Shown here piece after piece: positions 1 through 64,000 of a stretch of DNA of 64,000 nucleotides; position 1 is the stretch's first letter, and each line of letters begins with the position of its first letter. The position numbers and the translations under genes are program-made. The notes below the pieces were generated by a model. That model was given only the letters and a program-made list of their open reading frames with translations. It did no database searches and had not been told where the DNA came from. The DNA is from an uncultured virus (IMG/VR IMGVR_UViG_3300002349_000003) (lineage: Duplodnaviria; Heunggongvirae; Uroviricota; Caudoviricetes), in the IMG/VR virus record IMGVR_UViG_3300002349_000003. One strand, given 5' to 3'.

Positions 1-549
1 CAAGCCGATACTCCTAATAGAAATGGAAGAACTTATCCTAAGTCTATTATGGAATCAGAACTTCAAAAATACCAATCTTCTATAAAAGAAAAACGCTCAC
101 TTGGCGAACTTGGTCATCCAGATTCACCATCGCTTAATCTTGATAAAGTATCTCACTTGATTACTGAATTAAGATTTGATGGTAATGACATTGTTGGTAA
201 AGCTAAAATCCTTGATACTCCTATGGGTAAGATTGCTCAGAACTTTCTTGATGAAGGTGTTAAGTTAGGTGTATCTTCAAGAGGACTTGGTTCCGTTGTT
301 CGCAAAGGTAACATCAATGAAGTCCAAAATGATTTCAGATTGGCTACTGTAGATATTGTCCACGAACCAAGTGGTATTGACTGTTGGGTTAATGGTATCA
401 TGGAAGGTAAAGAATGGGTGTACGTTAATGGTGTCTTTACTGAACGCCATATTGATGATGCTCGCAAAGCAATTTCAGGTGCCAAATCTAGTTTAATAAA
501 TGAAGTATCACTGAAAGAATTTCAAAATTTCTTAACACGTATTAAGTAA
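1..549 (+). CDS. gp21: Prohead core protease (T4 gp21-like), 5'-truncated by window edge
   Basis: Frame open from base 1 (QADTPNRNGRTYP); motifs LGELGHP, ILDTPMG, GVSSRGLGS; upstream of scaffold and MCP. Confidence 0.95.
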   Translation, partial: QADTPNRNGRTYPKSIMESELQKYQSSIKEKRSLGELGHPDSPSLNLDKVSHLITELRFDGNDIVGKAKILDTPMGKIAQNFLDEGVKLGVSSRGLGSVVRKGNINEVQNDFRLATVDIVHEPSGIDCWVNGIMEGKEWVYVNGVFTERHIDDARKAISGAKSSLINEVSLKEFQNFLTRIK

Positions 550-568
550 CTATAACAAGGGAGACACA

Positions 569-2110
569 ATGTCTATAGAAGATAAAATTGCAGATTTATT
601 AAGAGAATCTGAAGCATTGCAAGTTGCTGAAGCATGCAAAACCAAAATGAAAGAACAAGATTGTGAAGATGAAGACGATTTAGATGAAGATTATATTCTT
701 GATTTAGATGAAGCATTTGCTGTACATAGACATGGAGGTTCTATAGGAAGTGGTGGTCCAACTCATTATAGCACTCATGAAACTAAAGAAGAAGCTAAAG
801 AAGAAGCTAAACGATTAAACAAAGGGTTGTCTCCTGGAGACAAGAAATATTATGGCATTAAATATAAAGTATCTCAGGTCAAAGGTGTTAAAGAAGGATA
901 TGAAGTTTTAGAACTTGATGAAGAACAACTTGACGAATTGTCTAAGAAAACTTTGGGTTCTTATGCTAAAAAAGCAAGTGGTAATATTGCAAATCATGCT
1001 TTACATGCAAATATTGCTATTAATAAAAATGATATTGCTAATACAGAATATCATTCTAGAAAATTAATGAAAAGAAAAGCTGGTGTTGGTAAAGCAATTG
1101 ATAAATTGACTAAAGAAGATTTTGAAGATTTTTCAGTTGAAGAATTAGAAGACTTTATGATGTCAGAAGATTATGAACAACTTGACGAATTGTCAAAAAA
1201 GACTTTAGGTTCTTATGTCAAGAAAGCATCTGATAAAATGAGAAATGCAGAATATTACAGTGGTTTGAATGATTCATCAAGTGCGGGTCATGGAACTTCT
1301 GAAAAAGATAAACAAAGATTTAGAGATACTGCTTCTAAACGTAGCAAAGGAATTAAAACCGCAGTCGACAAATTGACTAAAGAAGATATCGATGCCGATG
1401 TTGATGCTTTAATGAATGGCGAAAACCTTACAGAAGAATTCAGAGAAAAAGCTACTGCAATCTTTGAAGCTGCTGTAATGTCAAGAGTGACTCAAGAAGT
1501 TGAATCATTAGAAGAAGAATTCCAAGACCGCCTCGTAGAATACTATGAAGGTGCTAAAGAAGAAATTGTTGAAAAAGTTGATGGATACCTCAACTATGTT
1601 GTTGAGCAGTGGATGAATGATAATGAACTTGCCGTTACAACCGGCATTAAAAATGACATTCTTGAAGGATTTGTTAGTGGAATGAAAAATTTATTCCAAG
1701 AACATTATATTGAAGTTCCAGATGAAAAACTTGATCTTGTTGCTGAATTACAAGAATCAGTAGCTACTTTGGAATCTAAACTTGATGAATCTTTGGAATC
1801 GAATGTTACGATGTCTAAGTACATCAATTATGTAGAAAGAAATACAATCACAGAAGAATTCTGCAAATCAATGACTGATACTGAAGTAGAGAAATTCAAA
1901 TCTCTTGCTGAAGAATTGAGCTTTGAAGATTCAGACACATATTCTTCTAAATTGCAAATCATCAAAGAAAATTACTTTGGTAAAAAACCCACTGCTGGTA
2001 ATGTCCGTTCAATCGTAACTGATTCGCCAGTACAACTTACTGAAAGTGTACAAAACATTGATCCAAATGTAGCTCAATATTTAGAAACTTTTAACAGAAT
2101 TAAACTTTAA
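569..2110 (+). CDS. gp22: Prohead core scaffold protein (gp22-like) with inserted N-terminal modules
   Basis: C-terminal half FREKATAIFEAAV...VDGYLNYVVEQW...FQEHYIEVP; acidic; between gp21 and gp23; 513 aa with internal repeats. Confidence 0.9.
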   Translation: MSIEDKIADLLRESEALQVAEACKTKMKEQDCEDEDDLDEDYILDLDEAFAVHRHGGSIGSGGPTHYSTHETKEEAKEEAKRLNKGLSPGDKKYYGIKYKVSQVKGVKEGYEVLELDEEQLDELSKKTLGSYAKKASGNIANHALHANIAINKNDIANTEYHSRKLMKRKAGVGKAIDKLTKEDFEDFSVEELEDFMMSEDYEQLDELSKKTLGSYVKKASDKMRNAEYYSGLNDSSSAGHGTSEKDKQRFRDTASKRSKGIKTAVDKLTKEDIDADVDALMNGENLTEEFREKATAIFEAAVMSRVTQEVESLEEEFQDRLVEYYEGAKEEIVEKVDGYLNYVVEQWMNDNELAVTTGIKNDILEGFVSGMKNLFQEHYIEVPDEKLDLVAELQESVATLESKLDESLESNVTMSKYINYVERNTITEEFCKSMTDTEVEKFKSLAEELSFEDSDTYSSKLQIIKENYFGKKPTAGNVRSIVTDSPVQLTESVQNIDPNVAQYLETFNRIKL

Positions 2111-2128
2111 AATAAGGAAATTACAAAA

Positions 2129-3472
2129 ATGCAAACTCGTCCTGAATTAGTAAAAAAATGGGCTCCTATCTTAGAGCACGAATCTTTAAGTCCTATCAAA
2201 GACAACTACCGTAAAGAAGTTACTGCGGTATTATTAGAAAACCAAGAAAAAGCAATGCGTGAAGAAGGTTCAATGAGCATGGGCTTATATGAAACACACA
2301 ATAACGCTGGTGGTTCATCTATCGCTTTAGGTTCTGCTGGTTGGGCTGCTGGTGCAACTACTGCTGCCGTTCAAGGTTATGATCCAGTATTAATCTCATT
2401 AGTACGTCGTGCAATGCCACAAATGATCGCTTATGATATCTGTGGTGTTCAACCAATGACTCAACCTACCGGTTTGATTTTTGCTATGAAATCACGTTAC
2501 ACATCACAAAATGGTGCTGAAGCGTTGGTTAACGAAGCAAATACTCAATTCTCTGGTGCAACTACATTGTTTGACGGTACTGGTACTCCTGCTTCTGGTA
2601 CACAATCAGCATTAACAGATATCTTTAACGCTACTACAGGTTATGGTATGACTACTGCTGATGGCGAAGCAACTACTTTCGCTGAAATGGCATTCTCAAT
2701 CGAAAAAACATCTGTAACTGCTCAAACTCGTGCGTTGAAAGCAGAATACACAGATGAATTAGCACAAGATCTTAAATCAGTTCATGGTTTAGATGCCGCT
2801 GCTGAATTGAGCAACATCTTAACTCAAGAAATTCTTGCTGAAATCAACCGTGAAGTTGTTCGTCGCGTTTATATCTCTGCAAAAGTTGGTGCTCAAACTG
2901 GTACTGCTGTTGCTGGTTCATTCGATCTTGATATCGATTCAAATGGTCGTTGGTCAGTTGAAAAATTCAAAGGTTTATTGTTCCAAATTGAACGTGAAGC
3001 AAATGCTGTTGGCCAATTAACACGTCGTGGTAAAGCTAACTTCATCATCACTTCTGCTGACGTAGCATCTGCACTTGCTATGGCTGGTGTACTTGATTAT
3101 GCTCCTGCATTATCTACTTCATTGAATGTTGATGATACTTCAACAACTTTTGCTGGTATCTTAAACGGTCGTTATAAAGTTTATGTTGATCCATATGCTG
3201 CAAACAGTTCAGCTACACAATTCTTTGTTGCTGGTTATAAAGGTAGTTCAGCATTCGATGCTGGTTTATTCTACTGCCCATATGTACCATTGCAATTAGT
3301 TCGTGCAACTGATCCTAATACATTCCAACCAAAAATTGGCTTCAAAACTCGTTATGGTATTGCTAGCAATCCATTCGCTGTAGCTGATTATACAGGTCCA
3401 CAAGATCCAAATGGTTTGTATGCTAATGCAAACTCATATTATCGCAAAGTGGCCGTTGCTAACTTGATGTAG
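2129..3472 (+). CDS. gp23: Major capsid protein
   Basis: KKWAPIL, DPVLISLVRRAMP, CGVQPM, RALKAEY, FYCPYVPL, FQPKIGFKTRYG. Confidence 0.98.
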   Translation: MQTRPELVKKWAPILEHESLSPIKDNYRKEVTAVLLENQEKAMREEGSMSMGLYETHNNAGGSSIALGSAGWAAGATTAAVQGYDPVLISLVRRAMPQMIAYDICGVQPMTQPTGLIFAMKSRYTSQNGAEALVNEANTQFSGATTLFDGTGTPASGTQSALTDIFNATTGYGMTTADGEATTFAEMAFSIEKTSVTAQTRALKAEYTDELAQDLKSVHGLDAAAELSNILTQEILAEINREVVRRVYISAKVGAQTGTAVAGSFDLDIDSNGRWSVEKFKGLLFQIEREANAVGQLTRRGKANFIITSADVASALAMAGVLDYAPALSTSLNVDDTSTTFAGILNGRYKVYVDPYAANSSATQFFVAGYKGSSAFDAGLFYCPYVPLQLVRATDPNTFQPKIGFKTRYGIASNPFAVADYTGPQDPNGLYANANSYYRKVAVANLM

Positions 3473-3497
3473 GATTGAAATAAATCTGCATTAACTG

Positions 3498-3522
3498 AAA
3501 GGAGTCTTCGGACTCCTTTTTT
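3498..3522 (+). terminator. Intrinsic terminator with C(UUCG)G-type tetraloop after gp23
   Basis: AAAGGAGTC-TTCG-GACTCCTTT followed by T run. Confidence 0.92.
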
Positions 3523-3529
3523 ATTGTCT

Positions 3530-3537
3530 AATAAATA
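3530..3537 (+). promoter_or_regulatory. T4-type late promoter (TATAAATA variant)
   Basis: AATAAATA upstream of gp3; similar (A/G/T)ATAAATA boxes near 21899, 25044, 25593, 30374 and 42028, and on the minus strand at 19217 and 62591. Confidence 0.65.
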
Positions 3538-3561
3538 GTTCAAACATCGTAAGGAACTATT

Positions 3562-4086
3562 ATGGCAATCTCTCTTATACCAGAAAATCTAAATCCATTA
3601 TCTCCTAATGGATTCCAATTTGTTATTCAGAAAATACCTGAAATGGTTTACTTTACTCAAGAAGTACCATTGCCAGGCATATCACTTCCTAGAATGGATA
3701 TGGATACTCCATTCACTCAGATAAAACTTCCTAGTACTAAAATGGAATTCGAACCATTGACTATTAATTTCCTAGTTGATGAGAATATGGCAAACTATCT
3801 TGCTATCTTTAACTGGATTGCTGGATTAGGTCATCCTCAAGAATATGAACAGTACACTTCATTTCAAAATAGAAATCCAAAGTTTGTTATGTCTGATTCA
3901 GCAAGAAACTTTTCAGACGGCACACTTGAGATTTTAGGTTCAAATAACACGGTGGTCCAAACAGTAAGATTTGTTGATTTGATTCCTACTAATCTGTCAG
4001 GATTAACTTTTGCTACTACTAACACAGACGTCACATATATAACTGCATCAGCTACATTTGAATACACATACTTTATTTTTGAGTAA
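3562..4086 (+). CDS. gp3: Tail completion/sheath stabiliser (gp3-like, tail-tube fold)
   Basis: NPLSPNGFQF, FLVDENMANY..IFNW; position between gp23 and uvsY. Confidence 0.8.
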   Translation: MAISLIPENLNPLSPNGFQFVIQKIPEMVYFTQEVPLPGISLPRMDMDTPFTQIKLPSTKMEFEPLTINFLVDENMANYLAIFNWIAGLGHPQEYEQYTSFQNRNPKFVMSDSARNFSDGTLEILGSNNTVVQTVRFVDLIPTNLSGLTFATTNTDVTYITASATFEYTYFIFE

Positions 4087-4101
4087 ATTATTGGAGATAT
4101 T

Positions 4102-4539
4102 ATGACACTTGATGAAATCCAAGCAAATTGGGAAATTGACTGTGAAATCAATAACGACCACCTAGATACGGAATCTGTAAAAACTGCAAAACTTCACGCC
4201 AAATATATTAGACTACTAATTGACGCCAAACTTAGATTAAGTAAAATTAAAAATGATTTTGTTGTATTAAAGAAAACTAAATTTCGTTATTATCGTGGTG
4301 AATTATCTCGTCAAGAATTAATAGATTTAGGATGGGAACAATGGCAATATGCAAAACCATTAAAAAATGAAATGGAACAATTGCTAGAAGGTGATACTGA
4401 AATTGCTAATATGAAATTAAAAATAGAATATATTGATACTATGATTTATCTTTTAGAATCGATTCTAAAATCAATTTCTGATAGAACATGGTCAATTAAA
4501 AATTCTATTGGTTTCAAACAATTTCTAGCTGGTGCATAA
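4102..4539 (+). CDS. uvsY: Recombination mediator UvsY
   Basis: LHAKY, YYRG, RTWSIKNSI..F.AG; precedes uvsW. Confidence 0.9.
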   Translation: MTLDEIQANWEIDCEINNDHLDTESVKTAKLHAKYIRLLIDAKLRLSKIKNDFVVLKKTKFRYYRGELSRQELIDLGWEQWQYAKPLKNEMEQLLEGDTEIANMKLKIEYIDTMIYLLESILKSISDRTWSIKNSIGFKQFLAGA

Positions 4540-6023
4540 TGACAATTATTAAAGTCGAAAAATACAATGAAGCCTTTATTAGAATATTCTCTGACAGAGG
4601 AGTTGAACAGGAACTTTCAGAGTTTTTTAAATTTGCTGTTCCTGGAGCAAAGTACATGCCTAAATTTAAAGCCAAAATATGGGATGGATATTGCAGACTT
4701 TATAATACTCAAACAAAAACCCTATATGCTGGACTAATAAATTATGTAAAAGAATTTGCAGAAAGAAATGATTATGAATTACAAATTGATGACGGAATTA
4801 CTTACGACAATGGAATAAAGCTAAATCATGTAGAAGACTTTGCTAAATTATTGAAACTTCATTCAAAGAATAAGCCAATAGAATTACGCGATTATCAATT
4901 CAATGCAATACATAAGGCATTGAATGAATGCAGAACATTATTGATAAGTCCTACTTCAAGTGGAAAATCAGCAATCATTTACACTCTAATAAGATGGTTC
5001 ACTGCAAAGAATTTAAAGTGTCTAATAATCGTTCCTAATACGTCATTAGTAGAACAATTATACTCAGATTTTGAGGATTATTCTTCTCATAATGGTTGGT
5101 CAATTGAGAACAACTGTCAAAAATTATATTCAGGGCTGTCTAAGGATTTCAAAAAAAACGTACTATTAACAACATGGCAATCAACATTTAAATTGTCCAA
5201 AGAATGGTGTAATCAATTTGACGTAGTAATTTCAGATGAAGCACATTTAGCAAAGGCTACAAGTCAAACTTCAATGTTTGAAAAAATGACAGATGTAAAG
5301 TATAGAATTGGAACTACTGGTACAATAGACAATACACAAATTTCACAACTTCAATTAGAAGGAATACTTGGTCCAGTTCACCGAGTAATTACTACTAAAG
5401 AATTAATGGATTCAAACCGAGTAGTCAATCTTTCTATAAAATGTTTGTTGTTAAAATACCCTGAAGAAATTAGAAAGATTATGTGCTCTGCTAAATACCA
5501 AGCAGAAATGGACTATATTATTTCAAATGAAAAACGTAATAAATTCATAGTTAATTTAGCATTACAACAGTCAGGAAATACTCTAATACTTTTCCAATTT
5601 GTTGAGAAACATGGAAAAGTATTACAAAAAATGATTAATGAAAAAATAGACAACAATAGAAAAGTTTATTATATAAGTGGTGAAACTGCTACAGAAGAAA
5701 GAGAACTAATAAGACATACTGCTGAAAAAGAATCTAATGCTATTATTCTTGCAAGTTTTGGAACAATGTCTACTGGTGTAAATATGCCATCAATAGAAAA
5801 TATTATCTTCTCTAGTCCTTCAAAATCAAAAATTAGAAATTTACAATCCATTGGTAGAGGACTAAGATTAAAAGAAGGAAAGAATAGTTGTAATCTGTAT
5901 GACATTGCTGATAACTTTTCTTATAAATCAAAATCTAATCATACTTTAGGTCATTTAGCAGAAAGAATTAAGACTTATACAAATGAAGAATTTGATATGA
6001 AAATTATTAATATTAATCTTTAA
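4539..6023 (+). CDS. uvsW: SF2 DNA/RNA helicase UvsW
   Basis: LRDYQ, SPTSSGKS, DEAH, QSIGRGLR. Confidence 0.95.
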   Translation: MTIIKVEKYNEAFIRIFSDRGVEQELSEFFKFAVPGAKYMPKFKAKIWDGYCRLYNTQTKTLYAGLINYVKEFAERNDYELQIDDGITYDNGIKLNHVEDFAKLLKLHSKNKPIELRDYQFNAIHKALNECRTLLISPTSSGKSAIIYTLIRWFTAKNLKCLIIVPNTSLVEQLYSDFEDYSSHNGWSIENNCQKLYSGLSKDFKKNVLLTTWQSTFKLSKEWCNQFDVVISDEAHLAKATSQTSMFEKMTDVKYRIGTTGTIDNTQISQLQLEGILGPVHRVITTKELMDSNRVVNLSIKCLLLKYPEEIRKIMCSAKYQAEMDYIISNEKRNKFIVNLALQQSGNTLILFQFVEKHGKVLQKMINEKIDNNRKVYYISGETATEERELIRHTAEKESNAIILASFGTMSTGVNMPSIENIIFSSPSKSKIRNLQSIGRGLRLKEGKNSCNLYDIADNFSYKSKSNHTLGHLAERIKTYTNEEFDMKIININL

Positions 6024-6085
6024 TTAGTATTGATAAAACCAGTTAATAGAATTATACATCATTTCCGGTCAAAAGTAAACATTAT
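6021..6085 (-). promoter_or_regulatory. Antisense early-type promoter, copy 1 of a ~63-bp repeat
   Basis: Minus strand GTTTAC-N18-TATAAT; similar copy at 32839-32901. Confidence 0.7.
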
Positions 6086-6365
6086 GAAATAATTATTTTT
6101 AATGAAAATGGTAACTTTAATATAAGTTAATGATATGTAATGGATTTATTCAGAACGGGTCAACCAGACACACTTTTTTAAAAATAAGACATATATTCCA
6201 TCATCTTCAAGAAAATCATGAAAAACTAGTCCCTAAGTCAATGATTCTATTACTAGTAATTTCATGAAAAACACACGGTTCTGACTATCTTACGAAAATC
6301 ATAATGTTTACAAATGTGTGTTTGTATTATATAATAAAGAATACAAAACTAATTGGAGTTATATC

Positions 6366-6908
6366 ATGGCAGATTATATAGACAACAAAGCCTTCTATGA
6401 AGCTATTGTAGAAAGAAAACAACTATTAAAATTATCAGAGGAACGGGGTCTTCCTAAACCGGTCATTACTGAATACCTTGGTGAATGCATCTTACTAATC
6501 GCCTCAAAATTAGCAGCAAAAGGCAATTTTAATGGTTATTCATTCAAAGACGAAATGATTTCTGATGCTATTGAAAACTGTATACTATACTTTGATAAAT
6601 TCGATCACGAAAAATATTCTAATCCATTTGCATACTTTACTCAAATAGTCTATTTTGCTTATCTTAGAAGAATTGCAAAAGAAAAACATCAATTTCTTCT
6701 TAAACACAAAATTATACAATCTGTTGGAAATAAAGTCTTAGATCTGCAGGGGCATGATGACGACATAGAATTTGTGAATTCTTACAGAGAATTCTTACAA
6801 CAATTTTCTAATGTTGAACAACCAGAAGTATTAAAAAAAGATAAAGTATTAAAAGAGAAATTATTAAGCACTTCTACTCTTGATTCATTATACGGAGAAT
6901 TAGTATGA
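6366..6908 (+). CDS. gp55: Late transcription sigma factor
   Basis: YIDNKAF, EMISDAIENC, NPFAYFTQI..AYLRRIAKEK; GGAG SD before ATG 6366. Confidence 0.95.
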   Translation: MADYIDNKAFYEAIVERKQLLKLSEERGLPKPVITEYLGECILLIASKLAAKGNFNGYSFKDEMISDAIENCILYFDKFDHEKYSNPFAYFTQIVYFAYLRRIAKEKHQFLLKHKIIQSVGNKVLDLQGHDDDIEFVNSYREFLQQFSNVEQPEVLKKDKVLKEKLLSTSTLDSLYGELV

Positions 6909-7960
6909 AGATTGCTATTCTTGGTGATACTCATTTTGGTGTACGGAATGGAAGTCCTGCTTTCCATGAATTATTCGAATCATTCTATTCTGAATTGTTT
7001 ATTCCATACTTAAAAGAAAATAACATCACCCAAGTATTCCAATTGGGTGACCTATTTGACCAACGTAAAAAAATCGATTTCAATTCTCTGTCTGAATGCA
7101 AAAGATATTTCTTTCAACCTCTAGAAGAAGCCGGAATAGAACTATCTACACTGTTAGGCAATCACGACTTGTACTTTCGTGAATCACTTAAAATCAGTTC
7201 AACTGGTCTGATTCTTGGTGAATTTTCTAACATCAATGTCTATGATGATATTGAAACTGTTATTTTAGGTGACGGAACCACTATTGATATTATTCCCTGG
7301 ATATGTAAAGAAAACGAAGAAAAATTTATAAATTATGTAAAGAAAAGTAAATCAGATCTATGTTTTGGGCATTTCGAAATACAAAACTTCGCAATGTATA
7401 AAAATATGGAATCTCAACACGGAATCCCTTCTTCTCTATTTGAAAGATATGAAGGAGTTTATTCTGGTCATTATCACACAAAATCATCAAGAGACAATAT
7501 TCATTATGTTGGCACTCCTTATGAAATGACTTGGTCTGACTATAATGATCCTAAAGGTTTCCATGTATTTGATACAGTAACTAGGAAATTAGAATTTATA
7601 GAAAGCCAATTTACAATTTTCCATAGACATGAATATAATGATGAAATAAATGATTATTCTAAATTTGACATTACTAATTTCCAAAAGAAATATATCAAAT
7701 TAGTAGTTGAAAACAAAACTGACTTTTATAAATTTGACCAATTTATTAACAAGTTATATGACTCTAATATTCATGAACTAAAAATACTAGAAGACCTTTC
7801 AGACTTCTCTGAAGGAGATATTGATTCGGAATCCATCAATATAGAAAATACTCTTGATGTATTAGAAAATTATATTGATTCTATTGCCGATGAATCTAAC
7901 AAGTCTGATATTAAACTATTTCTTAGAACGTTATATTTGGAAGCTCAGGAGTCATTATGA
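6905..7960 (+). CDS. gp47: Recombination endonuclease subunit (Mre11-like)
   Basis: GDTHFG, GDLFD, GNHD, SGHYH metallophosphoesterase motifs. Confidence 0.95.
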   Translation: MKIAILGDTHFGVRNGSPAFHELFESFYSELFIPYLKENNITQVFQLGDLFDQRKKIDFNSLSECKRYFFQPLEEAGIELSTLLGNHDLYFRESLKISSTGLILGEFSNINVYDDIETVILGDGTTIDIIPWICKENEEKFINYVKKSKSDLCFGHFEIQNFAMYKNMESQHGIPSSLFERYEGVYSGHYHTKSSRDNIHYVGTPYEMTWSDYNDPKGFHVFDTVTRKLEFIESQFTIFHRHEYNDEINDYSKFDITNFQKKYIKLVVENKTDFYKFDQFINKLYDSNIHELKILEDLSDFSEGDIDSESINIENTLDVLENYIDSIADESNKSDIKLFLRTLYLEAQESL

Positions 7961-9669
7961 TACAGTTCAAGTCAATAGAATGGTCAAATTTATTATCAAC
8001 CGGTAATGTTCCTAATAGAATCCAATTAGATAGTCATAACACTACTCTTATTATTGGAAAAAATGGTAATGGAAAATCGACAGTTCTTGACGCATTAACT
8101 TTCGTGTTATTCGGGAAATCATTCAGAAGCATTAGCAAGAACCAATTGATAAATTCCATCAATGGAAAAAATACTAAAGTTTCGGTAGAATTTGATACAA
8201 ATGGAAGTTCTTACAAAGTAATTCGTGGAATAAAACCAAACATTTTTGAAATATACAAAAATGAAGAATTATTAACACAAGACGCCGCATTAAAAGATTA
8301 TCAACTAATCCTTGAACAACAAATTCTTAAAATGAATTATAGAGCATTCACTCAAGTGGTAATTCTTGGTTCATCATCATTCGTTCCTTTCATGCAATTA
8401 TCAACAGGGAATCGAAGAGAAGTCATAGAAGATATTCTTGACATACGAATTTTTAGTACTATGAATTCTTTACTAAAAGAAAAAATCCAAACCACTAAAA
8501 GAGAATTGGAATTAGTAGACAATACTATTAATAGATCAAAGTCTGAAATTGAAAGCCAAAAGTCCATAATAAAGAATTTAGAAACTAGCAAAAATAAACA
8601 TGTTGATAGTATCAGAACCCGAATAGATAGTAATATTACTGAGATTAACGATACTAATGAATCTATATCAAAAATTGAATCTGAAGTTGATTCATTAGTA
8701 ATGAGCATATCCGATGCAAATACAATCACTGAAGTCATATCACATGCTAAATCTTTATTAAGAACTCATACTCATAATAATGATCTATTGGATAAGACTA
8801 TAAAATTCTTTGACAATAATGAAAACTGTCCTCAGTGTTCACAGGAAATTCCTCATGAACATAAATTTTCCATAAAGGACAATCTAGTCTTAGAATATGA
8901 AATGAACAAATCAGAAATTGAAAGCATAACTTCAGAGATTACTAGTTATGTTCAAAGACAAAAAGAAATAGAGCAAATAGATAATAAAATTCGTCAATTG
9001 AGAAATGAAATATATACTTACAATTCAAAATTAGAAATATTAACTTCTCAAAACATATCACTACAATCTGACATTGATAACCTTCAATTAGACAAGGGTG
9101 ATATAGATAAAGAGAAATTAAAATTAAAAGAATTAGCAAACATTGCTATGGAAAATGTTAAACAAAAAACTTCTCTACAAGAAAGAAGAAATATTGAAGA
9201 CATATCATCAATTCTTTTAAAAGATACTGGTATAAAATCTGCAGTTATTCGTGAATACTTACCAGTAATGAATACACTAATAAATAAGTACCTTTCTGCA
9301 ATGGATTTTTATGTTAAATTTGAACTTGATGAAACATTCTCAGAAACTATAAAATCAAGACACCGCGACGATTTTACATATTCTAGCTTTTCTGAAGGTG
9401 AAAAGAATCGCATAGATTTAGCATTACTGTTTGCATGGAGAGAAATAGCAAAACTTAAGAACTCTGCAAATACTAATCTATTATTACTGGATGAGGTATT
9501 AGATGGTAGTCTTGATGTTAATGGTACAGATTTCATTATAAATTTATTGACTCAACTTGGTGATATTTGTAATGTGTTCGTTATTAGCCACAATATAGAT
9601 CAAATAGTCGATAAATTTGACAGAGTATTAACCGTAGAAAAAAGAAATGATTTTAGTGTAATTATTTGA
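7957..9669 (+). CDS. gp46: Recombination ATPase subunit (Rad50-like)
   Basis: GKNGNGKST, CPQC hook, FSEGEK, LLLDEVLD. Confidence 0.95.
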   Translation: MIQFKSIEWSNLLSTGNVPNRIQLDSHNTTLIIGKNGNGKSTVLDALTFVLFGKSFRSISKNQLINSINGKNTKVSVEFDTNGSSYKVIRGIKPNIFEIYKNEELLTQDAALKDYQLILEQQILKMNYRAFTQVVILGSSSFVPFMQLSTGNRREVIEDILDIRIFSTMNSLLKEKIQTTKRELELVDNTINRSKSEIESQKSIIKNLETSKNKHVDSIRTRIDSNITEINDTNESISKIESEVDSLVMSISDANTITEVISHAKSLLRTHTHNNDLLDKTIKFFDNNENCPQCSQEIPHEHKFSIKDNLVLEYEMNKSEIESITSEITSYVQRQKEIEQIDNKIRQLRNEIYTYNSKLEILTSQNISLQSDIDNLQLDKGDIDKEKLKLKELANIAMENVKQKTSLQERRNIEDISSILLKDTGIKSAVIREYLPVMNTLINKYLSAMDFYVKFELDETFSETIKSRHRDDFTYSSFSEGEKNRIDLALLFAWREIAKLKNSANTNLLLLDEVLDGSLDVNGTDFIINLLTQLGDICNVFVISHNIDQIVDKFDRVLTVEKRNDFSVII

Positions 9670-9676
9670 AAATAAA

Positions 9677-9706
9677 TGTTTACTTTTCGATAAGCATATA
9701 GTATAA
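9677..9706 (+). promoter_or_regulatory. Early promoter (representative of a recurring family)
   Basis: GTTTAC-N18-TATAAT; GT(G/T)TAC...TATAAT recurs near 6307, 10718, 11473, 15524, 20973, 23346, 32972, 44457, 47513, 50399, 51837, 54363, 54722, 57751, 59157. Confidence 0.75.
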
Positions 9707-9744
9707 TAGACTCATATTAAATAACCATGAAGAGTAATTAAATT

Positions 9745-9948
9745 ATGAAAACCCAAACTGTAGAAGCTGAAGTTTTAGAAGTAAGAGCTTATATGACAAG
9801 CAAATCATATACTGCAAAAGTTTATATTCCAATCGAAGGTTGTCTCTCAATGGACAAGATGTACTTCAATGGTAATACTAAAACTGAAGCAAAACAAAAA
9901 GCAAGAAATACTTTAAAAGTTAAAGGTTTTGCTGTAAAGTTTGTATAA
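9745..9948 (+). CDS. Small early hypothetical protein
   Basis: ORF directly behind an early promoter and SD. Confidence 0.6.
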   Translation: MKTQTVEAEVLEVRAYMTSKSYTAKVYIPIEGCLSMDKMYFNGNTKTEAKQKARNTLKVKGFAVKFV

Positions 9949-9956
9949 GGAATAGA

Positions 9957-10033
9957 GGGCCTCTAGCTCAATTGGTTAGAGCATCCGACTCATAATCGGC
10001 AGGTTTCAGGTTCAAGTCCTGAGTGGCCCACCA
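9957..10033 (+). tRNA. tRNA with CAT anticodon, probably Ile2 (lysidine type) rather than Met
   Basis: Cloverleaf, CCGAC-TCATAA-TCGG anticodon arm, GGTTCAAGTCC T arm, encoded CCA. Confidence 0.85.
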
Positions 10034-10036
10034 AAT

Positions 10037-10154
10037 GGCATCATCGGAATTACTGTAAAATTCCTTAGCCTATCGGGAATTAAATAAGATAGGAGTGCAC
10101 CGAACCAGCTTGTGCACAATGAGTGGACTGGTGACAGCTTGGAAAGACAAGCAC
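10037..10154 (+). ncRNA. Unidentified structured RNA within the tRNA array
   Basis: Four hairpins (GGAATT/AATTCC, CCTATC/GATAGG, GTGCAC/GTGCAC, GCTTG/CAAGC) and a possible ACCAG/CTGGT pseudoknot; no ORF. Confidence 0.6.
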
Positions 10155-10164
10155 ATTATAATTT

Positions 10165-10239
10165 CTCCATGTAGCATAATGGTAGTGTGTGGGTCCGCAA
10201 AACCTTAAGGTATCGGTTCAAATCCGGTCATGGAGTCCA
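10165..10239 (+). tRNA. tRNA-Cys(GCA)
   Basis: CTCCATG/CATGGAG acceptor, U discriminator, CCA; atypical C at position 33. Confidence 0.8.
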
Positions 10240-10260
10240 ATTGCATAAATACGAAATAAT

Positions 10261-10344
10261 GGAGGTCGAGCGGCATAGGTGACTGCGGCGGACTGTAAAT
10301 CCGTGCCCAAAGGGCACCTGGTTCGAATCCAGGGATCTCCACCA
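10261..10344 (+). tRNA. tRNA-Tyr(GTA)
   Basis: CTGTAAA loop, long variable arm, GGTTCGAATCC, ACCA end. Confidence 0.9.
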
Positions 10345-10364
10345 ATTACAAAGACTTATTAGGT

Positions 10365-10438
10365 GTGACTATGACGGAATTGGTAGACGTCCTCGATTGT
10401 GATTCGAGATTTTGTGGGTTCAAGTCCCACTAGTCACC
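10365..10438 (+). tRNA. tRNA-His(GTG)
   Basis: GTGACTA/TAGTCAC acceptor, TTGTGAT loop; no encoded G-1 or complete CCA. Confidence 0.85.
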
Positions 10439-10455
10439 CCTAATAAGTTTTAAAT

Positions 10456-10530
10456 GCCCTATTAGTATAATGGTTATTACAATTGACTTGTAATCTTTAG
10501 ATTTCGGTTCGATTCCGGAATGGGGCTCCA
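10456..10530 (+). tRNA. tRNA-Thr(TGT)
   Basis: GCCCTAT/ATGGGGC acceptor, CTTGTAA loop, CCA; two mismatches in anticodon stem. Confidence 0.75.
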
Positions 10531-10588
10531 AATGTAGAAATGGTGCTAGGCGTGGCCCACGTTAAAAACAGAATACGCCCTTTATATT

Positions 10589-10662
10589 GCGGGATTAGTT
10601 TAATGATAGAACAGCAGATTTCCAATCTCCTAGTAAGGGTTTGATTCCCTTATCCCGCTCCA
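10589..10662 (+). tRNA. tRNA-Gly(TCC)
   Basis: GCGGGAT/ATCCCGC acceptor, TTTCCAA loop, TCCA; D loop lacks GG and T loop reads TTTGATT. Confidence 0.8.
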
Positions 10663-10689
10663 ATCACTCTCCTAAGGTGACAACACTAT

Positions 10690-10717
10690 AGCTCAATTAA
10701 ATATTGAGCTTTTTTTT
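10690..10717 (+). terminator. Intrinsic terminator ending the tRNA array
   Basis: AGCTCAAT/ATTGAGCT stem plus T run. Confidence 0.8.
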
Positions 10718-10776
10718 GTGTACAATCTGGAAAATTAGTGTATAATGGTACCATACTAACTTAAATGGGAATTATA

Positions 10777-11172
10777 ATGAATAAGAAATTATCAAAAGAA
10801 GCCAAATTGAAACATGATTGGATGGACTTTAATAAACAATACAGAGGCCAACCAAAATTGAAAATGACGTTTGACGAATATACTAATTGGATTTTTGGTA
10901 AAACGCCTAAACCTAAAGCATCTAACAAAGCAATAATAGTTGGAAGACCTTGTTGGGCAACTAAAGATAATATACCATCATTGATAGGAAATTCTAAAGC
11001 TAGTCTAGGTAAAAATTCAATGGTAGAAAAAGTAACACAAGGAAAAATTACGGGCGATGCTGCAGAAAAAATTATTCGTAATTCCAAAAGAATAGGAATA
11101 GCATATAATAAGGGTAGTTATCAGTATATCACTGATGAAACAGATGCTAAAACTATTGGAAAAAAGATTTAA
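10777..11172 (+). CDS. Basic hypothetical protein
   Basis: ORF behind early promoter; C-terminal IAYNKGSYQYI motif resembles ones in T4-like phages. Confidence 0.6.
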   Translation: MNKKLSKEAKLKHDWMDFNKQYRGQPKLKMTFDEYTNWIFGKTPKPKASNKAIIVGRPCWATKDNIPSLIGNSKASLGKNSMVEKVTQGKITGDAAEKIIRNSKRIGIAYNKGSYQYITDETDAKTIGKKI

Positions 11173-11180
11173 GGACATAT

Positions 11181-11471
11181 ATGTTGTGCATTTCAGATCA
11201 AATAGTTTCAATGGTTACACTCTTCTTCTCATCGTTTTTCATAATAATGTTATTAGGAGTTCAATCACAATTAGTCAAAAATAAGGAAGTACTGCCGTCA
11301 TTCTGTACAGCATTAATGGTAGGTTCTTTACAATTATTCTTATACAAAGCAACACCAAATGCTGGACTAGCAGAATCTGCATGTTATATCATTGGAGGTG
11401 CTTTAGGATTAGTTTCATCAATCTATGTTCATAATCTATGGCTAAAAATAACCGGACAAACTGAAAAATAA
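11181..11471 (+). CDS. Small membrane protein
   Basis: Three hydrophobic segments. Confidence 0.6.
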   Translation: MLCISDQIVSMVTLFFSSFFIIMLLGVQSQLVKNKEVLPSFCTALMVGSLQLFLYKATPNAGLAESACYIIGGALGLVSSIYVHNLWLKITGQTEK

Positions 11472-11539
11472 AGTGTACATATTCACGGAACATGTATATA
11501 ATAGACTCATACTAAATAAACTTGAAGAGGAACTACATC

Positions 11540-11917
11540 ATGGCTACATATTATAAAGACGAAATATATGTCGGAAAATTTTCATACCCAAATGGCAAAC
11601 AATCGCACATAATTCTTGCTTGTAAAGAAACTGAATATTCTGAAACTTGGAAAACTTGCATTGATAGACCATTGATACTAACAGGAACATTAGATGAAGA
11701 ACGTCATTATGACTATCGTTTACCAACTATTGAAGAATGGGATTTCATTTTTGACACTCTTCCAGAAGAAGAATTTTCATTAGGAGCTCATTGGTCGAGT
11801 ACTAAATACCTATATGACCAAATATGGGGAAGATCTACAATGGGAATTAGTTATGGACCAATGACAGAACTCCACATTTGTAGAAAAATTCGTACTGTTG
11901 ATTTAGGAGCTGAATAA
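11540..11917 (+). CDS. Hypothetical protein (DUF1566-like RLPT.EE motif)
   Basis: YRLPTIEEW...HWSST; GAGG SD before ATG 11540. Confidence 0.5.
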   Translation: MATYYKDEIYVGKFSYPNGKQSHIILACKETEYSETWKTCIDRPLILTGTLDEERHYDYRLPTIEEWDFIFDTLPEEEFSLGAHWSSTKYLYDQIWGRSTMGISYGPMTELHICRKIRTVDLGAE

Positions 11918-12363
11918 TGAGAATTGAAGACTTTCCAGAAATTATTGAAGTTCAGGATTATTTTAGTGGTAATTATTTTACTGAACATAAAAATATTTTG
12001 TCCAATACTACTTATCGTGAACTTGAACCTAAAAGTGGTTACACCTTAACCATTAAGAACAATAATGATTATGAAGAACTAGTAAAAGAATCTAATTTAT
12101 TTCAATTCTATCATGCAAACGAATATCTTGGAGCTTGGTCATATTATAAAGCACAATTGCCAATTTATATTGAAGGCAACTTTACCGATGTTCTATATGA
12201 AGATAAGATAAAATTCGAACAGGAATATGGCATCAAATTAGTAACTGGAGTTGTTGATCGATTCTATAGTGGAAATTATTGCAATGCTGGTAATGTGCAA
12301 TTTCCATATCGCCTTTACATTTATGAAGATTATGAATTAGGAGACTACAAAAATGATTACTAA
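11917..12363 (+). CDS. Hypothetical protein
   Basis: Translationally coupled ORF. Confidence 0.55.
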   Translation: MRIEDFPEIIEVQDYFSGNYFTEHKNILSNTTYRELEPKSGYTLTIKNNNDYEELVKESNLFQFYHANEYLGAWSYYKAQLPIYIEGNFTDVLYEDKIKFEQEYGIKLVTGVVDRFYSGNYCNAGNVQFPYRLYIYEDYELGDYKNDY

Positions 12364-12627
12364 TACTACGATGATTGCTGCCATTATTATCTTTACAATT
12401 ATCATTATGGAATTTTACGATGACAACTTCCGTTGAGATTTACCCATATTGGGCTCGATATATAGCAAAGGATGCTGATGGACAATGGAACTGTTTTGAA
12501 TATTCACCAACATATGATGGTATAAAATGGACTTCGCCATATAAGACAAAACGGATGAAAATTAAGAATGTTAACACCGTGGACCCGGAAAAATCTTATA
12601 CGGTTCTACCTCAACGAGGAAGATGAT

Positions 12628-13032
12628 ATGAGTTTAGCGTTTTCAGATGACTATGACAGAGGAGCAAGAATGACTCAATTTGAATATGATCAGAAATATG
12701 TTTCAAAATTAAATGATGTAAAAGCATCGCAAACAGCTACTACTGGTGGAAGAAAATTTGATGGTGGTAAACCAGAGTTTGGTCTTATTCCACCATTAGC
12801 ACTTACTGAAACTGCCAGAGTAATGACTTATGGTGCTCATAAATATGAACCTGATAACTGGATTCATGTACCAGATGCTAAACGCAGATATTTTAATGCT
12901 GCTCAAAGACACCAATGGGAATATCGTGAAGGTGAGGAATTAGATTCCGAATCTCAACTTCATCATATTGCTCATGCTATCTGCAATTTAATGTTCCTTT
13001 ATGAACATGTAGTAAAATATTCAAAGGAATAA
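12628..13032 (+). CDS. dATP/dGTP diphosphohydrolase-like domain protein (DUF5664-like)
   Basis: GRKFDGGKP, VMTYGAHKY..DNW, DSESQLHHIAHAICNLMFL. Confidence 0.8.
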   Translation: MSLAFSDDYDRGARMTQFEYDQKYVSKLNDVKASQTATTGGRKFDGGKPEFGLIPPLALTETARVMTYGAHKYEPDNWIHVPDAKRRYFNAAQRHQWEYREGEELDSESQLHHIAHAICNLMFLYEHVVKYSKE

Positions 13033-13089
13033 TGTTTAAAATTTAAGCAAACTGTGATATAATATCATTTTATTAATTATGGAGTTATT

Positions 13090-13752
13090 ATGAAACTTAG
13101 CAAAGACACGTTATCTGTATTAAAAAACTATAGTAGTATTAATCAAAATATTTTATTTTCTCCTGGAAATATTCTAAAAACCAGAACAATCCAAAACACT
13201 CTATTATCAACAGCAACAGTATCTGACACATTCCCTATTGAATTTGGCATTTACGATCTATCAGAGTTCCTTAGTGTATTATCATTATTTCAAAATCCTG
13301 AATTAGAATTTAATGAAAAATATGTTAAAATCTTTGAAGAAAATAATTCCATAAAATATTATGCTGCTGATGAATCGGTTCTTGAAGTTCCAAAAAAGGA
13401 CATCAATTTTCCAGAAGCAGAGATTCAGTTGTTACTCACTGCTGAAAATTTATCACTTATCAGTAAAACTGCATCAGTATTAAAAGCGTCTGATGTGTCA
13501 TTTGTTGGTCAAGATGGTCAAGTCAAAATTGTAGTTGCTGATAAGAAAAATGACACTTCAAATTCTTTTGAATTGGAACTTGGTAATACAGACTTAGAAT
13601 TCAAAGTTAATGTTAAAGTTGACATGCTAAAATTTATCCCAGGAGAATATCAAGTTTCTATTTCTTCTAAAAGAGTATCAAGATTCTCTTCAACAACATC
13701 TGATTTAGTCTATTATGTCGGTATCGAGGCAGATTCTACTTTTAATATCTAA
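13090..13752 (+). CDS. gp45: Sliding clamp
   Basis: MKLSKDTLSVLKNYSSIN, FGIYDLSEFL. Confidence 0.95.
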   Translation: MKLSKDTLSVLKNYSSINQNILFSPGNILKTRTIQNTLLSTATVSDTFPIEFGIYDLSEFLSVLSLFQNPELEFNEKYVKIFEENNSIKYYAADESVLEVPKKDINFPEAEIQLLLTAENLSLISKTASVLKASDVSFVGQDGQVKIVVADKKNDTSNSFELELGNTDLEFKVNVKVDMLKFIPGEYQVSISSKRVSRFSSTTSDLVYYVGIEADSTFNI

Positions 13753-13767
13753 TAGGAACTTTATATA

Positions 13768-14718
13768 ATGAACACTATTGACAATCAATTCTTATGGGTA
13801 GAAAAATACCGTCCTCAAAATATAGAAGACTGCATTCTTCCTGAATCTCTCAAAACAACATTTAAAGAATTTGTAAGCAAATCACAACTTCCAAATTTTC
13901 TTTTATCAGGAACTGCTGGCGTTGGTAAAACAACAATAGCAAAAGCTCTATGTAATGAAATTGGTGCTGAATATATTGTCATTAATGGATCAGATGAAGG
14001 AAGATCCATTGAAGTATTAAGAGGTACTATTCGAAGTTTTGCTTCAACTGTATCTCTTACTGATTCTAAAAAGGTAATCATTATTGATGAAGCTGATTAT
14101 ATGAATCCCAATTCTGTCCAACCGGCTTTGCGTTCATTTATGGAAGAATTCTCTGCTAATTGCAGATTCATATTCACTTGTAATTTCAAAGATAGAATTA
14201 TTGAACCACTTCACAGCAGATGCACATGCATTGAGTTTAAAATTTCTAATAAAGATAAACAATTAATAGCTGCATTATTCTTTAAAAGAGTAACACAAAT
14301 CTTAAAATCAGAAAATGTTGAATTTGATGCTAAGGTTGTATCTGAATTGGTCATCAAACACTTTCCAGATTATAGAAGAATATTGAATGAACTTCAAAGG
14401 TATTCTGTATCAGGTAAAATTGACGTTGGATTATTAGTGAATCTTTCTGATGATAATTTTTCTAATCTTGTTAAATTATTAAAAGAAAAGAACTTCACTG
14501 AGGTTCGTAAATGGGTAAGCAGTAATACTGACTCGGAACCTAGTGAAATTTATAGAAAACTATATGACAAAGCAATTGACTATTTGGAACAACCTAGCAT
14601 TCCTGAAATTGTTCTAATTCTTGGCGAATGGGGATATCGTAATGCATTTGCCATTGACCGTGAAATTAACACAATGGCATGTTTGACTGAAATTATGGCA
14701 ACCTGTAGGTTTAAATAG
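13768..14718 (+). CDS. gp44: Clamp loader large subunit
   Basis: LWVEKYRP, GVGKTT, IIDEAD, HSRC. Confidence 0.96.
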   Translation: MNTIDNQFLWVEKYRPQNIEDCILPESLKTTFKEFVSKSQLPNFLLSGTAGVGKTTIAKALCNEIGAEYIVINGSDEGRSIEVLRGTIRSFASTVSLTDSKKVIIIDEADYMNPNSVQPALRSFMEEFSANCRFIFTCNFKDRIIEPLHSRCTCIEFKISNKDKQLIAALFFKRVTQILKSENVEFDAKVVSELVIKHFPDYRRILNELQRYSVSGKIDVGLLVNLSDDNFSNLVKLLKEKNFTEVRKWVSSNTDSEPSEIYRKLYDKAIDYLEQPSIPEIVLILGEWGYRNAFAIDREINTMACLTEIMATCRFK

Positions 14719-14726
14719 GATATATT

Positions 14727-15110
14727 ATGACTAAGCCATTTGAATTTGTTAATGCTATAAATTATACTAAGGAATACTTGTTTAATGACCCACAATCTGA
14801 AAAGGATTACAATTCATTTTTGGTAAATAGAAGTCTGTCATACTTTGTTGATACTATCATGTTTGCTTCAGAAATGAATAGGTATCCTCAATTGACAAAC
14901 AAACAACAATTCGACTATTATATAAATATCATTGCAAGGAAAAAGCGTTTCTCGAAGTGGGCTGAAAAGGAATCAAAATCTGATAACTTAGATGCGGTCT
15001 GTTCATATTATGGATATTCTAAACAGAGAGGTAAAGATGTTTTGGATATGCTAAGCAGTGAACAGATCAAGTTCATAAAAGAGAAACAATATACAGGTGG
15101 TCGAAAATGA
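14727..15110 (+). CDS. gp62: Clamp loader small subunit
   Basis: FLVNRSLSYF.DT, RKKRFSKW; synteny. Confidence 0.92.
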   Translation: MTKPFEFVNAINYTKEYLFNDPQSEKDYNSFLVNRSLSYFVDTIMFASEMNRYPQLTNKQQFDYYINIIARKKRFSKWAEKESKSDNLDAVCSYYGYSKQRGKDVLDMLSSEQIKFIKEKQYTGGRK

Positions 15111-15523
15111 TTGAAAACTATGACAACTTGACCGATAATATGTTAGAGATTGCCATACCTGAGCCAGACAGTTTTTTAAAAATAAAAGAAACTCTGTCAC
15201 GTATTGGGGTTGCTTCAAAAAAGGACAATATATTATATCAGTCATGCCACATACTACACAAACAAGGAAGATATTATTTAGTTCATTTCAAAGAATTATT
15301 TGCTCTTGACGGAAAGGAATCTAATATTTCTCAAGATGATATCGAAAGAAGAAATGCAATTGCTATATTATTACAAGATTGGAATCTGTTAAAAGTTATT
15401 GATGCTAATAAAGTTATTAAGAGAGCTTCATTATCGTCTATTAAAATTTTAACATACCAAGAAAAATCAGAATGGACATTAACCCCGAAATATAATATTG
15501 GTGTTAGAAAACAATCCAAATAA
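15107..15523 (+). CDS. regA: Translational repressor RegA
   Basis: FLKIKETLSRIG, LYQSCHILHKQG.YY.VHFKELF. Confidence 0.96.
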   Translation: MIENYDNLTDNMLEIAIPEPDSFLKIKETLSRIGVASKKDNILYQSCHILHKQGRYYLVHFKELFALDGKESNISQDDIERRNAIAILLQDWNLLKVIDANKVIKRASLSSIKILTYQEKSEWTLTPKYNIGVRKQSK

Positions 15524-15583
15524 TGTTTACAATTCGTTATTTGTATGATATAATTATTTTTTATTAACAAACTGGAATATAAT

Positions 15584-15772
15584 ATGACACAACCTTTAGA
15601 TGAAAATACTACAGAATTGAACATCGTCTTAACAATCACTGATGTAAATAAATTACTAGCAATTCTAGGCAAATATCCATTCGATGAAATTAATGCGTTA
15701 ATTGGTAAAATTTATGCTCAAGGCGAGGCACAGATTAAAGAACTATTGCCGACAGAAGAGCCAACAGAATAA
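15584..15772 (+). CDS. Small hypothetical protein
   Basis: ORF behind early promoter with SD. Confidence 0.6.
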   Translation: MTQPLDENTTELNIVLTITDVNKLLAILGKYPFDEINALIGKIYAQGEAQIKELLPTEEPTE

Positions 15773-15867
15773 GTTGTTTGTTCTGATGGGGAACATTAAA
15801 ACTCATCAAAAACAAATCACGTCTTCGGAGTGATTATTACTAAAATCTCGCTGAAAAGGAGAACATT

Positions 15868-16320
15868 ATGTTAGCAAATCAATTAGTTCAATTCGATAAA
15901 GAACTCTTAAAATTCTTTGTAGGATTTGATACACATTCAGAAGCAATTAGAAAAGCCACTGAAAATCTTAAAAATCAGAAGTCTTATCCTCCGTATAATA
16001 TTAAAACGGTTGGTGATAATTCTTACATAATTGAGATTGCTGTTGCTGGTTTTAGCCGTAATGATATTGATGTGGAACTTTATAACAGAACACTGACTGT
16101 GACTGGTAAATCCGCGGAACCAGATGATAGTGTTTACTTGTATAAAGGATTGGCATCAAGAGCATTTACTAGAACTTTTACAATTGCTGAAAATGTGGTA
16201 GTATCTGAAATTAAGTTAAACGATGGTATGTTGCGTATCTTTCTTGACCATATCATCCCAGAGGAACTTCGTCCTCGTAAACTTGAAATCAATACTTCCA
16301 ATAATTTGTTGTTAGGTTAA
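15868..16320 (+). CDS. Small heat-shock protein (Hsp20/IbpA family)
   Basis: YPPYNI, IEIAVAGF, YLYKGLASRAFTRTF, DGML. Confidence 0.95.
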   Translation: MLANQLVQFDKELLKFFVGFDTHSEAIRKATENLKNQKSYPPYNIKTVGDNSYIIEIAVAGFSRNDIDVELYNRTLTVTGKSAEPDDSVYLYKGLASRAFTRTFTIAENVVVSEIKLNDGMLRIFLDHIIPEELRPRKLEINTSNNLLLG

Positions 16321-16326
16321 ATTTTA

Positions 16327-16355
16327 TAGGGGGAATAGTTATCCCCCTTCTTTTT
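16327..16355 (+). terminator. Intrinsic terminator after hsp20
   Basis: GGGGA/TCCCC stem plus T run. Confidence 0.7.
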
Positions 16356-16370
16356 CTTTATGGATATATT

Positions 16371-16676
16371 ATGACACAAACAATACTCGCATTTCGTTTA
16401 TTATCAGGCGATGAAGTTATTTCTATCATTGCTTCAGAAACTGATACAACTTACGAACTAGAAAACCCCGCTCAAATTGCAACTCAAATGACAGAATCTG
16501 GCAAGATTGGTCTTATGATTGCCGCTTTCCAACCTTATGCAGAATCAAATATCACTCTTAATAAACATGCTATTGCTTCTATTTGTATTCCTGCCCAAGG
16601 TCTTGCTGATGAATATAAATCAAAGTTTGAAGAGTCTCTAATCATCACTCCTCCTAATCAAAAAATTATCGTTTAG
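16371..16676 (+). CDS. Conserved T4-like hypothetical protein (Sm-like fold)
   Basis: RLLSGDEVI...LENP motif typical of the gene following hsp20. Confidence 0.6.
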   Translation: MTQTILAFRLLSGDEVISIIASETDTTYELENPAQIATQMTESGKIGLMIAAFQPYAESNITLNKHAIASICIPAQGLADEYKSKFEESLIITPPNQKIIV

Positions 16677-16690
16677 ATTGGAGAAATAGA

Positions 16691-17251
16691 ATGCTAGTAT
16701 TGGATATTGAAACTCTTGATATTGAATCAACTGCCGTAGTATTATCAGCATCAATGGTATACTTTGACGAAAATGATACTTGGTCAAGTTTATTGAAAAA
16801 GGCAGTATTTGTAAAATTTGATGCAAAAGAACAAGTTCAAAAATATAAAAGAACTATATCTAAAGACACTCTGTCATGGTGGAATACTCAATCTGATGCA
16901 GCAAGAGAAGTATCATTTAAACCAAAGCCTGATGATCTTACTGTAGAACAAGGAATTTCTTTATTAAGAGAATACTTAAGTAATGATACTAATCCTACTA
17001 AGATTATTTGGGTAAGAGGAAGTCTTGATCAAATGGTAATTGATAGTTTATGCCGATCTGCAAAATTAGAACCATTAGCAAGATATAACCATTACAGAGA
17101 CATTAGGACTGGAATTGATATACTATCAGAATCTTCTGTAAACGGATACTGCAAAGTCAATTGCGAAGACTTTAACATTGACTGGGTAGATAAACATAAT
17201 CCAATACACGACATTGCTTACGACGCATTGCAACTGCTTCACCCAAACTAA
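16691..17251 (+). CDS. dexA: DEDDh 3'-5' exonuclease (DexA-like)
   Basis: LDIETL, WVRG..D, RDIRT, HNPIHD...D. Confidence 0.85.
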   Translation: MLVLDIETLDIESTAVVLSASMVYFDENDTWSSLLKKAVFVKFDAKEQVQKYKRTISKDTLSWWNTQSDAAREVSFKPKPDDLTVEQGISLLREYLSNDTNPTKIIWVRGSLDQMVIDSLCRSAKLEPLARYNHYRDIRTGIDILSESSVNGYCKVNCEDFNIDWVDKHNPIHDIAYDALQLLHPN

Positions 17252-17308
17252 TATGTACACAGAGGGCTATTAATGATATAATAGCCCTTTTTATATCATG
17301 AGGAAAAA

Positions 17309-18295
17309 ATGATGATTAACGAATTTTATACAAATGCAATCCAATATGGTAATAAAATACTTGTCAGATCTATTAGAGATGGATTGCCACAAAAGCAGAA
17401 AATCGATTTTTACCCTACCTTATATACCACATCAGGAAAATCTTCAGAATCTTCTTCATTCAAGTCTTTACATGGAGTAGAATTATACGAAATAAAACCG
17501 GGTACCATAAATGATTGCAAAGATTTCATAAAAACTTACGAAAATGCGATGCCTGTGTATGGACAAACAAACTATGCATATCAATATATTGAAGAAAATT
17601 ACAAAACCGATATAAAGTTTGATTCTGACTTATTAAAAATCATTGCTATCGATATAGAAACTGCAAATGAAGAATCTGGTTTTCCTCATCCAAAATACGC
17701 TAATGAAGAAATTCTACTAATTACTGTCAGAGATCTTAAAACTAAATCTACAAAAATATTTGGATCTAGACCTTATGAAGGAAAACATAAAGCAGATTTT
17801 GTCCTTTGTAAAGACGAAAATCAATTACTTCAGCAATTTGTGACTCATTGGCAACAAAGAATCCCTGACATTATTACGGGTTGGAATATTGACAACTTTG
17901 ATATTCCGTACATTATTAATAGACTACTAAGAACTATAGGAGAAGATTATGTTAAAAAACTTTCTCCATGGAATATAGTCAATGAACGTTCTAAAAAGGT
18001 TAATAACGTAGAACAACAGACTTATGAAATACTCGGTGTGTCATCTTTAGACTATATTGAACTCTATAAGAAATATTCTAAAAAAAACCAGGAGTCATAC
18101 AGACTAGACCATATAGCATTTGTAGAACTTGGTGAAAGAAAACTGGATCATAGCCAATGGAATACTTTCAAGGAATTTTACTCTGGTGAATATGACACTC
18201 ATAAAATTAGGCCAGAGTATGAAAATTCGGATACAAAGTCTTATAGAAGAACACAGATAAAATTAGAGTTAATTAGACGCGGACTAACAGTTTAA
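17309..18295 (+). CDS. gp43: Family B DNA polymerase, N-terminal fragment (N domain, ExoI, ExoII)
   Basis: [24 protein letters not shown]; ends before ExoIII. Confidence 0.92.
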
Positions 18296-19133
18296 ATTGT
18301 TTACAGTTTGTGCCATGCCATCTATTATAATTAAGAGGATCAAAACTGCAGTTGCAATATTCACAAAGTATTGATTCTTTCTTTTTCATAGGTGGCAATT
18401 CTATTTCAGATTTGAATACATTTAAAGAACTGTCAAATATTGTCCAAGTTTTAGAAACTAGTCTTGTATTTCCTAGTGTTAAATTATATATTTTCTGTGG
18501 GCTTATTTTTGTTAATTGATGAAATTCTGATATAGTCATATCAAATACATCTTTAGTTATTACATTTTTAAATTTGAAAATGTCTTTTTTAAACCAAGGT
18601 TTACTTTGCTTTGCAATTTTACCAAAATTAATATTTTTACATTCAATAGAACATAATTTCTGGCTAATATTATGTGTAATTATTTCTTTATTACATACGG
18701 AACAATTTATAGTGATATACTTTCTGTTCGATAGCGCTTTCAATGATCTATTCTGTTTAATTATTTCTTTAGTACACGATCTAGAACAACAATTACTGCA
18801 TCCGCTAAATTCTTTATAACAATATTTGCAAATTTTCATTGGCTTAAGTTTTTTAACTCCAGTATTTCCATCTCCGCCATCAGTCTTATTTAGGAGTATA
18901 CCTGTCCCAATGTCTTTTCGCCCATGCCATCTTATCATTCTTCTTTCTATTGCTAATGCTCCAACTTCAGATAAATTCGTTTCTAGGAATATTATCTTTG
19001 TTCTATCCTTTGGCACAGATATTCCTTTATGAATATCATAGGCTCTAGTATTCTTACCTTTTCCAATGTAATATGGTGTTCCGTCTGACTTTCTAATATA
19101 TGCATACACGTAATATATAAGATCGCTGGTCAT
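18273..19133 (-). mobile_element. Free-standing GIY-YIG-like homing endonuclease inserted antisense within gene 43
   Basis: YVYAY...[17 protein letters not shown], several CxxC motifs, C-terminal RWHGTNCK. Confidence 0.85.
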
Positions 19134-19224
19134 GATAGTTCCTTGAATTGTCTTAAGAATGATTAGTGCTACTGGAGCCTAGGAACTCGCGAGTAGCTTT
19201 TTTAGTTTGTACAATCTATTTATA
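19125..19224 (-). promoter_or_regulatory. Late promoter plus structured 5' leader of the endonuclease (copy 1)
   Basis: TATAAATA at 19224-19217; hairpin 19197-19168; homologous copy at 62501-62598 with compensatory changes. Confidence 0.8.
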
Positions 19225-19290
19225 ATATCAATAGATGTTTACTTTTTGTTGTTATTGTGATATTATATACATTTATTATAGGAGAACATT

Positions 19291-20970
19291 ATGTTTAGTG
19301 ATATATCAGATAAAGATTTATTAGATGAATATTATAAATTAGATAAAGAAATAAAGCAAGAATCATGGACTACATATACTGATTACAATTATCATGACGT
19401 ATTGCTTATTGATAAATTGGATGAGCAATTAAAGTTTATCGAGTTACAACTCACAATGGCATATACTGCCAAGATTAATTATCAAGAAGCATTTAGTCCG
19501 GTTAGACTATGGGACTCTACAATCTATCACTATCTTATTAATAAGAACATTATTATTCCTAACATGGACAGAAATGTTAAAGGAGAATTAATGGGTGCCT
19601 ATGTAAAGACTCCTATTACTGGCATTCATAAATGGATCGCGTCATTCGATTTGGCATCATTATATCCTCATCTAATAATGCAATACAATATCAGCCCAGA
19701 AACATTAACAACTACGAAATTGTCATTCACTATTGATAATTTATTAGACAAAATTGAACTTCCAAAAGTTGATTATGCAATTACTGCTAATGGTTGGTGC
19801 TATTCTAAAGATAAGCGCGGATTCCTACCAGAGTTGATGGACACTATGTATGCAAATCGTTCTATGCATAAGAAACAAATGTTAAAGCATGAACAGCAAT
19901 ACGAGAGTGATAAGAACAATAAGGAACTATCAAAAGAAATTTCAAGACTTAATAACTTGCAACTAGCTCTAAAGGAAACACTAAACAGTGCATACGGAGC
20001 TATTGGAATGCCATACTTCCGATATTATGATTTGAGAATGGCAGAATCCATAACATCATCTGGACAGTTCTCGATAAAATGGATAGCAAACAGAATTAAC
20101 AAATATTTGAATTCAGCTTTGAAAACAAATAACACCGATTATATTATTGCTTCGGATACCGATTCTGTGTACGTGTCATTGGAAACTTTGGTCGAAACGA
20201 CTCAAGGTGAAAAATCGACAGAAGATAAAATCAAATTCATGGATTCATTCTGCGGCAAAGTCTTAACTCCGTTAATAGAAAAATCATATATCGAGTTAGC
20301 AGAGTACATGAATGCCTATGAACAAAAGATGCAAATGAAACGAGAAGTACTTGCTGATAAAGGTTTGTGGACGGCTAAGAAAAGATATGCATTAAGAGTT
20401 CATAACTCTGAAGGTGTTCAGTATGATAAACCAAAAATGAAAATTATGGGCATTGAGATTGTAAAGTCATCGACTCCAACTGCCATAAGAGAAAAATTGA
20501 AGTCAACTATTGATATTATTTTTAATGACACTAATTTGGACCTCATAAGATTCATTGAAGACACTAGACAGGAATTTAAAACATTAGCAGTAGAAGATAT
20601 TGCTATTCCAAGTACAGTTAATGGAATGATAAAATTTTCTAATGACAAAACTATTTATTCTAAAGGCTGTCCGATTTATGTCAGAGGAGGTTTATTATAC
20701 AATAAAGTTGTTAAAGATATGAAACTTGATCAGAAGTATCCTTTAATAGGCGCAGGAGACAAATTAAAATATGTTTATTTGAAACTCCCAAATACTATTA
20801 AAGAAGATGTTATTGGATTCCCTACTGAATTACCAATGGAATTCGGATTACATAAGTATATTGACTACAACACTCAGTTTGAAAAAGTGTTCTTGAATCC
20901 ATTAGAAAAGATTGTCGATGCTATTGGTTGGAATTTAAAAGAGCAATCGACTTTAGATGCATTCTTCTAA
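19291..20970 (+). CDS. gp43: Family B DNA polymerase, C-terminal fragment (ExoIII, palm, fingers, thumb, clamp-binding tail)
   Basis: YNYHD, SFDLASLYP, K...NSAYG, SDTDS, KKRY, TLDAFF; own GTTTAC-N18-TATTAT promoter and GGAG SD. Confidence 0.95.
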   Translation: MFSDISDKDLLDEYYKLDKEIKQESWTTYTDYNYHDVLLIDKLDEQLKFIELQLTMAYTAKINYQEAFSPVRLWDSTIYHYLINKNIIIPNMDRNVKGELMGAYVKTPITGIHKWIASFDLASLYPHLIMQYNISPETLTTTKLSFTIDNLLDKIELPKVDYAITANGWCYSKDKRGFLPELMDTMYANRSMHKKQMLKHEQQYESDKNNKELSKEISRLNNLQLALKETLNSAYGAIGMPYFRYYDLRMAESITSSGQFSIKWIANRINKYLNSALKTNNTDYIIASDTDSVYVSLETLVETTQGEKSTEDKIKFMDSFCGKVLTPLIEKSYIELAEYMNAYEQKMQMKREVLADKGLWTAKKRYALRVHNSEGVQYDKPKMKIMGIEIVKSSTPTAIREKLKSTIDIIFNDTNLDLIRFIEDTRQEFKTLAVEDIAIPSTVNGMIKFSNDKTIYSKGCPIYVRGGLLYNKVVKDMKLDQKYPLIGAGDKLKYVYLKLPNTIKEDVIGFPTELPMEFGLHKYIDYNTQFEKVFLNPLEKIVDAIGWNLKEQSTLDAFF

Positions 20971-21030
20971 TGTGTACATTATAATCGATATAGTGTATAA
21001 TATTATTTTATTATTTAAAAAGGAAATATT

Positions 21031-21894
21031 ATGTCAGAATTATTAGCAAAAATTAAAAAGACTTGTACCATTAAAGATTCTTCTGTATTGAGTGCATCAA
21101 AATATTTTAATAAAAAGGATATGATTCAAACTCAGATTCCTGCATTAAATGTTGCATTATCTGGAGAATTGGATGGAGGTTTTGTTCCTGGTCTGACATT
21201 ATGGTGTGGTCCAAGTAAACATTTCAAATCGATGTTTTCATTAATCATGGCTAAAGCTTACATGGACAAATATCCTGAAGCAATTATGATTTTTTATGAT
21301 TGCGAATTTGGAACTCCAACTGCGTATTTTAGTTCTCTTAATATTGATACAAATAGAATTCTTCATGTTCCTGTAATGAATATGGAAGAATTCAAATTTG
21401 ATGTCATTAAACAATTAGAAGGACTTGATAGAGGAGATAGGGTAATTTTTATCATTGACTCTCTAGGTAATATGTCTTCCAAAAAAGAAATGGAAGATGC
21501 TATTGATGGAAAATCAGTACAAGATATGTCTAGAGCTAAACAAATGAAATCAATTTTTAGAATGATTACGCCATATCTTAATAGATTAGACATTCCAATG
21601 GTAGCAGTTAACCACATCTATATGTGTGGAACAGAAGAAATGGAAGTTATTTCGGATAATGGTGCAATTAGTCTAAAAAATATCACGCCGGGAATGTTAG
21701 TGGAAACTACCAATGGACTTCAACCCGTCACTAATGTATTTAAGTATGAGGACGCGTATGTGTCTGATATTGAAATGGAAGACGGCACAATACTATCATT
21801 TACACAAGGACATAGATTCATGGTAAATGGAGAATGGGTCTTTGTAGAGGATCTTCAAGAAGGAATGGAACTTGATATAAAACCCATCTCGTAA
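21031..21894 (+). CDS. uvsX: UvsX recombinase N-extein fused to split N-intein
   Basis: GPSKHFKS, FYDCEFG, IDSLGN, VNHIYM then C-initiated Hint domain (T.GHRF) from 21625. Confidence 0.93.
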   Translation: MSELLAKIKKTCTIKDSSVLSASKYFNKKDMIQTQIPALNVALSGELDGGFVPGLTLWCGPSKHFKSMFSLIMAKAYMDKYPEAIMIFYDCEFGTPTAYFSSLNIDTNRILHVPVMNMEEFKFDVIKQLEGLDRGDRVIFIIDSLGNMSSKKEMEDAIDGKSVQDMSRAKQMKSIFRMITPYLNRLDIPMVAVNHIYMCGTEEMEVISDNGAISLKNITPGMLVETTNGLQPVTNVFKYEDAYVSDIEMEDGTILSFTQGHRFMVNGEWVFVEDLQEGMELDIKPIS

Positions 21895-21935
21895 TTGCAA
21901 TAAATAATTCATATATACATTTTAAAGGGTTTTAT

Positions 21936-22736
21936 ATGAATTATTTGAAACATTACGAATTATTAATTACTAGAGCAAAATCTAGAAGTAAAATTTTAGA
22001 GTATATTGAGAAACATCATATAGTTCCAAAGTGTTTAGGTGGAAATAATGATATTGACAATATTGCTGAACTAACACCAGAGGAACATTATTTTGCCCAT
22101 CAACTACTAGCAAAAATATATCCAGATAATTGCGGGTTAATTAGTGCATGTAAATTGATGGGAGGAAGTATTTCGGGAAAAAGAAGTAATAATAAAATCT
22201 ATGGGTGGATAAGAAGAAAATCTAATATATTGATGGGACAGTCAATTAGGAAACTTCATATTGATAAAAGAGATATGAAGTCTATATCATTAGGATTTGA
22301 AAATTATATTGATATGTCTAAGTCTATATGGGATTTATTCATAACCCATAAATTACATTATACTTCTATAGAAGAAAAATTTGGGGTTAGTCGGCATTTT
22401 ATAAAAAGATCTTTAGAAGTATATGCTAAAGATAATGACTTATTAGATGAGTTAGCTCAAGGTTATTATGATCTTAAGTCAAGCAGTCAAAAACTAGGCA
22501 GATCTAAATTTACTGAAGATCAAGAAAGCAATAGAATAACAGCATTAAAAAATATTGACTATGCCGCTAGATCATTAAAAACCGGTTCTAGAAAAGGATC
22601 ATTAAATCCAACATTTGGTAAAACTTGGTCTCATATTAAAATGATGTGCCCATATTGTAATAAAGAAGTCGGCGGAAAGCGTTGGCATTTTGATAACTGC
22701 AGGAGTAAAAATGAAAATCAAATCAATAAAATTTAA
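21936..22736 (+). mobile_element. Free-standing HNH homing endonuclease between the intein halves
   Basis: EKHHIVPKCLGGNN..N...LTPEEHYFAH; C-terminal CPYC...RWHFDNC; late-type AATAAATA upstream. Confidence 0.9.
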
Positions 22737-23319
22737 TACACGTAAGGCAGATGTTTACGACATTGAAACTCCTACACACGATTATATATTAAAAAACGGA
22801 ATAATTTCTCATAATACACAGGAGCTTTACAGCAAACCTGTAGTTTCTGGTGGAACTGGTGTTTACTTATCTGCTGATAATATTTTTATTCTTGGAAGAC
22901 AACAAGAAAAAGAAGGAACAGAAGTCATTGGTTATAACTTTATCATCAATGTAGAAAAATCAAGATATGTAAGAGAAAAATCAAAAATTCCAATTAGTGT
23001 TCTATTTGAAGGTGGTGTTTCTAAATGGTCAGGATTATTAGAAATGGCATTAGAATCTGGTCATGTCATTAAGCCAAATAATGGTTGGTATTCTAGAGTA
23101 GATAAAATTACTGGTGAGCTTGAAGATAAACGATATAGATTAAAAGATACTATCAATAAAGAATTCTGGCTTCCTATATTAGCAAAAAAGGATTTCCAAC
23201 AATGGATAAAAGAATCTTATAAATTGACAGAATCAGAAATGCTATCTGATTCAGTAATTGAATCAGAATTATCAAAGGTTGAATTAGAGGATTTGGAAAA
23301 AATTTCTGAATTAGTTTAA
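22711..23319 (+). CDS. uvsX: Split C-intein (35 aa) fused to UvsX C-extein
   Basis: AGGAG SD; MKIKSIK...VYDIET..HDY...NGIISHN/T then QELYSKPVVSGGTG, VEKSRYVREKS. Confidence 0.93.
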   Translation: MKIKSIKFNTRKADVYDIETPTHDYILKNGIISHNTQELYSKPVVSGGTGVYLSADNIFILGRQQEKEGTEVIGYNFIINVEKSRYVREKSKIPISVLFEGGVSKWSGLLEMALESGHVIKPNNGWYSRVDKITGELEDKRYRLKDTINKEFWLPILAKKDFQQWIKESYKLTESEMLSDSVIESELSKVELEDLEKISELV

Positions 23320-23388
23320 CTGTGTTGAGAGTGTATGCCAGTGTGTACACTCTCTATTTTTATGATATAATAACATTTTGAGAATATT

Positions 23389-23679
23389 ATGACTACTAAA
23401 TTCGAAACATATAACTACTTTGATGCTTCTGGAACAGAAGTTGTTGCATTAGAAATCCTAGAAGATAAATTCAAAGGCTCTATCTTTTCATTTGGAAAAG
23501 TAGAATTTCCAGACCCTAACGAACCAATCCTTAATTTTGAATATACTCTTCATCAAGGATATATCTCTGATGATAATAAGGAAGATTTCAAAAATTGCTT
23601 GGGTGATATATTAGTACAAATTTTAGAAGAATCTCTTAAAGACAAAACTACTGTTTTTAAAGGTGGCATTGATGAGTAA
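23389..23679 (+). CDS. Hypothetical protein at the gp40 position
   Basis: Between uvsX and gp41; own early promoter. Confidence 0.55.
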   Translation: MTTKFETYNYFDASGTEVVALEILEDKFKGSIFSFGKVEFPDPNEPILNFEYTLHQGYISDDNKEDFKNCLGDILVQILEESLKDKTTVFKGGIDE

Positions 23680-25039
23680 GATAGAAACTACTATTTTATC
23701 TAATTTAATTCATAACGCTGAATATAGTCAAAAAGTTCTTCCATTTATTAAAAGAGAATATTTTAAAGAAAGACCTGAAATTATTGTAACTGAAGAAATT
23801 CTGTCTTTTGTTGATCAGTTCAATAAGATGCCAACTCAGGAAATCCTGTCAATTCAAGCATCAAACCGTCAGGATGTCAATGACCAAACTTTAGTAGAAG
23901 TTGAATACTTAATTAAGTCATTAGAGAATCAACCAACAAATGACGAATGGCTTATTGAAGAAACCGAGAAATTTTGCAAAAACAGGGCAGTATTCAATGC
24001 AATCATTTCTTCAATGCAAATCATTGATGGCAAAGATAAAAAATATACTCAGGAAGCAATTCCAACCTTATTATCAGAAGCTCTTAGTATTTGTTTTGAT
24101 ACTAATGTTGGCCATGATTTCTTCGAAGATTCTGACTCTAGATTTGAATATTATAGAAGAGTAGAAGAAAAGATTCCGTTTGATATTGATATACTAAACA
24201 AAATTACTAATGGTGGTCTAGCAAGAAAATCTCTCAATATATTACTTGCGGGAACTGGTGTTGGGAAATCTTTGGTGATGTGCCATTTTGCTGCTGCAGC
24301 TCTAATGCAAAGTAAGAATGTGTTATACATTACTATGGAAATGGCAGAAGAAAGAATTGCTGAACGTATTGATGCTAATCTTCTAAACCTAGGAATGTCA
24401 GAATTAAAGACTATAGAGCAGAATATTTTCTCTTCTCGTGTTAATAAGCTTAAACAGAAGTCTCATGGCACATTAATCATTAAAGAATATCCGACATCTA
24501 CTGCTCATACCGGCCATTTTAGAGCATTGATTGAAGAATTAAAATCAAAGAAAAGTTTCTCTCCAGATATAATCTTTGTTGATTACTTAAACATTTGTTC
24601 TTCACAACGAATGAAATACGGAGCAGGCGTAAACAGTTATTCTTATGTGAAAGCAATTGCTGAAGAATTACGAGGATTAGCAGTAGAGTATAATGTTCCA
24701 CTTGTTAGTGCTACTCAATCTAATAGAGAAGGTATCAATAGTTCAGATTTAGATTTGACAAATACTTCTGAAAGTATTGGTCTTCCTCAGACATGCGATT
24801 TGATGCTAGCATTAATTTCTACAGAAGAATTAACAAATCTTGGTCAAATAATGATTAAGCAATTAAAGAATCGGTATAATGATCCAAGTTATTACAGCAA
24901 ATTCATGGTAGGAATAGACAGAAATAAAATGAGGATATTTGATGTTGAATCAGAAGCTCAAACTGGAATTTCTAATCACACTCCATTTGTAGCAAGATCT
25001 AACAAACAAGAAAAAGATACCTCAGGATTTGTATTCTAA
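23672..25039 (+). CDS. gp41: Replicative DNA helicase
   Basis: AGTGVGKS, ITMEMAEE, FVDYLNI, SATQ.NR, KQLKNRY. Confidence 0.96.
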   Translation: MSKIETTILSNLIHNAEYSQKVLPFIKREYFKERPEIIVTEEILSFVDQFNKMPTQEILSIQASNRQDVNDQTLVEVEYLIKSLENQPTNDEWLIEETEKFCKNRAVFNAIISSMQIIDGKDKKYTQEAIPTLLSEALSICFDTNVGHDFFEDSDSRFEYYRRVEEKIPFDIDILNKITNGGLARKSLNILLAGTGVGKSLVMCHFAAAALMQSKNVLYITMEMAEERIAERIDANLLNLGMSELKTIEQNIFSSRVNKLKQKSHGTLIIKEYPTSTAHTGHFRALIEELKSKKSFSPDIIFVDYLNICSSQRMKYGAGVNSYSYVKAIAEELRGLAVEYNVPLVSATQSNREGINSSDLDLTNTSESIGLPQTCDLMLALISTEELTNLGQIMIKQLKNRYNDPSYYSKFMVGIDRNKMRIFDVESEAQTGISNHTPFVARSNKQEKDTSGFVF

Positions 25040-25078
25040 AATTGATAAATAATTTATTATTGTCGAAATGGAATCAAA

Positions 25079-25570
25079 ATGAAAACGTATAAAAATTTTA
25101 TTGCAGAACAAGACCCATGTTGGAAAGGATATGAACAATATGGAATGAAAAAGAAAAATGGAAAAAAGGTCCCTAATTGTATTCCCGAAAGTTTAGAAGA
25201 ACAGTTTGATTTAATTGAAGAAGTAATTGAAGAACTATCATTAGAACACGGAATCGATTCTGAAATCTTTTGGGAAAACTTTGAAGAATTTACTGATGAA
25301 GAACTACTAGAATATGCTATTGATGCAAAAGGTCATAAAAGTTCTACTGGCGGATTAACTCAAAAAGGAGTTGATGCCTATAATAGAAAAACCGGCGGTC
25401 ATCTACAAACTGCTGTTACTACTCCACCTTCAAAACTGAAACCTGGAAGTAAGGCCGCAAAACGAAGAAAATCATTTTGTGCTCGCATGAGCGGAGTTGA
25501 TGGACCTATGAAAGATAAAGACGGAAATCCAACTAGAAAAGCATTAGCCCTCAAAAAATGGAATTGTTAA
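25079..25570 (+). CDS. Probable internal head protein
   Basis: N-terminal MKTYKNFIAE resembles the T4 capsid-targeting sequence; PCWKGY and RRKSFCARM modules; late promoter. Confidence 0.65.
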   Translation: MKTYKNFIAEQDPCWKGYEQYGMKKKNGKKVPNCIPESLEEQFDLIEEVIEELSLEHGIDSEIFWENFEEFTDEELLEYAIDAKGHKSSTGGLTQKGVDAYNRKTGGHLQTAVTTPPSKLKPGSKAAKRRKSFCARMSGVDGPMKDKDGNPTRKALALKKWNC

Positions 25571-25628
25571 TATTATTTGGGTTCTAAAAATTTATAAATA
25601 GATTATTACTGTTATAGATGGAACCCAA

Positions 25629-27323
25629 ATGAAAACATACCAATCATTATTTAATCCAAAGACTAATAAGATAGATTTTAAAAAGGTTGATCTCATTGAG
25701 TCTTTGGATAATTCTCCATATTCAAAGCATTCTAATCCAAATATCGAATTTGAAAAAACCACTGAATTAGATACTATTCGTGAGCAATACTTTCGCGGAG
25801 AAATCTTTAATGTGGGAGATATAGTTGAATCCAATGATACATATTTGGAAATACTTAGTAGAGGTAGCAATTACCTTACAGTTACAGATTCTGATGGTAA
25901 TATACAACGCAAATGGCTTGTAGAAGTTAAGATGGTTGATGAAGAAACTAGTAATCTTTTAAAAGAAGATTTTGGTAATGTCACAACAAACCAAGTTACA
26001 TATAAAGGATTTACTACTAAGAATTTTGATATAAGTAAAGAAGCAATCTTTGAATACACGAAATTAACTCAAACACCGAACATTGATCCCGTAGCATTGC
26101 TTAATGCTATTAAGGCAACTGACCAAGCATTCGGTATTCAAAAAAGCATCGTATCGGGTTCATTATCTATAGATGATTTCCATACATTCCAAAGAGCTCA
26201 ACAAGTAGCCGTGGATATTCTTAAAAGATTGGGTGTCTATCTTCATCACGAAGATTACTTAATGAATTCATATCACAAAATGGAATTAGCAGTATCCGAT
26301 TATGGAAGCCAAGATTCTTATTCAGCAGGAAAAATACAAGAAATGACATACTCAAGTTCAGACAAACTAAAAATTGCCAAGATTGTTGCTGGTACTCTTG
26401 GTGTTGATTCTGATTCTTCATCACCAGAAGAACTTATCAATAAGGCACTCAAAACACTTTCAAAGAATCCACTGAAATCTGATTCATTAAAGATTCTTAA
26501 AAATATGTTGAATACTGCCACTGAAGCAGGAATCATGTATGATAAGAAACTTATGCCGGCATTAGTAAAAGAAGATTCATCCAAATTAGTAAGCTCACAA
26601 AAAGTAAAAAGAGTTACTAATCCAGACCAAGTTCACCCAAACGATAGTGACGAAGATGACAATGGCGGTCCAGGAGATCAAGATTCCGATGATTCAAAAA
26701 ATACTCAAAGTGATTTTGACGATGAAAGCAAAGGTTCTCATAGAGTTGGAAGTACTATAGAACCAAATGGAGATAAAGACTCTTTACGCAGAATGAAAAT
26801 CAAATATAAATTACATGAAGATTCTGAAGAAGATGATTCTGAAATGTCGGATGACGAATTGGATGATATGCTCAATTCCGTGTCTGATGAAGATATTCTA
26901 AGTACCTATGACGACGATGAACTTCATGTAGTTGACGATGAAGGAAACCATGTTGCTCATGTTAAAGACCTTGATGGAATGAACGAATCATATCTTACTG
27001 AAGTATTATCAAGAATGGAACGCATCAAAGCTGCTATAAGATTCAAACAGTCTCAAGGTAAACGTATGCGTAAGATGAAGATTGCTTTGCATACTCGTTC
27101 TAGTCCACAAAGAATTAATCATCGAGCGCGTAATGCCGCAATCAATGCACTTAAAGCAAAACTTGCAAGGAAACCTTTGAGTCAATTGACCGTCCAAGAA
27201 AAAGAACGTATTGAAAGAATCGTAGCTAAGAAAAAGAAACTAATCGATAAAGCAGCAATGAAGTTAGTGCCTAAAATTAGAAAAATTGAAAATGCTCGTC
27301 TTCATCCAATCAACAGAGACTAA
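25629..27323 (+). CDS. Large late protein, probably prohead/internal
   Basis: TATAAATA upstream; MKTYQ start; acidic linkers with L-x-E sites; basic C-terminus. Confidence 0.6.
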   Translation: MKTYQSLFNPKTNKIDFKKVDLIESLDNSPYSKHSNPNIEFEKTTELDTIREQYFRGEIFNVGDIVESNDTYLEILSRGSNYLTVTDSDGNIQRKWLVEVKMVDEETSNLLKEDFGNVTTNQVTYKGFTTKNFDISKEAIFEYTKLTQTPNIDPVALLNAIKATDQAFGIQKSIVSGSLSIDDFHTFQRAQQVAVDILKRLGVYLHHEDYLMNSYHKMELAVSDYGSQDSYSAGKIQEMTYSSSDKLKIAKIVAGTLGVDSDSSSPEELINKALKTLSKNPLKSDSLKILKNMLNTATEAGIMYDKKLMPALVKEDSSKLVSSQKVKRVTNPDQVHPNDSDEDDNGGPGDQDSDDSKNTQSDFDDESKGSHRVGSTIEPNGDKDSLRRMKIKYKLHEDSEEDDSEMSDDELDDMLNSVSDEDILSTYDDDELHVVDDEGNHVAHVKDLDGMNESYLTEVLSRMERIKAAIRFKQSQGKRMRKMKIALHTRSSPQRINHRARNAAINALKAKLARKPLSQLTVQEKERIERIVAKKKKLIDKAAMKLVPKIRKIENARLHPINRD

Positions 27324-27326
27324 AAC

Positions 27327-27764
27327 ATGGATAAGTTAATTGCAACCTCAAGAATAGTATTTGCTAACAACTTTGTGTTATACTTTAAAAGTGCTTCATA
27401 TCATTGGAATGTAGAATCTTTCTATTTTCCACAATTCCACAATTTCTTTGGTGATTTCTATGCTGCCACTTATGGTGCTATAGATACATTAGCTGAATTC
27501 ATTAGAACTTTTGATGCTTATGCTCCTATTAGTTTGACTGAATTGACTAGATACAAAACAATCAATGAAGATATGGTTAAACCAGATAATGTGAATGCTA
27601 TGTTGGTTAATCTATATGAAGCTAATGTGTTGATGATTGAATCGTTGGAATCTGCATTTCAAGTATCACAAGAAGTAAATGAACAAGGTTATGCTAATTT
27701 CTTAGCAGACCGTTTAACAGCACATAAAAAGCATCAGTGGATGCTTAAATCAATTTTAAAATAA
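27327..27764 (+). CDS. dps: Dps/ferritin-like protein
   Basis: YHWNV....F...H..F, D.LAE.IR, HKKHQWML. Confidence 0.9.
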   Translation: MDKLIATSRIVFANNFVLYFKSASYHWNVESFYFPQFHNFFGDFYAATYGAIDTLAEFIRTFDAYAPISLTELTRYKTINEDMVKPDNVNAMLVNLYEANVLMIESLESAFQVSQEVNEQGYANFLADRLTAHKKHQWMLKSILK

Positions 27765-27774
27765 GGAGAACTAA

Positions 27775-28638
27775 ATGTACACATCAGAATTAGAAGCATT
27801 ACAATCAATCCAAGAAACTTATATTACTATGAATGAGTTATCAACAGCAACTCTTAAAAGTTATAAAGATAAAGTACACAACACTTCGGGCAATGATGAT
27901 AGAAAGGCAGGAAGTGATATGGCTTTCTCTAAAATGGTTTCGCATGGGGATCCTAAAGTCCAATCTTCAGAAATTATTAGTAAAGCAAAATCTGAAATAA
28001 AAGGATTGATAGATCCTAAACATCACTCGAAATATCCTATAGATAAAATTACAGGCAATGAAAGCGCACGTAAAATTTATAAGCAAGCACACAGTGCTGG
28101 GCACTTAAAAGAAGATGTAATGGATGAATCAACTCATGATCTAAGTAATGTCAAGACTGATACCTTGACAAGTCTTCACGCATTACATGCAAAAGAACCT
28201 AAAGGTACTCGTAGTTATGACCAAAGACAAAGAGTTGCAGCGGAACTCAAGAAACGTGGCATTAAAGTACAAGAAGATGTAATGGACGAAAAATTTGCTC
28301 ATCCTAATCATAAGAAATTGGATGCTAATGATAACGGTAAAGTAGATGCTCAAGATTTTGCATTGCTTCGTAAAAAGAAAGGAATGAAAAACTTTAAAGA
28401 GTTTAAAGAATCATTAGAACAACTTGATGAATTGTCAAAGAAAACTTTAGGTTCTTATGTCAAGAAAGCTAGTGCAGAATCAAATTTTGCTTCTAAAGTT
28501 GCAGGCAGTGCTAGTGCTGGAGAATATTCTAAAGATGCAATTGCCAAAGAAAAAGAACATTTAGCACTTGCTAAAAAACGTAGAACTGGCATTAATAAAG
28601 CAGTTGATAAATTGACTAAAGAAGATCTTGAAGATTGA
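27775..28638 (+). CDS. Modular internal-head-like protein sharing the gp22 repeat
   Basis: EQLDELSKKTLGSYVKKAS...KAVDKLTKED module; DANDNGKVDAQDF EF-hand/dockerin-like loop; internal MKNFKEF. Confidence 0.65.
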   Translation: MYTSELEALQSIQETYITMNELSTATLKSYKDKVHNTSGNDDRKAGSDMAFSKMVSHGDPKVQSSEIISKAKSEIKGLIDPKHHSKYPIDKITGNESARKIYKQAHSAGHLKEDVMDESTHDLSNVKTDTLTSLHALHAKEPKGTRSYDQRQRVAAELKKRGIKVQEDVMDEKFAHPNHKKLDANDNGKVDAQDFALLRKKKGMKNFKEFKESLEQLDELSKKTLGSYVKKASAESNFASKVAGSASAGEYSKDAIAKEKEHLALAKKRRTGINKAVDKLTKEDLED

Positions 28639-28639
28639 T

Positions 28640-28825
28640 ATGATTACCTTCAAAGAATTCATTACTGAAGAAATGAAACTTGTCAACGGGAAACTTGCCA
28701 TGACTTCTAAGAAGACCGGCAAGGTTCTTGCCTATTATAAAGGTCAACACAAGCATACTGACAGATGGTTTACTTCTCAGAATAAAAAAGAAGAATACGT
28801 TCCACCAATTACGGTTGAAAAGTAA
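28640..28825 (+). CDS. Small internal-head-like protein (paralog 1)
   Basis: MITFKEFITE start; SKKTGK.LAYYKG. Confidence 0.65.
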   Translation: MITFKEFITEEMKLVNGKLAMTSKKTGKVLAYYKGQHKHTDRWFTSQNKKEEYVPPITVEK

Positions 28826-29007
28826 TGATTACCTTCAAAGAATATCTTGAAGAAGTATTGAAACAAGTAGACGGCAAGTGGGCAATTGTTTCTAAGAAAT
28901 CCGGTAAACCTCTCGCATATTATAAAGGTGAGGGGAAACCTTCCGAAGAATGGTTCAATAAGCAAGAAAAGCGTATTGGATACTTCAAACATTTAAACAA
29001 AGGGTAA
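28825..29007 (+). CDS. Small internal-head-like protein (paralog 2)
   Basis: MITFKEYLEE start; SKKSGK.LAYYKG. Confidence 0.65.
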   Translation: MITFKEYLEEVLKQVDGKWAIVSKKSGKPLAYYKGEGKPSEEWFNKQEKRIGYFKHLNKG

Positions 29008-29011
29008 TCAA

Positions 29012-29752
29012 ATGGCAGAATTTGGTGATTTCCTAAAATTGATGTCTGATGCCAAATTGGCAAAGATACAAGAGCAATCTGAAAAAGAAAATAGATTGAC
29101 TGAAATATCAGAACGGGTAAAGGAATCAAATCCATTCAAGTTTCATACGCTTGAAGAAGTTTATATTGAACCAGAACCTATTATGGAGGAATTACCAGAA
29201 TCTGTTTTAACCCCAGAACTAACTAAATTATTCAACGAACAATCTTATCAACAACCAGAAGTCGGTCCTGTTGATAATGATGTTAGACAAATTAGAGATA
29301 AGTTAAAATTCATAGAGCAATGGATGGGTAAGATTTCTCTTGCTGGTCCTGGTGGTGGTGAAGTGAATCTTCGTTATCTTGATGACATTGTAAGAAGTTC
29401 AATCTATGATGGTAGATATCTGAGATACAATGCAACCTTAAAGAAATTTGAGTTTGCTGAAGTTAATCCTCATGATATAGTTTATACTACCAACAATGTA
29501 ACGACTTCTACATATACTATCTCATCTGATGATTATTATGTTGGTGTTACCTATAACGGACCAACTACTATTACTTTACCTAGCAATCCAAGTTCTGGTC
29601 GAATGTTGATAATCAAAGATGAATCCGGTAATGCTTCAGTTAATCCAATAACTGTTTTAGGAACTGTTGATAATGATCCAACCGGTTTCATTATTCAATT
29701 AGACAATGGTGCAATTCAATTACTTTATAGAAATGGCTGGAGAATAGTGTGA
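29012..29752 (+). CDS. Virion structural/fibre-associated protein
   Basis: GGGEVNLRYLDD; C-terminal TITLP...GR.LIIKDESG beta domain. Confidence 0.55.
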   Translation: MAEFGDFLKLMSDAKLAKIQEQSEKENRLTEISERVKESNPFKFHTLEEVYIEPEPIMEELPESVLTPELTKLFNEQSYQQPEVGPVDNDVRQIRDKLKFIEQWMGKISLAGPGGGEVNLRYLDDIVRSSIYDGRYLRYNATLKKFEFAEVNPHDIVYTTNNVTTSTYTISSDDYYVGVTYNGPTTITLPSNPSSGRMLIIKDESGNASVNPITVLGTVDNDPTGFIIQLDNGAIQLLYRNGWRIV

Positions 29753-30366
29753 GTTACCTTTTTACAAACAATCAAGAAATTAAAAATGATGTTGGAAATC
29801 CTATACCAGTATCGGGCACAGTAACAGCAAATGTTGGTAATATTATAACAGTTGTTACTTCTGAAGAAGCTGGTGAGTTGTATGCATTTAATAATCATGC
29901 TACGAATACTAATCGTGGCTGGACTATGGATAATACTATGAGACCATTGATTAGTTTTCAAAATGGTAGTGCTAATTCTGCTGATATAATTAAAATTATG
30001 GAATACGAAATTGGTAATAATAATGCTAATCAATCTACTATTATCTATGAGTGGTATGAAGGTCCGTTGAATATTGCTGGTACAACTGTACCAGCTTGGA
30101 CTACATTTGGAATCCATAGTCAATACCGAGTGTATCAGGATGTTTATTCTAGTAACCAAGGTAATACATTTACTGTACCAAATGGAAATGGAACCTATAT
30201 GAGACACAGTGGAGTTATTATTGGAAAGAATACTTCAGGTGATGAAGGTCCAGCAAGCATGCATGGTGGAGGAAGTCCAAATATGTTAACACTTTGCATT
30301 AGACGGGTTGATAATGCCACTAAATTAGATGTTTGGTTTGCATTTACAGTTAAAGAACTAACTTAA
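29749..30366 (+). CDS. Hypothetical structural protein
   Basis: NDVGNPIPVSG motif; Asn/Thr/Gly-rich. Confidence 0.5.
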   Translation: MSYLFTNNQEIKNDVGNPIPVSGTVTANVGNIITVVTSEEAGELYAFNNHATNTNRGWTMDNTMRPLISFQNGSANSADIIKIMEYEIGNNNANQSTIIYEWYEGPLNIAGTTVPAWTTFGIHSQYRVYQDVYSSNQGNTFTVPNGNGTYMRHSGVIIGKNTSGDEGPASMHGGGSPNMLTLCIRRVDNATKLDVWFAFTVKELT

Positions 30367-30407
30367 TATATTAAATAAATATATCTACAATCAATAAGGA
30401 GATAACA

Positions 30408-30992
30408 ATGAGTTTATGGGGAAAAACGGACGCTGATGCTAGCGTCCCAAAATATTTAAACGAAGAACAACGTGCAAAAGCAATCTTCATTGATAATACT
30501 GAAGCCGCTGATGCAGATACAAAAGCAAAAGGTATTACTGGTCCAGGTTGGTGGTTGTATGAACAGTATAAAAATGCGGCTGGAGCAATCCGTCACAAAG
30601 CAGAATGCTTGATTCCAATGACCGTTACTGCAGTTGCTGCTGGCGACCGTACTAATGATGCTGGTATCGACACTGCGGGAACTTATGATATTACTTTAAC
30701 AACTAAACCAGTTGCACGTTCTGTAACAGCTCCCGCTGCTACTACATTTGCAGTTGTTGCTGCAATCAGTTCTGGTGGTGGTGCATTGTCTTATCAGTGG
30801 CAAAGATCAACAGTTGCTAATGGCAACACTTATGCTAACGTGACTGATGCTGGTGTTTATACTGGTGCTACTACTGCTACATTAGCAATCAGTGCAACAA
30901 CTGGTCTAAACGGATTCAAATATCGTGTTATTGTTTCGGCTACTAATGCTGTAAGTGAAACATCACCCGCAGTCAAACTTACTGTAGCATAA
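30408..30992 (+). CDS. Ig-like domain virion protein
   Basis: MSLWG start; C-terminal LSYQWQ...TLAI...NGFKYRVIVS Ig domain; late promoter. Confidence 0.75.
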   Translation: MSLWGKTDADASVPKYLNEEQRAKAIFIDNTEAADADTKAKGITGPGWWLYEQYKNAAGAIRHKAECLIPMTVTAVAAGDRTNDAGIDTAGTYDITLTTKPVARSVTAPAATTFAVVAAISSGGGALSYQWQRSTVANGNTYANVTDAGVYTGATTATLAISATTGLNGFKYRVIVSATNAVSETSPAVKLTVA

Positions 30993-30993
30993 G

Positions 30994-31341
30994 ATGAAAT
31001 TAAGCACTGAGAATTTTATACAATTTGCAATGAATTGCTATGAAAACCCTCAGTGCTTTTCCATTAGAGAATTCGAATCAGACCTATGTAGATTCGATTA
31101 TATAAATAAATTATTCAAGCGGTACGTTGAACAAGATACACTGAGAGAACGATTGATTCTGAATCATATAATTGTTCTCTACAATGTATTTGGTGATAAT
31201 GCTACCAAAATGTTACTTTTTAAAATAGATGATAGTTATGGTGATATGTTATTGCCATTCTTATTGTATCTTAACAGAATACCAGAACAAGATTTAGGTC
31301 ATCTGGATCCAACTATAATATCTGTACTTCGGAAACTATAA
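30994..31341 (+). CDS. Conserved T4-like hypothetical protein
   Basis: YENPQC, LRERLILNHIIVLYNVFG. Confidence 0.65.
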   Translation: MKLSTENFIQFAMNCYENPQCFSIREFESDLCRFDYINKLFKRYVEQDTLRERLILNHIIVLYNVFGDNATKMLLFKIDDSYGDMLLPFLLYLNRIPEQDLGHLDPTIISVLRKL

Positions 31342-31847
31342 TGAGAATTATCGACAATCTCCTAGCCTATAGAATACTTTCAATGTTAGTAACTCCATTT
31401 GAAGAATCAGATGCATTCAAGTTGGGTATTATAGATGCTAAGGGTAAAATCCTCAAAAAGCAAAATCAACTCACTACTCCAGAAGAAAAGGATGCTTACA
31501 CGTATCTTCAACGTCTAGTATTCAATCTTAAAAGATTACTCAATAAGTTACCAGGTGGAGACAAATACACCAAGAATCTTATTGCTGCTTATTTCCTAAT
31601 CAAAGAATCATACCAACATAATGACGATTCAAATTTAGAATCAAGATTTACTACATTACTTGAAACCATTGACCAAAAGAATATCATATTGGTTGAAGAA
31701 GAAATCCTCGTTAAGAAATTCCTCGATGAAGAAGGTGGAGTACTTCCTGCTAATAATACTTCAGGTGTTGCTAATCCCGAATTCAAATTAGGCCAAAAGA
31801 AAGTCATTAAGAGAAAAGCTAATGTTCCTACTGAATCTAATTCCTGA
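31341..31847 (+). CDS. Conserved T4-like hypothetical protein
   Basis: AFKLGIIDAKG, RLVFNLKRLL. Confidence 0.65.
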   Translation: MRIIDNLLAYRILSMLVTPFEESDAFKLGIIDAKGKILKKQNQLTTPEEKDAYTYLQRLVFNLKRLLNKLPGGDKYTKNLIAAYFLIKESYQHNDDSNLESRFTTLLETIDQKNIILVEEEILVKKFLDEEGGVLPANNTSGVANPEFKLGQKKVIKRKANVPTESNS

Positions 31848-32403
31848 GTGGTTAACCTACCTTCTTAGTGGCATCTCATTCTTAGGACTTGTTCTAGGTG
31901 TATTGATACCAATTCCTGCTCATTACAAGATGGCTCTGTATTCTGGGTTAGGCATGTTACTATGCCTGAATTCATTTGCTATAGGAGTTTCGGTAAACGA
32001 AGCAAACTGGCAAGTAAAAGTTAAAGATATGCAAATCCAGATTGCACAACTAGAAACCAAAACTGCTGAAGTGACGACAAAAGTTGTTACTGAATATATA
32101 GAAAAAGTCAAAATAGTGGAAGGCAAAACTCATGTTATCATTAAGAAAGTTCCTGAATATATTACCAAAGAATCTGATGCTAAGTGTAGTATCAATACTG
32201 GTGCTATCGAGTTGCTCAACGCTGCCGCAGAAAACAAAGTTCCCGAATCCTCCAGAACTTCTTATGAAGGACCCTCCGATGTTAAACTCTCTACCCTTGT
32301 TGAATCCGTCAGTGGAAACTACGGTACGTACTATCAAGTAGTAGAACAACTTAAATCACTCCAAGATTGGATTAGAAAACAAAAGGATTTGAACAATGAG
32401 TGA
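31822..32403 (+). CDS. Inner-membrane spanin (Rz-like)
   Basis: N-terminal TM helices, coiled coil, C-terminal LQDWI; embedded lipoprotein gene. Confidence 0.8.
   Translation: MFLLNLIPEWLTYLLSGISFLGLVLGVLIPIPAHYKMALYSGLGMLLCLNSFAIGVSVNEANWQVKVKDMQIQIAQLETKTAEVTTKVVTEYIEKVKIVEGKTHVIIKKVPEYITKESDAKCSINTGAIELLNAAAENKVPESSRTSYEGPSDVKLSTLVESVSGNYGTYYQVVEQLKSLQDWIRKQKDLNNE
32132..32341 (+). CDS. Outer-membrane spanin lipoprotein (Rz1-like), embedded in the +1 frame
   Basis: Hydrophobic signal with lipobox LSSC; Pro-rich FPNPPELLMKDPP. Confidence 0.8.
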   Translation: MLSLRKFLNILPKNLMLSVVSILVLSSCSTLPQKTKFPNPPELLMKDPPMLNSLPLLNPSVETTVRTIK

Positions 32404-32833
32404 CCATAATTCACCATGTAATGACCTTAATAAACTTGTAACTGAAGTAGCTGTTCTGCAGAATGTAGTTTACAAGATAGATAATACAGTTGCAGAAATT
32501 GCTAAAGCATCGTCAGAAGTATCAAGATTATTAATAGTACACGACAACAGACTAAACAATCTTGAGAATAATAATAAAGAAACTACAACTGATGTCAAGG
32601 ATCTATACAAGAAAATGGAAGAAACTACTAAAGAGATTGTGGATAAGTTAGATGATATGGAATTTCGTATTGAATCTAAACTTAAAGAACATGAAGAAAA
32701 ATCAGATGAATATAGAGAAGATATTTCTGAAAGGTTGAATGCATTAGAAACTTGGAAGTGGTTAGTAGTTGGTGGCAGTATAGTAATTGGATACCTTATT
32801 GACCATTCAGATATATTGAAACTATTCAAATAA
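32396..32833 (+). CDS. Coiled-coil protein with C-terminal TM helix (lysis-associated candidate)
   Basis: RLNALETWKWLVVGG; adjacent to spanins. Confidence 0.55.
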   Translation: MSDHNSPCNDLNKLVTEVAVLQNVVYKIDNTVAEIAKASSEVSRLLIVHDNRLNNLENNNKETTTDVKDLYKKMEETTKEIVDKLDDMEFRIESKLKEHEEKSDEYREDISERLNALETWKWLVVGGSIVIGYLIDHSDILKLFK

Positions 32834-32838
32834 TAATA

Positions 32839-32901
32839 AATTAGTATTGATAAGACCAGTTAATTTATTATACATCAAACCCAGTCAAAAGTAAACATTA
32901 T
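32839..32901 (-). promoter_or_regulatory. Antisense early-type promoter, copy 2
   Basis: Minus strand GTTTAC-N18-TATAAT; matches 6021-6085. Confidence 0.7.
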
Positions 32902-33031
32902 TCCCTAAAATAATTCAACAGTTATCACTTTATAGGTGATGCTGTGTCACGAGTAAAATTTGCTAAATAGTGTGTACAAATATCAAAAATATGATATAAT
33001 ATAATCTTTATTCTACTACAAAAGGTGATCT

Positions 33032-34138
33032 ATGAAATTAGCAGTATTGAAATTAGGCGCAAGAATTGTTTTTGGCCAAAAGGTTGGATCAAGCGGAGGA
33101 TCAGGTGAAGCTGCTTCTTTAATAGAAATGATGGTTGAAGGTGGATGTGAAGTTGACTGTTATACTAAGGTATTGTCTTCAGATCAACAAAACAGATCAG
33201 TCAACGTGCTTAATATTGAAGACCATTATGAGAATATTACCAGTAATGTATACGATGCATTAGTAGTCATTAATGGCGCTGTTAATTTCTTTGGTGGCCA
33301 AGAAGACAGACCACAGATTCTTAATTATAAAGCAATAAACAACTTTAATGGAAAAATCATTTACTTGTACTGTGACCCGAATTTATCTCTAAAACAAATT
33401 TGGCCTTCTATTGAGAAGAAACCCTGGGCTTCAAATTGGAATAAGGAAGATATTAATATTACAAAGCCTATTAATGTGATTTCGCAATCATACAATTTAG
33501 AAAAAAATAAAGCACTATTTGAGAAAAATGGATATCCTGTAGAATCTATTGTGCAATATGATTTCCAAAAATTCCCAATGATGAAACCAAGAGAAACTTC
33601 TATTCTAGGAAAGACTGTTGATTTGTCTTATGGAGGAACCTTTAGATCTGGTAGAAGAGAAAAGAAATTAATAGAATTCTATTTTGGACTCCCAGAAGAT
33701 ATTTCGGTAGAAGTATTCGGTAAAATTAAAATTACGGACTTTAATGAGAAAAAAGTAACCGGATTACGTCCGCCAAAGTTTCTTCCTCCAGTCGATTATA
33801 ATAATATGATTCAGAAAATGTCTTCTTCTAAAACCCATATTGCTATTGGTGATAATCAATACCCAGATTTTGAAATGATCTCTCAAAGAGTATATGAATC
33901 TATTATGGCGGGAACTTTATTATTCATTGATAATGAATTTGATAAGAATAAAAGAATTTTTGGAAACAATACTGAACTTTCCAATTTGCTATATATCAAT
34001 GACAGAAATCAATTTGCAGATAGATTAAAATCATTGTCAGATTCTGATTACGAATCACTAATAGAACTTCAACATTCATGTGTAGATTTTAATAAATCAG
34101 AATATTGTTTAAACTTTGTAAAACTTTTGGAGGTATAA
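33032..34138 (+). CDS. bgt: DNA beta-glucosyltransferase homolog (GT-B)
   Basis: NFFGG, QIWP.IEKKPW, YGGTFRSGRREKK, IGD..Y, RVYE, IDNEFD match T4 BGT motifs as recalled. Confidence 0.88.
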   Translation: MKLAVLKLGARIVFGQKVGSSGGSGEAASLIEMMVEGGCEVDCYTKVLSSDQQNRSVNVLNIEDHYENITSNVYDALVVINGAVNFFGGQEDRPQILNYKAINNFNGKIIYLYCDPNLSLKQIWPSIEKKPWASNWNKEDINITKPINVISQSYNLEKNKALFEKNGYPVESIVQYDFQKFPMMKPRETSILGKTVDLSYGGTFRSGRREKKLIEFYFGLPEDISVEVFGKIKITDFNEKKVTGLRPPKFLPPVDYNNMIQKMSSSKTHIAIGDNQYPDFEMISQRVYESIMAGTLLFIDNEFDKNKRIFGNNTELSNLLYINDRNQFADRLKSLSDSDYESLIELQHSCVDFNKSEYCLNFVKLLEV

Positions 34139-34139
34139 T

Positions 34140-34952
34140 ATGGAACAAGAAAAAGACGTATTTGATGACAGTTCAGCAGTATTTTTTAAAAATGGATTCC
34201 TTGGTAAAATAAAATTTTCCAGTGCATGGCATATTGCATTCATTAGCAGATATACTTCAACATGCACAGAAATTACCAAAATCAAAAGAAAAAATACTGA
34301 AGATTATGTTACTATATTAGATGTTGGGTGTGGTAATAAAACATTCTATCAATTTTGGTCTAAAAGTTTTGAAAGTTTATTGCGTCCCAGAGTGGATTAC
34401 TTGGGTTTAGAATATGAACAATCTGTTGTAGATGAAGCAAATTCACCAACTGGAAGAGAATCTGTCAACAAATACAAAGTCATTCACTGTGATCTAAATA
34501 CTACTTCATTTCATGACATTAAGCATCACGACAAATATGACGTAATTCTGTTGCAGGAAATTCTAGAACATATTCCAAAAGAAACTGCATTGAAACTTAT
34601 AAAAGAAGCATCTGAATTGGTATCAGATAGAGGATTTATTGTCATATCATCTCCTAATCCAAAAAAGGACGAAGGTCAAGAATTTGTATGGCCAGAGAAT
34701 CACATTCAAGAGTTTACTTTGGACGAAATGCATGATATGATAACCACTAATGGATTAAGTATCAGAAGAGTCAATGGGTGGTTAGGTAAAGCCAGATATT
34801 TTAAAAAGCATTTGAGTTCTAACAATATGGCTCTATATAACCAATTAAAAGGGATTTCGCAAGGATTCGCGGCAAGTACGATAGCATTTCTAAATCCAAA
34901 GATTGCAGAATGTTATATTTTTATTGCAGAAAAAAATAAGGGTATATTATGA
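34140..34952 (+). CDS. Class I SAM-dependent methyltransferase
   Basis: ILDVGCG, YDVILLQEILEHI, ISSPN, HIQEFT. Confidence 0.9.
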   Translation: MEQEKDVFDDSSAVFFKNGFLGKIKFSSAWHIAFISRYTSTCTEITKIKRKNTEDYVTILDVGCGNKTFYQFWSKSFESLLRPRVDYLGLEYEQSVVDEANSPTGRESVNKYKVIHCDLNTTSFHDIKHHDKYDVILLQEILEHIPKETALKLIKEASELVSDRGFIVISSPNPKKDEGQEFVWPENHIQEFTLDEMHDMITTNGLSIRRVNGWLGKARYFKKHLSSNNMALYNQLKGISQGFAASTIAFLNPKIAECYIFIAEKNKGIL

Positions 34953-36661
34953 AAATCGTAATATTTTCAGGTGGCACTGGTTCAGTTCAATTACAGAAAG
35001 GTCTATATGAAACATTTGGTAAAGATGTATTAGACTATACGGTCATTACAAACTTAGCGGATAACGGTCTTTCTACTGGAGAATGCAGAAAAGTTATGGA
35101 TGGAAAAATTATGGGTCCGTCCGATTTAAGAAAGAATCAAATGCTAAGAGCAAAACTGGAAAATAGTATATCAGAAAAATTGTATGAATTCCTAAATGAC
35201 AGAATAACTATTTCTGCCGATGAAGTTCAATCGGTGCTTTTAGACAGAATCCATAAACTAGACATTGATATGTTTTATAGAGGTGTATTAGCTTCTGGAG
35301 TGAATCAATTCTTTGATAGCCAGTTATCATCACAGATAGATTATATTGACTTTTCAATTTCTAATATCATTTATTCTGGAATAGCAAAGAAACATAACTA
35401 TTCATTGGATTCTGCAGGAAAAGTATTTGAAGGAATATTAGACATTCCAGAGAATAGTGTAATTTCTAATACTGATTCTCCGATGTATCTTATGGCTAAA
35501 ACCCAATCTGGTTATATTATACATGACGAAGCTGATATAGTATCATGGAATAATCCTGATGATAAAATCGTAGATTGTTTCTTTGTTGATAACCATAATA
35601 AGCCAGTAATTCCAGAATTATCAGAACTTTCGAAATCTGTAATATTATCAGCAGACATTATAATTTTTTCATCCGGGACTCAATGGTCATCTCTTATTCC
35701 GACATATAAATCCATAGGATTCTCTGAAACTATATCAGAATCGAAAGCAAAGAAATATTTAATTCTTAATGCTAGTCAAGATGCTGATATGAAAGGTGTA
35801 TCTGGTGACGAATTGATTAATATTCTTATGGGTTATTTACCAAAAGATACTACTATCATTTCTGCTTTAGACGGTGACCCTTTATTAATTCCTGATTCGT
35901 ATCAAAAAATCTCAGCTTTCTTACTTAATCAGGGTAAACACGACGGGAAGGCATTGGTAAAAACTATTTTTGACCACTATTATAATTACCCAAAGATTAG
36001 TGACCAATACGTTTTCGATTATGATGATACTATTGTTGCTAGAGGCTCGCAGCACTCTAAAGTATCTAAATCCAATGTCAAAAGAGTTCAAGAACTTTAT
36101 AATAAGACTAATAATGTTTGGATATCTACTGGAAATACTATCAATGCTTTGCATGGAAATTTTTCTAATATTAAAGCATTAGCAGATGGTGGTGTTAATC
36201 TATACAAATTTAATAAAGAAGGAATTCCGCAATTCGAAAAATGCCTAGATAATGATTTACTTTTCTCTAAAAATGATATAGAATATATTACGGCAGATAT
36301 TGTAGACTGTGGAATTGATATTACTAAAATCCAAATACGTGGAAAGGTAATGATTTCTATCAAACCAATATCTCCTGAATACAGACATAGCATTAAATTA
36401 TTATTAGAATCTAAACTAAGCAAATACGATCTATTAATTAGAATGTCTGGAAGAACAACGATTGACATTACAAAACCAAACTTGGATAAAATTTTAGCAA
36501 CAGAAACTCTATTCGTTAATGATTTTACTTATATTGGTGATGAAGGTGAATCTGGCAATGACCACCAAATATCACAATGTGGACATTGCAATTTTATACC
36601 AGTTAAAGATGTCAAAGATACTAACATGTACTTAGCAATTCTATTGGGAAAAGATGATTAA
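34949..36661 (+). CDS. YvcK/CofD-family domain fused to a HAD-IIB phosphatase/phosphomutase
   Basis: N-term FSGGTGS, DNGLSTG, GPSDLRKN, GTQWSSLIP; C-term FDYDDT, STGN, GRTTIDI, YIGDE...GND. Confidence 0.82.
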   Translation: MKIVIFSGGTGSVQLQKGLYETFGKDVLDYTVITNLADNGLSTGECRKVMDGKIMGPSDLRKNQMLRAKLENSISEKLYEFLNDRITISADEVQSVLLDRIHKLDIDMFYRGVLASGVNQFFDSQLSSQIDYIDFSISNIIYSGIAKKHNYSLDSAGKVFEGILDIPENSVISNTDSPMYLMAKTQSGYIIHDEADIVSWNNPDDKIVDCFFVDNHNKPVIPELSELSKSVILSADIIIFSSGTQWSSLIPTYKSIGFSETISESKAKKYLILNASQDADMKGVSGDELINILMGYLPKDTTIISALDGDPLLIPDSYQKISAFLLNQGKHDGKALVKTIFDHYYNYPKISDQYVFDYDDTIVARGSQHSKVSKSNVKRVQELYNKTNNVWISTGNTINALHGNFSNIKALADGGVNLYKFNKEGIPQFEKCLDNDLLFSKNDIEYITADIVDCGIDITKIQIRGKVMISIKPISPEYRHSIKLLLESKLSKYDLLIRMSGRTTIDITKPNLDKILATETLFVNDFTYIGDEGESGNDHQISQCGHCNFIPVKDVKDTNMYLAILLGKDD

Positions 36662-37406
36662 TTTAATTATTATAGCTGCTGGAAACGGCAAAAGAATGGG
36701 AAACATTAATGTTCCAAAAGTATTATATCCAGTAAATGGAGTTCCTAATTTAAAAAGAATTATTACTAATGCTATAGAGTCCGAAGTATTTGACTCTATA
36801 GATTTAGTAATTAAAGATTCTGCAGTAAAAAGTTTTAAAGAATTTTTGGATAATAGTGAATTTGATATTAAAATAAATCTAATTCCTATAAATTCGGGAC
36901 TAGGAGATGGACATGCAATTCTTTCCATGTATAAGAATGCTCATCAATATAACAATTCTATATTGGTATGGGGCGATGTTTATATTGATAGTCCAATGAT
37001 ATTCAAAGAATTGAAAGATGTTGGAAGTTCTACTGGTAATAACTTTTCAAGCGCAGTAATTCCGGTATGTACTGAAAAGAATCCTTACGTTACTATATTG
37101 ACTGATTCTAATATGAACGCATTATCAGCAGACTTCTCTAAACTTGGAGAAACTCATTTGGAAGGATTCCACGATCAGTCTATATTCTATATCAATAACG
37201 ATGTAATATATGATAGTCTTCAAAAAATGCATGAAGTGTTATGGAAAAATGGACAATACATTACTCAATCAAAAGAATTAAATTTCTTACATATTCTTCA
37301 TTATTTAAGAAATATTAATTACCCAGCAAATTGTTATATTACTGAGTACCCAACAAAGTCGTTTAATAGTATTGAAGAATTGACAAAATTGGAAAATTCA
37401 TTATGA
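36654..37406 (+). CDS. Sugar-phosphate nucleotidyltransferase (NTP_transferase/GlmU-N-like)
   Basis: IIAAGNGKRM...PK.L, GLGDGHAI, WGD, FNS.EEL. Confidence 0.85.
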   Translation: MINLIIIAAGNGKRMGNINVPKVLYPVNGVPNLKRIITNAIESEVFDSIDLVIKDSAVKSFKEFLDNSEFDIKINLIPINSGLGDGHAILSMYKNAHQYNNSILVWGDVYIDSPMIFKELKDVGSSTGNNFSSAVIPVCTEKNPYVTILTDSNMNALSADFSKLGETHLEGFHDQSIFYINNDVIYDSLQKMHEVLWKNGQYITQSKELNFLHILHYLRNINYPANCYITEYPTKSFNSIEELTKLENSL

Positions 37407-37717
37407 TAAAAACCGATAAAAAATATATCCTATTGGGATCATCGAGACTTAGAAATTTTAAACAAGTTAATGATTCTGCTTGGAGATTCTCTTGCAATTA
37501 TTGTGGTGATTCTGTAAAGAATCCAAAGAAGACCCGCGGAAATATATACATGAAACACCACAAATTTCTTTATAAGTGTTTTAACTGCGGAATTTCTAAA
37601 TCTATTTCTGAATTCATTAAAGATTTGGATTCTAATTTGCATACAAAATATGAAATGGAAAATTATAAAGAAGGATCCTCAATCTCACCAGATTTATCAA
37701 TGTTCGGAGTAAAATGA
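37403..37717 (+). CDS. Stand-alone zinc-binding domain of a gp61-type primase
   Basis: C.YCGDS..N.KK.RG, YKCFNCG; stops after 104 aa with no TOPRIM domain. Confidence 0.8.
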   Translation: MIKTDKKYILLGSSRLRNFKQVNDSAWRFSCNYCGDSVKNPKKTRGNIYMKHHKFLYKCFNCGISKSISEFIKDLDSNLHTKYEMENYKEGSSISPDLSMFGVK

Positions 37718-37818
37718 AACTTTTGTTGCATCAACTATTAATTCCATTAATTACTTCCATAGTAATAACATACATAATTTACATATTGTAAGGAATCGCA
37801 TGACACACAGGGGAATAC

Positions 37819-38811
37819 ATGGCTATTAGAATCTTAAGCCCAAAGAGTGAATATATTACTGATTATCCAACTGCTATAGAATTTTCAGAACAACAGGCAT
37901 CAATAATTTGGTTTCCAGATGAAATAGAAGTAGAAAAGGATCTTCATGATCTGAAGACGAATTGCACAGAATCAGAGTATCACGGCGTAATATCAACACT
38001 GAAATTATTCACTCTATATGAATTAAATGTTGGTAATGATTACTGGCAAAATTATGTCAGTAAAGTCTTTCCTAGACCAGATATTCAAAGAATGGCCTCT
38101 ACCTTCTCGTTTATGGAATTAGGAGTACACGCTCCATTCTATAATAAAATCAACGAAGTTCTTGGATTAGATAATGTTGACTTTTATAACTCTTACAAAG
38201 AAGATGAAGTACTAGCCAATAGAATGAATTGGATTGCAAAAAGAACTACTAAAAAAGATTCTGTGTACAATGTCCTAAAATCGGTTGGAGTGTTTTCAAT
38301 GATTGAAGGAGCTATTCTTTATAGTTCATTTGCATTTCTTAAACATTTCAACTCGGCAGGAAAAAATAAACTCATCAATATAAATGCTGGAATAAATTTT
38401 TCAGCAATTGATGAAACCTTACACTCACAAGCAGGCGCATGGTTATTCAGAACATTAAAGTCAGAAGCTTTCGCCGATGAACAATTGACCTCTATTGAGT
38501 TAGTTGGCCTCAAAGAAGAATTGATAGAAACCGCAAGAGTTATTCTAGAGCACGAATCAATTATTATTGATAAAATTTTTGAGAAGGGCCATATTAAGGG
38601 AATAACAAACACCCAATTAAAAAACTTTGTTGAATCTAGATTAGATATATGTCTAGAAAATCTTTCATATAGTGGAATATTTAAACCGTCTTATAACCCA
38701 ATTAAAACCTGGTTCTATAAAGATATTGAAAGCTCAACTTTACATGACTTCTTTTCAAGTCAAGGTAATGATTATAGTCGCAATTGGTCAGAAGGAAAAT
38801 TTCAATGGTAA
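37819..38811 (+). CDS. nrdB: Ribonucleotide reductase class Ia beta subunit
   Basis: W...E, E..H...Y, EGAILYSSF, DETLH, DFF. Confidence 0.93.
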   Translation: MAIRILSPKSEYITDYPTAIEFSEQQASIIWFPDEIEVEKDLHDLKTNCTESEYHGVISTLKLFTLYELNVGNDYWQNYVSKVFPRPDIQRMASTFSFMELGVHAPFYNKINEVLGLDNVDFYNSYKEDEVLANRMNWIAKRTTKKDSVYNVLKSVGVFSMIEGAILYSSFAFLKHFNSAGKNKLININAGINFSAIDETLHSQAGAWLFRTLKSEAFADEQLTSIELVGLKEELIETARVILEHESIIIDKIFEKGHIKGITNTQLKNFVESRLDICLENLSYSGIFKPSYNPIKTWFYKDIESSTLHDFFSSQGNDYSRNWSEGKFQW

Positions 38812-40511
38812 GAGAATTATCAATCTATGAAGAATTAGGTGAAGAACGTAAACTACTACAAGAGAATGGTTCTCTTCCCCATTGGTGCACTACTGCCGCA
38901 TGGCAAATGCTAAAAGAAAATTATCTTTCAAACAAATATACTGATTTGAAGTCTGTATATTCTAGAATAGCAAAACACGCGGCAACATATACTAATGATC
39001 CAGCAACATGGGAATTAAAGTTCTTTGACTTATTATGGAATGGTTGGTTAGCAGCATCAACACCAGTGTTATCTAATATGGGAACTGGTATTGGATGTCC
39101 TGTATCATGCTCAGGCGGATTCATTAGTGATTCTGTCTATTCATTTTATGAATCACAAAAGGAAGCTGCGGTATTATCAAAAAATGGATTTGGAACTTCT
39201 GGTTATTTAGGTGACATCAGACCAAGAGGATCTAAAATATCTGGAATAAAAGGAAGTTCGTCTGGAGTTCTTCCAGTATTCAAAGACTTTGTTCAAATGT
39301 CAAGAGACATTAGCCAAGGAAGTCAACGACGCGGAGCTTGGGCAGGTTATATAGAAATTGACCATCCAGATTTCCATGAACTAGTCAATTATATTAACAA
39401 ACAACCAGATGATGCAAATATTGGTTGGAATATTAGTAATGACTTTATTAAAAGATTAGATGCCGGAGATAAAGATGCTATTGAAAGATATCAAAAGGCA
39501 TTGAAATTAAAAATGATTACAGGAAAAGGTTATTTTGAATTCATTGATAAAGTTAACGAACAAAATCCTGCAATGTATAAAGATTTGGGCCTTACAGTAA
39601 AAGCTTCCAATCTCTGTTCGGAAATACAATTATTCTCAGATGACGAACATACTTTTAGTTGCGTATTATCATCAATGAATGCATCACTTTTTGATGAATG
39701 GAAAAATACAACAGCAGTATTTGATGCCACAGTTTTCCTTGACTGTGTTAACCAAGATCTAATAGAGATTGGAAAGAACACTCGTGGAATGGAAAAGGTT
39801 GTTAGATTTGCAGAGAAAAGCAGAGCACTTGGATTAGGTTTATTAGGATTCCATACGTATCTTCAAGATAATAATATTGCTTTTGAATCGTTTGAAGCCC
39901 AATTAAAGAATACTGAAATCTTTAAACATATCAATGAAGAATCATTAAAAGCTTCTCAATGGATGGCATCACAATTTGGCGAACCTGAATGGTGCAAAGG
40001 TTATGGAGTTAGAAACACTCATAGAATTGCTGTTGCGCCAAATCTCAGTTCCGCTTTAATCTGTGGTTCTGTTAGTCAAGGCATAGAGCCAATTTATAAA
40101 AATGCATATGTTCAAAATACGGCAGCAGGAAAGATTGACCGAGTTAATCCAACACTATTAAAGTTAATGAAAGAACGTGGTGTCTATTCTGATGATACTG
40201 TAAAGGATATTATCAACAAGAAAGGTTCGGTACAACATGTTGAATGGTTAGATGACCATGAGAAACTAGTATTTAAGACTGCATTTGAAATTGACCAAAT
40301 GCATATTATTAGATTAGCATCAAGCCGTCAGAGATATATAGATCAAGCGCAAAGCATTAATTTATTTTTTAGCTCAGATGAGACTGAACAGTATATTAGT
40401 GAAGTACATAAAATGGCTTTCAAAGATCCCTATATTAAGAGTCTTTATTATATTAGATCTGAAAGCGGAGTTCAAACTAATAAAGGCGAATGTGTAGCCT
40501 GTCACGGATAA
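38805..40511 (+). CDS. nrdA: Ribonucleotide reductase class Ia alpha subunit (short form)
   Basis: TPVLSN, SQGSQRRG, SNLCSEI, APN.SS, DQAQS.N, LYY.R, terminal CVAC. Confidence 0.95.
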   Translation: MVRELSIYEELGEERKLLQENGSLPHWCTTAAWQMLKENYLSNKYTDLKSVYSRIAKHAATYTNDPATWELKFFDLLWNGWLAASTPVLSNMGTGIGCPVSCSGGFISDSVYSFYESQKEAAVLSKNGFGTSGYLGDIRPRGSKISGIKGSSSGVLPVFKDFVQMSRDISQGSQRRGAWAGYIEIDHPDFHELVNYINKQPDDANIGWNISNDFIKRLDAGDKDAIERYQKALKLKMITGKGYFEFIDKVNEQNPAMYKDLGLTVKASNLCSEIQLFSDDEHTFSCVLSSMNASLFDEWKNTTAVFDATVFLDCVNQDLIEIGKNTRGMEKVVRFAEKSRALGLGLLGFHTYLQDNNIAFESFEAQLKNTEIFKHINEESLKASQWMASQFGEPEWCKGYGVRNTHRIAVAPNLSSALICGSVSQGIEPIYKNAYVQNTAAGKIDRVNPTLLKLMKERGVYSDDTVKDIINKKGSVQHVEWLDDHEKLVFKTAFEIDQMHIIRLASSRQRYIDQAQSINLFFSSDETEQYISEVHKMAFKDPYIKSLYYIRSESGVQTNKGECVACHG

Positions 40512-40512
40512 T

Positions 40513-40950
40513 ATGAAGAAATTATTATTACTATTAACATTAATCAGCACCTCGGTTTCGGCCGAGGTTTACAACTATCCTATTACTAGGGTCATTGACG
40601 GTGATACTGTCGAATTCAAAGCTGAATTCTTGCCTAAACCATTAAAGCCAGTGTTATCAATTCGCGTATTAGGAGTTGATACCCCAGAAAAAGGATTCCG
40701 TGCAAAGTGTCCAAGTGAAGCAGAAAAAGGTAAATCTGCGTCGGAATTTACTAAACGCCTAGTTGCAGAATCTAAAGTCCAACAGGTTTCTATTAAGGAT
40801 TGGGATAAATACGGTGGTAGAGTATTGGGTGATGTTATTCTTGATGGCAAATCTCTATCAGAAGAACTAATAAAAAACGGATATGCTCGTTCATATCATG
40901 GTGAGAAAAAAGAATCTTGGTGCGGTATGACTACAGGGAAAGTAAAATGA
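40513..40950 (+). CDS. Thermonuclease (SNase-like) with signal peptide
   Basis: RVIDGDT, RVLGVDTPE, DKYGGRVLG; hydrophobic N-terminus. Confidence 0.9.
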   Translation: MKKLLLLLTLISTSVSAEVYNYPITRVIDGDTVEFKAEFLPKPLKPVLSIRVLGVDTPEKGFRAKCPSEAEKGKSASEFTKRLVAESKVQQVSIKDWDKYGGRVLGDVILDGKSLSEELIKNGYARSYHGEKKESWCGMTTGKVK

Positions 40951-41096
40951 CAAAACAAATGTTTGACTGTGACTCATGCGAGACACAAGGGATTATAACA
41001 ATCCGAACAGATGGTGTTGAGAAAAATGATATTATCTATTGCCCAATCTGTGCAAGTCCAATCTTTAGAGATGAAGACGACACGGATGACGAATGA
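40947..41096 (+). CDS. Small zinc-ribbon protein (not in ORF track)
   Basis: MTKQMFDCDSC...YCPIC...acidic tail; ATGA overlaps at both ends. Confidence 0.7.
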   Translation: MTKQMFDCDSCETQGIITIRTDGVEKNDIIYCPICASPIFRDEDDTDDE

Positions 41097-41533
41097 GTTG
41101 GACTCATAACGGAAAATTAGTAACCGAATTGCCAGAGTGCGAAGGCTTTGTCTACTTGATATCTAACAAGATTGATGGTAGACAGTATATCGGCAAGAAA
41201 TTAGCAAAGTTTTCCAAAACGTCTATTAAGACTGTAGTACTGAAATCTGGTGAAAAGAAAAAGAAACGAGTAAAGACAAAGGTTGAATCTGACTGGATGA
41301 AATACTGGTCATCATCAATTGAATTGCAACACGATGTTAAGACATTAGGTGAAGAAAATTTTACTCGTGAGATTATTCATTTCTGCCAAACCAAGGGTGA
41401 ATGTTCGTACCTTGAAATGAAAGAACAGATCATAAACGAAGTACTAATACAACCAGACAAATGGTACAATGCCTTTGTTGGTGGTAAGATTCATCGTAAT
41501 CATGTAAAAAATTTATTTAAAGAGGTAAAGTAA
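41093..41533 (+). CDS. GIY-YIG family nuclease
   Basis: GFVYLI.N..DGRQYIGKK, ESDW..YWSS. Confidence 0.8.
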   Translation: MSWTHNGKLVTELPECEGFVYLISNKIDGRQYIGKKLAKFSKTSIKTVVLKSGEKKKKRVKTKVESDWMKYWSSSIELQHDVKTLGEENFTREIIHFCQTKGECSYLEMKEQIINEVLIQPDKWYNAFVGGKIHRNHVKNLFKEVK

Positions 41534-42021
41534 TGTTCCATGAAAGTCCGGAATTCATAAAGCATCTTGATAGATGGTTAGATATGAGTGAACAAGTAGA
41601 TGCAAAATTTCTTAATACTAATAAGACAAAAATACCTGCAATGTTTAGAACATATACTAAATCATTATATCGAGGTTTAGTATTAAATCAAACTGAACTG
41701 ACTGCTTACCAAAAGACTGGTAAATTAACTTTACCAAAACATACATCATGGTCTAAAGATAAAAAGATTGCAATAAAATTTGTTGATGATCCGCAATATA
41801 AAATAAGCGGTAGCGGCAGTATAAAACTTATTTTGACCAAATCCTTCACGCCTGCTAATATTATTCTTGACATTAATGCTTTATTTCTTTTCTATGGACA
41901 GTCAAAAATGATACAGTTAGGAATAGATGATATGAGTGCGGATAGTGCTATGAAGGAACAAGAAGTATTGATTGCATCAGGTATAAAAATAACGCCCGCA
42001 GAAACTGAATTGTGGTTTTAA
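41533..42021 (+). CDS. Putative ADP-ribosyltransferase (R-S-E class)
   Basis: LYRG, TSWS, EQEVL triad. Confidence 0.65.
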   Translation: MFHESPEFIKHLDRWLDMSEQVDAKFLNTNKTKIPAMFRTYTKSLYRGLVLNQTELTAYQKTGKLTLPKHTSWSKDKKIAIKFVDDPQYKISGSGSIKLILTKSFTPANIILDINALFLFYGQSKMIQLGIDDMSADSAMKEQEVLIASGIKITPAETELWF

Positions 42022-42193
42022 TTTAGTGATAAATAATCTATTAAAGGAACAAAACCCTTTAACAAAGGAGCAAAGAATGGAGTTGCTCTATACAGCAAAG
42101 ATTCTGGATAAGGATGGAAACTACCACCCAGATTTCTTTAGTGAAGAAACCGTTCGGAAAAGTAAGGAAGCTAAGCAAATCGAGGAGTAGCCT

Positions 42194-42694
42194 ATGGTAA
42201 CCATAGAATTTACTTATGATTATGATCCGAAGTTTCTACCAATCTATAGAGAATTTTTTGAATCTGAATTTACTGGTAGAGACTGGTTTGATAGAATACA
42301 ATATATACCAGACAGAGTTCTGGAACTTAGACTCAGGAAAAGATTACTAGAACGATTGTTGGATGAAACTCAAATGCCAATGACTGTTATCAAATACAAT
42401 AACATTCCAGTTGGATTATCATTTCCAAGAACCCTATTTACTGAAGAAGAAAAACAGAAGTTTGAAGTTGAGGATTTTGAGTATTATAAGATTGGTTCAA
42501 TTATCATTCTTAAAGAATATAGGAATAAGGGGATTGCTTATGAGGCTTGTAAGCTGTTCATGGAACGCTATGGTCCCATCATATATCATGTAGATGAACT
42601 TAACCATGCTTCAATAAAATTAGCATTAAAACTAGGGCTTACTTTTTCACACAGAACAAATATCAATAATGTGCATTACCTAGTATACAAATAG
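42194..42694 (+). CDS. GNAT acetyltransferase
   Basis: EYRNKGIA motif A; N.ASIKLA.KLG. Confidence 0.8.
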   Translation: MVTIEFTYDYDPKFLPIYREFFESEFTGRDWFDRIQYIPDRVLELRLRKRLLERLLDETQMPMTVIKYNNIPVGLSFPRTLFTEEEKQKFEVEDFEYYKIGSIIILKEYRNKGIAYEACKLFMERYGPIIYHVDELNHASIKLALKLGLTFSHRTNINNVHYLVYK

Positions 42695-42827
42695 CCCAGT
42701 CAGTCTGGGTTTCTTTTTGTTTCTTATCTATTGACACTCTTTTATAAATAAAAGTGTACTATTATTGAAATCTTGATATAATAGACTCATACCAAATAAA
42801 TATTTTAAACGTAACTTAGGAATAAAA

Positions 42828-43109
42828 ATGAAAACTTTTAATCAATTCGCATTAGAACTTATTGAAGCAAAATTACCTATAACTTCATCAGAAGATGAAC
42901 TTACTTGGGATCCTAAATCTCGTCAAACTACATTGTCGCCAAAGCAAGCACTTGCTTATGCAGTTTCTCAATTATCGCCTGAAGAAGTTGCTGCAGTACT
43001 TGCTGCAGAAAAATTAAAAAAGATGTCAAGAACACCTCAGCAAAAAGCATTTGATAAGAAAATGGCTAAACTTGCCAAAAATCACGAAAACGATACTAGA
43101 TTAAAATAA
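42828..43109 (+). CDS. Small protein with CTS-like start
   Basis: MKTFNQF..ELIE; both TATAAATA and an early promoter upstream. Confidence 0.6.
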   Translation: MKTFNQFALELIEAKLPITSSEDELTWDPKSRQTTLSPKQALAYAVSQLSPEEVAAVLAAEKLKKMSRTPQQKAFDKKMAKLAKNHENDTRLK

Positions 43110-43137
43110 TTAAGTTTTCAATATAAGTTATTATAAT

Positions 43138-43162
43138 TAGCCGGTAATTATACCGGCTTTTT
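43138..43162 (+). terminator. Intrinsic terminator
   Basis: AGCCGGTA/TACCGGCT stem plus T run. Confidence 0.8.
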
Positions 43163-43245
43163 ATTGTCCGGTGAAAATAATAGTGTACTATTATTGAAAT
43201 CTTGATATAATAGACTCATACCAAATAACCAATGAGGAATTACAC

Positions 43246-43458
43246 ATGAATAAAGAACAACAGATCCAAACCCTTCTAGATACTTTGTTTGAAAATGCAA
43301 AAGAATCATCTCAAAACGCTAGTTGGAATATTGATAAAACGGTGAACTATGCTTATGTTACTGGTTATTATGAATCTTCATTCAGCAATCTTCTGAAAAG
43401 TATGAATCTTACCAAAGCACAGATGGATATCTTATCACAAAGATGTGAAATTAAATAA
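43246..43458 (+). CDS. Early hypothetical protein
   Basis: Behind promoter repeat with GAGG SD. Confidence 0.65.
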   Translation: MNKEQQIQTLLDTLFENAKESSQNASWNIDKTVNYAYVTGYYESSFSNLLKSMNLTKAQMDILSQRCEIK

Positions 43459-43529
43459 AATAATAGTGTACTATTATTGAAATCTTGATATAATAGACTC
43501 ATACCAAATAACCAATGAGGAATTTAATT

Positions 43530-43757
43530 ATGAAAAACTATAAAGCATTAAAAGACAACGAGGCCATTTTAATAGTAATGGCCGCTGAACACAATGCCAG
43601 GCTAACGATGATAGAGAATGGTCTTGATTTCCAAGATTATGATAATCAGGACTTGCTGGATTCTTATATAGAGAATAGTATTATTGGTACCTTATCTTCT
43701 GAAAAATATTCAGAAGATGTTATTGCTGAATTTGCCAGTATCGGCATTGAAGCATAA
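43530..43757 (+). CDS. Early hypothetical protein
   Basis: Behind promoter repeat with GAGG SD. Confidence 0.6.
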   Translation: MKNYKALKDNEAILIVMAAEHNARLTMIENGLDFQDYDNQDLLDSYIENSIIGTLSSEKYSEDVIAEFASIGIEA

Positions 43758-43783
43758 ACCACCAACACGAGGCGTGGAATACT

Positions 43784-44131
43784 ATGAGAAAAGGTGAAAA
43801 GAAATTTGTATCTGCGATGCCGACTACGCGTCAAACCACTCCGTATGAACTTGAAAAAGCATACAAGACTATTGCCTTTTCAAGATCAAATAAGGTGGAA
43901 TATAAAAATCTTGATGATCTTGACAATGAAGCATCGCGTATTAGAAGATGTGTTGAACACTATTACACATATTCAAATCACGACTTATCTTTCTCTGACT
44001 TCTGCACCAAATTTATTATGGAAAATTTCAAAGAAATGGTATTTGGAACAGAATTCGATGGAACATACTTAGATGATTTGGAAGTGAATCGTGCTGACGA
44101 ATACATTGATGATTATAGATTGGTGGCTTAA
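43784..44131 (+). CDS. Hypothetical protein
   Basis: ORF in early operon. Confidence 0.55.
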   Translation: MRKGEKKFVSAMPTTRQTTPYELEKAYKTIAFSRSNKVEYKNLDDLDNEASRIRRCVEHYYTYSNHDLSFSDFCTKFIMENFKEMVFGTEFDGTYLDDLEVNRADEYIDDYRLVA

Positions 44132-44467
44132 ATGATAAATGCAAAAGAAGAACTTGTAAACACGCTTGATGATATTACCAAAAAGCATTCGGTATCTTTA
44201 AAGTGTGCTTGGGTAACATACGAAAGTCATTATAAGGCATCTCATGCCTATTCTTCTCTGCCAATAGGATTTGAATTGGATGAATTCTTGTCATTTTTAG
44301 AAGAATTAGATTTTGACTATAACAATGGATATGGCGGCCAGCATTTACATGGCACAGTATGGTTTGATGACGGTTCATGGATGGAACGAGGTGAATACGA
44401 TGGTTCGGAATGGTGGGAATACAAAACAACACCAGAGATTCCTGAAGATTTAAAATGTGTACAATAA
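44132..44467 (+). CDS. Conserved phage hypothetical protein
   Basis: YNNGYGGQ...G.VWF.DGSWMER.EYDGSEWW. Confidence 0.7.
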   Translation: MINAKEELVNTLDDITKKHSVSLKCAWVTYESHYKASHAYSSLPIGFELDEFLSFLEELDFDYNNGYGGQHLHGTVWFDDGSWMERGEYDGSEWWEYKTTPEIPEDLKCVQ

Positions 44468-44512
44468 CAAAATTTGTGATATAATGTAATTTTAAACAAC
44501 TTGGAAAATATT

Positions 44513-45784
44513 ATGATTTATTCTATTATTGAGCAGTTAAGATCTACCAATTCCCGACTAGGAAAAGAAACCATTTTAGAAGCAAACGTCAATAATGACC
44601 TTTTGAAATCGGTACTTACTAGAACATTTGCTCCTCATATCAATTATTATCAAAGGAAAATTCCAGCGTATTCTACATCAGGAAATTTAGACTTAAAAGA
44701 AGCTCTTGAACAACTAAATGACTTAGCCGATAGAAAAGTTACTGGAAATAAAGCCATTGAATTTTTGTCAAATATACTTTCATCAGTTTCTGCAAGAGAT
44801 GCATTCGTTATTGAATGCATCATTAAGAAAGATTTAGGTTGCGGAATTGGTATTCCTACTGTTAATAAAATATGGAAAGATTTAATTCCTACCTTTGATG
44901 TTATGCTTTGCTCTCCATTGAGTGATAAAGTTTTAGCAAAGATAAAATACCCTGCTATGGCTCAATTAAAAATGGACGGATTGCGATGTAATGTGGTTGT
45001 TAAAGACAATACAGTAACTTTCTATTCACGCAATGGAAAAACCTTTGATTTGCTTGGTAATCTTGAACAAGAATTCATTGATGCTGCTCGTGGATTAGAT
45101 GTTGTTTTTGATGGTGAACTGTTGGTTACTAAAGATAGCAAGGTAGTCGATAGACAAACTGGTAATGGCATTCTTAATAAAGCGAATAAAGGTACTATAA
45201 GCGAAGAAGAAGCTAAGTTAGTTACTATGACAGTATGGGATATTATCTCGTATGATAATTGGATTGCTGGTAAAGATTCAATGATTTATGTACACAGATA
45301 TAATCGTCTTATCAGTCTGAATCTTCGCGGCAAAATCAATATAGTTCCAAGTATAGAGGTCAGATCTTTAGATGAAGCTAAAATTGTCTATGAAAATTAT
45401 TATGCCAAAGGATATGAAGGTATCATCCTTAAAAATACTGACAACATCTGGGAACCAAAACGATCTCAAACTCAGATTAAATTTAAAGGTGAAGAAACCG
45501 CATCCTTACACGTAGTAGGTATTCAACATGGTAATGGTAAATATGAAGGTCAGATTGGTTCTTTGATTTGTGAATCTGAAGATGGCGAATTGATGGTAAA
45601 TGTTGGTTCAGGATTGACTGATGAAGATAGACTCCGAACAGATTTCATTGGTAAAATCATTGATGTGAAATACAACGCCAAAATCAAATCGAAAGGTTCT
45701 GATACCTGGTCACTGTTTTTACCACGTTTTCTTGAAATTCGCTTTGACCGCGATACTGCTGATACTATCGACCACATCAAATAA
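44513..45784 (+). CDS. gp30: ATP-dependent DNA ligase
   Basis: KMDGLR, FDGEL, EGIILK, VGSG, LFLPRF..IRFD. Confidence 0.95.
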   Translation: MIYSIIEQLRSTNSRLGKETILEANVNNDLLKSVLTRTFAPHINYYQRKIPAYSTSGNLDLKEALEQLNDLADRKVTGNKAIEFLSNILSSVSARDAFVIECIIKKDLGCGIGIPTVNKIWKDLIPTFDVMLCSPLSDKVLAKIKYPAMAQLKMDGLRCNVVVKDNTVTFYSRNGKTFDLLGNLEQEFIDAARGLDVVFDGELLVTKDSKVVDRQTGNGILNKANKGTISEEEAKLVTMTVWDIISYDNWIAGKDSMIYVHRYNRLISLNLRGKINIVPSIEVRSLDEAKIVYENYYAKGYEGIILKNTDNIWEPKRSQTQIKFKGEETASLHVVGIQHGNGKYEGQIGSLICESEDGELMVNVGSGLTDEDRLRTDFIGKIIDVKYNAKIKSKGSDTWSLFLPRFLEIRFDRDTADTIDHIK

Positions 45785-45845
45785 TAGTTGACAATCTGAC
45801 AATATGGTTTATAATGAACCATCTTAACTGAACTGAGGAATTAAA

Positions 45846-46229
45846 ATGATTTTTATCGATGAAACACGAACAAAGAAAAAACTTGTAATCAGAAAAGAAG
45901 ATGGCATATTCTCTGATGCTATCGTAATTAAGTTTAAACATATTCCAATCTTTCTGATGATGATACAGAAACATTATGGTGAATTTTCTGAAGGTGAATC
46001 ATTTGGAAAACACGAAGTTGTCAAAAGAGAAAATGGATTAGATACCATCGTTAAAAAGAAAGGATGTTCTGATGCCAGTTCAAAGTATGCAATAGGCAAC
46101 TATGATGATATTGAAAGATTGTATGGTCTGGATTTTGAAGATTATCTTGTCATTACTGAAGATGAATCTAAAGACTTGATTTTACAATTGGCTGATTATT
46201 ACATTACGGTTATGAATGAAGAAAATTGA
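45846..46229 (+). CDS. Hypothetical protein
   Basis: TTGACA-N17-TATAAT promoter and GAGG SD upstream. Confidence 0.6.
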   Translation: MIFIDETRTKKKLVIRKEDGIFSDAIVIKFKHIPIFLMMIQKHYGEFSEGESFGKHEVVKRENGLDTIVKKKGCSDASSKYAIGNYDDIERLYGLDFEDYLVITEDESKDLILQLADYYITVMNEEN

Positions 46230-46509
46230 TATACTGTTAAGAATGATTGGTAATAGGGTTGATAGGATTCCAAAACGAACTATGAATGCTAATAGATTGC
46301 ACAAGATGCTAACAGGAAGAAACCAAAAGATGTACTTTCATGGGAGAACCAACAGGTGGACGCGGTGGAAGAAATAGTCGAATATAAACATAACTGGGTT
46401 AAGGCAGAATTGTCAGACCCAAAATATCGACATAAAGTTGTTAGATTGAAAACTGATTATAAGAGAGACCAAAAGTCTCTAACTAAATTATTGAAACGTG
46501 AAATGGAGA

Positions 46510-46767
46510 ATGAAAATGACTAAAGAAGATTTGATTAACCAATTAAAAATATCAGAAGTTACTATTAACTTTACGAAAAAGGATGGAACCGACAGAATAT
46601 TGGTAGGAACATTGGATCCTGACAAATTGCCGGTTCGTGAATCTACTGAACAGAAAGAACGTAAAGAATCAACAACTGATGCTATTGCAGTATACGACAT
46701 TGAGAATGAAGGATGGCGCTCATTCAATTTTGCTAATGTAAATTTTATTAATGGAGAACCACAATGA
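46510..46767 (+). CDS. WYL-like/SH3-fold phage protein
   Basis: FTKKDGTDR...GTL, YDIENEGWRSF. Confidence 0.75.
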   Translation: MKMTKEDLINQLKISEVTINFTKKDGTDRILVGTLDPDKLPVRESTEQKERKESTTDAIAVYDIENEGWRSFNFANVNFINGEPQ

Positions 46768-46845
46768 TTTTATTATACTTGGTAACTGGTGCTACTATTG
46801 CTACTGGAATCTGGTTAACTATCTACACACTGAAAGGATTATAAT

Positions 46846-47247
46846 ATGGTCTGGTTTACTAACGAAAAAAAGATACAAGAATTAGCAAACAACCTTGCTA
46901 ATCTGCATGTTAAGTTTGATAATCTTAAACGTAAGAATAATGAGTTAGAAGATAAAATATCCAATTTAGATATTCAACTTACAAGACTTCAAGTAGATAA
47001 TCGTAATCTTAAAATTGCTTTCAGTGAGAATTTTAAAAAATCAGTAACCACGTTTCCAGCAACTCCAAGTTTGGTTGACCATTCTAACATAGTTACTAAT
47101 GCTAATATAGTTTCAACCGTGGTACCCAATCCATACAGCACTAATGATATTATTAGCAGTTCATCATATGCAAGTTCTTATGATTGTGCTTATAGTTCTG
47201 ATTCATCTTCATGTTCTGACTCATCTTCATCTTGCTCATCTGACTAA
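46846..47247 (+). CDS. Coiled-coil protein with Ser-rich tail
   Basis: ORF; heptad N-half and SSDSSSCSD tail. Confidence 0.55.
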   Translation: MVWFTNEKKIQELANNLANLHVKFDNLKRKNNELEDKISNLDIQLTRLQVDNRNLKIAFSENFKKSVTTFPATPSLVDHSNIVTNANIVSTVVPNPYSTNDIISSSSYASSYDCAYSSDSSSCSDSSSSCSSD

Positions 47248-47259
47248 TAGGAATATATT

Positions 47260-47511
47260 ATGACAACCATTTCAAATCCAAAAGACCAAGAAAAAATCCG
47301 TACTATGTTATCTGAAATTTCTAATTCATATACTCGGATTTCAGCGGAACGCGATCTTATTAACGAAACTATTCAAGCACTTTCTGAAGACTTTGAAATC
47401 GACAAGAAAATTCTTCGTAAAATGGCGCAAATATTCCATAAGCAGAATTATACTGAAGTTGAGAACGAACAAGAAGAGCTTGCACTATTATACGAATCTA
47501 TTGTAAAATAA
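47260..47511 (+). CDS. dsDNA-binding protein (T4 DsbA-like)
   Basis: EISNS..RI.AERD, KK.LRKMA..FHKQN, LYE. Confidence 0.7.
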   Translation: MTTISNPKDQEKIRTMLSEISNSYTRISAERDLINETIQALSEDFEIDKKILRKMAQIFHKQNYTEVENEQEELALLYESIVK

Positions 47512-47571
47512 TGTGTACATAACACAAGGATGTGTTATAATAGACTTTTATTAAACTTACCGAGATCAACC

Positions 47572-48708
47572 ATGGGAAAGACAATATCACTAAAACCAAC
47601 CTCATCGTCAAAGGCTGAAAAACAAGCCTTAAAACGTAGATCTCTTATAGACAGAGTAGACGCAAAATTCAAAGGCGTCGGAGAACCACAAATATCATTT
47701 CTGAATTACAGACTAGATTTGATGCATGCTTTAAATTGGTTTAATGTTTATGCATCAAACATAGACAAAAAGAAATGGACTCTAGCATCAATTGAAGATA
47801 AGAAACAAAGGTTGTTATTGTCAAACCTAGACGACTCTCTATTTAGACAACTAGGAGTGTTAATTCGCTTAAGAGACAATGGACAATATCTCGATGACAA
47901 AGAATTAAAATTCATTAGCGATAGAATTTCTCAATTAGAAAAAATTGCTACTACTCCTAAAGAAATAAAAGAGAATGGCATTGCTCCTAAGTCTAAACCA
48001 ATAGTTACTATTGATAAGAATAAATTAGAAGCAATTCAGTTTGCTTGTGAAATTGATGGTGAGATAGATGAGTTTATAAAATCTGGATATCCTAGAACAT
48101 TTGAATTCAAAAATTCGGTAAAGACTATTAGTGGATCAGCTGCTAAACAGGTTCCTCCTTTATATAAGCCACTAATAATGGAAATTGAAGAAGCACTAGA
48201 AGGATCCTGTGATCAATTAAATGAAGCATATTCGCATGTCAAGACGGTACAATTGAAACATTTCTTAAAAATGCTAAAGGATTTAATATCATCGTGTTCT
48301 CAACATGTTGTTAGCATCAGAAAGCCAAAAGTGATTAAACAGAAATCACCTGGAGAATTAGTAAAGAATCTTAAATATCTTCCAAAATTTGAAGAACTTA
48401 ATATCAAATCTGAAAATCCTATTAAGTTAGTAGAATGCCAGGAAGTGTGGCTATATGATACTGTTAATCGTAAACTGTTTAATTATAAAGCAGTAAAGGA
48501 CCAAAAGCTATCGGTACATGGAACATCCATTAGTGGATTTGACGTAGAAACTTCATTGGTCAAGAGTATCAGAAAGCCTGAAGTGATTAAGGAATTCATC
48601 GGAAATAAAAAGGACTTTGCTATTAAATTTTCTGAATTAACAACTCGTCCTCAGAAGCCAAATGGCAGAACAAATGCTAATATTATTATTTTAAAAATCT
48701 TTTCATAA
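47572..48708 (+). CDS. Conserved T4-like hypothetical protein
   Basis: ALNWFN, K..RKP, NGR.N...IILK; upstream of rnh. Confidence 0.65.
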   Translation: MGKTISLKPTSSSKAEKQALKRRSLIDRVDAKFKGVGEPQISFLNYRLDLMHALNWFNVYASNIDKKKWTLASIEDKKQRLLLSNLDDSLFRQLGVLIRLRDNGQYLDDKELKFISDRISQLEKIATTPKEIKENGIAPKSKPIVTIDKNKLEAIQFACEIDGEIDEFIKSGYPRTFEFKNSVKTISGSAAKQVPPLYKPLIMEIEEALEGSCDQLNEAYSHVKTVQLKHFLKMLKDLISSCSQHVVSIRKPKVIKQKSPGELVKNLKYLPKFEELNIKSENPIKLVECQEVWLYDTVNRKLFNYKAVKDQKLSVHGTSISGFDVETSLVKSIRKPEVIKEFIGNKKDFAIKFSELTTRPQKPNGRTNANIIILKIFS

Positions 48709-48720
48709 CTGGAGAACATA

Positions 48721-49614
48721 TTGATTATTATCGACTATTCACAAGTGGCATTGGCATCTATCTTTATGTTTGAAAAAGATCTCACTTCAGATGATGTAGA
48801 AAAGAATAAGGATATTATTAGACACGCAATTCTTACTAGTATCCTTTCCAATAAGAAAAAATTCGAATCTGAATTTGGTAATGATGTAGTATTGGCATGT
48901 GACGGATTTAATTATTGGAGAAAATCTGAATTTGCTCCTTATAAAGCAGCAAGAAAAAAAGCTAGAGACGATTCTAAACTAGATTGGAAATTTGTATTTG
49001 AGATTTTGTCTGAAACGAGAGAAGACTTACAAAAGTATTTTCCTTATAAAGTCATTAGGATTGAAAGAGCAGAAGCTGATGACATTATTGCTTGTCTATC
49101 AAAATGGACTCAGACTAATGATTTAATGTCTGAAGGCATTGAACCTATTCCTAAAAGAACTCTTATTATAAGTTCTGATAAGGACTTTAAGCAATTGCAT
49201 AAGTATTCCAATATTAAACAATACAGTCCAATGTTTAAGAAGTATGTCGAGAAACCTCCAAAGGTACTGGACTTTATTAATGAACATATTGCAAAGGGAG
49301 ATGCTAGCGACGGAATTCCCAATATACTAAGTGTTGATAATAGTTTTATTGACAAGATTAGACAAAAGTCAATGACTAAACCTAGATTGGAAGAATTCAT
49401 AAAACATGGAATTGGAGCTTGCAAAACGGAAGACGAAATCAGAAATTGGCATCGAAATGAATTGTTAATCTCATTTGATAAAATTCCAATAGATATTGAA
49501 GAGTCTATACTGAAGGCCTTTAATGAACCTGCTAAAGGTAATAAGAGTGAAATATTTAACTACTTAGTCAAAAACAGAATGAGACTACTACTAAACGATA
49601 TTGATAGTTTCTAA
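48721..49614 (+). CDS. rnh: RNase H / 5'-3' exonuclease
   Basis: IIDYSQ, YWRK..F..YKA.R, EADD, SSDKDF.QL, GDASDGIPN. Confidence 0.95.
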   Translation: MIIIDYSQVALASIFMFEKDLTSDDVEKNKDIIRHAILTSILSNKKKFESEFGNDVVLACDGFNYWRKSEFAPYKAARKKARDDSKLDWKFVFEILSETREDLQKYFPYKVIRIERAEADDIIACLSKWTQTNDLMSEGIEPIPKRTLIISSDKDFKQLHKYSNIKQYSPMFKKYVEKPPKVLDFINEHIAKGDASDGIPNILSVDNSFIDKIRQKSMTKPRLEEFIKHGIGACKTEDEIRNWHRNELLISFDKIPIDIEESILKAFNEPAKGNKSEIFNYLVKNRMRLLLNDIDSF

Positions 49615-49629
49615 CAACAAAGGAAAATT

Positions 49630-50187
49630 ATGGAATTGAATAAACGTGAAAGCGTACCAGAAATGTTACAACGATTTAATGATGGTGATACTCTTACATT
49701 ATTAAAGCAGAATTTCAGTAATGAAAGCCTTAAAATGCTATTTGGTTATGGGTTTATTCCAAAAGGTAAGTGGCTTTTGCCTGAAGGAACTCCACCTTAC
49801 AGAGAAGATGCTGCTCCTGTCGGTATGGCAAGGGCAAATCTCTGGATGGAGATTAAAAAGTTTGAAAGATTCATGAGAGCAGATTTGAATAAACTAAGAC
49901 GCGAACAGTTGTTCATTCAACTCTTAGAAGAATTACATCCATTAGAATCAAAATTAGTATTAGCTATTAAGGACCAGACTATACCAGATCTCTATCCTAA
50001 CATTACACTAGACAAAGTAGTCGATGCAGGATTCTTCATTTGGCCGCATGGTATTGATGAAACCGAATATAGAAATTCTGTAAAGAATAAGGAGGTCAAA
50101 CCAGCACCAATCCCAAAGTCAGAATCGAACCCACCAGTCTCTGGAAAAAAACGAGTACAGAAACAAAAGACAGTAGAAAACACTTAG
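49630..50187 (+). CDS. Conserved T4-like hypothetical protein
   Basis: W.LPEG.PPY, RREQLFIQLLEELHP.E. Confidence 0.7.
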   Translation: MELNKRESVPEMLQRFNDGDTLTLLKQNFSNESLKMLFGYGFIPKGKWLLPEGTPPYREDAAPVGMARANLWMEIKKFERFMRADLNKLRREQLFIQLLEELHPLESKLVLAIKDQTIPDLYPNITLDKVVDAGFFIWPHGIDETEYRNSVKNKEVKPAPIPKSESNPPVSGKKRVQKQKTVENT

Positions 50188-50241
50188 ATAGCATTCAGGT
50201 CTTATTAATCAAATTATCACAATTCTTATTAGGAGTTTAAA

Positions 50242-50397
50242 ATGATCAAATCTTGCAACTGCCCAGATAATACACCTGCTGCAAAATGCCAAACTGAAAC
50301 TTATGGGAAAGGCCAACGAGTATGGACTCAGGATAAGGGTATTGCAAAGGCATGTACAATTTGTGGTGCTAGAGGTGACGGAAGCAAAAAGAAATAA
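50242..50397 (+). CDS. Small Cys-rich protein (not in ORF track)
   Basis: AGGAG SD; MIKSCNC...YGKGQRV...CTICG. Confidence 0.6.
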   Translation: MIKSCNCPDNTPAAKCQTETYGKGQRVWTQDKGIAKACTICGARGDGSKKK

Positions 50398-50448
50398 TGT
50401 TTACAAATGTGGCATTTTGAATTATAATTAATTTTTTTGGAGTTTAAT

Positions 50449-50853
50449 ATGAGTACAAATTTTGTAAAAGATATTTCTGACATGCACACCAAGTTTGGTG
50501 TTAACACTACAGTTAATAAGTTTGATAAAGAAAGATTAACAGCATTTCTGGATTTTAGAATTGGGTGTTTGCAGGAAGAATTAGATGAACTTAAACATGC
50601 TGAAAATGCTGATGATGCGGTAGATGCCTTAATAGATCTAATAGTATTCGCAGTAGGTACCTTAGATGTGTACCAGGTTGACTCTGTTAAAGCCTGGCAA
50701 AGAGTGTATGATGCTAATATTGTTAAAGAAGTAGGAATTAAGGAAGGTAGACCCAATCCTTTTGGATTACCCGATCTAATTAAACCAGAAGGTTGGGTTG
50801 CTCCATCACATGTAGATAATGTTGGTTTATTAGATATAGTGTTTGCGGATTGA
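50449..50853 (+). CDS. MazG-like nucleotide pyrophosphohydrolase (candidate dCTPase)
   Basis: EELDEL, DALIDL..F..G, V.DAN..K, DLIKPEGW. Confidence 0.8.
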   Translation: MSTNFVKDISDMHTKFGVNTTVNKFDKERLTAFLDFRIGCLQEELDELKHAENADDAVDALIDLIVFAVGTLDVYQVDSVKAWQRVYDANIVKEVGIKEGRPNPFGLPDLIKPEGWVAPSHVDNVGLLDIVFAD

Positions 50854-50854
50854 T

Positions 50855-51835
50855 ATGTATTCTCTGACGGCCTTTGCATCGATATACGACAACAAAACTC
50901 ACCGTCAAGTAAGCCATAACACCTGGGAGTCGTTTGAGAAAATGCTATATGGCATGTCAAAACTTCCAGGTTATAAACTTAAAAAGGGAGAATTCAGAGC
51001 GCCTAAAGGTGTTAAGGCTTCTCCCTTAATCACACCAGCTTCTTATAGAGAAGGAACAACCCGTTCTAATGATGCTGTTGTAGAATGGTCTGGTTGGGCT
51101 GCACTTGATATTGATAACCATGTCTTTAAAGGAAACCTTAAAGAAGAGTTAAGTGAGAAATATGGAAAGACCTATTTTGTATGCTATTCTACATCAGGGT
51201 CAACGGTAGAACATCCTAAATTTAGACTAGTATTTCCATTAACTGGTTCTGTGAAAAAGGAAAAGATAAAACATTTTTGGTTTGCCTTGAATAGAGAGTT
51301 TGACGATCTTGGTGATGGTCAAACAAAGGATCTTTCCAGAATGTATTACGTGCCTGCGATTTATCCTAATGCTTATAATTTTATCTTTACTAATATTGGT
51401 GAGATTATAGACCCTGATAGATTAATGTTCAATCATCAGTATGAGCAACCGCGAGGACCTCTAAGTATATTAGAACAGATGCCGTCAGATATTCAAAAAA
51501 TGATACTAGCTCAAAGAGCAGATATGCTTGAGGAAATCTCGCATAAGAATTATTCGTGGTCTTCTTATGAGGATTGTCCGTTCGTAAACAAAAAAATGAT
51601 TCATGAGTATAGTTCTATAGCACATACCGATGGTTCTGGAAGATATGCGATGATGTATAAAATCATGACAAGTATTGCGTGTAATGCTATAAGAAGAAAG
51701 TATCCATTGAATGCTGTACAATTGGAAGAATTAATCCGTCAATTGGACAGAAACACTTCTAACTGTTATTCTAAGCGTCCTCTTCATACCGAGTCATCTA
51801 GAGCAATAGAATATGCTTATAGGAATATTAACTAA
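50855..51835 (+). CDS. AEP-superfamily primase-like protein
   Basis: WAALDID, YSTSGST...PKFRLVFPL, DLSRMYYVP; helical C-terminal domain. Confidence 0.75.
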   Translation: MYSLTAFASIYDNKTHRQVSHNTWESFEKMLYGMSKLPGYKLKKGEFRAPKGVKASPLITPASYREGTTRSNDAVVEWSGWAALDIDNHVFKGNLKEELSEKYGKTYFVCYSTSGSTVEHPKFRLVFPLTGSVKKEKIKHFWFALNREFDDLGDGQTKDLSRMYYVPAIYPNAYNFIFTNIGEIIDPDRLMFNHQYEQPRGPLSILEQMPSDIQKMILAQRADMLEEISHKNYSWSSYEDCPFVNKKMIHEYSSIAHTDGSGRYAMMYKIMTSIACNAIRRKYPLNAVQLEELIRQLDRNTSNCYSKRPLHTESSRAIEYAYRNIN

Positions 51836-51884
51836 TGTGTACAAATATAGAAATTAAGTTATAATATTAATTTATGAGAATTAT

Positions 51885-52427
51885 ATGATTAGAAAAATAG
51901 CATTAATGCTAAAAGATGCTGGAACAGTTGAGATTGACAAAGATACTATTCATAATGATGTACATTTAATGGCTTCTAGTATTTTTGAAAAACCTTTCAT
52001 GAGAAAGGAAAGATCATTTGAACAAGTGTATGAACACTGCGCGTATACTGCTATCGAGTATGCTCTTGCTAATGTTATTGACGGACAACGCAATCCTTTA
52101 AAATTCGATAAGACTAATCCTGAGTCTTACAAATATGATGTTATTAAGGACGATTTGAAATTTGAAGTAAAGAAACATGCTTTTAACAATTCCTATTTTA
52201 CATATCAAAAGTCTAATATTAATACATTTCTTAAGCACTGTCAAACATTAGACTATTTGGTAACTGCTACAATGGCAACTAATGTTGATTCTTACTTAAT
52301 AGATTTTTACATGATTATTAATGCAAAGAAATTCTCAGATAATTTCAAGCAATCAAAATTTAATGAAGGATGGTATTATGACCATCGATTCAATAATGAC
52401 AATATTATTATTAAAACCCTGGAGTGA
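51885..52427 (+). CDS. denB: Endonuclease IV-like (dC-specific) PD-(D/E)xK nuclease
   Basis: E.C....E, NP.SY.YDV, FEVK.H and S.FN.GWY align with T4 DenB as recalled. Confidence 0.65.
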   Translation: MIRKIALMLKDAGTVEIDKDTIHNDVHLMASSIFEKPFMRKERSFEQVYEHCAYTAIEYALANVIDGQRNPLKFDKTNPESYKYDVIKDDLKFEVKKHAFNNSYFTYQKSNINTFLKHCQTLDYLVTATMATNVDSYLIDFYMIINAKKFSDNFKQSKFNEGWYYDHRFNNDNIIIKTLE

Positions 52428-52837
52428 ATATGACTGAAGCAAAACGTAAATCTGTTGAAGTATTAGAAGAAGCAATTGCTCTTCAAATTAAGAAAGGTAA
52501 TGATTACCAGAATTCTGCATCAAGAGTAAGACAGGCAGATTACTATCCTCACGGAATCAATAGTATTTTAGATACTATTAATGCTAAAGTCTTACGAATG
52601 TTTTCTGTTATTGAAACAATGGAAGCGGGTGGATCTGTCAATTTTGAATCAATCGAGGATTCTGCTATCGATGGAATCAATTACTTATCATTCTTAGTTT
52701 CATACATGAGAGGTGAAATCGATGGTCAACAACCTGATAGAGATATTTTCAATAAGACGGGTCAACAAAATCGTGCCTTAATTCCTACTAAATTCAGAAC
52801 ACAAACTGGCGGCAATATTATTGGAGTAAACAAATAA
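52424..52837 (+). CDS. Nucleotide-modification-associated helical protein (DUF1599-like)
   Basis: Q.KKGNDY, K.LR, ES.EDS..D.INY; adjacent to dCMP hydroxymethylase. Confidence 0.65.
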   Translation: MNMTEAKRKSVEVLEEAIALQIKKGNDYQNSASRVRQADYYPHGINSILDTINAKVLRMFSVIETMEAGGSVNFESIEDSAIDGINYLSFLVSYMRGEIDGQQPDRDIFNKTGQQNRALIPTKFRTQTGGNIIGVNK

Positions 52838-53505
52838 TGGAACAATACTCTGTAAAAGATATTAGAAATGAATTTAAGTCACTATTGGAAAATGACGAAT
52901 TTGTAATAGACAAGACCGGTTGCAAAATGGTTGAAATTGCCGGAACATCATTTATTGCTAGTGAACCTACTATCTTTGGAACTCTTAATGAAGACTATGC
53001 TAAAAGAGAAATAGAATGGTACAAATCCATGTCTCTTAACGTTAATGACATTCCAGGTGAAACTCCAGCAGTGTGGAAACAGGTTGCTGATGCAAATGGA
53101 ATGATCAATTCTAATTATGGTTGGTGTGTTTATTCAAGAGAAAACCATTATCAATTCCAGAACGTACTTCAAGAATTAGTAAGAAATAGATTCTCTAGAA
53201 GAGCAATAATGATTTATACCCGGCCTTCTATTTGGGCCGAATTTGAAACCGTGGGAATGTCTGATTTTATTTGCACCAATACAGTTCAATATCTTATTAG
53301 AAATAATAAACTTCACGCATTTGTACAAATGCGGTCAAATGATGCAATTTTTGGATATAAAAATGACTTATATTGGCAACAGCACGTCCATACTGAATTG
53401 CATGAATGTCTTAATGAGAGTGGAGTACAATGCGAAATCGGTGATATTATCTGGAATGCAACATCGCTTCATGTTTATGAAAAACATTTCCATTTGATAA
53501 AATAA
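52837..53505 (+). CDS. gp42: dCMP hydroxymethylase (thymidylate synthase fold)
   Basis: INSNYGW, SRRA, DFICT, MRSNDAIFGYKND (Asp specificity residue), SLHVYE. Confidence 0.9.
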   Translation: MEQYSVKDIRNEFKSLLENDEFVIDKTGCKMVEIAGTSFIASEPTIFGTLNEDYAKREIEWYKSMSLNVNDIPGETPAVWKQVADANGMINSNYGWCVYSRENHYQFQNVLQELVRNRFSRRAIMIYTRPSIWAEFETVGMSDFICTNTVQYLIRNNKLHAFVQMRSNDAIFGYKNDLYWQQHVHTELHECLNESGVQCEIGDIIWNATSLHVYEKHFHLIK

Positions 53506-53589
53506 TAGTATACTTTTATAATTAGTATGATATAATAGCTTCAGGTTACTAATAATGGTAATCATAAATTAACACAGGAATTTTATATT

Positions 53590-53856
53590 ATGAGCAGCAA
53601 TCCAAGATCTTCTAAAAATTATGTTACCACTGTCAAAATGACCAACCCAGTTGACCGAGTATTTGTTGAACAGTTACGCCAATATATTAATGAAACAAAC
53701 CATCTTCGTAAAGTCAAACAAAGAGTAGTTCTTCGTGGTAGACTAGGCCATGATAATCCCGCGGCTCCTTACTATTATAACCAACCAACATGGTTCTATA
53801 ACGTTAAAATTCAGCACTCTGAAAGATCTGATGTGTATATTTACGAACGAAGATAA
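53590..53856 (+). CDS. Hypothetical protein
   Basis: Early promoter and SD; RVVLRGRLG..NP, DVYIYER. Confidence 0.6.
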   Translation: MSSNPRSSKNYVTTVKMTNPVDRVFVEQLRQYINETNHLRKVKQRVVLRGRLGHDNPAAPYYYNQPTWFYNVKIQHSERSDVYIYERR

Positions 53857-54302
53857 TGATGGAAAACAAATGGAATAATAGATTCATGGACATGGCGAAA
53901 GCTGTGTCCTTATGGTCCAAAGACCCCAGTACTAAAGTCGGTGCGGTTGCAGTAGGAAGCAAAAAACAAATCTTAGCTACTGGGTTCAATGGTTTTCCAA
54001 GAGGAATATCTGATACTATTGAGAGATTAGAAAATCGTGAAATTAAGTATGACTATATTGTACATGCTGAAAAGAATCTAATCTATAATGCTTCATATAC
54101 AGGAACATCATTAGATGGAGCAGCAATATATGTGTATGGACTTCCAGTATGTCTTGAATGCGCCAAGGGAATTATTCAAGTTGGAATTAGTGAGATTTAC
54201 GTAAGTAAAGAATGTCTAATGTCTAAACCAAATTGGTATGACTCTTGGCTTAAATCAAAAGCTATGTTTGAAGAAGTTGGGTTATTCGTAGATTTAGTTT
54301 GA
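53856..54302 (+). CDS. cd: dCMP deaminase
   Basis: SKDPSTKVGA, GFNGFPRG, HAE.N, P.C..C. Confidence 0.93.
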   Translation: MMENKWNNRFMDMAKAVSLWSKDPSTKVGAVAVGSKKQILATGFNGFPRGISDTIERLENREIKYDYIVHAEKNLIYNASYTGTSLDGAAIYVYGLPVCLECAKGIIQVGISEIYVSKECLMSKPNWYDSWLKSKAMFEEVGLFVDLV

Positions 54303-54440
54303 ACATCCTTGTCCATGCATATCCCTATGCAGTTCCATTATTGTATTTATACTAAAATAATAGTGTACTATTTCGATAATCATGATATAATAGTTTCAGA
54401 TTACCAATAATGGTAATCATCATTGAAGAGGAATTTTATA

Positions 54441-54719
54441 ATGGCTTATTTTAATAACACTATTACTAATGGCGGATTATTCAACAATGGTCTTGCCAAT
54501 TTTGAATACAGAGTTAGTACAGGTGATGCAGAAGGTCAAGGAACTTGGGGCATTGAAAACGGGTTTAAGTATGAAATAGCAATGTCTGACGGTTCCGTTA
54601 GATTTGCAAACATTAAGAAAACTGTTGCTTATGTGTGCATCGATATTGATGATCTATGTAAACCAATAGTAGAAAAGTGGAAAATTAAACATGTTTGGAC
54701 CAACGAATTTTTAAAATAA
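54441..54719 (+). CDS. Early hypothetical protein
   Basis: Promoter/stem-loop/GAGG SD upstream; VRFA.IKKTVAYV.ID, EKW.I. Confidence 0.6.
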   Translation: MAYFNNTITNGGLFNNGLANFEYRVSTGDAEGQGTWGIENGFKYEIAMSDGSVRFANIKKTVAYVCIDIDDLCKPIVEKWKIKHVWTNEFLK

Positions 54720-55292
54720 TAGTGTACAAGATGGTACTATATGATATAATAGTACCATCTTAACTTGACGAGGAACTTAATCATGCTATCAAAAATCACC
54801 AAAGCAAATCCTGCTTTCAAAACCAATATCCTATTTGCAATATATGGATTACTCATTGGCGCCGTACTTACCAGTGGAATCATCTATCAATCCACTAAGC
54901 ATTCATATTTCAAGGTATTTAATACTAAAATTGGCTTGATGGTTATCGTCAATGGCGGAGTCTATACACTTGAAGAAATCCGTAAATGTTCTAATGATTG
55001 CTAGGAGAACTAAGATGAATGTAATTGAACCAACTTGAAGCTGAAAGAACCATTGGAACCAAATTATGAAAGATAAAATTAAAGAACTTGCTTACCAAGT
55101 TAAACTACTCGATGACGACGGATGGAATACTTCTAACTTGACTCGGGACGTTGAAAAGTTTGCTGAATTGATTATTCAAGAATGTATTGGTCAATGCTTG
55201 TCTGTAACAGGAACTGAACACTATGGTTCAGTGGATGGATTTGTTGTGGATGAATGTGTAAAAAGAATTAGAAACCATTTTGGAGTAAAATA

Positions 55293-55479
55293 ATGACTAC
55301 TGTTGCTGAATTTATGGCCGTATCTACAAACTCTTCCTCAGGATGCACAAGTTAAAGTTTTATCATATGATACTGGAAGATGGGAACCTTTGTTCATCGC
55401 GGCAGAATTGGATCCTTATTACAGTGATACTTGTTGGTTTGATGTTGATGGTAATGAACTTAGACTTGGAGAAAAATAA
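55293..55479 (+). pseudogene. Small ORF interrupted by an apparent 1-nt frameshift (or sequence error)
   Basis: MTTVAEFMA continues in another frame as YLQTLPQDAQVKV...LRLGEK* after ATGGCCGTAT. Confidence 0.5.
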
Positions 55480-55914
55480 TGGCTAATGTATATGTTGTAA
55501 CTGCTTATCGATTTGGTGACCGTGAAAGACATTCTTACGTGGTTGGAGTTTTTACTAATGCAGAATTGGCAATTGAAGTTGCTGAACAAGTACCGGATGA
55601 ACGTGCAGGAAAATATTACGCTGAGGTACTTAAATTTGGTCTTAACAAAACTGATAATGATGAATTTGATGCTGTGTGGCCATTATCACGGTACGATGAA
55701 ATCAAAAAACTATATGGCGAGGGAGTATGAGAAGATTTAAGTTAAACGCGGGTATCCATTTGATGGAAGAATCAGATGATGGTTATTGGGTAAGATACAT
55801 AGATTTGGAACCAATCGTAAAAGCAATAGCATCAGGCAATACTGATGACTATGGCGATTTAATTATTCCGGTAGAAAAAGTACAAATACTTTTAGATTTT
55901 GCACAGGTAAAGCG

Positions 55915-56904
55915 ATGAAACAATATTACGATCTTCTTCAGAAAATCATGGAAACTGGTAATCCAACTAATGATAGGACAGGAGTTGGCACTCTTTCACT
56001 TTTCGGCGAGCAACTTAAATTCAATCTTCAATCTGGATTTCCTTTACTTACTGGCAAGTTTACTTCATTCAAGACAATCTCAAACGAACTGTTGTGGTTC
56101 CTGAATGGGTATACAAACAATGAAGATTTAAGAAAATTGAATGGTAATGATAAACCAACCATTTGGGAAGAATGGTCAACGCCTTCGGGTGACTTAGGTC
56201 CAATCTACGGTAAACAGTGGCGTAACTGGGGTGCCGTTCCTATTCCAAATATGCCAACAGAATCTATGGATGGTATTGACCAAATTGAAAATCTTATCCG
56301 TGGTCTTAAAGAAAGACCATTCAGTCGTCGTCATATTATATCAGCATGGAATGTTGCTGATTTGCCAAGCGAAGAATTAACGCCTCAAGAAAATGTAGAA
56401 TCAGGTAAGATGGCTTTGGCGCCTTGTCATGCATTTGTTCAGTTTGGTGTTAGAGAATTATCCTTCAGTGAACGCGCTGTTCTGTATGTCCAGAAATATT
56501 TTGGTACTCATTTTGGACTTGGATATGATAGGGACTATGAGAATCTTATGAATAATGTTGGTGTTCCTAAATATGGATTATCTTGTCATTTATACCAAAG
56601 AAGTGCTGATATCTTTTTAGGAGTTCCCTATAACATTGCTAGTTATGCGTTGTTCACTGAAATACTCGGCAATTTGACAAATATGTTACCAGAGAATTTG
56701 ATTATCTCATTTGGCGATGTTCATCTATATAAGAATCATATCAACCAAACAAAAGAACTACTATCGCGGAATCTTGCAGAATATGCATTACCTACGTTGG
56801 TATTCAATGACCATTATAATTCTATTGATGAGATTAATGAATATAGTTATACCATTAAAGATTACCGGTCACTTGGATCTATTAAAGCAGAGGTTGCGGT
56901 GTGA
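55915..56904 (+). CDS. td: Thymidylate synthase
   Basis: DRTGVGT, ELLWFL, GPIYGKQWR, MALAPCH, YQRSAD.FLGVPYNIASY; no intron. Confidence 0.96.
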   Translation: MKQYYDLLQKIMETGNPTNDRTGVGTLSLFGEQLKFNLQSGFPLLTGKFTSFKTISNELLWFLNGYTNNEDLRKLNGNDKPTIWEEWSTPSGDLGPIYGKQWRNWGAVPIPNMPTESMDGIDQIENLIRGLKERPFSRRHIISAWNVADLPSEELTPQENVESGKMALAPCHAFVQFGVRELSFSERAVLYVQKYFGTHFGLGYDRDYENLMNNVGVPKYGLSCHLYQRSADIFLGVPYNIASYALFTEILGNLTNMLPENLIISFGDVHLYKNHINQTKELLSRNLAEYALPTLVFNDHYNSIDEINEYSYTIKDYRSLGSIKAEVAV

Positions 56905-57374
56905 AGCCATTTGATAATTTATATTTAATTGCCGCAGTAGCAAAATTCGGTGTTATTGGAGACTCATACACTCCTGGCATGCTTTGGCATTGCCGAGAAG
57001 AACTTAAACACTTCAAAAATACGACAATGGGTTCTACTATAGTTATGGGTAGGATTACTGCTGAAACCACTGGCAAATTACCTGGGCGTGACTGTATTGT
57101 ATTAAGTAGAGATCCTAATTATAAATTAGAAGGATTTACTACAATGACAATTGATAATTTCTTGACTTATGCTCAATGTAATCCAACAGTAAGTTTTATG
57201 ATATGTGGTGGAGGTGAAATATATCTTTCTCTTATAGCTTATTGTAGGATTGCTATTGTATCAAGAATGAAGTTAGAAGTCAAAGGTGATATTACTTTTT
57301 ATGTTCCGTCAGAATTTGAAAAGTACAATGTAAGAGAATTTTCTGACTTTACTGTAAACTACTATTCACGCTGA
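56901..57374 (+). CDS. frd: Dihydrofolate reductase
   Basis: GVIG, HFK.TT, VMGR.T, LPGR..IVLSR, ICGGGEIY. Confidence 0.92.
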   Translation: MKPFDNLYLIAAVAKFGVIGDSYTPGMLWHCREELKHFKNTTMGSTIVMGRITAETTGKLPGRDCIVLSRDPNYKLEGFTTMTIDNFLTYAQCNPTVSFMICGGGEIYLSLIAYCRIAIVSRMKLEVKGDITFYVPSEFEKYNVREFSDFTVNYYSR

Positions 57375-58037
57375 GGATTTATGAAATATGATGAAACTAT
57401 TCTGTATTTTAGTCTTGTTTGTATCTACTGGATGTGCAGTATATCCCACTTCTTATCGCGGCTATAGTTATTATCCAGGCACTGTTGTGTTGTATCCCAA
57501 TCATAATAACCATTGGCATGAGTACCAACATAGTCATCGTTGGAATGATAATTGGAGTAGATAATGTATTGGTTATATGAATATGCTGAAAGAGCTGGAT
57601 TTAAAGTTAGTAATGATGGTGTTATCACATCGGATGAGGACTTGAAAATCCCATTAGAAACTTTTGCAGATATGATTGCTAATGAGACATTAAAACAATA
57701 CCTTGCCGGTGTCTGTGCTGCTATGAGAAATGGACAAACTCTGCATTAATGTTTACAAGACTGTATTATATGATATAATGATATTGTCAATACTTTATGA
57801 GCTTATTATGGCGCAATTTGAAAAATTAGATGAATATCTTATCGTTAATACCAATACAAAGAATGGTATGTTATCAGCAAAATCACTTTGCAACGCATTG
57901 GTACTTGTTGACGACTTGAACCAAAAGTGTATAGAACATAGCACTGCCACCAGATACAAAGTCATTGTTAAACCAGATTGGGAATGGATTGGTTGGGACG
58001 AAGTTAAAATTTTAGTTGATATTTGAGGAGAACTTAT

Positions 58038-59084
58038 ATGCCTGTAGAATTTAGAAAAATGGTTACTATCAATCCAGTAGTTGAAATCAAATCCATCGCT
58101 GGTGCTGATTTGATTTGCGCATACAGAGTTAAAGGTTGGTGGGTAGTTGACCAAGTGGGAAAATATAATGTAGGTGATTTAGTACTCTATGCTGAAATCG
58201 ATTCTTGGATTCCTCATGATATTGCTCCATTCTTATCCAAAGGTAAAGAACCTAAAGAGTATAATGGTGTTAAAGGTGAACGATTAAGAACTATCAAGTT
58301 GAAAGGTCAAGTGTCTCAGGGATTATTATTACCAATGAATCTTTTGGACTCTACTGAATATAATAGTCATTTGCCAGACTCAGCAGAAACTATAGATGTA
58401 TCTGATTTTTTGAATGTTCAGAAATGGGAAGCTCCTATTCCTGCAAATCTTCGTGGTCAGATGAAAGGTAATTTTCCTGCATTTATCCGCAAGACTGACC
58501 AAGAAAGATGCCAGAATTTGGTAGAAGAAATTGGCCATGAATTTTTCCACCAATGTCATTTTGAAGTGTCTTTGAAGTTAGATGGCTCGTCATGCACCGT
58601 TTATCATAATGCTGGTTTGGTAGGTGTCTGTTCAAGAAATTTAGATTTGAAACTTGAGCAAGAAGGCAATTCATTCGTTGAGATTGCCAAGTCGACTGGA
58701 TTACTGAAAGCATTGATTACACTTAATGAGAATATTGCGGTCCAAGGTGAATTAATGGGACCTGGTATTCAAGGTAATAAAGAAGGATTTGATTCTCATA
58801 AGTTGTTCATCTTCGATATCTTTGACATTGATAACCAATGCTATCTTGAATTTTCTGAAAGAATGAATTGTATTCTTAGACTTAAAGATGCTGGTTATAC
58901 TGGTGACATAGTACCTACCTATCATGTTGGTCCTTTACAGCATGGAAATATTGAAGACCTATTGAAAATGGCTGATGGTCCATCGATTAATGCTAAGGTT
59001 AGAGAAGGTTTGGTATTCAAACGAACTGATGGTCAATTCTCATTCAAGGCAATCTCTCAAAAATTCCTATTGAACGAAAAGTAA
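58038..59084 (+). CDS. RNA ligase (DRB0094/Rnl2-like family)
   Basis: RLRTIKLKGQVSQG, KTDQER, KLDGSS, QGEL.GPGIQ, EGLVFK, SFKAIS. Confidence 0.9.
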   Translation: MPVEFRKMVTINPVVEIKSIAGADLICAYRVKGWWVVDQVGKYNVGDLVLYAEIDSWIPHDIAPFLSKGKEPKEYNGVKGERLRTIKLKGQVSQGLLLPMNLLDSTEYNSHLPDSAETIDVSDFLNVQKWEAPIPANLRGQMKGNFPAFIRKTDQERCQNLVEEIGHEFFHQCHFEVSLKLDGSSCTVYHNAGLVGVCSRNLDLKLEQEGNSFVEIAKSTGLLKALITLNENIAVQGELMGPGIQGNKEGFDSHKLFIFDIFDIDNQCYLEFSERMNCILRLKDAGYTGDIVPTYHVGPLQHGNIEDLLKMADGPSINAKVREGLVFKRTDGQFSFKAISQKFLLNEK

Positions 59085-59093
59085 TTTATAATG

Positions 59094-59118
59094 AAGCCAG
59101 TCTCTGCACTGGCTTTTT
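59094..59118 (+). terminator. Intrinsic terminator
   Basis: AAGCCAGT/ACTGGCTT stem plus T run. Confidence 0.8.
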
Positions 59119-59217
59119 ATTGCCCCGAAAATAATTTGATTATTTTGAATTCTTTTGTGTACTATTACTGAAACCATGATATAATAGACTCATACCAACT
59201 AATAGAGGATTTATATC

Positions 59218-61688
59218 ATGAAAACAGAACCTACATATTTTGAAACTCTTAATGAAGCACTTGAAGCTGAAGGTTTAACACAATTTTGGCCAACAAATCT
59301 AAACATCAACTATGGCGAAAGTGTTTCTATAATCATTAACTTTTTGTCAATATCAATCTATCGTAGCAATACTACTGGTAGATATGAAAGACCTGTCCAT
59401 TATAAAACAATTTAGGAGATTACCATGGTTGTTCAAGATAAAGTAACTGGTAAAATGTATGATCCTCAAGAGGAATTTGATAATTTTTTTAGTCAACCTG
59501 AAGTAACTGAACAAATGGTAAGAATGAAAAATCATGATTATGAACAAATGGTAAGAATGAAAAATCATGATTATGAACAATTAGTTCTTAATATGTACTT
59601 CGGCGGAATGTCAATAAAAGAAATAACGTATGAAATAGGAATTCCTGTTGATGAAGTTAAAAACATTATTTCATACATGTCATCAGCGGAGAATTAAAAT
59701 GAGCATTTATAAAGAAAATGGTTATACCAATAGAAATAATTATTTAAGTCATTTGTCAGAAGATTATGGCATTGAACTTGGAATAGTACTTGAACTTGCG
59801 GATTTATTTGGTCCTGAAGAAGATTTTGATGGATTATTAGAAGCACTAAATGACTATGGCAATTATGGATTTGGAGAGTTATTATGATAGATATTAAAAC
59901 AAACACGGAGAATAACATGAAAGGTCAAATAAGGTTTATATTAGCATTGTTTATTATTTTTACTGCTGTCAATCTAGAAGGAATAGTTGATATGCCAACA
60001 GAACTTACAATTGCTTTTGTTGGTATTATGATTGGAGCTTGGGGAATGGTTGATTCATTGGAGAGAAAATAATGAGCGGAAAGAATTTTATCTATTTTAT
60101 TGATGTACTATTAGCAGTTTCTATACTGCCATTCTTTTTCTACATTGCAACTTCTGGATTCTTTGTTGTTGCAGCATTCTTTATCATTCTGATAATTGAG
60201 ATGATGGTCGATTATACTCGAGTTAGAAAGTACTTTGTCAATATGATGTTAAGAGCAAAATGCGATGTCTGATATAATTAACAAACTTAGAGAAGAACAA
60301 TCAAGATTGTATTGCAACTTACAAGTCAAATACGACCAATTGTTCCGACTTGAAGATGAAGTAAAACGACTGAAGTATGAAATATTTAGAATGGAAATAG
60401 ATAAATGTTTGGTTGAACATGACTTAGGAAAGGAACTCAAGAATGAAAATAAATCCAACGGTAATTAATTACATTATCAATAGTAATATCAAGTACAGAC
60501 AAGACCTAGAATCAATGGTGGATACTATGAAATTCAATCAAGTGCTTACTCAAATCAAAGAAGCAAATGCTGTTGCTCATTTGATTGATGTTCAAAACAA
60601 ACAACATAATGATGGACTATACAAAGATCCTACTTGGATTAATGGTGTTCATTGTCACAATTCAATCAGCAAACACAACTATACTAAACTATGAAAATTG
60701 AAATTGGAAAAACTTACGGGACTGGACATGGCACTAAAGTTACTATTGTAGGAACAGATTATACCATTCGTTCTGATTATAAATTTATTGGCACCACTTT
60801 TGATGGTTCAGTAAGAACTTATGATAACTATAACGAGCAAGGTATATGTTTATTCGGCGATTGGGATAGTAATTTATTAAAGGAATTTAACAGATCATTC
60901 GGATTTCCTGAAACTGAAAAACCTTATCATGGAACTCCATATTACTTTCCAGATATGTCACCTGATGGATACTCTGGCTGTACTTGGTCCGATGATGCAT
61001 TCGACCATTGTCTATTGATAAATGGACTGCTATATTTGGATAAAGAGGATGCTATTCAGGCGTCTGAAATCATAATTAATCTGCTAAAGGAGTATAATGA
61101 AAATCGTATCAAAAGAAGAGATAATGGAGAGACTTGGCTGTTCAAAAACCCAGGTTGAGATGGCGGAATATTCTGGTTATATCCCACCTTCAAAAGATGG
61201 AGTTTGGGATGCCGATAAACTTGAAGAATATTTGGTAAGATGGGATGCTAAACTCAAACGTAAAGCGGAATCAATGCAATGACTAGTCATTGCAAAGGAT
61301 GTAAATACCATCACATTGCAGGACATCCTAAAGATTCAAGATTAATAAAGCATAATGATTGGTGCTGTGCTTTTGGTAAAACTGCGTCAAAATGCGTTGG
61401 TCATTGTAAACTACAAAATGCTAAGGAACCGAAATGAGCGATTTAATCCAACTAGTAAGCAAAAAAGAAAAACCATCTGATGCTGAATTCCAAAAGCAAC
61501 TAGATGATGAATACTATGAACAGATGACTGATCTTAGAGATGAAATAGATTTGGCTCTCACGTTAGCATATACCAAAGATGGATTACTATTGACGGTATC
61601 TAATGGAGTTGATTCAAAAACTGCTCTTTGGATGATTGAAGAGTTTCGGATGAATTTGTTAACTGGTTCATTTAACGATTATAAATAA
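59218..61688 (+). other. Run of about 12 small early hypothetical ORFs
   Basis: Tightly packed, often coupled ORFs of 50-155 aa with SD sequences behind an early promoter at 59157. Confidence 0.65.
59508..59580 (+). repeat. 33-bp exact tandem duplication
   Basis: TGAACAAATGGTAAGAATGAAAAATCATGATTA twice plus a partial copy; EQMVRMKNHDY x2. Confidence 0.9.
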
Positions 61689-61701
61689 GGAATAAAAATG
61701 C

Positions 61702-61729
61702 AAACTGGGAATATTACAGTTCCCAGTTT
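61702..61729. terminator. Hairpin between convergent genes (possible bidirectional terminator)
   Basis: AAACTGGGAA/TTCCCAGTTT stem. Confidence 0.65.
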
Positions 61730-61738
61730 CCTAATTAT

Positions 61739-62509
61739 CTAAAAATATTGTTTAAATTCAGGATATAATCTAGAAATACATGGTTTAGTATAAGTCTTTC
61801 TAGTTTCAATAATCGATAAGAATTTTGGTTGAGGAATTCCTTTCTTTGCTGCAGATATATTTGGTTGCTTCTTGCCTTTCTTTGTGGCGGATAATTTGTT
61901 ACCAAATCCTTCTGGTTTAGGAATGCCAGTTTTTACATAAGATAATTTTGCACCAAATCCTTCTGGTTTAGGAATGCCTTTAGTACTAGATGATAATTTT
62001 GCACCAAATCCTTCTGGTTTAGGAATTCCTTTAGTACTAGATGATAATTTTGCACCAAATCCTTCTGGTTTAGGAATTCCTTTATTTTTAGAAATTCCTC
62101 TATTTCCAGGTTTTCCTTTATTATGAGCCGGTTTTCCTTTTGCTGAAGCAGATCGTTTAGCATTAGATTCTTCTGATTGTTTCTTGCCAGAAGTAGTAAA
62201 TCTGATTTTACTACCGTGATGACATCTTCTGTTAAGCATCAATGGATTTTTAAGTTCTTGGTATATTAGAAACTGTTCTAGGTCGTATGCCTCGAGTGGA
62301 TCAACAAATTCCTGGATGATGGTATAGTTAAATTCTTGGAATCTTGGTTCAACTGTTTTTGATGATGTAAAATAGTCAATACCTAAATCCTGATTTGCTG
62401 GGACTTTATTGGCTTTACGAAATCCAAAATAAAATTCGCCAGTAGTTGGATTGTCTAGTCTATAGACATAGGATAATACTGGTTCTTGATATATACTTGT
62501 GCTGGTCAT
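61739..62509 (-). mobile_element. GIY-YIG-like (Seg-type) homing endonuclease with NUMOD3-like tandem repeats
   Basis: YVYRL.N..TGEFYFGFR, YFTSSK, LE..LI, LN; four 17-aa repeats GIPKPEGFGAKLS (51-bp period). Confidence 0.8.
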
Positions 62510-62598
62510 GATAGTTCCTTGAATTATTGATAGAATGATTAGTGCTAGTGGGATGTAGGAGTCCGCGACTAGCTTTTTGTTTGTATGATCTATTTATA
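62501..62598 (-). promoter_or_regulatory. Late promoter plus structured 5' leader (copy 2)
   Basis: TATAAATA at 62598-62591; hairpin 62573-62544; homologous to 19125-19224. Confidence 0.8.
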
Positions 62599-62661
62599 AG
62601 ATTTAGATGTTGACATTTTTAGAATAGATGATATAATAGATTTTTATCATGAGGAAATAAA

Positions 62662-62895
62662 ATGCAGGTACTTGGCAAAAACGTATTAGTGTTAAAACAG
62701 AAACTAGAATATACTGGATTGATTCAAGGTGTAGAGTCTGATGATAATATTAGAGCAAAGGCAATGAATCTTGGTGATGACGTTACCCTAGTGGAATTAG
62801 GTAATATTCTTATCCTTAACTGGAAGAAAGCTAAATGGGTATCAGGTGAGTTGTATGTTATCCATGAAGATGAAATAGCCGCAATTATTGAATAA
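62662..62895 (+). CDS. GroES-like co-chaperonin
   Basis: MQVLGKNVLV, G.DV..V..G, I.EDEIAAIIE. Confidence 0.7.
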   Translation: MQVLGKNVLVLKQKLEYTGLIQGVESDDNIRAKAMNLGDDVTLVELGNILILNWKKAKWVSGELYVIHEDEIAAIIE

Positions 62896-62906
62896 GGAAT
62901 TATATT

Positions 62907-63134
62907 ATGTGTGAAACAGTATTGACAGCAGTTAGAGTTAAAATCCTTAAAGCCAACATGAGAACTTATTGGTATGCCGGTAAAATTGATGAGGAATTTT
63001 GGGTACTTAAAGATGATGACAATTCAGGTTATAAATTAGTCGAACACACTGCGGGTCGATGGATTGACTTTGATGACTGTGAAGTTATCCGNGCTGGTAA
63101 TCTTCGAGTCATTACTACAATAGAGGAATTATAG
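62907..63134 (+). CDS. Hypothetical protein
   Basis: ORF with AGGA SD; contains one ambiguous base. Confidence 0.55.
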   Translation: MCETVLTAVRVKILKANMRTYWYAGKIDEEFWVLKDDDNSGYKLVEHTAGRWIDFDDCEVIXAGNLRVITTIEEL

Positions 63135-63925
63135 TGAAAATAGACGTCATGAGTGATGTCCATCTTGAATTTGGTTTCTATGAACCAGCGAACGAGAATG
63201 GTGCTGATGTTCTCGTTCTTGCCGGTGATATTTGTGTACTTGAGCAATTAGGAAAAGAGTCTTATACTAGTATAAAAGAGTTCTTCGAGATGGCATCACA
63301 TAATTATGATGATGTTGTCTATGTTATGGGCAATCACGAACACTATCATGGTGATATTCTAAATGCGACCACAATTTTTAAAGAAAAGTTCCATATACTT
63401 AAGAACATTCATCTCCTGGACAATAGTAGTATTGCTATCGGTGATACTACTTTTATTGGGGGCACGCTTTGGACAAACTTTAATAATGATTCTTATGCAA
63501 TGAAAACCATTGCTAGGATGATGAATGACTATAGATGCATTGACTATGACGGTAAATTGTTTACTGCGGGTAAATCGGTAGAATTGCATTATAATACTAT
63601 GGAATACTTTAACAAGATGGTGCCAGCATTCCATAAAGTCGTCATGGTCACCCATCATTCTCCTAGTTTTAAAAATCTTAGCGAAAGATTTTCCCAAGGA
63701 AATTCATGTTCAGTTAATGATAACAATATAAGAAACCTGGCATACCATTCAAATCTTGATTATTTTATACTAGGACATCCTCAAATTAAAGCATGGATTT
63801 CCGGACATACACATGATCCATTTGACCATTATCTTGGAGATACCAGACTTGTCTGTAATCCAAGAGGTTATATTGGATATGAAAAAACTGCTATTAATTA
63901 TAAACCATTACAGATAGAGATATGA
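63134..63925 (+). CDS. Calcineurin-like metallophosphoesterase
   Basis: SDVHLE, LAGDI, GNHEHY, THHSP, GHTH, NPRGY. Confidence 0.92.
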   Translation: MKIDVMSDVHLEFGFYEPANENGADVLVLAGDICVLEQLGKESYTSIKEFFEMASHNYDDVVYVMGNHEHYHGDILNATTIFKEKFHILKNIHLLDNSSIAIGDTTFIGGTLWTNFNNDSYAMKTIARMMNDYRCIDYDGKLFTAGKSVELHYNTMEYFNKMVPAFHKVVMVTHHSPSFKNLSERFSQGNSCSVNDNNIRNLAYHSNLDYFILGHPQIKAWISGHTHDPFDHYLGDTRLVCNPRGYIGYEKTAINYKPLQIEI

Positions 63926-64000
63926 AAAAACAGACTCCTACACCAGCAATCCACGAACAAAATCCAAACTATGAATCCAAAAGAGTAATGCACAATGGTT

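Follow-up and report, generated by a model that had tools for sequence, protein, structure and literature searches.

A predicted cis-antisense RNA cassette at the 5' ends of homing-endonuclease genes in uncultured T4-like phages

Homing endonucleases need enough expression to spread and too little to harm the phage that carries them. In the relevant part of a 2010 review by Edgell, Gibb and Belfort, the control of free-standing homing endonucleases was called largely open (PMC2988022). The systems described there include I-TevI, I-TevII, I-TevIII and segB of T-even phages, and mobE of Aeh1, in which a hairpin with an embedded late or middle promoter sequesters the ribosome-binding site (RBS), as well as gene 43 of Aeromonas phage 25, which is interrupted by a seg gene, seg43(25), whose RBS has a stable hairpin just upstream (PMC2988022). 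Another arrangement is found in cyanophage S-PM2, where CfrI, an RNA of about 225 nt, is antisense to a homing-endonuclease gene and psbA, as reported in the section of PMC2984593 that cites Millard et al. (2010). Cassettes made of a promoter and a terminating stem-loop, the PeSLs, are also known in T4-like phages, according to the portions of PMC2839356 and PMC4122927 devoted to them.

An antisense RNA of the kind proposed below would, if real, join the known controls, namely promoter choice, RBS hairpins and autorepression. In the IS10 RNA-OUT/RNA-IN, SymR/symE and Sok/hok systems a selfish nuclease, transposase or toxin is restrained by a short folded cis-antisense RNA. RNAs of the RNA-OUT/SymR type are transcribed from a facing promoter and cover the ribosome-binding site, and bulges in the antisense stems, as in CopA, are a known trait of such RNAs.

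Two nuclease genes with a common leader

The window, by which the whole stretch of 64,000 nucleotides analysed here is meant, comes from an uncultured virus (IMGVR_UViG_3300002349_000003), and its source was taken to be a freshwater T4-like phage. As stated in the first-pass annotation, two open reading frames on its minus strand share the start MTS: endonuclease gene A of 286 aa (18273-19133) and endonuclease gene B of 256 aa (61739-62509). The product of gene A is probably a GIY-YIG protein, judging from its matches: it hits PHROG 15526, a function-unknown profile (4e-20), and weakly the GIY-YIG chains in the PDB (E 0.029), and in tblastn it is 47% identical to an ORF of a Pseudoalteromonas phage and about 50% identical to cyanophage ORFs, one of which is annotated as Seg-like. 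Gene B has a GIY-YIG-like N-terminus and NUMOD3-like repeats; it matches PHROG 314, 'homing endonuclease' (1.6e-13), and is about 30% identical in tblastn to annotated GIY-YIG homing endonuclease ORFs of Salmonella, Dickeya and Klebsiella phages. Pfam gave no domain for either nuclease even at E 5, one NUMOD3 trace excepted.

Both genes are antisense to flanking early-type genes. Gene A lies in an inserted cassette (18181-19379) that divides the gene of DNA polymerase gp43 into 17309-18295 and 19291-20970, the two ORFs to which positions 4-331 and 300-851 of the 856-position profile PHROG 262 map. In a contig of a related phage (run X11) position 18180 is joined to 19380 with 24 other letters between them; this contig without the insert indicates that the control cassette arrived in the window together with the insert that splits gp43.

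The ungapped alignment of 19125-19197 with 62501-62573, when recomputed, again gave 59 identical bases out of 73, and the minus-strand RNA sequences given earlier were confirmed; the first 25 nt of the plus-strand RNAs predicted below for copies A and B are the same. The hairpin pattern GCTASTCGCGNNNTCCTANNNNCCASTAGC, with up to three mismatches allowed, has exactly two matches in the window, at 19168-19197 and 62544-62573 on the minus strand, and a mean of 0.00 in 100 dinucleotide-preserving shuffles. The covarying hairpin common to both copies is not a chance product, and the three compensatory swaps reported between them are confirmed: the outer stem has one of them and the inner stem has two. 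Covariance models R1 and R3, run with filters off over the whole 64-kb window, found these two copies only, each at a nuclease gene. An apparent recombinant (run X15), with a loose end at 19175 leading to the copy B hairpin, turned out to be copy B aligned onto copy A.

On the plus strand each copy is predicted to encode an antisense RNA of about 83 nt with two hairpins, at 19125-19207 for copy A (model R3, 87.8 bits, E 7e-18) and at 62501-62583 for copy B (90.8 bits, E 1e-18), the E-values of models R1-R3 being rough. By this geometry 19125-19207 on the plus strand overlaps the minus-strand start codon (19131-19133), the Shine-Dalgarno sequence (SD) and the leader of gene A, and copy B is placed likewise. 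The RNA predicted from copy A starts at a G, 5 nt past the facing box; helix 2 comes first, the terminator hairpin follows, and the U-tract closes it. Helix 2 of copy A (19126-19166), taken from the RNAalifold consensus of 40 variants, pairs CUGGUCAU at 19126-19133 with AUGAUUAG at 19159-19166 and surrounds the complement of the SD of the nuclease gene; the terminator-like element (19168-19203) consists of the hairpin 19168-19197, with two bulged C on the minus strand, and the T-run 19198-19203. In copy B the corresponding plus-strand parts are helix 2 at 62502-62509/62535-62542, the terminator hairpin at 62544-62573 and the U-tract at 62574-62583. The minimum free energy (MFE) of copy A is -23.3 kcal/mol on the plus strand (z -2.0) vs. 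-12.6 on the minus strand (z -0.8), and that of copy B is -24.2 kcal/mol (z -2.7) vs. -10.7 (z -1.7).

A family of cassettes and the strand of its fold

Scans of IMG/VR with IUPAC patterns, together with covariance models R1 and R2, gave 90 matches in 49 of the 49 viral records searched whole, all of which had been picked for already holding a copy. The first scans had the columns GCT, TCGCG, CCA and AGC fixed, and these were relaxed only by the later model-based searches. The 61 loci collapse to 50 distinct variants, with up to eight copies on a single contig. Pseudoalteromonas phage vB_Psh_XG4 is the one named phage with a copy (n=1) and the sole cultured carrier found; the leader had no blastn match among named phages, and the nearest record examined (G001) lacks a copy. 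A scan that fixed the loop but left the stems free gave 28 loci; the family members among them were known variants only, the remainder being GC-rich chance matches. The cassette, with the first seven or so codons, precedes GIY-YIG-like genes, HNH genes (L248/L288, L283, L290, L306, L249/L251) and other ORFs. As judged from these sequences, the nucleases it precedes fall into no fewer than two unrelated families, and its carriers include many uncultured aquatic phages.

With gathering thresholds, Rfam 15 matched only five tRNAs in the window, and up to E 10 it had no match on either strand of 19080-19300. The RNA family is absent from catalogues and would be a new phage RNA family for Rfam. A literature search found no account of such a cassette.

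The pairing of the hairpin was assessed in an alignment of 26 distinct sequences, in which 96.9% of the cells are paired and six of the ten pairs changed on both sides; none of 500 shuffles matched the observed pairing or covariation score. In the plus orientation, RNAalifold of 40 of the 50 variants, ten being left out, gave two hairpins with 19 pairs, ten of these changed on both sides. Here 99.6% of the 760 cells are paired, and again no shuffle out of 500 equalled the pairing or the covariation score. The first-pass annotation is borne out in that each of the two different endonuclease genes has at its 5' end a real, conserved RNA-type structure with covariation.

Its placement of the structure in the mRNA leader, on the gene strand, is a different matter. 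Helix 2 consists of 8 bp, CUGGWCAU:AUGWUUAG on the plus strand, where all 320 cells are paired (247 Watson-Crick, 73 G-U, 0 mismatches); read on the gene strand it has the same 247 Watson-Crick pairs and 73 mismatches, every one of them A-C. These counts decide the strand of the fold as plus, and the conserved fold belongs to the window plus strand, opposite the nuclease gene; the earlier placement fails. The terminator hairpin has 430 Watson-Crick pairs, 7 G-U and 3 mismatches in 440 cells on the plus strand, and 430, 3 and 7, respectively, on the gene strand. A strand call from G-U vs. A-C in the hairpin alone was abandoned, the counts being too few (a tie at the loop-closing pair, 3:0 in the stems). 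The MFE is lower on the plus strand in 49 of the 50 variants (mean -20.8 vs. -14.2 kcal/mol), and nine of the ten variants outside the alignment also fold more stably there. Each of ten MFE structures inspected shows two adjacent hairpins, about half of them (e.g., L249, L293, L250) with an anti-SD run of the CUCC/UCCU type in the short loop of the first. More generally, where the sequence by itself suggests one strand, counts of G-U vs. A-C can show that the fold lies on the other. With its conserved fold opposite the gene, the cassette most likely makes a small antisense RNA by which the nuclease is held in check.

The hairpin forms on the gene strand too, at about -10 kcal/mol, which leaves room for a role in the mRNA. 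In such a reading a 5' hairpin and an anti-start linker, WCAU:AUGW, would attenuate translation in cis, perhaps with a protein at the bulged C. Besides the covariation of the hairpin, it can draw on the linker, since the UCAU-AUGA pairing proposed earlier does covary (among 32 distinct sequences, W and nucleotide +4 are A-U 16 times, U-A 13 times and another combination three times); on the L003, L006, L007 and L038 subfamily, where the start codon is fully paired (P(unpaired) 0.00); and on the TATAAATA box, which in about half of the variants lies at most 8 nt from the hairpin and so puts it at the 5' extremity of the late mRNA. In most variants, however, the start codon is about half open (P(unpaired) 0.4-0.6), the minus-strand fold is the weaker one in all but one of the 50, the 73 A-C mismatches fall on this strand, and RNAalifold on it gives the hairpin only, without the second helix. 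The loop does not help this reading either. The 'invariant UCCUA loop' holds between the two window copies, whereas the loops of the family differ in sequence and length (CCCC, CGCCAA, CACUAU, UGAC and others), so a pseudoknot between loop UCCU and SD is not conserved and is no family feature. The 'CGC/C internal loop' is likewise common to the two copies, but what it contains is two single bulged C around an R-Y pair (G-C in 42, A-U in 7 and A-C in 1 of the 50 distinct variants). Attenuation in the mRNA is accordingly judged distinctly unlikely. An alternative in which the 5' arm pairs with the beginning of the coding sequence (GCUGGUCA:UGACCAGC) was also considered and set aside: it is the MFE structure in GCUGGU variants only (L085, L120, L184), and it is not maintained, as the arms vary and CCAGC is invariant.

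Within the family the same inner hairpins were seen with differing outer stems and with both linker types, which resembles recombination within the block. This mixture, the fusion of the block to unrelated nuclease ORFs and hairpin stems that are nearly all Watson-Crick (430 of 440 cells) could speak for a module acting as DNA, in which the block of about 100 bp is either a site of recombination, by which nuclease genes are shuffled, as proposed for the PeSLs, or a DNA hairpin or cruciform, in either case devoid of RNA function. Recombination alone, however, comes without compensatory changes at 10 of 19 pairs, and it leaves unexplained why G-U pairs in a helix are tolerated on just one of the strands; a purely DNA-level module appears highly improbable.

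Facing boxes, terminator and proposed mechanism

Each nuclease mRNA has a TATAAATA late-promoter box on the minus strand, at 19217-19224 for copy A and 62591-62598 for copy B, both being sequence matches, and the earlier statement that the two copies lie downstream of a late promoter holds. Every one of the 50 variants has this gene-strand box upstream of the hairpin, at a distance of 3-37 nt (17-19 nt in the window); where it is far from the hairpin, the gap is occupied by an A-run. The possibility that the hairpin is a general feature of late leaders in the window was rejected, as other TATAAATA boxes are followed by differing hairpins or none.

A second, late-promoter-like box faces the first on the plus strand, AATATATA at 19112-19119 in copy A and GATATATA at 62488-62495 in copy B. 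Each matches ATAAATA at six of seven positions, ends 5 nt before G19125 or G62501, and is imperfect in having T at the fifth box position; both are candidate promoters. Across the family, TATAAATA read on the strand opposite the gene has 8/8 matching positions in 20 variants, 7/8 in 25 and 6/8 in 5. ATAAATA is complete (7/7) in 26 of the 50 variants, and 9 have boxes of the ATATATA type. Of 48 variants scored, 43 have 5 nt between the facing box and the G opening helix 2, three have 4 nt and two have 6 nt, a spacing that fits a late box at -13 to -6, the geometry given in the pertinent part of PMC1524935. Sequence conservation falls directly past the facing box. The box overlaps codons of the GIY motif (ATT TAT A), and its conservation could thus partly reflect protein coding. 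Short forms, with CAGC before ATG, nevertheless keep the spacing, which is therefore independent of the reading frame; this independence and the HNH fusions argue against a protein-coding cause.

At the other end of the predicted RNA, at least five T occur among the eight nucleotides after the hairpin in 47 of the 50 variants on the plus strand and in none on the gene strand. The pairs at the base of the stem are G-C in 46 and C-G in 39 of the 50 variants. The plus-strand hairpin with its U-tract has the sequence features of an intrinsic (Rho-independent) terminator; a simple terminator scan did not call it because of the bulges. Outward sigma70-like promoters lie beyond it. In copy A, TTTACT-17-TATTAT (19238-19266, plus strand), a pattern match with 9/12 hexamer positions and TG before the second hexamer, precedes the second DNA polymerase piece, and in copy B, TTGACA-16-TATAAT (62610-62637, plus strand), a pattern match with 12/12, is followed by GAGGAA and the ATG of ORF 62662-62895.

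These features can also be read as a terminator and insulator on the plus strand, similar to the PeSLs, that ends read-through past an antisense nuclease gene, after which the sigma70 promoter restarts transcription, with no small RNA involved. The frequent U-tracts, the imperfect facing boxes of the window and the precedent of the PeSLs are in its favour; 7 of 38 contexts, copy B with its 12/12 included, have an outward sigma70-like promoter with at least 11/12 matches no more than about 40 nt away, and a crude ORF test puts the upstream neighbour on the opposite strand in about 28 of 37 family contexts. A mere insulator, however, leaves unexplained the fully paired helix 2 with its 73 G-U, the fixed 5-nt box spacing and the invariant bulges; the element is retained also next to nuclease genes that point the same way as their neighbours (L006 type); and its two copies in 64 kb are both at nuclease genes despite many other intergenic regions. 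Termination and insulation without a small RNA is considered rather unlikely.

The favoured reading, which seems reasonably probable on the sequence evidence, is a cis-antisense RNA of about 83 nt over the leader and start codon of the nuclease mRNA, encoded by a portable control cassette. The cassette, of about 110-130 bp, heads free-standing homing-endonuclease genes in uncultured T4-like phages and contains two facing late-type boxes. The gene-strand TATAAATA would drive the nuclease mRNA, and the facing box, inside nuclease codons 5-8 on the opposite strand, is placed so that a short RNA could begin with the G of GCUGG. This small RNA, about 83 nt in the window and about 65-90 nt in the family, would fold into two hairpins: helix 2 would close the complement of the ribosome-binding site and start codon, and the second hairpin, with its two bulged bases and U-tract, would act as an intrinsic terminator ending just before the mRNA promoter. 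The predicted RNA is fully complementary to the entire 5' leader and the first nine coding bases, and because of this it would pair with the nuclease mRNA. Such pairing would block the ribosome-binding site and start codon, the duplex would probably be exposed to RNase, and the potentially toxic nuclease would be kept low. We infer from the sequence that the facing box is active as a promoter and that its transcript accumulates and acts as a repressor. Read-through transcripts of the flanking genes would carry the same two hairpins and stop at the same terminator, and the outward sigma70-like promoter would then restart the next host gene. Against this reading stand seven contexts (L050, L073, L076, L041, L084, L091, L065) in which the opposite-strand neighbour begins no more than about 40 nt from the U-tract, which leaves no space for a promoter; there the terminator would be leaky or the gene otherwise served. 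Of the translational switch against a toxic nuclease suggested earlier, the purpose, limiting expression, still seems the likeliest, while the means is likely an antisense RNA. If true, this would explain how antisense nuclease genes sit inside essential operons, here in the DNA polymerase gene, without disturbance.

The part complementary to the ribosome-binding site is near-identical between the copies, so the RNA of one copy could regulate in trans every nuclease mRNA that a genome encodes. For the terminator hairpin, which is bulged and highly variable, a role in copy-specific loop-loop recognition is conceivable by analogy with plasmid copy-control RNAs. A more tentative proposal, possible but on balance doubtful, is that the arrangement promoter - small RNA - promoter is a horizontally mobile governor that any homing-endonuclease gene may acquire by recombination; if so, it would be the first conserved regulatory small RNA family in T4-like phages.

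Comparison with described systems

With the I-TevI type the window element shares an RNA structure and a TATAAATA late promoter before a phage homing-endonuclease gene, as well as the presumed limit on, or delay of, translation; in the I-TevI type, as presented in the review's account of it, the SD is in the hairpin and the late promoter inside the hairpin, so that late transcripts escape (PMC2988022). In the window element, by contrast, the hairpin is 30-45 nt upstream of the SD and does not hold it (P(unpaired SD) 0.37-0.98), and the promoter is upstream of the hairpin, so the difference from I-TevI drawn in the first-pass annotation is correct; moreover, the conserved fold is on the opposite strand and has its own facing box and terminator. 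Model R1 found nothing in T4, Aeromonas phage 25 and Aeh1 (best 19 bits, with a rough E of 0.12). Shared with seg43(25), as far as the review's description goes, are a free-standing seg-type gene that splits the DNA polymerase gene and a hairpin before an RBS that is not sequestered (PMC2988022); the genome of Aeromonas phage 25 has no match in sequence or to models R1 or R3.

CfrI of S-PM2 is similar in that this T4-like phage makes it antisense to a homing-endonuclease gene, with which it is co-expressed and which it is thought to regulate, and different in that it is longer, links the gene to psbA and, in the passage of PMC2984593 concerned with it, is not described as a portable cassette. 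Model R3 had no match in the S-PM2 genome (NC_006820) up to E 1. The PeSLs, too, are conserved composites of about 100 bp, made of a sigma70-type promoter and a terminating stem-loop, that travel with non-essential genes and seem to mediate modular shuffling, but in the portions of PMC2839356 and PMC4122927 describing them they are many per genome, mainly beside ORFans in hyperplastic regions, with the stem-loop mostly within or over the promoter. A PeSL-like pairing of promoter and terminating stem-loop is present at copies A and B as pattern matches; unlike the PeSLs, the window element is nuclease-gene specific, with two late boxes that face each other, a further helix and bulges that are invariant.

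The IS10 RNA-OUT, SymR and Sok RNAs are carried by insertion sequences, plasmids and chromosomes, have host-type promoters and show no sequence relation to the window element, which differs from the RNA-OUT/SymR kind in its T4-type late boxes and in having a homing endonuclease as cargo. By geometry the RNA predicted from the window element overlaps the start codon and ribosome-binding site of its target, as RNAs of that kind do, and the stable, conserved fold is that of the antisense strand.

The shared element and its family

The window, whose G+C content is 32.7%, derives from a distant T4-like myovirus, judging by its best matches, those of DNA polymerase gp43 and UvsX, and the public runs containing its sequence are freshwater and lake metagenomes. 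Most of its genes lie on the + strand, as does a cluster of five tRNA genes (9957-10659). The UvsX recombinase gene is interrupted (21031-23319): an N-part (21031-21894) that ends in a weak Hint/intein match is followed by an HNH endonuclease ORF (21936-22736) and a C-part with a weak intein C-terminal match (22690-23319). By its sequence the arrangement resembles an intein plus its own endonuclease, here read as three ORFs.

The first-pass annotation had pointed to two similar stretches, 19125-19197 and 62501-62573, and 59 of their 73 bases are indeed identical; the likeness spans all of the intergenic region and extends over three codons at the start of the minus-strand genes. The hairpin pattern occurs twice in the window, against 0.00 expected, and a search of Rfam, the first check proposed in that annotation, gave no match, whether the gathering thresholds were applied or E-values as high as 10 were allowed. 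IUPAC scans of IMG/VR, each relaxing other parts of the pattern, yielded about 33 distinct contexts. As these scans held GCT, TCGCG, CCA and AGC fixed, whole records were then searched with covariance models. The first of these, R1, built from 29 of the contexts, found additional, more divergent copies in four of five records, and its successor, R2, matched all 49 records searched, 90 times in total; these records had all been selected for already containing a copy, and some overlap one another. From 61 matches 50 distinct variants were obtained. The maximum on one contig is eight copies, differing in stems and loops, on a 74-kb IMG/VR contig (G014) that is unusually rich in endonuclease genes. 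A named phage, Pseudoalteromonas phage vB_Psh_XG4, carries one copy; the model search found none in T4, Aeromonas phage 25, Aeh1, S-SRM01, S-N03, or S-PM2.

The covariation claimed from the two window copies is borne out by the family: among 26 distinct rows 96.9% of the cells are paired and six of the ten pairs have changed on both sides, and none of 500 shuffles matched the observed pairing or covariation score. Across the 50 variants all pairs of the outer stem covary save the closing U-A. The internal loop described earlier as CGC/C consists of two invariant bulged C residues flanking one R-Y pair (G-C in 42 variants, A-U in seven, A-C in one), and the hairpin loop is unconstrained in both sequence and length. 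Since the UCCUA loop is common to a few variants only, its pairing with the Shine-Dalgarno sequence, read as a translational switch, is not a feature of the family. The other proposed pairing, UCAU with AUGA, does covary (base before CAU versus base after AUG: A-U 16, U-A 13, other 3; n=32), but RNAalifold on the gene strand, that of the nuclease genes, gives the hairpin alone, and most variants leave the start codon about half open there. The fold may act within the nuclease mRNA itself, which would be compatible with the antisense RNA favored below.

The strand that folds

The opposite strand came into consideration because of a T-run after the hairpin on the + strand and because the gene-strand stems contain A-C but nearly no G-U. 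RNAalifold predicted two hairpins in the + orientation of the 40 variants with the NCUAAWCAU linker, the other ten of the 50 being handled separately; helix 2 is CUGGWCAU:AUGWUUAG, including two G-U pairs. In this fold 99.6% of 760 cells are paired and ten of the 19 pairs have changed on both sides. Helix 2 comprises 247 Watson-Crick and 73 G-U pairs with no mismatches on the + strand, versus 247 Watson-Crick pairs and 73 mismatches in the same columns of the gene strand; for the terminator hairpin the figures are 430 Watson-Crick, seven G-U and three mismatches versus 430, three and seven, respectively. The + strand RNA is the more stable in 49 of the 50 variants and in nine of the ten left out of the alignment. 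The printed minimum free energy (MFE) structures of the latter show two adjacent hairpins, and about half of them, by eye, have a CUCC/UCCU-type anti-SD run in the short loop of the first. The MFE of copy A is -23.3 kcal/mol (z -2.0) on the + strand versus -12.6 (z -0.8) on the minus strand, and that of copy B -24.2 (z -2.7) versus -10.7 (z -1.7). The two-hairpin model R3 scores 90.8 bits at + 62501-62583 and 87.8 bits at + 19125-19207, the next best match in the window reaching 16 bits.

Boxes, terminators and surrounding genes

On the + strand, the hairpin is followed by at least five T within eight nucleotides in 47 of the 50 variants; on the gene strand no variant shows this. In variants with a distant TATAAATA box of the gene itself, the window copies among them, an A-run of the gene strand provides the + strand T-tract. 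Codons 5-8 are TATTTATA, that is, TATAAATA on the + strand; this facing box matches at 8/8 positions in 20 variants, 7/8 in 25, and 6/8 in five (n=50). It lies 5 nt from the G opening helix 2 in 43 of the 48 scored, a spacing which, on sequence grounds, is that of a T4 late promoter, with its box at -13 to -6 (PMC1524935). The spacing is retained in short forms with CAGC ahead of ATG and is therefore not a consequence of the reading frame. Conservation drops immediately past the facing box, in a plot anchored on the best box match and thus circular for the box columns themselves. The facing boxes of the window, AATATATA and GATATATA, with one mismatch within ATAAATA, are putative promoters.

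Beyond each predicted terminator of the window the + strand order is a sigma70-like promoter (TTGACA-16-TATAAT past copy B, TTTACT-17-TATTAT past copy A), then the next host gene; in the family, seven of 38 contexts have a promoter of this kind that matches at 11 or more of 12 positions. The element may be only a + strand terminator or insulator, which is compatible with an antisense RNA ending there; in seven contexts the next gene follows the U-tract too closely for a promoter to fit, which speaks against a tight terminator at those sites.

Endonuclease genes A (18273-19133) and B (61739-62509), both on the minus strand, encode proteins that start with MTS and appear to be homing endonucleases of the free-standing type. 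The match for ORF B is PHROG 314 "homing endonuclease"; relatives of ORF A occur in one Pseudoalteromonas phage and in cyanophages, and its match to GIY-YIG chains is weak. A Pfam search of both gave no match beyond a NUMOD3 trace (E 5) in endonuclease B, where tandem KGIPKPEGFGAKLSSST-like units (61900-62130, minus strand) are similar to NUMOD3 DNA-binding modules. An insert with antisense endonuclease cassette A splits gp43 (17309-20970) into two ORFs, one with the exonuclease part (17309-18295) and one with the polymerase part (19291-20970). A related-phage contig from sequencing run X11 has 24 different bases in place of everything between 18180 and 19380, which indicates that copy A belongs to an insert and that gp43 is unsplit in that phage. 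The + strand ORF 61434-61688 and gene B converge on a strong hairpin, AAACUGGGAA...UUCCCAGUUU (61680-61740, -15.7 kcal/mol), which is situated between their 3' ends and is probably a two-way terminator; a + strand TATAAATA is found immediately ahead of it, at 61680.

The element precedes genes of various types: GIY-YIG-like of several subfamilies, HNH (loci L248/L288, L283, L290, L306, and L249/L251), and others. The first ~7 codons (M-x-S-x-x-x-Y) move together with it, even onto HNH genes. A DNA recombination module may thus be considered as well, compatible with the production of an RNA. At L249 and L251, in a 372-kb complete record (G002), the cassette ATG opens merely a 17-codon ORF, the HNH gene starting about 50 nt beyond it, and the cassette start codon persists as an upstream ORF. 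At L297 the facing box is degenerate and no ORF of at least 60 codons follows; here an endonuclease gene may have decayed while the RNA part was kept.

Antisense reading and known systems

The reading that these sequences support best is that of a portable cassette in which two late boxes face each other and whose conserved product is a predicted short two-hairpin RNA. It would be antisense to the leader and start of the nuclease mRNA, would end at the terminator slightly short of the promoter of that mRNA, and by pairing with it would repress the nuclease. Repression is suggested by this geometry and by known cis-antisense systems such as IS10 RNA-OUT and SymR.

The only phage precedent found in open-access text is CfrI of S-PM2 (PMC2984593), a phage without an R3 match. 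The known T-even devices (PMC2988022) differ from the cassette in defining features. PeSLs (PMC2839356, PMC4122927) are without the specificity and the second helix of the cassette but share its promoter-terminator and shuffling aspects.

Follow-up and report, generated by a model that had tools for sequence, protein, structure and literature searches.

In phage T4, hydroxymethylcytosine is glucosylated through the gp42 dCMP hydroxymethylase and the beta-glucosyltransferase (BGT), with host UDP-glucose as the donor, and we know of no donor-supply enzymes encoded by T4. The locus described here lies in a 64,000-nucleotide stretch (the window) of an uncultured, T4-like Caudoviricetes phage (IMG/VR record IMGVR_UViG_3300002349_000003). 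Its predicted acceptor chemistry is the same as in T4, given the gp42 homologue (E 1e-78) and the BGT homologue (29% identity to T4 BGT), but here the transferase gene is coupled to genes for a mutase–YvcK fusion, a nucleotidyltransferase and a methyltransferase, and the BGTs are of a separate clade. No alpha-glucosyltransferase is seen within the window.

A phage-made NDP-sugar for a DNA glycosyltransferase is described for the arabinosyl-5-hydroxycytosine pathway (Afh genes) of RB69, DLP3 and HY126 (PMC13326640, partial text). Like the present locus, the Afh system combines an enzyme of the HAD type with a sugar-1-phosphate nucleotidyltransferase, and its genes cluster with one for a thymidylate-synthase homologue. 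It uses an arabinose-5-phosphate isomerase, a kinase and a HAD phosphatase, and its 5-hydroxycytosine comes from a D169N-type synthase (same partial text), whereas here the ThyA homologue has Asp at the D169 position, the HAD domain is of the mutase type, and a YvcK-like domain and a BGT-like transferase are present. In the T4-like Shewanella phage Thanatos, which has a pentose DNA modification with a xylose-type donor, a UDP-sugar pyrophosphorylase is clustered with a candidate DNA glycosyltransferase; CofD, YvcK and phosphomannomutase are not mentioned in the main text of that paper (PMC12838424).

YvcK/GlmR (UPF0052) of Firmicutes and Actinobacteria matches the N-terminal domain of the fusion best in both sequence and fold, and Listeria GlmR converts GlcNAc-1-P and UTP into UDP-GlcNAc in vitro (PMC10128056, partial text). 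In contrast to GlmR, the domain is here part of a fusion with a mutase, has a nucleotidyltransferase as its partner and occurs in loci for phage DNA modification or bacterial glycans, not in a yvcJ-glmR-yvcL operon. The CofC/CofD pair (FbiD/FbiA) of coenzyme F420 is similar in the superfamily and fold of the N-terminal domain and in the adjoining nucleotidyltransferase gene, but the true CofD profile match is marginal, the nucleotidyltransferase here is of the sugar-1-phosphate type, and no F420 genes are seen within the window. A search of the literature found no description of a BGT/YvcK-HAD/nucleotidyltransferase cassette.

Organization of the gene cluster

The four + strand ORFs that the sequence-only reading had described as abutting or overlapping between positions 33032 and 37406 are found at these positions, a 1-nt gap being followed by overlaps of 4 nt and 8 nt (Table 1), and the genes are translationally coupled. 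Profile and fold comparisons confirm the calls made for their products. A fifth ORF, absent from that reading, encodes a zinc-ribbon protein and shares 4 nt with the end of the nucleotidyltransferase gene; it is co-transcribed with the cluster, yet lies outside the conserved module, which it adjoins solely in the window's own group of loci. Of the early promoter that had been proposed, a plausible site stands, within a 198-nt gap that is the sole sizeable one upstream of the cluster. Because promoter-like sites in 32300–38000 are not enriched (39, compared with 35.0 in shuffled sequences, sd 6.3), this site is considered a candidate only, and the word "early" is presumptive.

Table 1. Features of the cluster and of the associated nucleotide-metabolism genes (positions in the window)
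Feature	Position	Strand	Evidence
Sigma-70-like promoter candidate	32973..33000	+	TGTACA-16-TATAAT, TG before -10; 10/12 matches plus TG
DNA beta-glycosyltransferase, T4 beta-glucosyltransferase homologue, 368 aa	33032..34138	+	PF09198 E 2.7e-30; phrog_7922 E 2.1e-62; PDB 1bgt E 8e-44
Class I SAM-dependent methyltransferase, 270 aa	34140..34952	+	Methyltransf_31/23/12/25/11, E 3e-10 to 5e-6
YvcK/GlmR-like (CofD superfamily) domain of fusion	34949..35980	+	PF01933 E 5e-21, residues 3-330
HAD-IIB phosphohexomutase-type domain of fusion	35981..36661	+	Phosphomannomutase 7myv E 2e-17; DxDxT, Lys, GDExxxGND invariant
Sugar-1-phosphate nucleotidyltransferase, 250 aa	36654..37406	+	NTP_transf_3 E 2e-7; GlmU N-terminal domain E 1e-16 (profile)
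Zinc-ribbon protein, 104 aa	37403..37717	+	phrog_451 E 2e-20; primase zinc-finger phrog_47 E 2e-15
MazG-like NTP pyrophosphohydrolase, candidate dCTPase of hmC pathway	50437..50853	+	phrog_671 E 4e-18; PF01503 E 9e-5
dCMP hydroxymethylase, T4 gp42 type	52837..53505	+	PDB 1b49 E 1e-78

The predicted DNA glycosyltransferase and its acceptor

The BGT homologue retains the T4 positions E22, D100, R191, R195, Y261, R269 and E272, which we take to be UDP-contact and catalytic residues, and which are 96-100% conserved across 25 module-type BGTs. The donor is therefore probably a UDP-hexose, and the enzyme could use host UDP-glucose. This conservation also agrees with a possible though rather doubtful alternative, in which the mutase and the nucleotidyltransferase would merely top up UDP-glucose (a phosphoglucomutase step and a GalU-like step), freeing glucosylation from the host pool; the YvcK-like domain would be a UDP-sugar sensor regulating the fused mutase, the product would be plain beta-glucosyl-5hmC, and the methyltransferase would act elsewhere. 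T4, however, manages without such genes, and the residues flanking the catalytic Asp are consistently unlike those of the T-even BGTs, T99C being found in 92% and I101P in 100% of the 25 sequences when compared with T4, PS2 and CC31. The module-type BGTs form a clade of their own (support 100/100).

The gp42 homologue carries the Cys/Asp/Asp signature and has Asp at the positions equivalent to L143, D169 and N177 of E. coli ThyA; the residue criteria for the hydroxymethylase call are taken from PMC13326640. The Asp/Asp/Asp signature is present in 24/24 gp42-like proteins of related loci, and the enzyme presumably makes the 5hmC acceptor. Together with the synteny seen in other phages, this supports the proposed tie of the cluster to DNA cytosine hypermodification. 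Homologues of the MazG-like protein (52-58% identity) are encoded about 0.5-0.8 kb downstream of the nucleotidyltransferase gene, past a dNMP-kinase gene, in 8 of 27 viral groups.

The YvcK/GlmR-like and HAD domains of the fusion protein

The fusion protein (570 aa, 34949-36661) is modelled with a pLDDT of 93.8 and a pTM of 0.89. Its N-terminal domain had been labelled YvcK/CofD, where the YvcK/GlmR-like part holds (profile match to YvcK 2ppv, E 3e-31; Foldseek TM 0.76-0.79, target-normalised, to 2ppv/2o2z) and true CofD does not (profile match to 3c3d, E 2e-3; Foldseek to CofD/FbiA, E 2e-10 to 8e-8, TM 0.62-0.68, target-normalised). The YvcK family motifs GGTG, DNG-STG-R, P-D-RN and R-F are all retained and 24 columns are invariant across 26 sequences; the NCBIfam match, at 60 bits, is under the cut-off of 196. 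A sensor role, as required for the topping up of ordinary UDP-glucose, has a model in GlmR, which regulates GlmS, and is compatible with the fact that no YvcK family motif is lost. UDP-Glc and UDP-GlcNAc are ligands of B. subtilis YvcK (PMC5482804, partial text), and UDP-GlcNAc is described as an antagonist of GlmR (PMC7525490, partial text). Nevertheless, no other part of the module is as conserved as this domain, whose mean column identity is 41% (HAD 33%, nucleotidyltransferase 34%), and it has many invariant polar residues, which is more enzyme-like than sensor-like.

True CofD moves a phospho-substituent from a GDP-activated donor onto a hydroxyl; since the domain is YvcK/GlmR-like and not true CofD, such phosphotransfer is just one option. 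It is unlikely, but conceivable, that the nucleotidyltransferase activates a hexose 1-phosphate, which the CofD-like domain would place (NMP leaving) on a hydroxyl of glucosyl-5hmC or 5hmC, generating a phosphodiester-linked decoration, with the BGT acting on host UDP-glucose. All domains would then be needed, the chemistry of CofD provides the precedent, and the membership of the CofD superfamily (PF01933, Foldseek) and the pairing with a nucleotidyltransferase, as in cofC-cofD, fit this scheme. On the other hand, the domain is much nearer to YvcK, and the nucleotidyltransferase belongs to the GlmU/RmlA type and not to CofC, the CofC family PF01983 being absent among its three Pfam matches (E up to 0.1). 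One conserved domain would also have to serve very different acceptors (phage DNA and bacterial lipid or polysaccharide), which favours donor synthesis over final transfer. In addition, the polymer of Mycoplasma fermentans that is tied to a related island reportedly has neither branches nor decorations, and would thus carry no phosphate (PMC11658790, partial text).

For the HAD domain, single-sequence matches are weak (Hydrolase_3, 18 bits, cut-off 20.9; TIGR01484 HAD-IIB, 29.8 bits, cut-off 41.8). When the family profile is compared with the PDB, the significant matches are mutases only (7myv; PMM2, E 3e-13; alpha-phosphoglucomutase 4bnd, E 5e-12) and phosphatases are not significant. The fold (Foldseek) matches PMM/alpha-PGM, and Arg residues and a T-x-D are retained that align with PMM residues of presumed substrate-binding function. 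The earlier suggestion of a phosphomannomutase-like HAD-IIB domain is borne out by profile and fold, from which the domain is judged to be a mutase-type enzyme; the presence of 4bnd among the top matches would also suit ordinary glucose. CofD-HAD-nucleotidyltransferase and GT2-CofD-HAD also occur as natural fusion proteins.

The nucleotidyltransferase and the methyltransferase

The nucleotidyltransferase model (pLDDT 94.2) matches, along its entire length, GlmU, HddC, RmlA and UDP-glucose pyrophosphorylase (Foldseek TM 0.72-0.80, query-normalised), in agreement with the profile matches and with the sugar-1-phosphate nucleotidyltransferase predicted earlier. In the family alignment the position of GlmU Gln76, which reads uracil (PMC10128056, partial text), is Ile, and the base specificity of this family may therefore differ from that of GlmU.

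The methyltransferase belongs to a small family (16 proteins) for which profile comparisons gave no specific assignment, the matches being to general Methyltransf families and a UbiG-like match being far under the cut-off. The motifs [DNS]PP[YFW], PC[QH] and ENV, which we take to define DNA methyltransferases, are not found in its sequence, as had been claimed. It is present in only 4 of 27 viral module groups, and is an accessory enzyme and a tailoring candidate; of the four-gene set originally proposed, the other three genes form the conserved core.

Distribution of the module in phages and bacteria

The viral sample comprises 38 loci, in 27 groups after dereplication, and the module core is BGT, then the YvcK-HAD fusion, then the nucleotidyltransferase. 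The BGT is present in 25/27 groups and the nucleotidyltransferase in 26/27 (within 100 bp and on the same strand in 25/27); the trio is also carried by RsoM2USA, a cultured jumbo phage of Ralstonia, and by an uncultured phage of 462 kb. A gp42-like gene lies less than 10 kb away in 17 groups and is not found within this distance in 10, where some loci are short or truncated. In many phages the trio keeps its synteny next to gp42-like, dNMP-kinase-like and MazG-like genes; gp42 and b-gt adjoin each other in T4 too.

The fusion–nucleotidyltransferase pair is also found in 36 bacterial loci, within variable surface-polysaccharide loci from which BGT and gp42 are absent, and is therefore regarded as a portable sugar-donor module. 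It is very improbable that the phage cluster glycosylates a protein, a virion component or a host envelope molecule, even though virion and lysis-type genes precede it in the window and the bacterial pair serves surface glycans. Among characterised proteins, the one nearest to the transferase acts on DNA, its catalytic and donor residues are retained, and in most phage loci the module lies among gp42-like, nucleotide-kinase-like, MazG-like, dCMP deaminase and dUTPase genes. Of the two groups that lack BGT, one has in its place a gene of another hmC-DNA glycosyltransferase family (TAGT/beta-glucosyl-HMC-alpha-glucosyltransferase; PF20691 E 9e-26, phrog_842 E 7e-50), and the other a C5 DNA methylase.

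That the pair occurs in variable glycan loci of bacteria, which are assumed to own housekeeping UDP-glucose genes, argues against a supply of ordinary glucose. Genes for ordinary UDP-glucose supply do, however, occur in some polysaccharide loci, such as the pneumococcal type 3 locus, and the bacterial context is therefore no proof of a rare sugar. The M. fermentans glucofuranan synthase gene is flanked by CofD-family and NDP-nucleotidyltransferase genes, and the CofD-family gene is reportedly split into two pseudogene fragments although the polymer is made (PMC11658790, partial text), which is a point against donor supply. These neighbours, the bacterial polysaccharide loci, T99C/I101P and the separate BGT clade are hints of a non-standard donor.

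Proposed pathway

The cluster is probably a DNA-glycosylation unit that supplies its own sugar donor. The gp42-type enzyme would replace cytosine by 5-hydroxymethylcytosine in the phage DNA, the HAD domain (phosphomannomutase/alpha-phosphoglucomutase type) would convert a hexose 6-phosphate into the hexose 1-phosphate, the nucleotidyltransferase would generate an NDP-hexose, probably a UDP-hexose, and the BGT homologue would move the sugar onto 5hmC in DNA. The YvcK/GlmR-like domain may bind or act on the nucleotide sugar, by donor conversion, a second nucleotidyl transfer or end-product sensing. In the present lineage the coupled methyltransferase probably methylates the sugar, which is the weakest step. 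A phage-made activated donor, as the sequence-only reading had it, is the natural reading of a mutase-type HAD domain beside a sugar-1-phosphate nucleotidyltransferase, and the activated sugar is most likely a product of this enzyme set.

The assignment of sugar, nucleotide and linkage is by inference. Within donor supply, a donor other than ordinary UDP-glucopyranose has somewhat less than an even chance and ordinary UDP-glucose a distinctly smaller one, the remainder going to the phosphodiester, non-DNA and unlisted readings; a non-glucose, methylated sugar, as the sequence-only reading proposed, is plausible. The neighbourhoods are divided, with BGT and gp42 in phages, as predicted, and polysaccharide genes in bacteria, which points to a donor module of general use that was recruited for DNA, not to an invention specific to DNA. 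The same enzyme set recurs near DNA sugar-transferases across many unrelated phages.

Organization of the cluster in the window

The window derives from a T4-like myophage with a G+C content of about 32%, in which homologues of gp23, gp21, gp22, UvsY, gp55, gp46/47, gp45/44/62, RegA and gp41 are annotated, together with NrdAB, ligase, Td and Frd. Its major capsid protein shares 61% identity with that of Synechococcus phage S-WAM1, and a comparison of the nucleotide sequence with known phages is uninformative, with two short matches only. The cluster is formed by five ORFs on the plus strand, separated by 1 nt or overlapping by 4-8 nt, with nrdB and then nrdA downstream. The promoter that the sequence-only reading had placed ahead of the cluster is kept in weaker form: a sigma-70-like site with an extended -10 element is present there, but such sites show no enrichment in the AT-rich DNA of the window when compared with shuffled sequences, so that a promoter at this position is plausible. 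The T4 late-promoter motif TATAAATA has 8 matches versus 12.8 expected, which is uninformative, and no terminator-like site is found in 32300-38000.

Positions of the cluster and of other genes in the window
Feature	Position	Strand	Remarks
Sigma-70-like site, extended -10	32973-33000		candidate promoter
BGT homologue	33032-34138	+	first of five ORFs after 198-nt gap
Methyltransferase	34140-34952	+	
Fusion protein	34949-36661	+	
Nucleotidyltransferase	36654-37406	+	
104-aa zinc-ribbon protein	37403-37717	+	resembles primase N-terminal zinc finger (phrog_47, phrog_451)
Family B DNA polymerase (gp43 homologue), two ORFs	17309-18295, 19291-20970		phrog_262 positions 4-331, 300-851
286-aa ORF between the polymerase ORFs	18273-19133	-	phrog_15526, function not assigned
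UvsX recombinase, two ORFs parted by a homing-endonuclease ORF	21031-21894, 21936-22736, 22690-23319		endonuclease: phrog_655 E 8e-45
Primase catalytic ORF	50843-51835		
222-aa thymidylate-synthase homologue	52837-53505		predicted 5hmdCMP synthase
Canonical ThyA	55915-56904		329 aa

Some other genes of the window are found in pieces. The polymerase and the UvsX recombinase are each divided over two ORFs, and the interruption of the latter could be an intron or the insertion of a free-standing endonuclease. The primase may also be split, as its catalytic ORF lies 13 kb from the zinc-ribbon ORF at the end of the cluster.

The BGT homologue and the predicted supply of 5hmC

The assignment of the first ORF to the T4 BGT family, made from the sequence alone, is confirmed by its match to PF09198 (105.7 bits versus a cut-off of 27, E 2.7e-30), by its similarity to phrog_7922 (E 2.1e-62) and to the T4 BGT structure 1bgt (E 8e-44), and by the preservation of the catalytic and UDP-contact positions. 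When the window protein and 24 other BGTs that accompany the fusion and nucleotidyltransferase genes (25 module-type BGTs in total) are aligned with the enzymes of T4, PS2 and CC31, the residues E22, D100, R191, R195, Y261, R269 and E272 (T4 positions) are shared by 96-100% of these proteins, and all of these from D100 onward are retained in the window protein. T4 BGT transfers glucose from UDP-glucose to 5hmC in duplex DNA. D100 is reportedly its catalytic base (title of Lariviere 2003), and R191, R195, Y261, R269 and E272 are taken here to be its UDP-contact residues. The neighbours of the catalytic Asp differ from those of the T-even enzymes (T99C in 92% and I101P in 100% of the 25 module-type BGTs), and in the tree a branch with 100/100 support splits the module-type BGTs from the three T-even rows.

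The 222-aa thymidylate-synthase homologue of the window matches the T4 dCMP hydroxymethylase gp42 (E 1e-78) and has an Asp at each of the positions equivalent to L143, D169 and N177 of E. coli ThyA. By the criteria given in the available part of Lee et al., NAR 2026 (PMC13326640), such Asp residues are the signature of a 5hmdCMP synthase and D169N that of a 5-hydroxy-dCMP synthase; judged in this way, the three residues mark the protein as a predicted 5hmdCMP synthase and not a thymidylate synthase, and its assignment as a 5-hydroxy-dCMP synthase is rejected, since the D169 position keeps its Asp. The same Asp/Asp/Asp signature is present in all 24 gp42-like proteins of the related loci. A separate, canonical ThyA is also encoded in the window; it is longer than usual, matches phrog_160 from end to end and phrog_5682 in two stretches, and its sequence suggests that it carries an insertion.

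The fusion protein and the nucleotidyltransferase

The fusion protein (model pLDDT 93.8, pTM 0.89) had been described in the sequence-only reading as a YvcK/CofD domain joined to a HAD domain. Of this description, a YvcK-like half and a mutase-type HAD half are retained, whereas a close likeness to characterised CofD is not. When the profile of the N-terminal half is compared with the PDB, YvcK (2ppv) is found with E 3e-31 and true CofD (3c3d) with E 2e-3, over 36 residues only; in Foldseek, the YvcK structures 2ppv/2o2z are matched with E 2e-15 and TM 0.76-0.79, above the 0.62-0.68 of CofD/FbiA (both target-normalised), YvcK/GlmR being the best match in both sequence and fold. The curated cut-off of TIGR01826 is missed by a wide margin (60.4 bits versus 196), which points to a divergent YvcK/GlmR (UPF0052) relative rather than an equivalog. 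YvcK/GlmR is a stand-alone protein encoded in the yvcJ-glmR-yvcL operon, whereas the domain of the window is fused to a HAD domain and has BGT and the nucleotidyltransferase as neighbours. It also differs from CofD (LPPG:FO 2-phospho-L-lactate transferase) in that close similarity to characterised CofD/FbiA is lacking, and no F420 genes are present in the window annotation. YvcK binds UDP-Glc and UDP-GlcNAc, as described in the available part of PMC5482804.

The HAD motifs I-IV (DxDxT, Ser/Thr, Lys, GDxxxND) are intact, with D357, D359, T361, K514, G530, D531, N537 and D538 invariant in 40 sequences. The HAD-IIB half is nearer to the mutases than to the HAD-IIB phosphatases, in sequence as well as in fold: the family profile matches PMM (7myv, E 2e-17), PMM2 (E 3e-13) and alpha-PGM (E 5e-12) in the PDB, versus E 0.2-0.5 for trehalose-phosphate phosphatases and no phosphatase better than E 0.2, and PMM/alpha-PGM are ranked above the phosphatases by Foldseek.

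The nucleotidyltransferase (model pLDDT 94.2) has the N-terminal G-x-G-x-R...K signature, with A9, G10, R14 and K22 invariant, and its fold includes the sugar-binding lobe. Its best single-sequence matches in the PDB are alditol-phosphate cytidylyltransferases of the IspD/TarI type, but this assignment was dropped because the full-length fold is that of the sugar-1-phosphate enzymes: the GlmU N-domain, RmlA, HddC and UDP-glucose pyrophosphorylase are matched over about 255 columns with TM 0.72-0.80 (query-normalised). This whole-length match places the modelled protein in the sugar-1-phosphate class, as initially proposed, and it is predicted to be neither of the IspD type nor of the CofC type. 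At the position of the Gln (Q76) by which GlmU reads uracil/thymine, a nearly invariant Ile is found in the family.

The methyltransferase

DNA methyltransferases of the N6A/N4C type have a catalytic (D/N/S)PP(Y/F/W) motif, and those of the C5 type have PC plus ENV. None of these motifs is present in the window protein or in five family members of related loci, in agreement with the earlier description of a methyltransferase without DNA-methyltransferase catalytic motifs. Family models place it among the generic class I SAM enzymes of the small-molecule type, with a UbiG match far under the cut-off (40 bits versus 103); its profile gives weak generic matches only in the PDB. From the ESM Atlas, generic clusters alone were obtained, of CofD and of methyltransferases. 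The family is small, with 16 members in a set of 489 candidates. Just upstream of BGT, the viral locus L025 encodes a homologue of the window methyltransferase along with an acyltransferase of the hexapeptide-repeat type (PF00132 E 5e-27; L025:5998-6954, L025:7564-8436), which suggests a lineage-specific tailoring of the sugar. The methyltransferase, which is coupled to the cluster in the window lineage, may methylate the sugar.

Occurrence of the module in phages and bacteria

In the annotated phage collection, eight records match the fusion protein, six of them over the N-terminal half only. Full-length matches are limited to two phages: RsoM2USA, a jumbo phage of Ralstonia, at 41% identity, and an uncultured phage of 462 kb, at 35%. 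These two also rank highest for BGT among 122 records, and both have a nucleotidyltransferase and a gp42-like gene nearby. A term search of the available text of the RsoM2USA paper (PMC8504454) found no discussion of DNA modification.

Viral contigs were covered by two scans, which yielded 38 loci in 27 groups at 90% identity, the group of the window included; a 34-kb fragment (G001) belongs to the window's own phage. A search for the same neighbourhood in other gp42-encoding phages had been proposed in the sequence-only reading, and the neighbourhood recurs: BGT is present in 25/27 groups (in 22 on the same strand and within 1.3 kb), the nucleotidyltransferase in 26 (in 25 on the same strand and within 100 bp) and a gp42-like gene within 10 kb in 17. 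A guanylate-kinase-like dNMP kinase is found in 12/27 groups, a MazG-like protein in 8 and the methyltransferase in 4. In 18/27 groups a thymidylate-kinase-like protein of 189 aa (L015:8275-8844 and homologues; phrog_761 E 5e-10, without Pfam match) is encoded just upstream of BGT; no homologue of it was found in the window. In the two groups without BGT the pair of fusion and nucleotidyltransferase genes lies near other cytosine-modification genes: in L027 a gene of the TAGT / beta-glucosyl-HMC-alpha-glucosyltransferase family 1.8 kb upstream (L027:7247-8218), and in L028 a C5 DNA methylase together with a Lar-like gene (L028:5768-6979), with no TET/JBP gene among the 25 ORFs scanned.

It was also considered that the gap between BGT and the fusion gene is a slot for tailoring enzymes. 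This was rejected, because one occupant (c94) is an HNH homing endonuclease and two others (c103, c105) are without a family match, so that the slot is enzymatic only inconsistently. In L010 and L021 the gene in this gap encodes an HNH homing endonuclease (L010:8931-9734; phrog_559 E 2e-42), with a weak PvuRts1I-like match at its N-terminus (E 0.0065).

The fusion family comprises 527 proteins at E <=1e-5 (8000 scored candidates), and, in the exhaustive search, 4053 clusters at E 1e-3, 1382 at E 1e-10 and 427 at E 1e-30. Six longer members were scanned, and five natural fusions (P0241, P0222, P0221, P0231 and P0257) are seen: four CofD-HAD-nucleotidyltransferase proteins (715-807 aa) and one synthase-type GT2-CofD-HAD protein (1007 aa). 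Among 36 bacterial genome loci, mostly from gut Firmicutes MAGs, the fusion gene is adjoined by the nucleotidyltransferase gene in 34, and BGT, gp42 and the methyltransferase are found in none. Its neighbours there are GT2 (18/36 loci), GT8 and GT4 glycosyltransferases, Wzx-type flippases, Wzz, an initiating sugar transferase, LicD and an epimerase. The sequence-only reading had set co-occurrence with gp42/BGT against co-occurrence with glycan genes as a test of a DNA role; the former is observed in the phages and the latter in the bacteria. The module is real and strongly conserved, and since the pair stands beside BGT/gp42 in phages and beside surface-glycan genes in bacteria, it is a portable donor module, combined with DNA glycosyltransferases in the former and with surface-glycan transferases in the latter.

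Proposed pathway and candidate product

Homology and gene context point, as the most likely mode of action, to a pathway in which the predicted mutase of the HAD half would convert hexose-6-P into hexose-1-P, from which the nucleotidyltransferase would generate an NDP-hexose, whose sugar would be transferred to 5hmC by the BGT homologue. The YvcK-like domain might carry out a second transfer or exchange of a nucleotidyl group, convert the donor, or act in feedback sensing. The sugar may, as proposed in the sequence-only reading, be other than glucose, methylated or phospho-linked. It is possible, although we consider it rather unlikely, that the YvcK/CofD-like domain is a nucleotide-sugar enzyme of a new kind and, with the mutase and the nucleotidyltransferase, makes an unusual donor, for instance of the NDP-hexofuranose type (e.g. 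UDP-glucofuranose), for the synthesis of hexofuranosyl-5hmC that is O-methylated in the window lineage. A hint of such a product, from a single and imperfect analogous case, is provided by Mycoplasma fermentans, where, according to the available part of PMC11658790, the synthase of a beta-1,6-glucofuranose polymer sits in a Clostridia-like island that also has a CofD-family gene (in two pseudogene pieces) and an NDP-nucleotidyltransferase. If the hexofuranose reading is true, these phages would carry a hitherto undescribed DNA modification, and the sugar of bacterial polymers, the M. fermentans glucofuranan being an example, would come from the same set of enzymes.

Comparison with known systems and implications

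Phage cytosines are known so far to be decorated with glucose, gentiobiose, arabinose, a pentose or the glycans of TET-linked clusters, and the restriction, type IV and CRISPR defences that a phage escapes or triggers depend on such sugars. Phage-encoded donor pathways are described, in the available parts of the respective papers, for arabinosyl-5-hydroxy-C in RB69, DLP3 and HY126 (PMC13326640) and for the pentose modification of phage Thanatos (PMC12838424), and diverse DNA glycans are described for TET-linked clusters (Pyle et al. preprint). The arabinosyl (Afh) system differs from that of the window in two respects: by the criterion in the accessible text of PMC13326640, its 5hodCMP synthase carries Asn in place of ThyA D169, where the window enzyme has Asp, and it includes an arabinose-5-phosphate isomerase, which is absent from the window annotation. 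In term searches of the available texts of these three sources, CofD, YvcK and phosphomannomutase are absent, and literature searches gave no link of the YvcK/CofD/phosphomannomutase families to phage DNA and no description of the cassette.

The cassette is a form of phage cytosine glycosylation with a YvcK-like enzyme at its centre. It is widespread, occurring in T4-like and jumbo phages, one cultured phage included, with 427 clusters of the fusion protein at E <=1e-30. The tools for 5hmC labelling could gain from it a new nucleotide sugar together with the DNA glycosyltransferase that uses it, and it would offer a direct route to the chemistry of YvcK/CofD-like proteins, including GlmR of the Firmicutes and CuvA of the mycobacteria.

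Follow-up and report, generated by a model that had tools for sequence, protein, structure and literature searches.

An uncultured T4-like phage with a predicted T4-type cytosine hydroxymethylation pathway and a non-T-even supporting cast

DNA protection based on 5-hydroxymethylcytosine (hmC) is a textbook trait of the T-even coliphages. In the T4 system hydroxymethyl-dCMP (hm-dCMP) is made, dC is excluded and glycosylation follows replication. Three other phage systems are close enough to inform the present locus. The gene 42 region of Serratia phage PS2 (Muldoonvirus) has a DUF1599-like gene directly 5' of gp42, and glucosyltransferases follow gp42. In Pseudomonas phage PaMx74, a siphovirus unrelated to T4, the order gp53-thyA-cd-frd places MazG-like and DUF1599-like domains beside a thymidylate synthase (TS) homologue that has Asp in the N177 position; cd and frd come next. 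In RB69 and DLP3, 5-hydroxycytosine arabinosylation involves a TS homologue with dCMP as substrate and glycosyltransferases that modify DNA. According to PMC13326640, these TS homologues have Asn in the ThyA-D169 position and work with a flavin and O2.

The window analysed here, 64,000 nucleotides of IMG/VR record IMGVR_UViG_3300002349_000003, derives from an uncultured, low-GC, aquatic, T4-like phage (GC content 29-37%) that, judged by its genes, quite probably encodes a T4-style pre-replicative pathway from dC to 5-hydroxymethyl-dC. It shares with T4 the overall logic of the system, an orthologous gp42 with an identical active-site signature, a DenB family nuclease, a beta-gt homologue, cd, td and frd. 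It differs in that neither a gp56 nor a gp1 homologue was detected in the window or in long relatives, the pyrophosphatase role being provisionally assigned to the MazG-like and DUF1599-like genes, and in its backbone, which belongs to another T4-like clade with an AEP primase. In contrast to the window, PS2 also has gp56 and a gp61 match (the latter reading through two stop codons) and no MazG-like or AEP gene at the gene 42 place, while in PaMx74 both domains reside in a single 245-aa protein and the TS homologue is of another subfamily, with Asn at the L143 position.

Five co-oriented ORFs fill positions 50449-53505 (Table 1), and all five genes that the initial annotation had named there (MazG-like, AEP-like, DenB-like, DUF1599-like and TS-fold) were found; the canonical td that it had placed separately was also recovered, at 55915-56904 (PF00303, 5e-86). 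The start of the DUF1599-like gene overlaps the stop of the DenB-like gene and its stop overlaps the start of gp42, and the DenB-like gene is translationally coupled upstream of gp42. Both promoter matches are weak, since the region holds 32 such sites against 24.4 +/- 4.3 in shuffled sequence.

Table 1. Coordinates of the gene 42 region, the BGT operon and adjoining features in the window
Feature	Position	Strand	Basis or remark
Four-gene operon: BGT homologue, SAM methyltransferase, CofD-like plus HAD protein, NTP-transferase	33032..37406	+	Missing at same place in closest relative
Stand-alone gp61-type zinc-binding domain, CxxC...CxxC, 104 aa, without TOPRIM domain	37403..37717	+	Profile and comparison with relative
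Sigma-70-like promoter match TTTACA-17-TATAAT, 11/12	50400..50428	+	Just 5' of MazG-like gene; weak
MazG-like all-alpha NTP pyrophosphohydrolase; proposed dCTP (and dUTP) pyrophosphatase	50449..50853	+	Profiles, invariant motifs, gp42 linkage, fused form in PaMx74
Predicted stand-alone AEP-type primase of the clade; neighbour of modification module, not member	50855..51835	+	PHROG profile, conservation, locus comparison
Promoter-like match TGTACA-16-TATAAT, 10/12	51838..51865	+	5' edge of inserted cassette; weak
Predicted DenB/endonuclease IV family PD-(D/E)xK nuclease; E58, D85, E94-x-K96	51885..52427	+	Profiles, structure model
DUF1599-like helical protein	52424..52837	+	PHROG matches; PS2 and PaMx74 homologues; ESM Atlas neighbours
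Predicted dCMP hydroxymethylase (T4 gp42 orthologue), 222 aa	52837..53505	+	Homology and active-site residues
88-aa ORF, no assigned function	53590..53856	+	In stretch missing from closest relative; only near-identical copies seen
dCMP deaminase (cd)	53856..54302	+	Profiles; found together with gp42 in related loci
Canonical thymidylate synthase (td) and dihydrofolate reductase (frd)	55915..57374	+	Profiles, alignment

The protein encoded at 52837-53505 matched T4 dCMP hydroxymethylase (PDB 1b49) with an E value of 1.1e-78 (phmmer), the matches to ThyA chains being far weaker (1e-5 to 6e-8), and T4 gp42 matched the window at 54% identity (1.6e-80, tblastn). The initial annotation had described a TS-fold enzyme with a dCMP-specifying Asp, which these matches bear out: the Asp of the GYKND motif corresponds to T4 Asp179, which replaces Asn177 of ThyA (dCMP specificity), the D179N mutant chain 6l18 aligns with the ORF at this column, and the catalytic Cys148 and Glu60 are kept. 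Alignment to T4 gp42, for which the same annotation had suggested a profile comparison, gave full-length homology with signature residues identical to those of T4. The signature E60, D145, C148, R168-S169-N170-D171 and D179 is that of T4 in 46/46 gp42-type rows of an alignment that includes the window ORF, PS2 and 43 related loci. Its sequence thus identifies the ORF as a predicted T4-type dCMP hydroxymethylase, a gp42 orthologue with all the diagnostic active-site residues.

The MazG-like protein scored 23.2 bits (E 9.4e-5) with the Pfam PRA-PH family PF01503, just over its cut-off of 21.3, and matched phrog_671, 'nucleotide pyrophosphohydrolase', at 4e-18. Its residues E43/E44/E47 and D59/D63, which we take to be the EExxE and DxxxD metal-binding motifs, are invariant in 14 homologues. 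The DUF1599-like protein had no Pfam match, even at E<=10, and matched phrog_1485 (3e-15) and phrog_18404 (1.6e-11). Its link to DUF1599 (PF07659, 'nucleotide modification associated domain 1') comes from relatives: the PS2 homologue (60% identity) hits PF07659 at 0.0054 and 17.5 bits, under the 25-bit cut-off, the family is precomputed on 1/120 listed homologues, and 23/30 of its feature neighbours in the ESM Atlas lie in clusters with PF07659 in 17-48% of members.

Both genes travel with gp42 in related IMG/VR loci. Among 80 AEP-anchored loci taken from that database, 34 were informative, and of these 28 held both MazG and gp42, five neither, one MazG alone and none gp42 alone, although the counts include the same phages sampled repeatedly and the events are not independent. 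In two loci (L080 and L082) the MazG gene lies with gp42, apart from the AEP gene. Directly 5' of gp42, 31/47 loci have a DUF1599-like ORF and 8/47 a MazZ-like pyrophosphohydrolase (phrog_801, 1e-33 to 1e-38). Searches for gp56 were negative, with no tblastn match in the window and matches to phrog_173 in 0/5 long related records, four of them gp42-positive (T4 and PS2 were positive with the same profile in a separate search). This absence lends credibility to the suggestion in the initial annotation that the MazG-like protein is a non-orthologous dCTPase. It is credible that the protein would stand in for gp56 by analogy of role and not by family membership. The MazG-like and DUF1599-like ORFs belong to PHROG families other than that of gp56 and gave no BLASTP match to T4 gp56 (E 6.6 and 0.17), and hhalign of the MazG-like protein against gp56 returned a probability of 2.6%, nothing being significant with these shallow alignments (Neff under 2). 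Profile comparisons of MazG with DUF1599 and of DUF1599 with the MazZ-like family, equally shallow (Neff under 2), also gave nothing significant, at a depth at which a shared fold could escape detection. PaMx74 gp53, in which the two domains are fused (39% and 36% identity) directly upstream of the TS homologue, suggests together with the gene linkage that the MazG-like and DUF1599-like proteins may form a heteromer.

It could be argued that these proteins are instead general pool-shaping or house-cleaning pyrophosphatases, which provide cd and td with dCMP and dUMP for an AT-rich genome and are not specific to dC exclusion in an hmC pathway. The low GC content fits such a role, as does the presence of gp56 besides the DUF1599-like gene in PS2, which indicates that DUF1599 is not simply a gp56 replacement. 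In addition, PMC6850273 reports that a cyanophage MazG, where base modification plays no part, prefers dGTP and dCTP. The gp42-less relatives L019-21 moreover retain MazG beside AEP and cd, and gp42 is thus no requirement for a MazG as such. It should be emphasized, however, that the MazG of these three loci, sisters of the window by backbone (AEP clade support 100/100), sits on a branch of length 4.16 outside all 46 others, whereas the window MazG clusters with the gp42-linked ones; the type of MazG tracks gp42 and not the phage backbone. Also against a general role are the constant company of MazG in the 28 informative gp42 loci, the occupation of the slot directly 5' of gp42 by one of two pyrophosphatase-like families in 39/47 loci, the fused protein of PaMx74 beside its TS homologue and the failure to find gp56 in the long relatives. 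We therefore regard the general role as unlikely, if deserving of serious consideration, and prefer for the MazG-like protein the part of a gp56 analogue.

The initial annotation had cautioned that the TS-fold enzyme might hydroxylate and not hydroxymethylate its substrate, a caveat that is now largely answered. According to PMC13326640, water can enter when the ThyA L143 position is acidic, such that the product is hydroxymethyl and not methyl, and an Asn at the ThyA-D169 position is diagnostic of 5-hydroxy-dCMP synthases. In the window ORF the first position is Asp (the T4 D145 column) and the second is also Asp (Asp171), which favours hydroxymethylation over hydroxylation. The same source describes TS homologues with Asp at N177 and an acidic L143 position that can make 5hodCMP, and places 5-hydroxy-dCMP synthases among IMG/VR sequences; an enzyme like those of RB69 and DLP3, whose product a BGT-like enzyme would glycosylate on 5-hydroxycytosine through an ether link, is nevertheless very improbable here. 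In RB69 gp48, the 5-hydroxy-dCMP synthase that served as control, RSQN stands where the window, T4, PS2 and 43 relatives have RSND, this control shares only 25% identity with the window ORF against 54% for T4 gp42, and the partner transferase in the window is a homologue of T4 beta-gt, the acceptor of which is hmC.

In contrast with gp42, the DenB-like protein is very divergent from its T4 counterpart: it had no pairwise BLAST match to T4 DenB and no tblastn match in cultured phages, and a search for related loci returned near-identical copies only. Its match to phrog_1360 (1.3e-10) was extended by profile alignment to T4 DenB, as the initial annotation had advised. A profile of five sequences gave a weak result (hhalign 67%, E 5e-5), and one of 142 sequences seeded from the ORF gave an hhalign probability of 98.5% (E 3.5e-15) and an hmmsearch value of 7.7e-22, which upholds the proposed identity; 31 of the 150 listed profile representatives matched T4 DenB by BLASTP (E<=0.01). 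Residues E58, D85 and E94-x-K96 align with T4 AEF, WDV and VEVK, such that the D..ExK motif is kept. In the AF2 model (pLDDT 87) the top PDB matches are all PD-(D/E)xK restriction enzymes (probability up to 0.99), and rank 5 in BFVD is 'DNA endonuclease IV' (E 8.7e-6); the precomputed family PF26887 is annotated on homologues. By these profiles the ORF is a distant but real homologue of DenB/EndoIV. The nuclease accompanies gp42 here, as had been proposed, but with a presence in only 5/28 gp42-positive informative loci it is an occasional accessory and not a fixed part of an hmC system. The slot between the AEP and DUF1599-like genes holds two recurrent ORF families in other loci (15 and 11 members, no PHROG match), which show weak hhalign links to the DenB-like family (54% and 89% over 48-68 columns). 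A possible DenA analogue, the GIY-YIG ORF at 41093-41533, was dropped as a candidate because it is common in cyanophages, which are not known to make hmC.

Whereas in T4 beta-gt adjoins gene 42, the BGT homologue of the window (33032-34138; 29% identity to T4 beta-gt) lies 13 kb from the gp42 locus, and its operon also encodes a methyltransferase, a CofD/HAD protein and an NTP-transferase. The closest relative, which is 77-78% identical in AEP and 82-88% in nrd/td/frd/rnl, lacks gp42 and has cd directly after AEP; it also has the same genes that flank the BGT operon in the window, with no operon between them. Compared with this phage, the window has two insertions, namely the cassette of DenB-like, DUF1599-like, gp42 and 88-aa ORFs (about 51836-53855) and the BGT operon, which thus behave as one two-locus trait. 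No convincing repeats were found flanking the cassette. The link between the hmC cluster and the BGT operon put forward in the initial annotation is supported by this joint presence and joint absence. The BGT family PF09198 was found in 0/6 other records (G001 and T4 were positive); as the other gp42-positive relatives have no BGT homologue, BGT is not a general partner of this gp42. The nearest record to the window, G001, is a 34-kb fragment. The idea that the operon had split a gp61 gene was rejected, as in the relative the 145-aa ORF upstream and the ORF of the zinc domain are distinct genes, parted by stop codons.

The AEP-like protein matched phrog_9765, 'DNA primase', at 1.5e-62, in an alignment confined to N-terminal positions 19-270 of the 939 in that profile, and phrog_3228, 'replicative helicase-primase', at 4e-8. 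It has 3105 stand-alone homologues. Under the AEP motif definitions that we assumed (motif I, DxD, and motifs II and III), the DxDxH motif D85-x-D87-x-H89 does not vary across 18 homologues, nor do D154, D159 and R162. Fold matches to the model (pLDDT 64) were middling; Foldseek placed RepB' 3h20 first (E 2.5e-3), VIA gave 3h20_A a Z of 6.3 (rmsd 17.3, 187 aligned) and 6zp9_B a Z of 5.7 (rmsd 3.8, 116 aligned), and the recurring matches, which include RepB' and the AEP domain of S-2L PrimPol, fall on residues 71-195. The gp61 profile matched 0/4 long relatives, a fifth having only a TOPRIM-like ORF of 252 aa, and found nothing in phage C48C1, the genome of which is complete. The predicted role of the AEP protein is that of the replicative primase of a clade mostly without gp61, which it displaced. 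The initial annotation had described it as embedded in the hmC cluster, but membership of the modification system was not borne out: whether or not gp42 is present, the gene keeps its place behind gp43 or gp41, and it belongs to the replication core, and it stands between the MazG-like gene and the cassette because the module adjoins replication genes. That position, the DNA methyltransferase and two sugar-nucleotide enzymes that flank the C48C1 homologue, a motif-II His that is not invariant and a Pfam BT4734-like_N match of only 0.11 could suggest a modification protein such as a DNA-acting transferase, but this is scarcely plausible given that the gene persists in loci without MazG, DUF1599, gp42 or cd, that its PHROG matches are exclusively to primase or primase-helicase families, that the fold matches are AEPs and that the genomes carrying it lack gp61.

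In the pathway that we propose, the MazG-like enzyme, possibly with the DUF1599-like protein as a two-part all-alpha pyrophosphatase, would withdraw dCTP from the pool in place of T4 gp56. The released dCMP would be divided between gp42, which would form hm-dCMP, and cd, which would form dUMP and then dTMP. Some other enzyme would phosphorylate hm-dCMP; neither a gp1-type hm-dCMP kinase, a thymidylate-kinase family protein nor an extra Walker-A ORF was found in the window, itself a fragment, or in five long relatives (53-86% complete), the T4 gp1 protein search having run without a positive control. The BGT operon would then decorate the hmC-DNA, in which cytosine may be fully substituted, as the initial annotation proposed, and the DenB-like nuclease would attack dC-containing (host or unmodified) single-stranded DNA. 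A limited literature search (DUF1599/Nmad1, gp42 in marine myoviruses, AEP in T4-like phages) found no paper describing the module. Taken together, it is possible, and we put this forward tentatively, that a two-part all-alpha pyrophosphatase has taken over from gp56 across a large clade of uncultured aquatic T4-like phages, comprising a MazG-like subunit and, encoded directly 5' of gp42, a DUF1599-like or alternately a MazZ-like one; that the same pair is fused beside a TS homologue in unrelated siphoviruses; that the pathway runs without a gp1-type kinase; that the hmC cassette and the matching decoration operon form a two-locus trait that is acquired and lost as a unit; and that gp42 is a common platform for different lineage-specific decorations.

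The present data show that many uncultured aquatic T4-like phages carry a gp42 orthologue alongside a supporting cast different from that of the T-even phages. If the MazG/DUF1599 pair is the dC-exclusion enzyme, this would give a function to a domain family known until now by a contextual label alone, and the presence of the DUF1599 domain beside TS homologues in unrelated phages would be explained. The missing hm-dCMP kinase is a testable gap in the pathway, and the exchange of gp61 for AEP, with a stand-alone zinc-binding domain retained, bears on primase exchange in T4-type replisomes. That one of two close relatives has both the gp42 cassette and the BGT operon and the other has neither amounts to a natural experiment on how base-modification pathways are built up from separate loci.

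The five ORFs that fill positions 50449-53505 were found to carry the labels originally given to them, albeit with unequal strength. On sequence grounds the TS-fold enzyme belongs beyond doubt to the T4 gp42 family; it displays 54% identity with T4 gp42 and matches the structure of T4 dCMP hydroxymethylase (1b49) at 1.1e-78, compared with only 1e-5 to 6e-8 for ThyA chains. The initial annotation had cautioned that such an enzyme may hydroxylate rather than hydroxymethylate its substrate. A 2026 paper (PMC13326640) reports that RB69 and DLP3 have gp42-like enzymes that generate 5-hydroxy-dCMP, proposes that an Asn at the ThyA-D169 position marks enzymes making this product, and ties the ThyA L143 position to whether a methyl or a hydroxymethyl product is formed. 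In an alignment of the window enzyme with gp42 of T4, gp42 of Serratia phage PS2 (a T4-like phage) and 43 related-locus homologues, T4 columns 60, 145, 148, 168-171 and 179 were E, D, C, RSND and D, respectively, in every sequence, whereas the control, RB69 gp48, contained RSQN at columns 168-171 and was just 25% identical to the window enzyme. This makes it very improbable that the enzyme synthesizes 5-hydroxy-dCMP in the RB69/DLP3 manner. Hydroxymethylation is thus favoured by the signature, with hydroxymethyl-dCMP as the predicted product.

The surrounding genome is of T4 type. The + strand carries all the large genes of the window, which has a GC content of 29-37%, and PHROG and Pfam scans identified the T4 core genes gp21, gp22, gp23, UvsY, UvsW, gp55, gp47/46, gp45, gp44/62, RegA, a split gp43, UvsX, gp41, RNase H, DNA ligase, NrdAB, Td and Frd. 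The closest cultured phages, judged gene by gene, are C48C1, classified in the Kyanoviridae, and Methylophilales phage Melnitz. The partial profile match of the UvsX ORF and the adjoining HNH homing endonuclease indicate that uvsX may be interrupted.

Coordinates of features in the window and in related loci
Feature	Coordinates	Strand	Remarks
MazZ-like ORF, 154 aa	12568-13032	+	PF18909 'dATP/dGTP diphosphohydrolase, N-terminal', 7.6e-32; also phrog_801
gp43 DNA polymerase, two ORFs	17309-18295 and 19291-20970
286-aa ORF between gp43 halves	18273-19133	-	phrog_15526 (unknown function)
UvsX region	21031-22736	+	UvsX ORF of 287 aa; recombinase profile over first ~200 residues only
HNH homing endonuclease	21936-22736		Directly after UvsX ORF
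BGT operon	33032-37406	+	In order: BGT homologue, SAM methyltransferase, 570-aa CofD-like (2-phospho-L-lactate transferase family) + HAD-like protein, MobA/IspD-like nucleotidyltransferase
Stand-alone gp61-type zinc-binding domain, 104 aa	37403-37717	+	T4 gp61 residues 8-102, E 1.5e-8
Stretch missing from closest relative	about 51836-53855		DenB-like, DUF1599-like, gp42, 88-aa ORF
gp42 orthologue	52837-53505
88-aa ORF between gp42 and cd	53590-53856	+	No family match; found solely in near-identical phage copies
TOPRIM-like 252-aa ORF (L097)	G005:C1:31197-31628	-	Positions 179-330 of gp61-family profile alone
Region of AEP homologue in C48C1	L001:11107-14853		Between DNA methyltransferase and epimerase + UDP-glucose dehydrogenase (sugar-nucleotide enzymes)
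PaMx74 region with 'thyA'	L100:3584-5675		'thyA' has Asp at ThyA-N177, Asn at L143 position
gp42-adjoining cassettes	L070:11718-13249, L080:10581-19380, equivalents		Cupin of 'cysteine dioxygenase' PHROG; heptose-1-phosphate adenylyltransferase-like protein; phrog_85 'thymidylate synthase' match

The common gene order in 80 AEP-anchored IMG/VR loci was gp43, (uvsX, gp41), MazG, AEP, a variable slot, DUF1599, gp42 and the dCMP deaminase gene, cd. Among the 34 informative loci, which extend at least 1.5 kb upstream and at least 5 kb downstream of AEP, MazG and gp42 were both present in 28 and both missing from 5, MazG stood alone in one and gp42 alone in none, while cd and gp42 occurred together in 27 and were both missing from 5, with one exception each way; these are counts of loci and not independent events, several being one phage sampled repeatedly. 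Loci L080 and L082 have the MazG gene beside gp42, away from AEP. Directly upstream of gp42, in the 47 loci where this gene lies downstream of AEP, the ORF was DUF1599-like (31 loci), a MazZ-like pyrophosphohydrolase of 104-113 aa (8 loci; phrog_801, 1e-33 to 1e-38), part of an inserted cassette separating DUF1599 from gp42 (6 loci) or unknown (2 loci). The window has a further MazZ-like ORF, of the same family that stands in for DUF1599 in the 8 loci, and thus, with the cluster pair, three MazG-type or helical pyrophosphatase-like genes.

The MazG-like protein scores above the Pfam PRA-PH cut-off, and 14 homologues show no variation in its acidic motifs. The DUF1599-like label is the weakest of the five. 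A Pfam search with the window ORF returned no match, the PF07659 score of the PS2 homologue (60% identical) was under the cut-off, 1 of 120 homologues among those listed carried PF07659, and the domain occurs in 17-48% of members of the nearest Atlas clusters. A 143-kb contig encodes a DUF1599-like protein with 99% identity. In PS2 the DUF1599-like gene also adjoins gp42 and, since the phage keeps gp56 as well, the protein may play a separate role. Shallow profile comparisons displayed no relation between the MazG-like and DUF1599-like families. The two are fused in Pseudomonas phage PaMx74, a siphovirus unrelated to T4, in which a 245-aa protein comprises halves resembling MazG (39% identity to the window protein) and DUF1599 (36%); its gene immediately precedes that of a TS homologue carrying Asp at the N177 position, and cd and frd come next. 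Based on this Asp and the Asn at the L143 position, the PaMx74 'thyA' may act on dCMP instead of dUMP. The T4 dCTPase family (phrog_173, gp56) was matched in T4 and PS2 but in none of five long AEP-clade records, four of which contain gp42, and tblastn detected no gp56 in the 64-kb window. Locus linkage, adjacency to gp42, the PaMx74 fusion and the lack of gp56 give good contextual support to the view that the MazG-like protein, probably with its DUF1599-like partner, supplies the pyrophosphatase step, with a proposed specificity for dCTP.

The DenB-like protein exhibits no pairwise similarity to T4 DenB, and a five-sequence profile of its family reached only 67% against the T4 nuclease. An exhaustive profile search with the family yielded 196 representatives at E<=0.001. 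A 142-representative profile matched T4 DenB over 120 columns (hhalign 98.5%, E 3.5e-15; hmmsearch 7.7e-22), with E...D...ExK present in the aligned core, and 31 of 150 representatives among those listed detected T4 DenB by BLASTP at E<=0.01. The AF2 model (pLDDT 87) matched PDB entries for PD-(D/E)xK restriction enzymes, at E 3e-3 and weaker (prob <=0.99), and, in BFVD, an entry annotated as DNA endonuclease IV (E 8.7e-6). At the profile level the protein is a member of the T4 DenB family, and its cleavage would be dC-specific. The gene is present in just 5 of the 28 informative gp42-positive loci.

The AEP label derives from PHROG primase families (1.5e-62) and an invariant DxDxH motif; fold matches were middling, with AEPs the sole recurring theme for residues 71-195. 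Its stand-alone homologues, about 320-330 aa long, number 3105, and the gene keeps its place in loci without the entire modification module. The gp61 primase profile, phrog_47, finds T4-type primases in PS2 but had no match in the complete C48C1 genome, where gp56 was likewise unmatched, or in four of the five long clade records; the fifth contains only the TOPRIM-like ORF. Retention of the AEP without the module, and the lack of gp61 matches, lead us to read it as the clade's putative replicative primase and not a modification enzyme. According to a survey (PMC4889955), dsDNA viruses have an AEP or a DnaG homologue, not both, with one exception. The window retains a stand-alone gp61-type zinc-binding domain, conserved in the closest relative (64% identity), and no TOPRIM domain across its 64 kb; the zinc-domain protein might assist either the AEP primase or the helicase gp41. 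The TOPRIM-only ORF is the complement of this ORF.

The module is predicted to be the same in function as the T4 hmC system. Its gp42 and DenB are members of the T4 families, whereas its pyrophosphatase genes are not of the gp56 family and are analogues by context. With respect to an hm-dCMP kinase, searches detected no T4 gp1 homologue in the window, no match to the thymidylate-kinase family and no Walker-A ORFs in the window beyond gp46, gp44 and gp41, and a gp1 search without a positive control found none in five long relatives. Given that the completeness of these relatives is 53-86% and that the window covers part of a genome, these negatives fall short of proof of absence. Replacement of cytosine would be full.

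A further proposal was that the BGT operon acts on an acceptor provided by the gp42 cluster. In the AEP tree the window and its closest relative (L019-21 / G007) form a group with 100/100 support, and their nrdA, td, frd and rnl genes share 82-88% identity. The relative lacks the stretch from the DenB-like gene to the 88-aa ORF, and its cd starts within about 10 bases after AEP. In a quick tree the MazG of the relative falls outside all of the other 46 MazGs, with a branch length of 4.16 substitutions, while the window MazG clusters with gp42-linked MazGs. The flanks of the BGT operon, a 145-aa coiled-coil ORF (96% identity), the zinc-domain ORF (64%), nrdB and nrdA, are adjacent in this relative; the BGT, methyltransferase, CofD/HAD and NTP-transferase genes are all missing from this position. 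The presence of both loci here, and the absence of both from the sister phage, support the proposed link. The BGT profile, PF09198, was matched in T4 and in the 34-kb record nearest to the window (G001) but in none of the related records G002-G007, and other gp42-positive clade members have genes for a cupin, a nucleotidyltransferase, a UDP-glucose dehydrogenase and a QueD-like enzyme near gp42; thus, BGT is not the general partner of gp42 in the AEP clade. The methyltransferase, CofD/HAD and nucleotidyltransferase genes that follow BGT suggest that the decoration introduced by this operon is more complex than plain glucose, and the varied cassettes beside gp42 hint at lineage-specific decorations of hmC.
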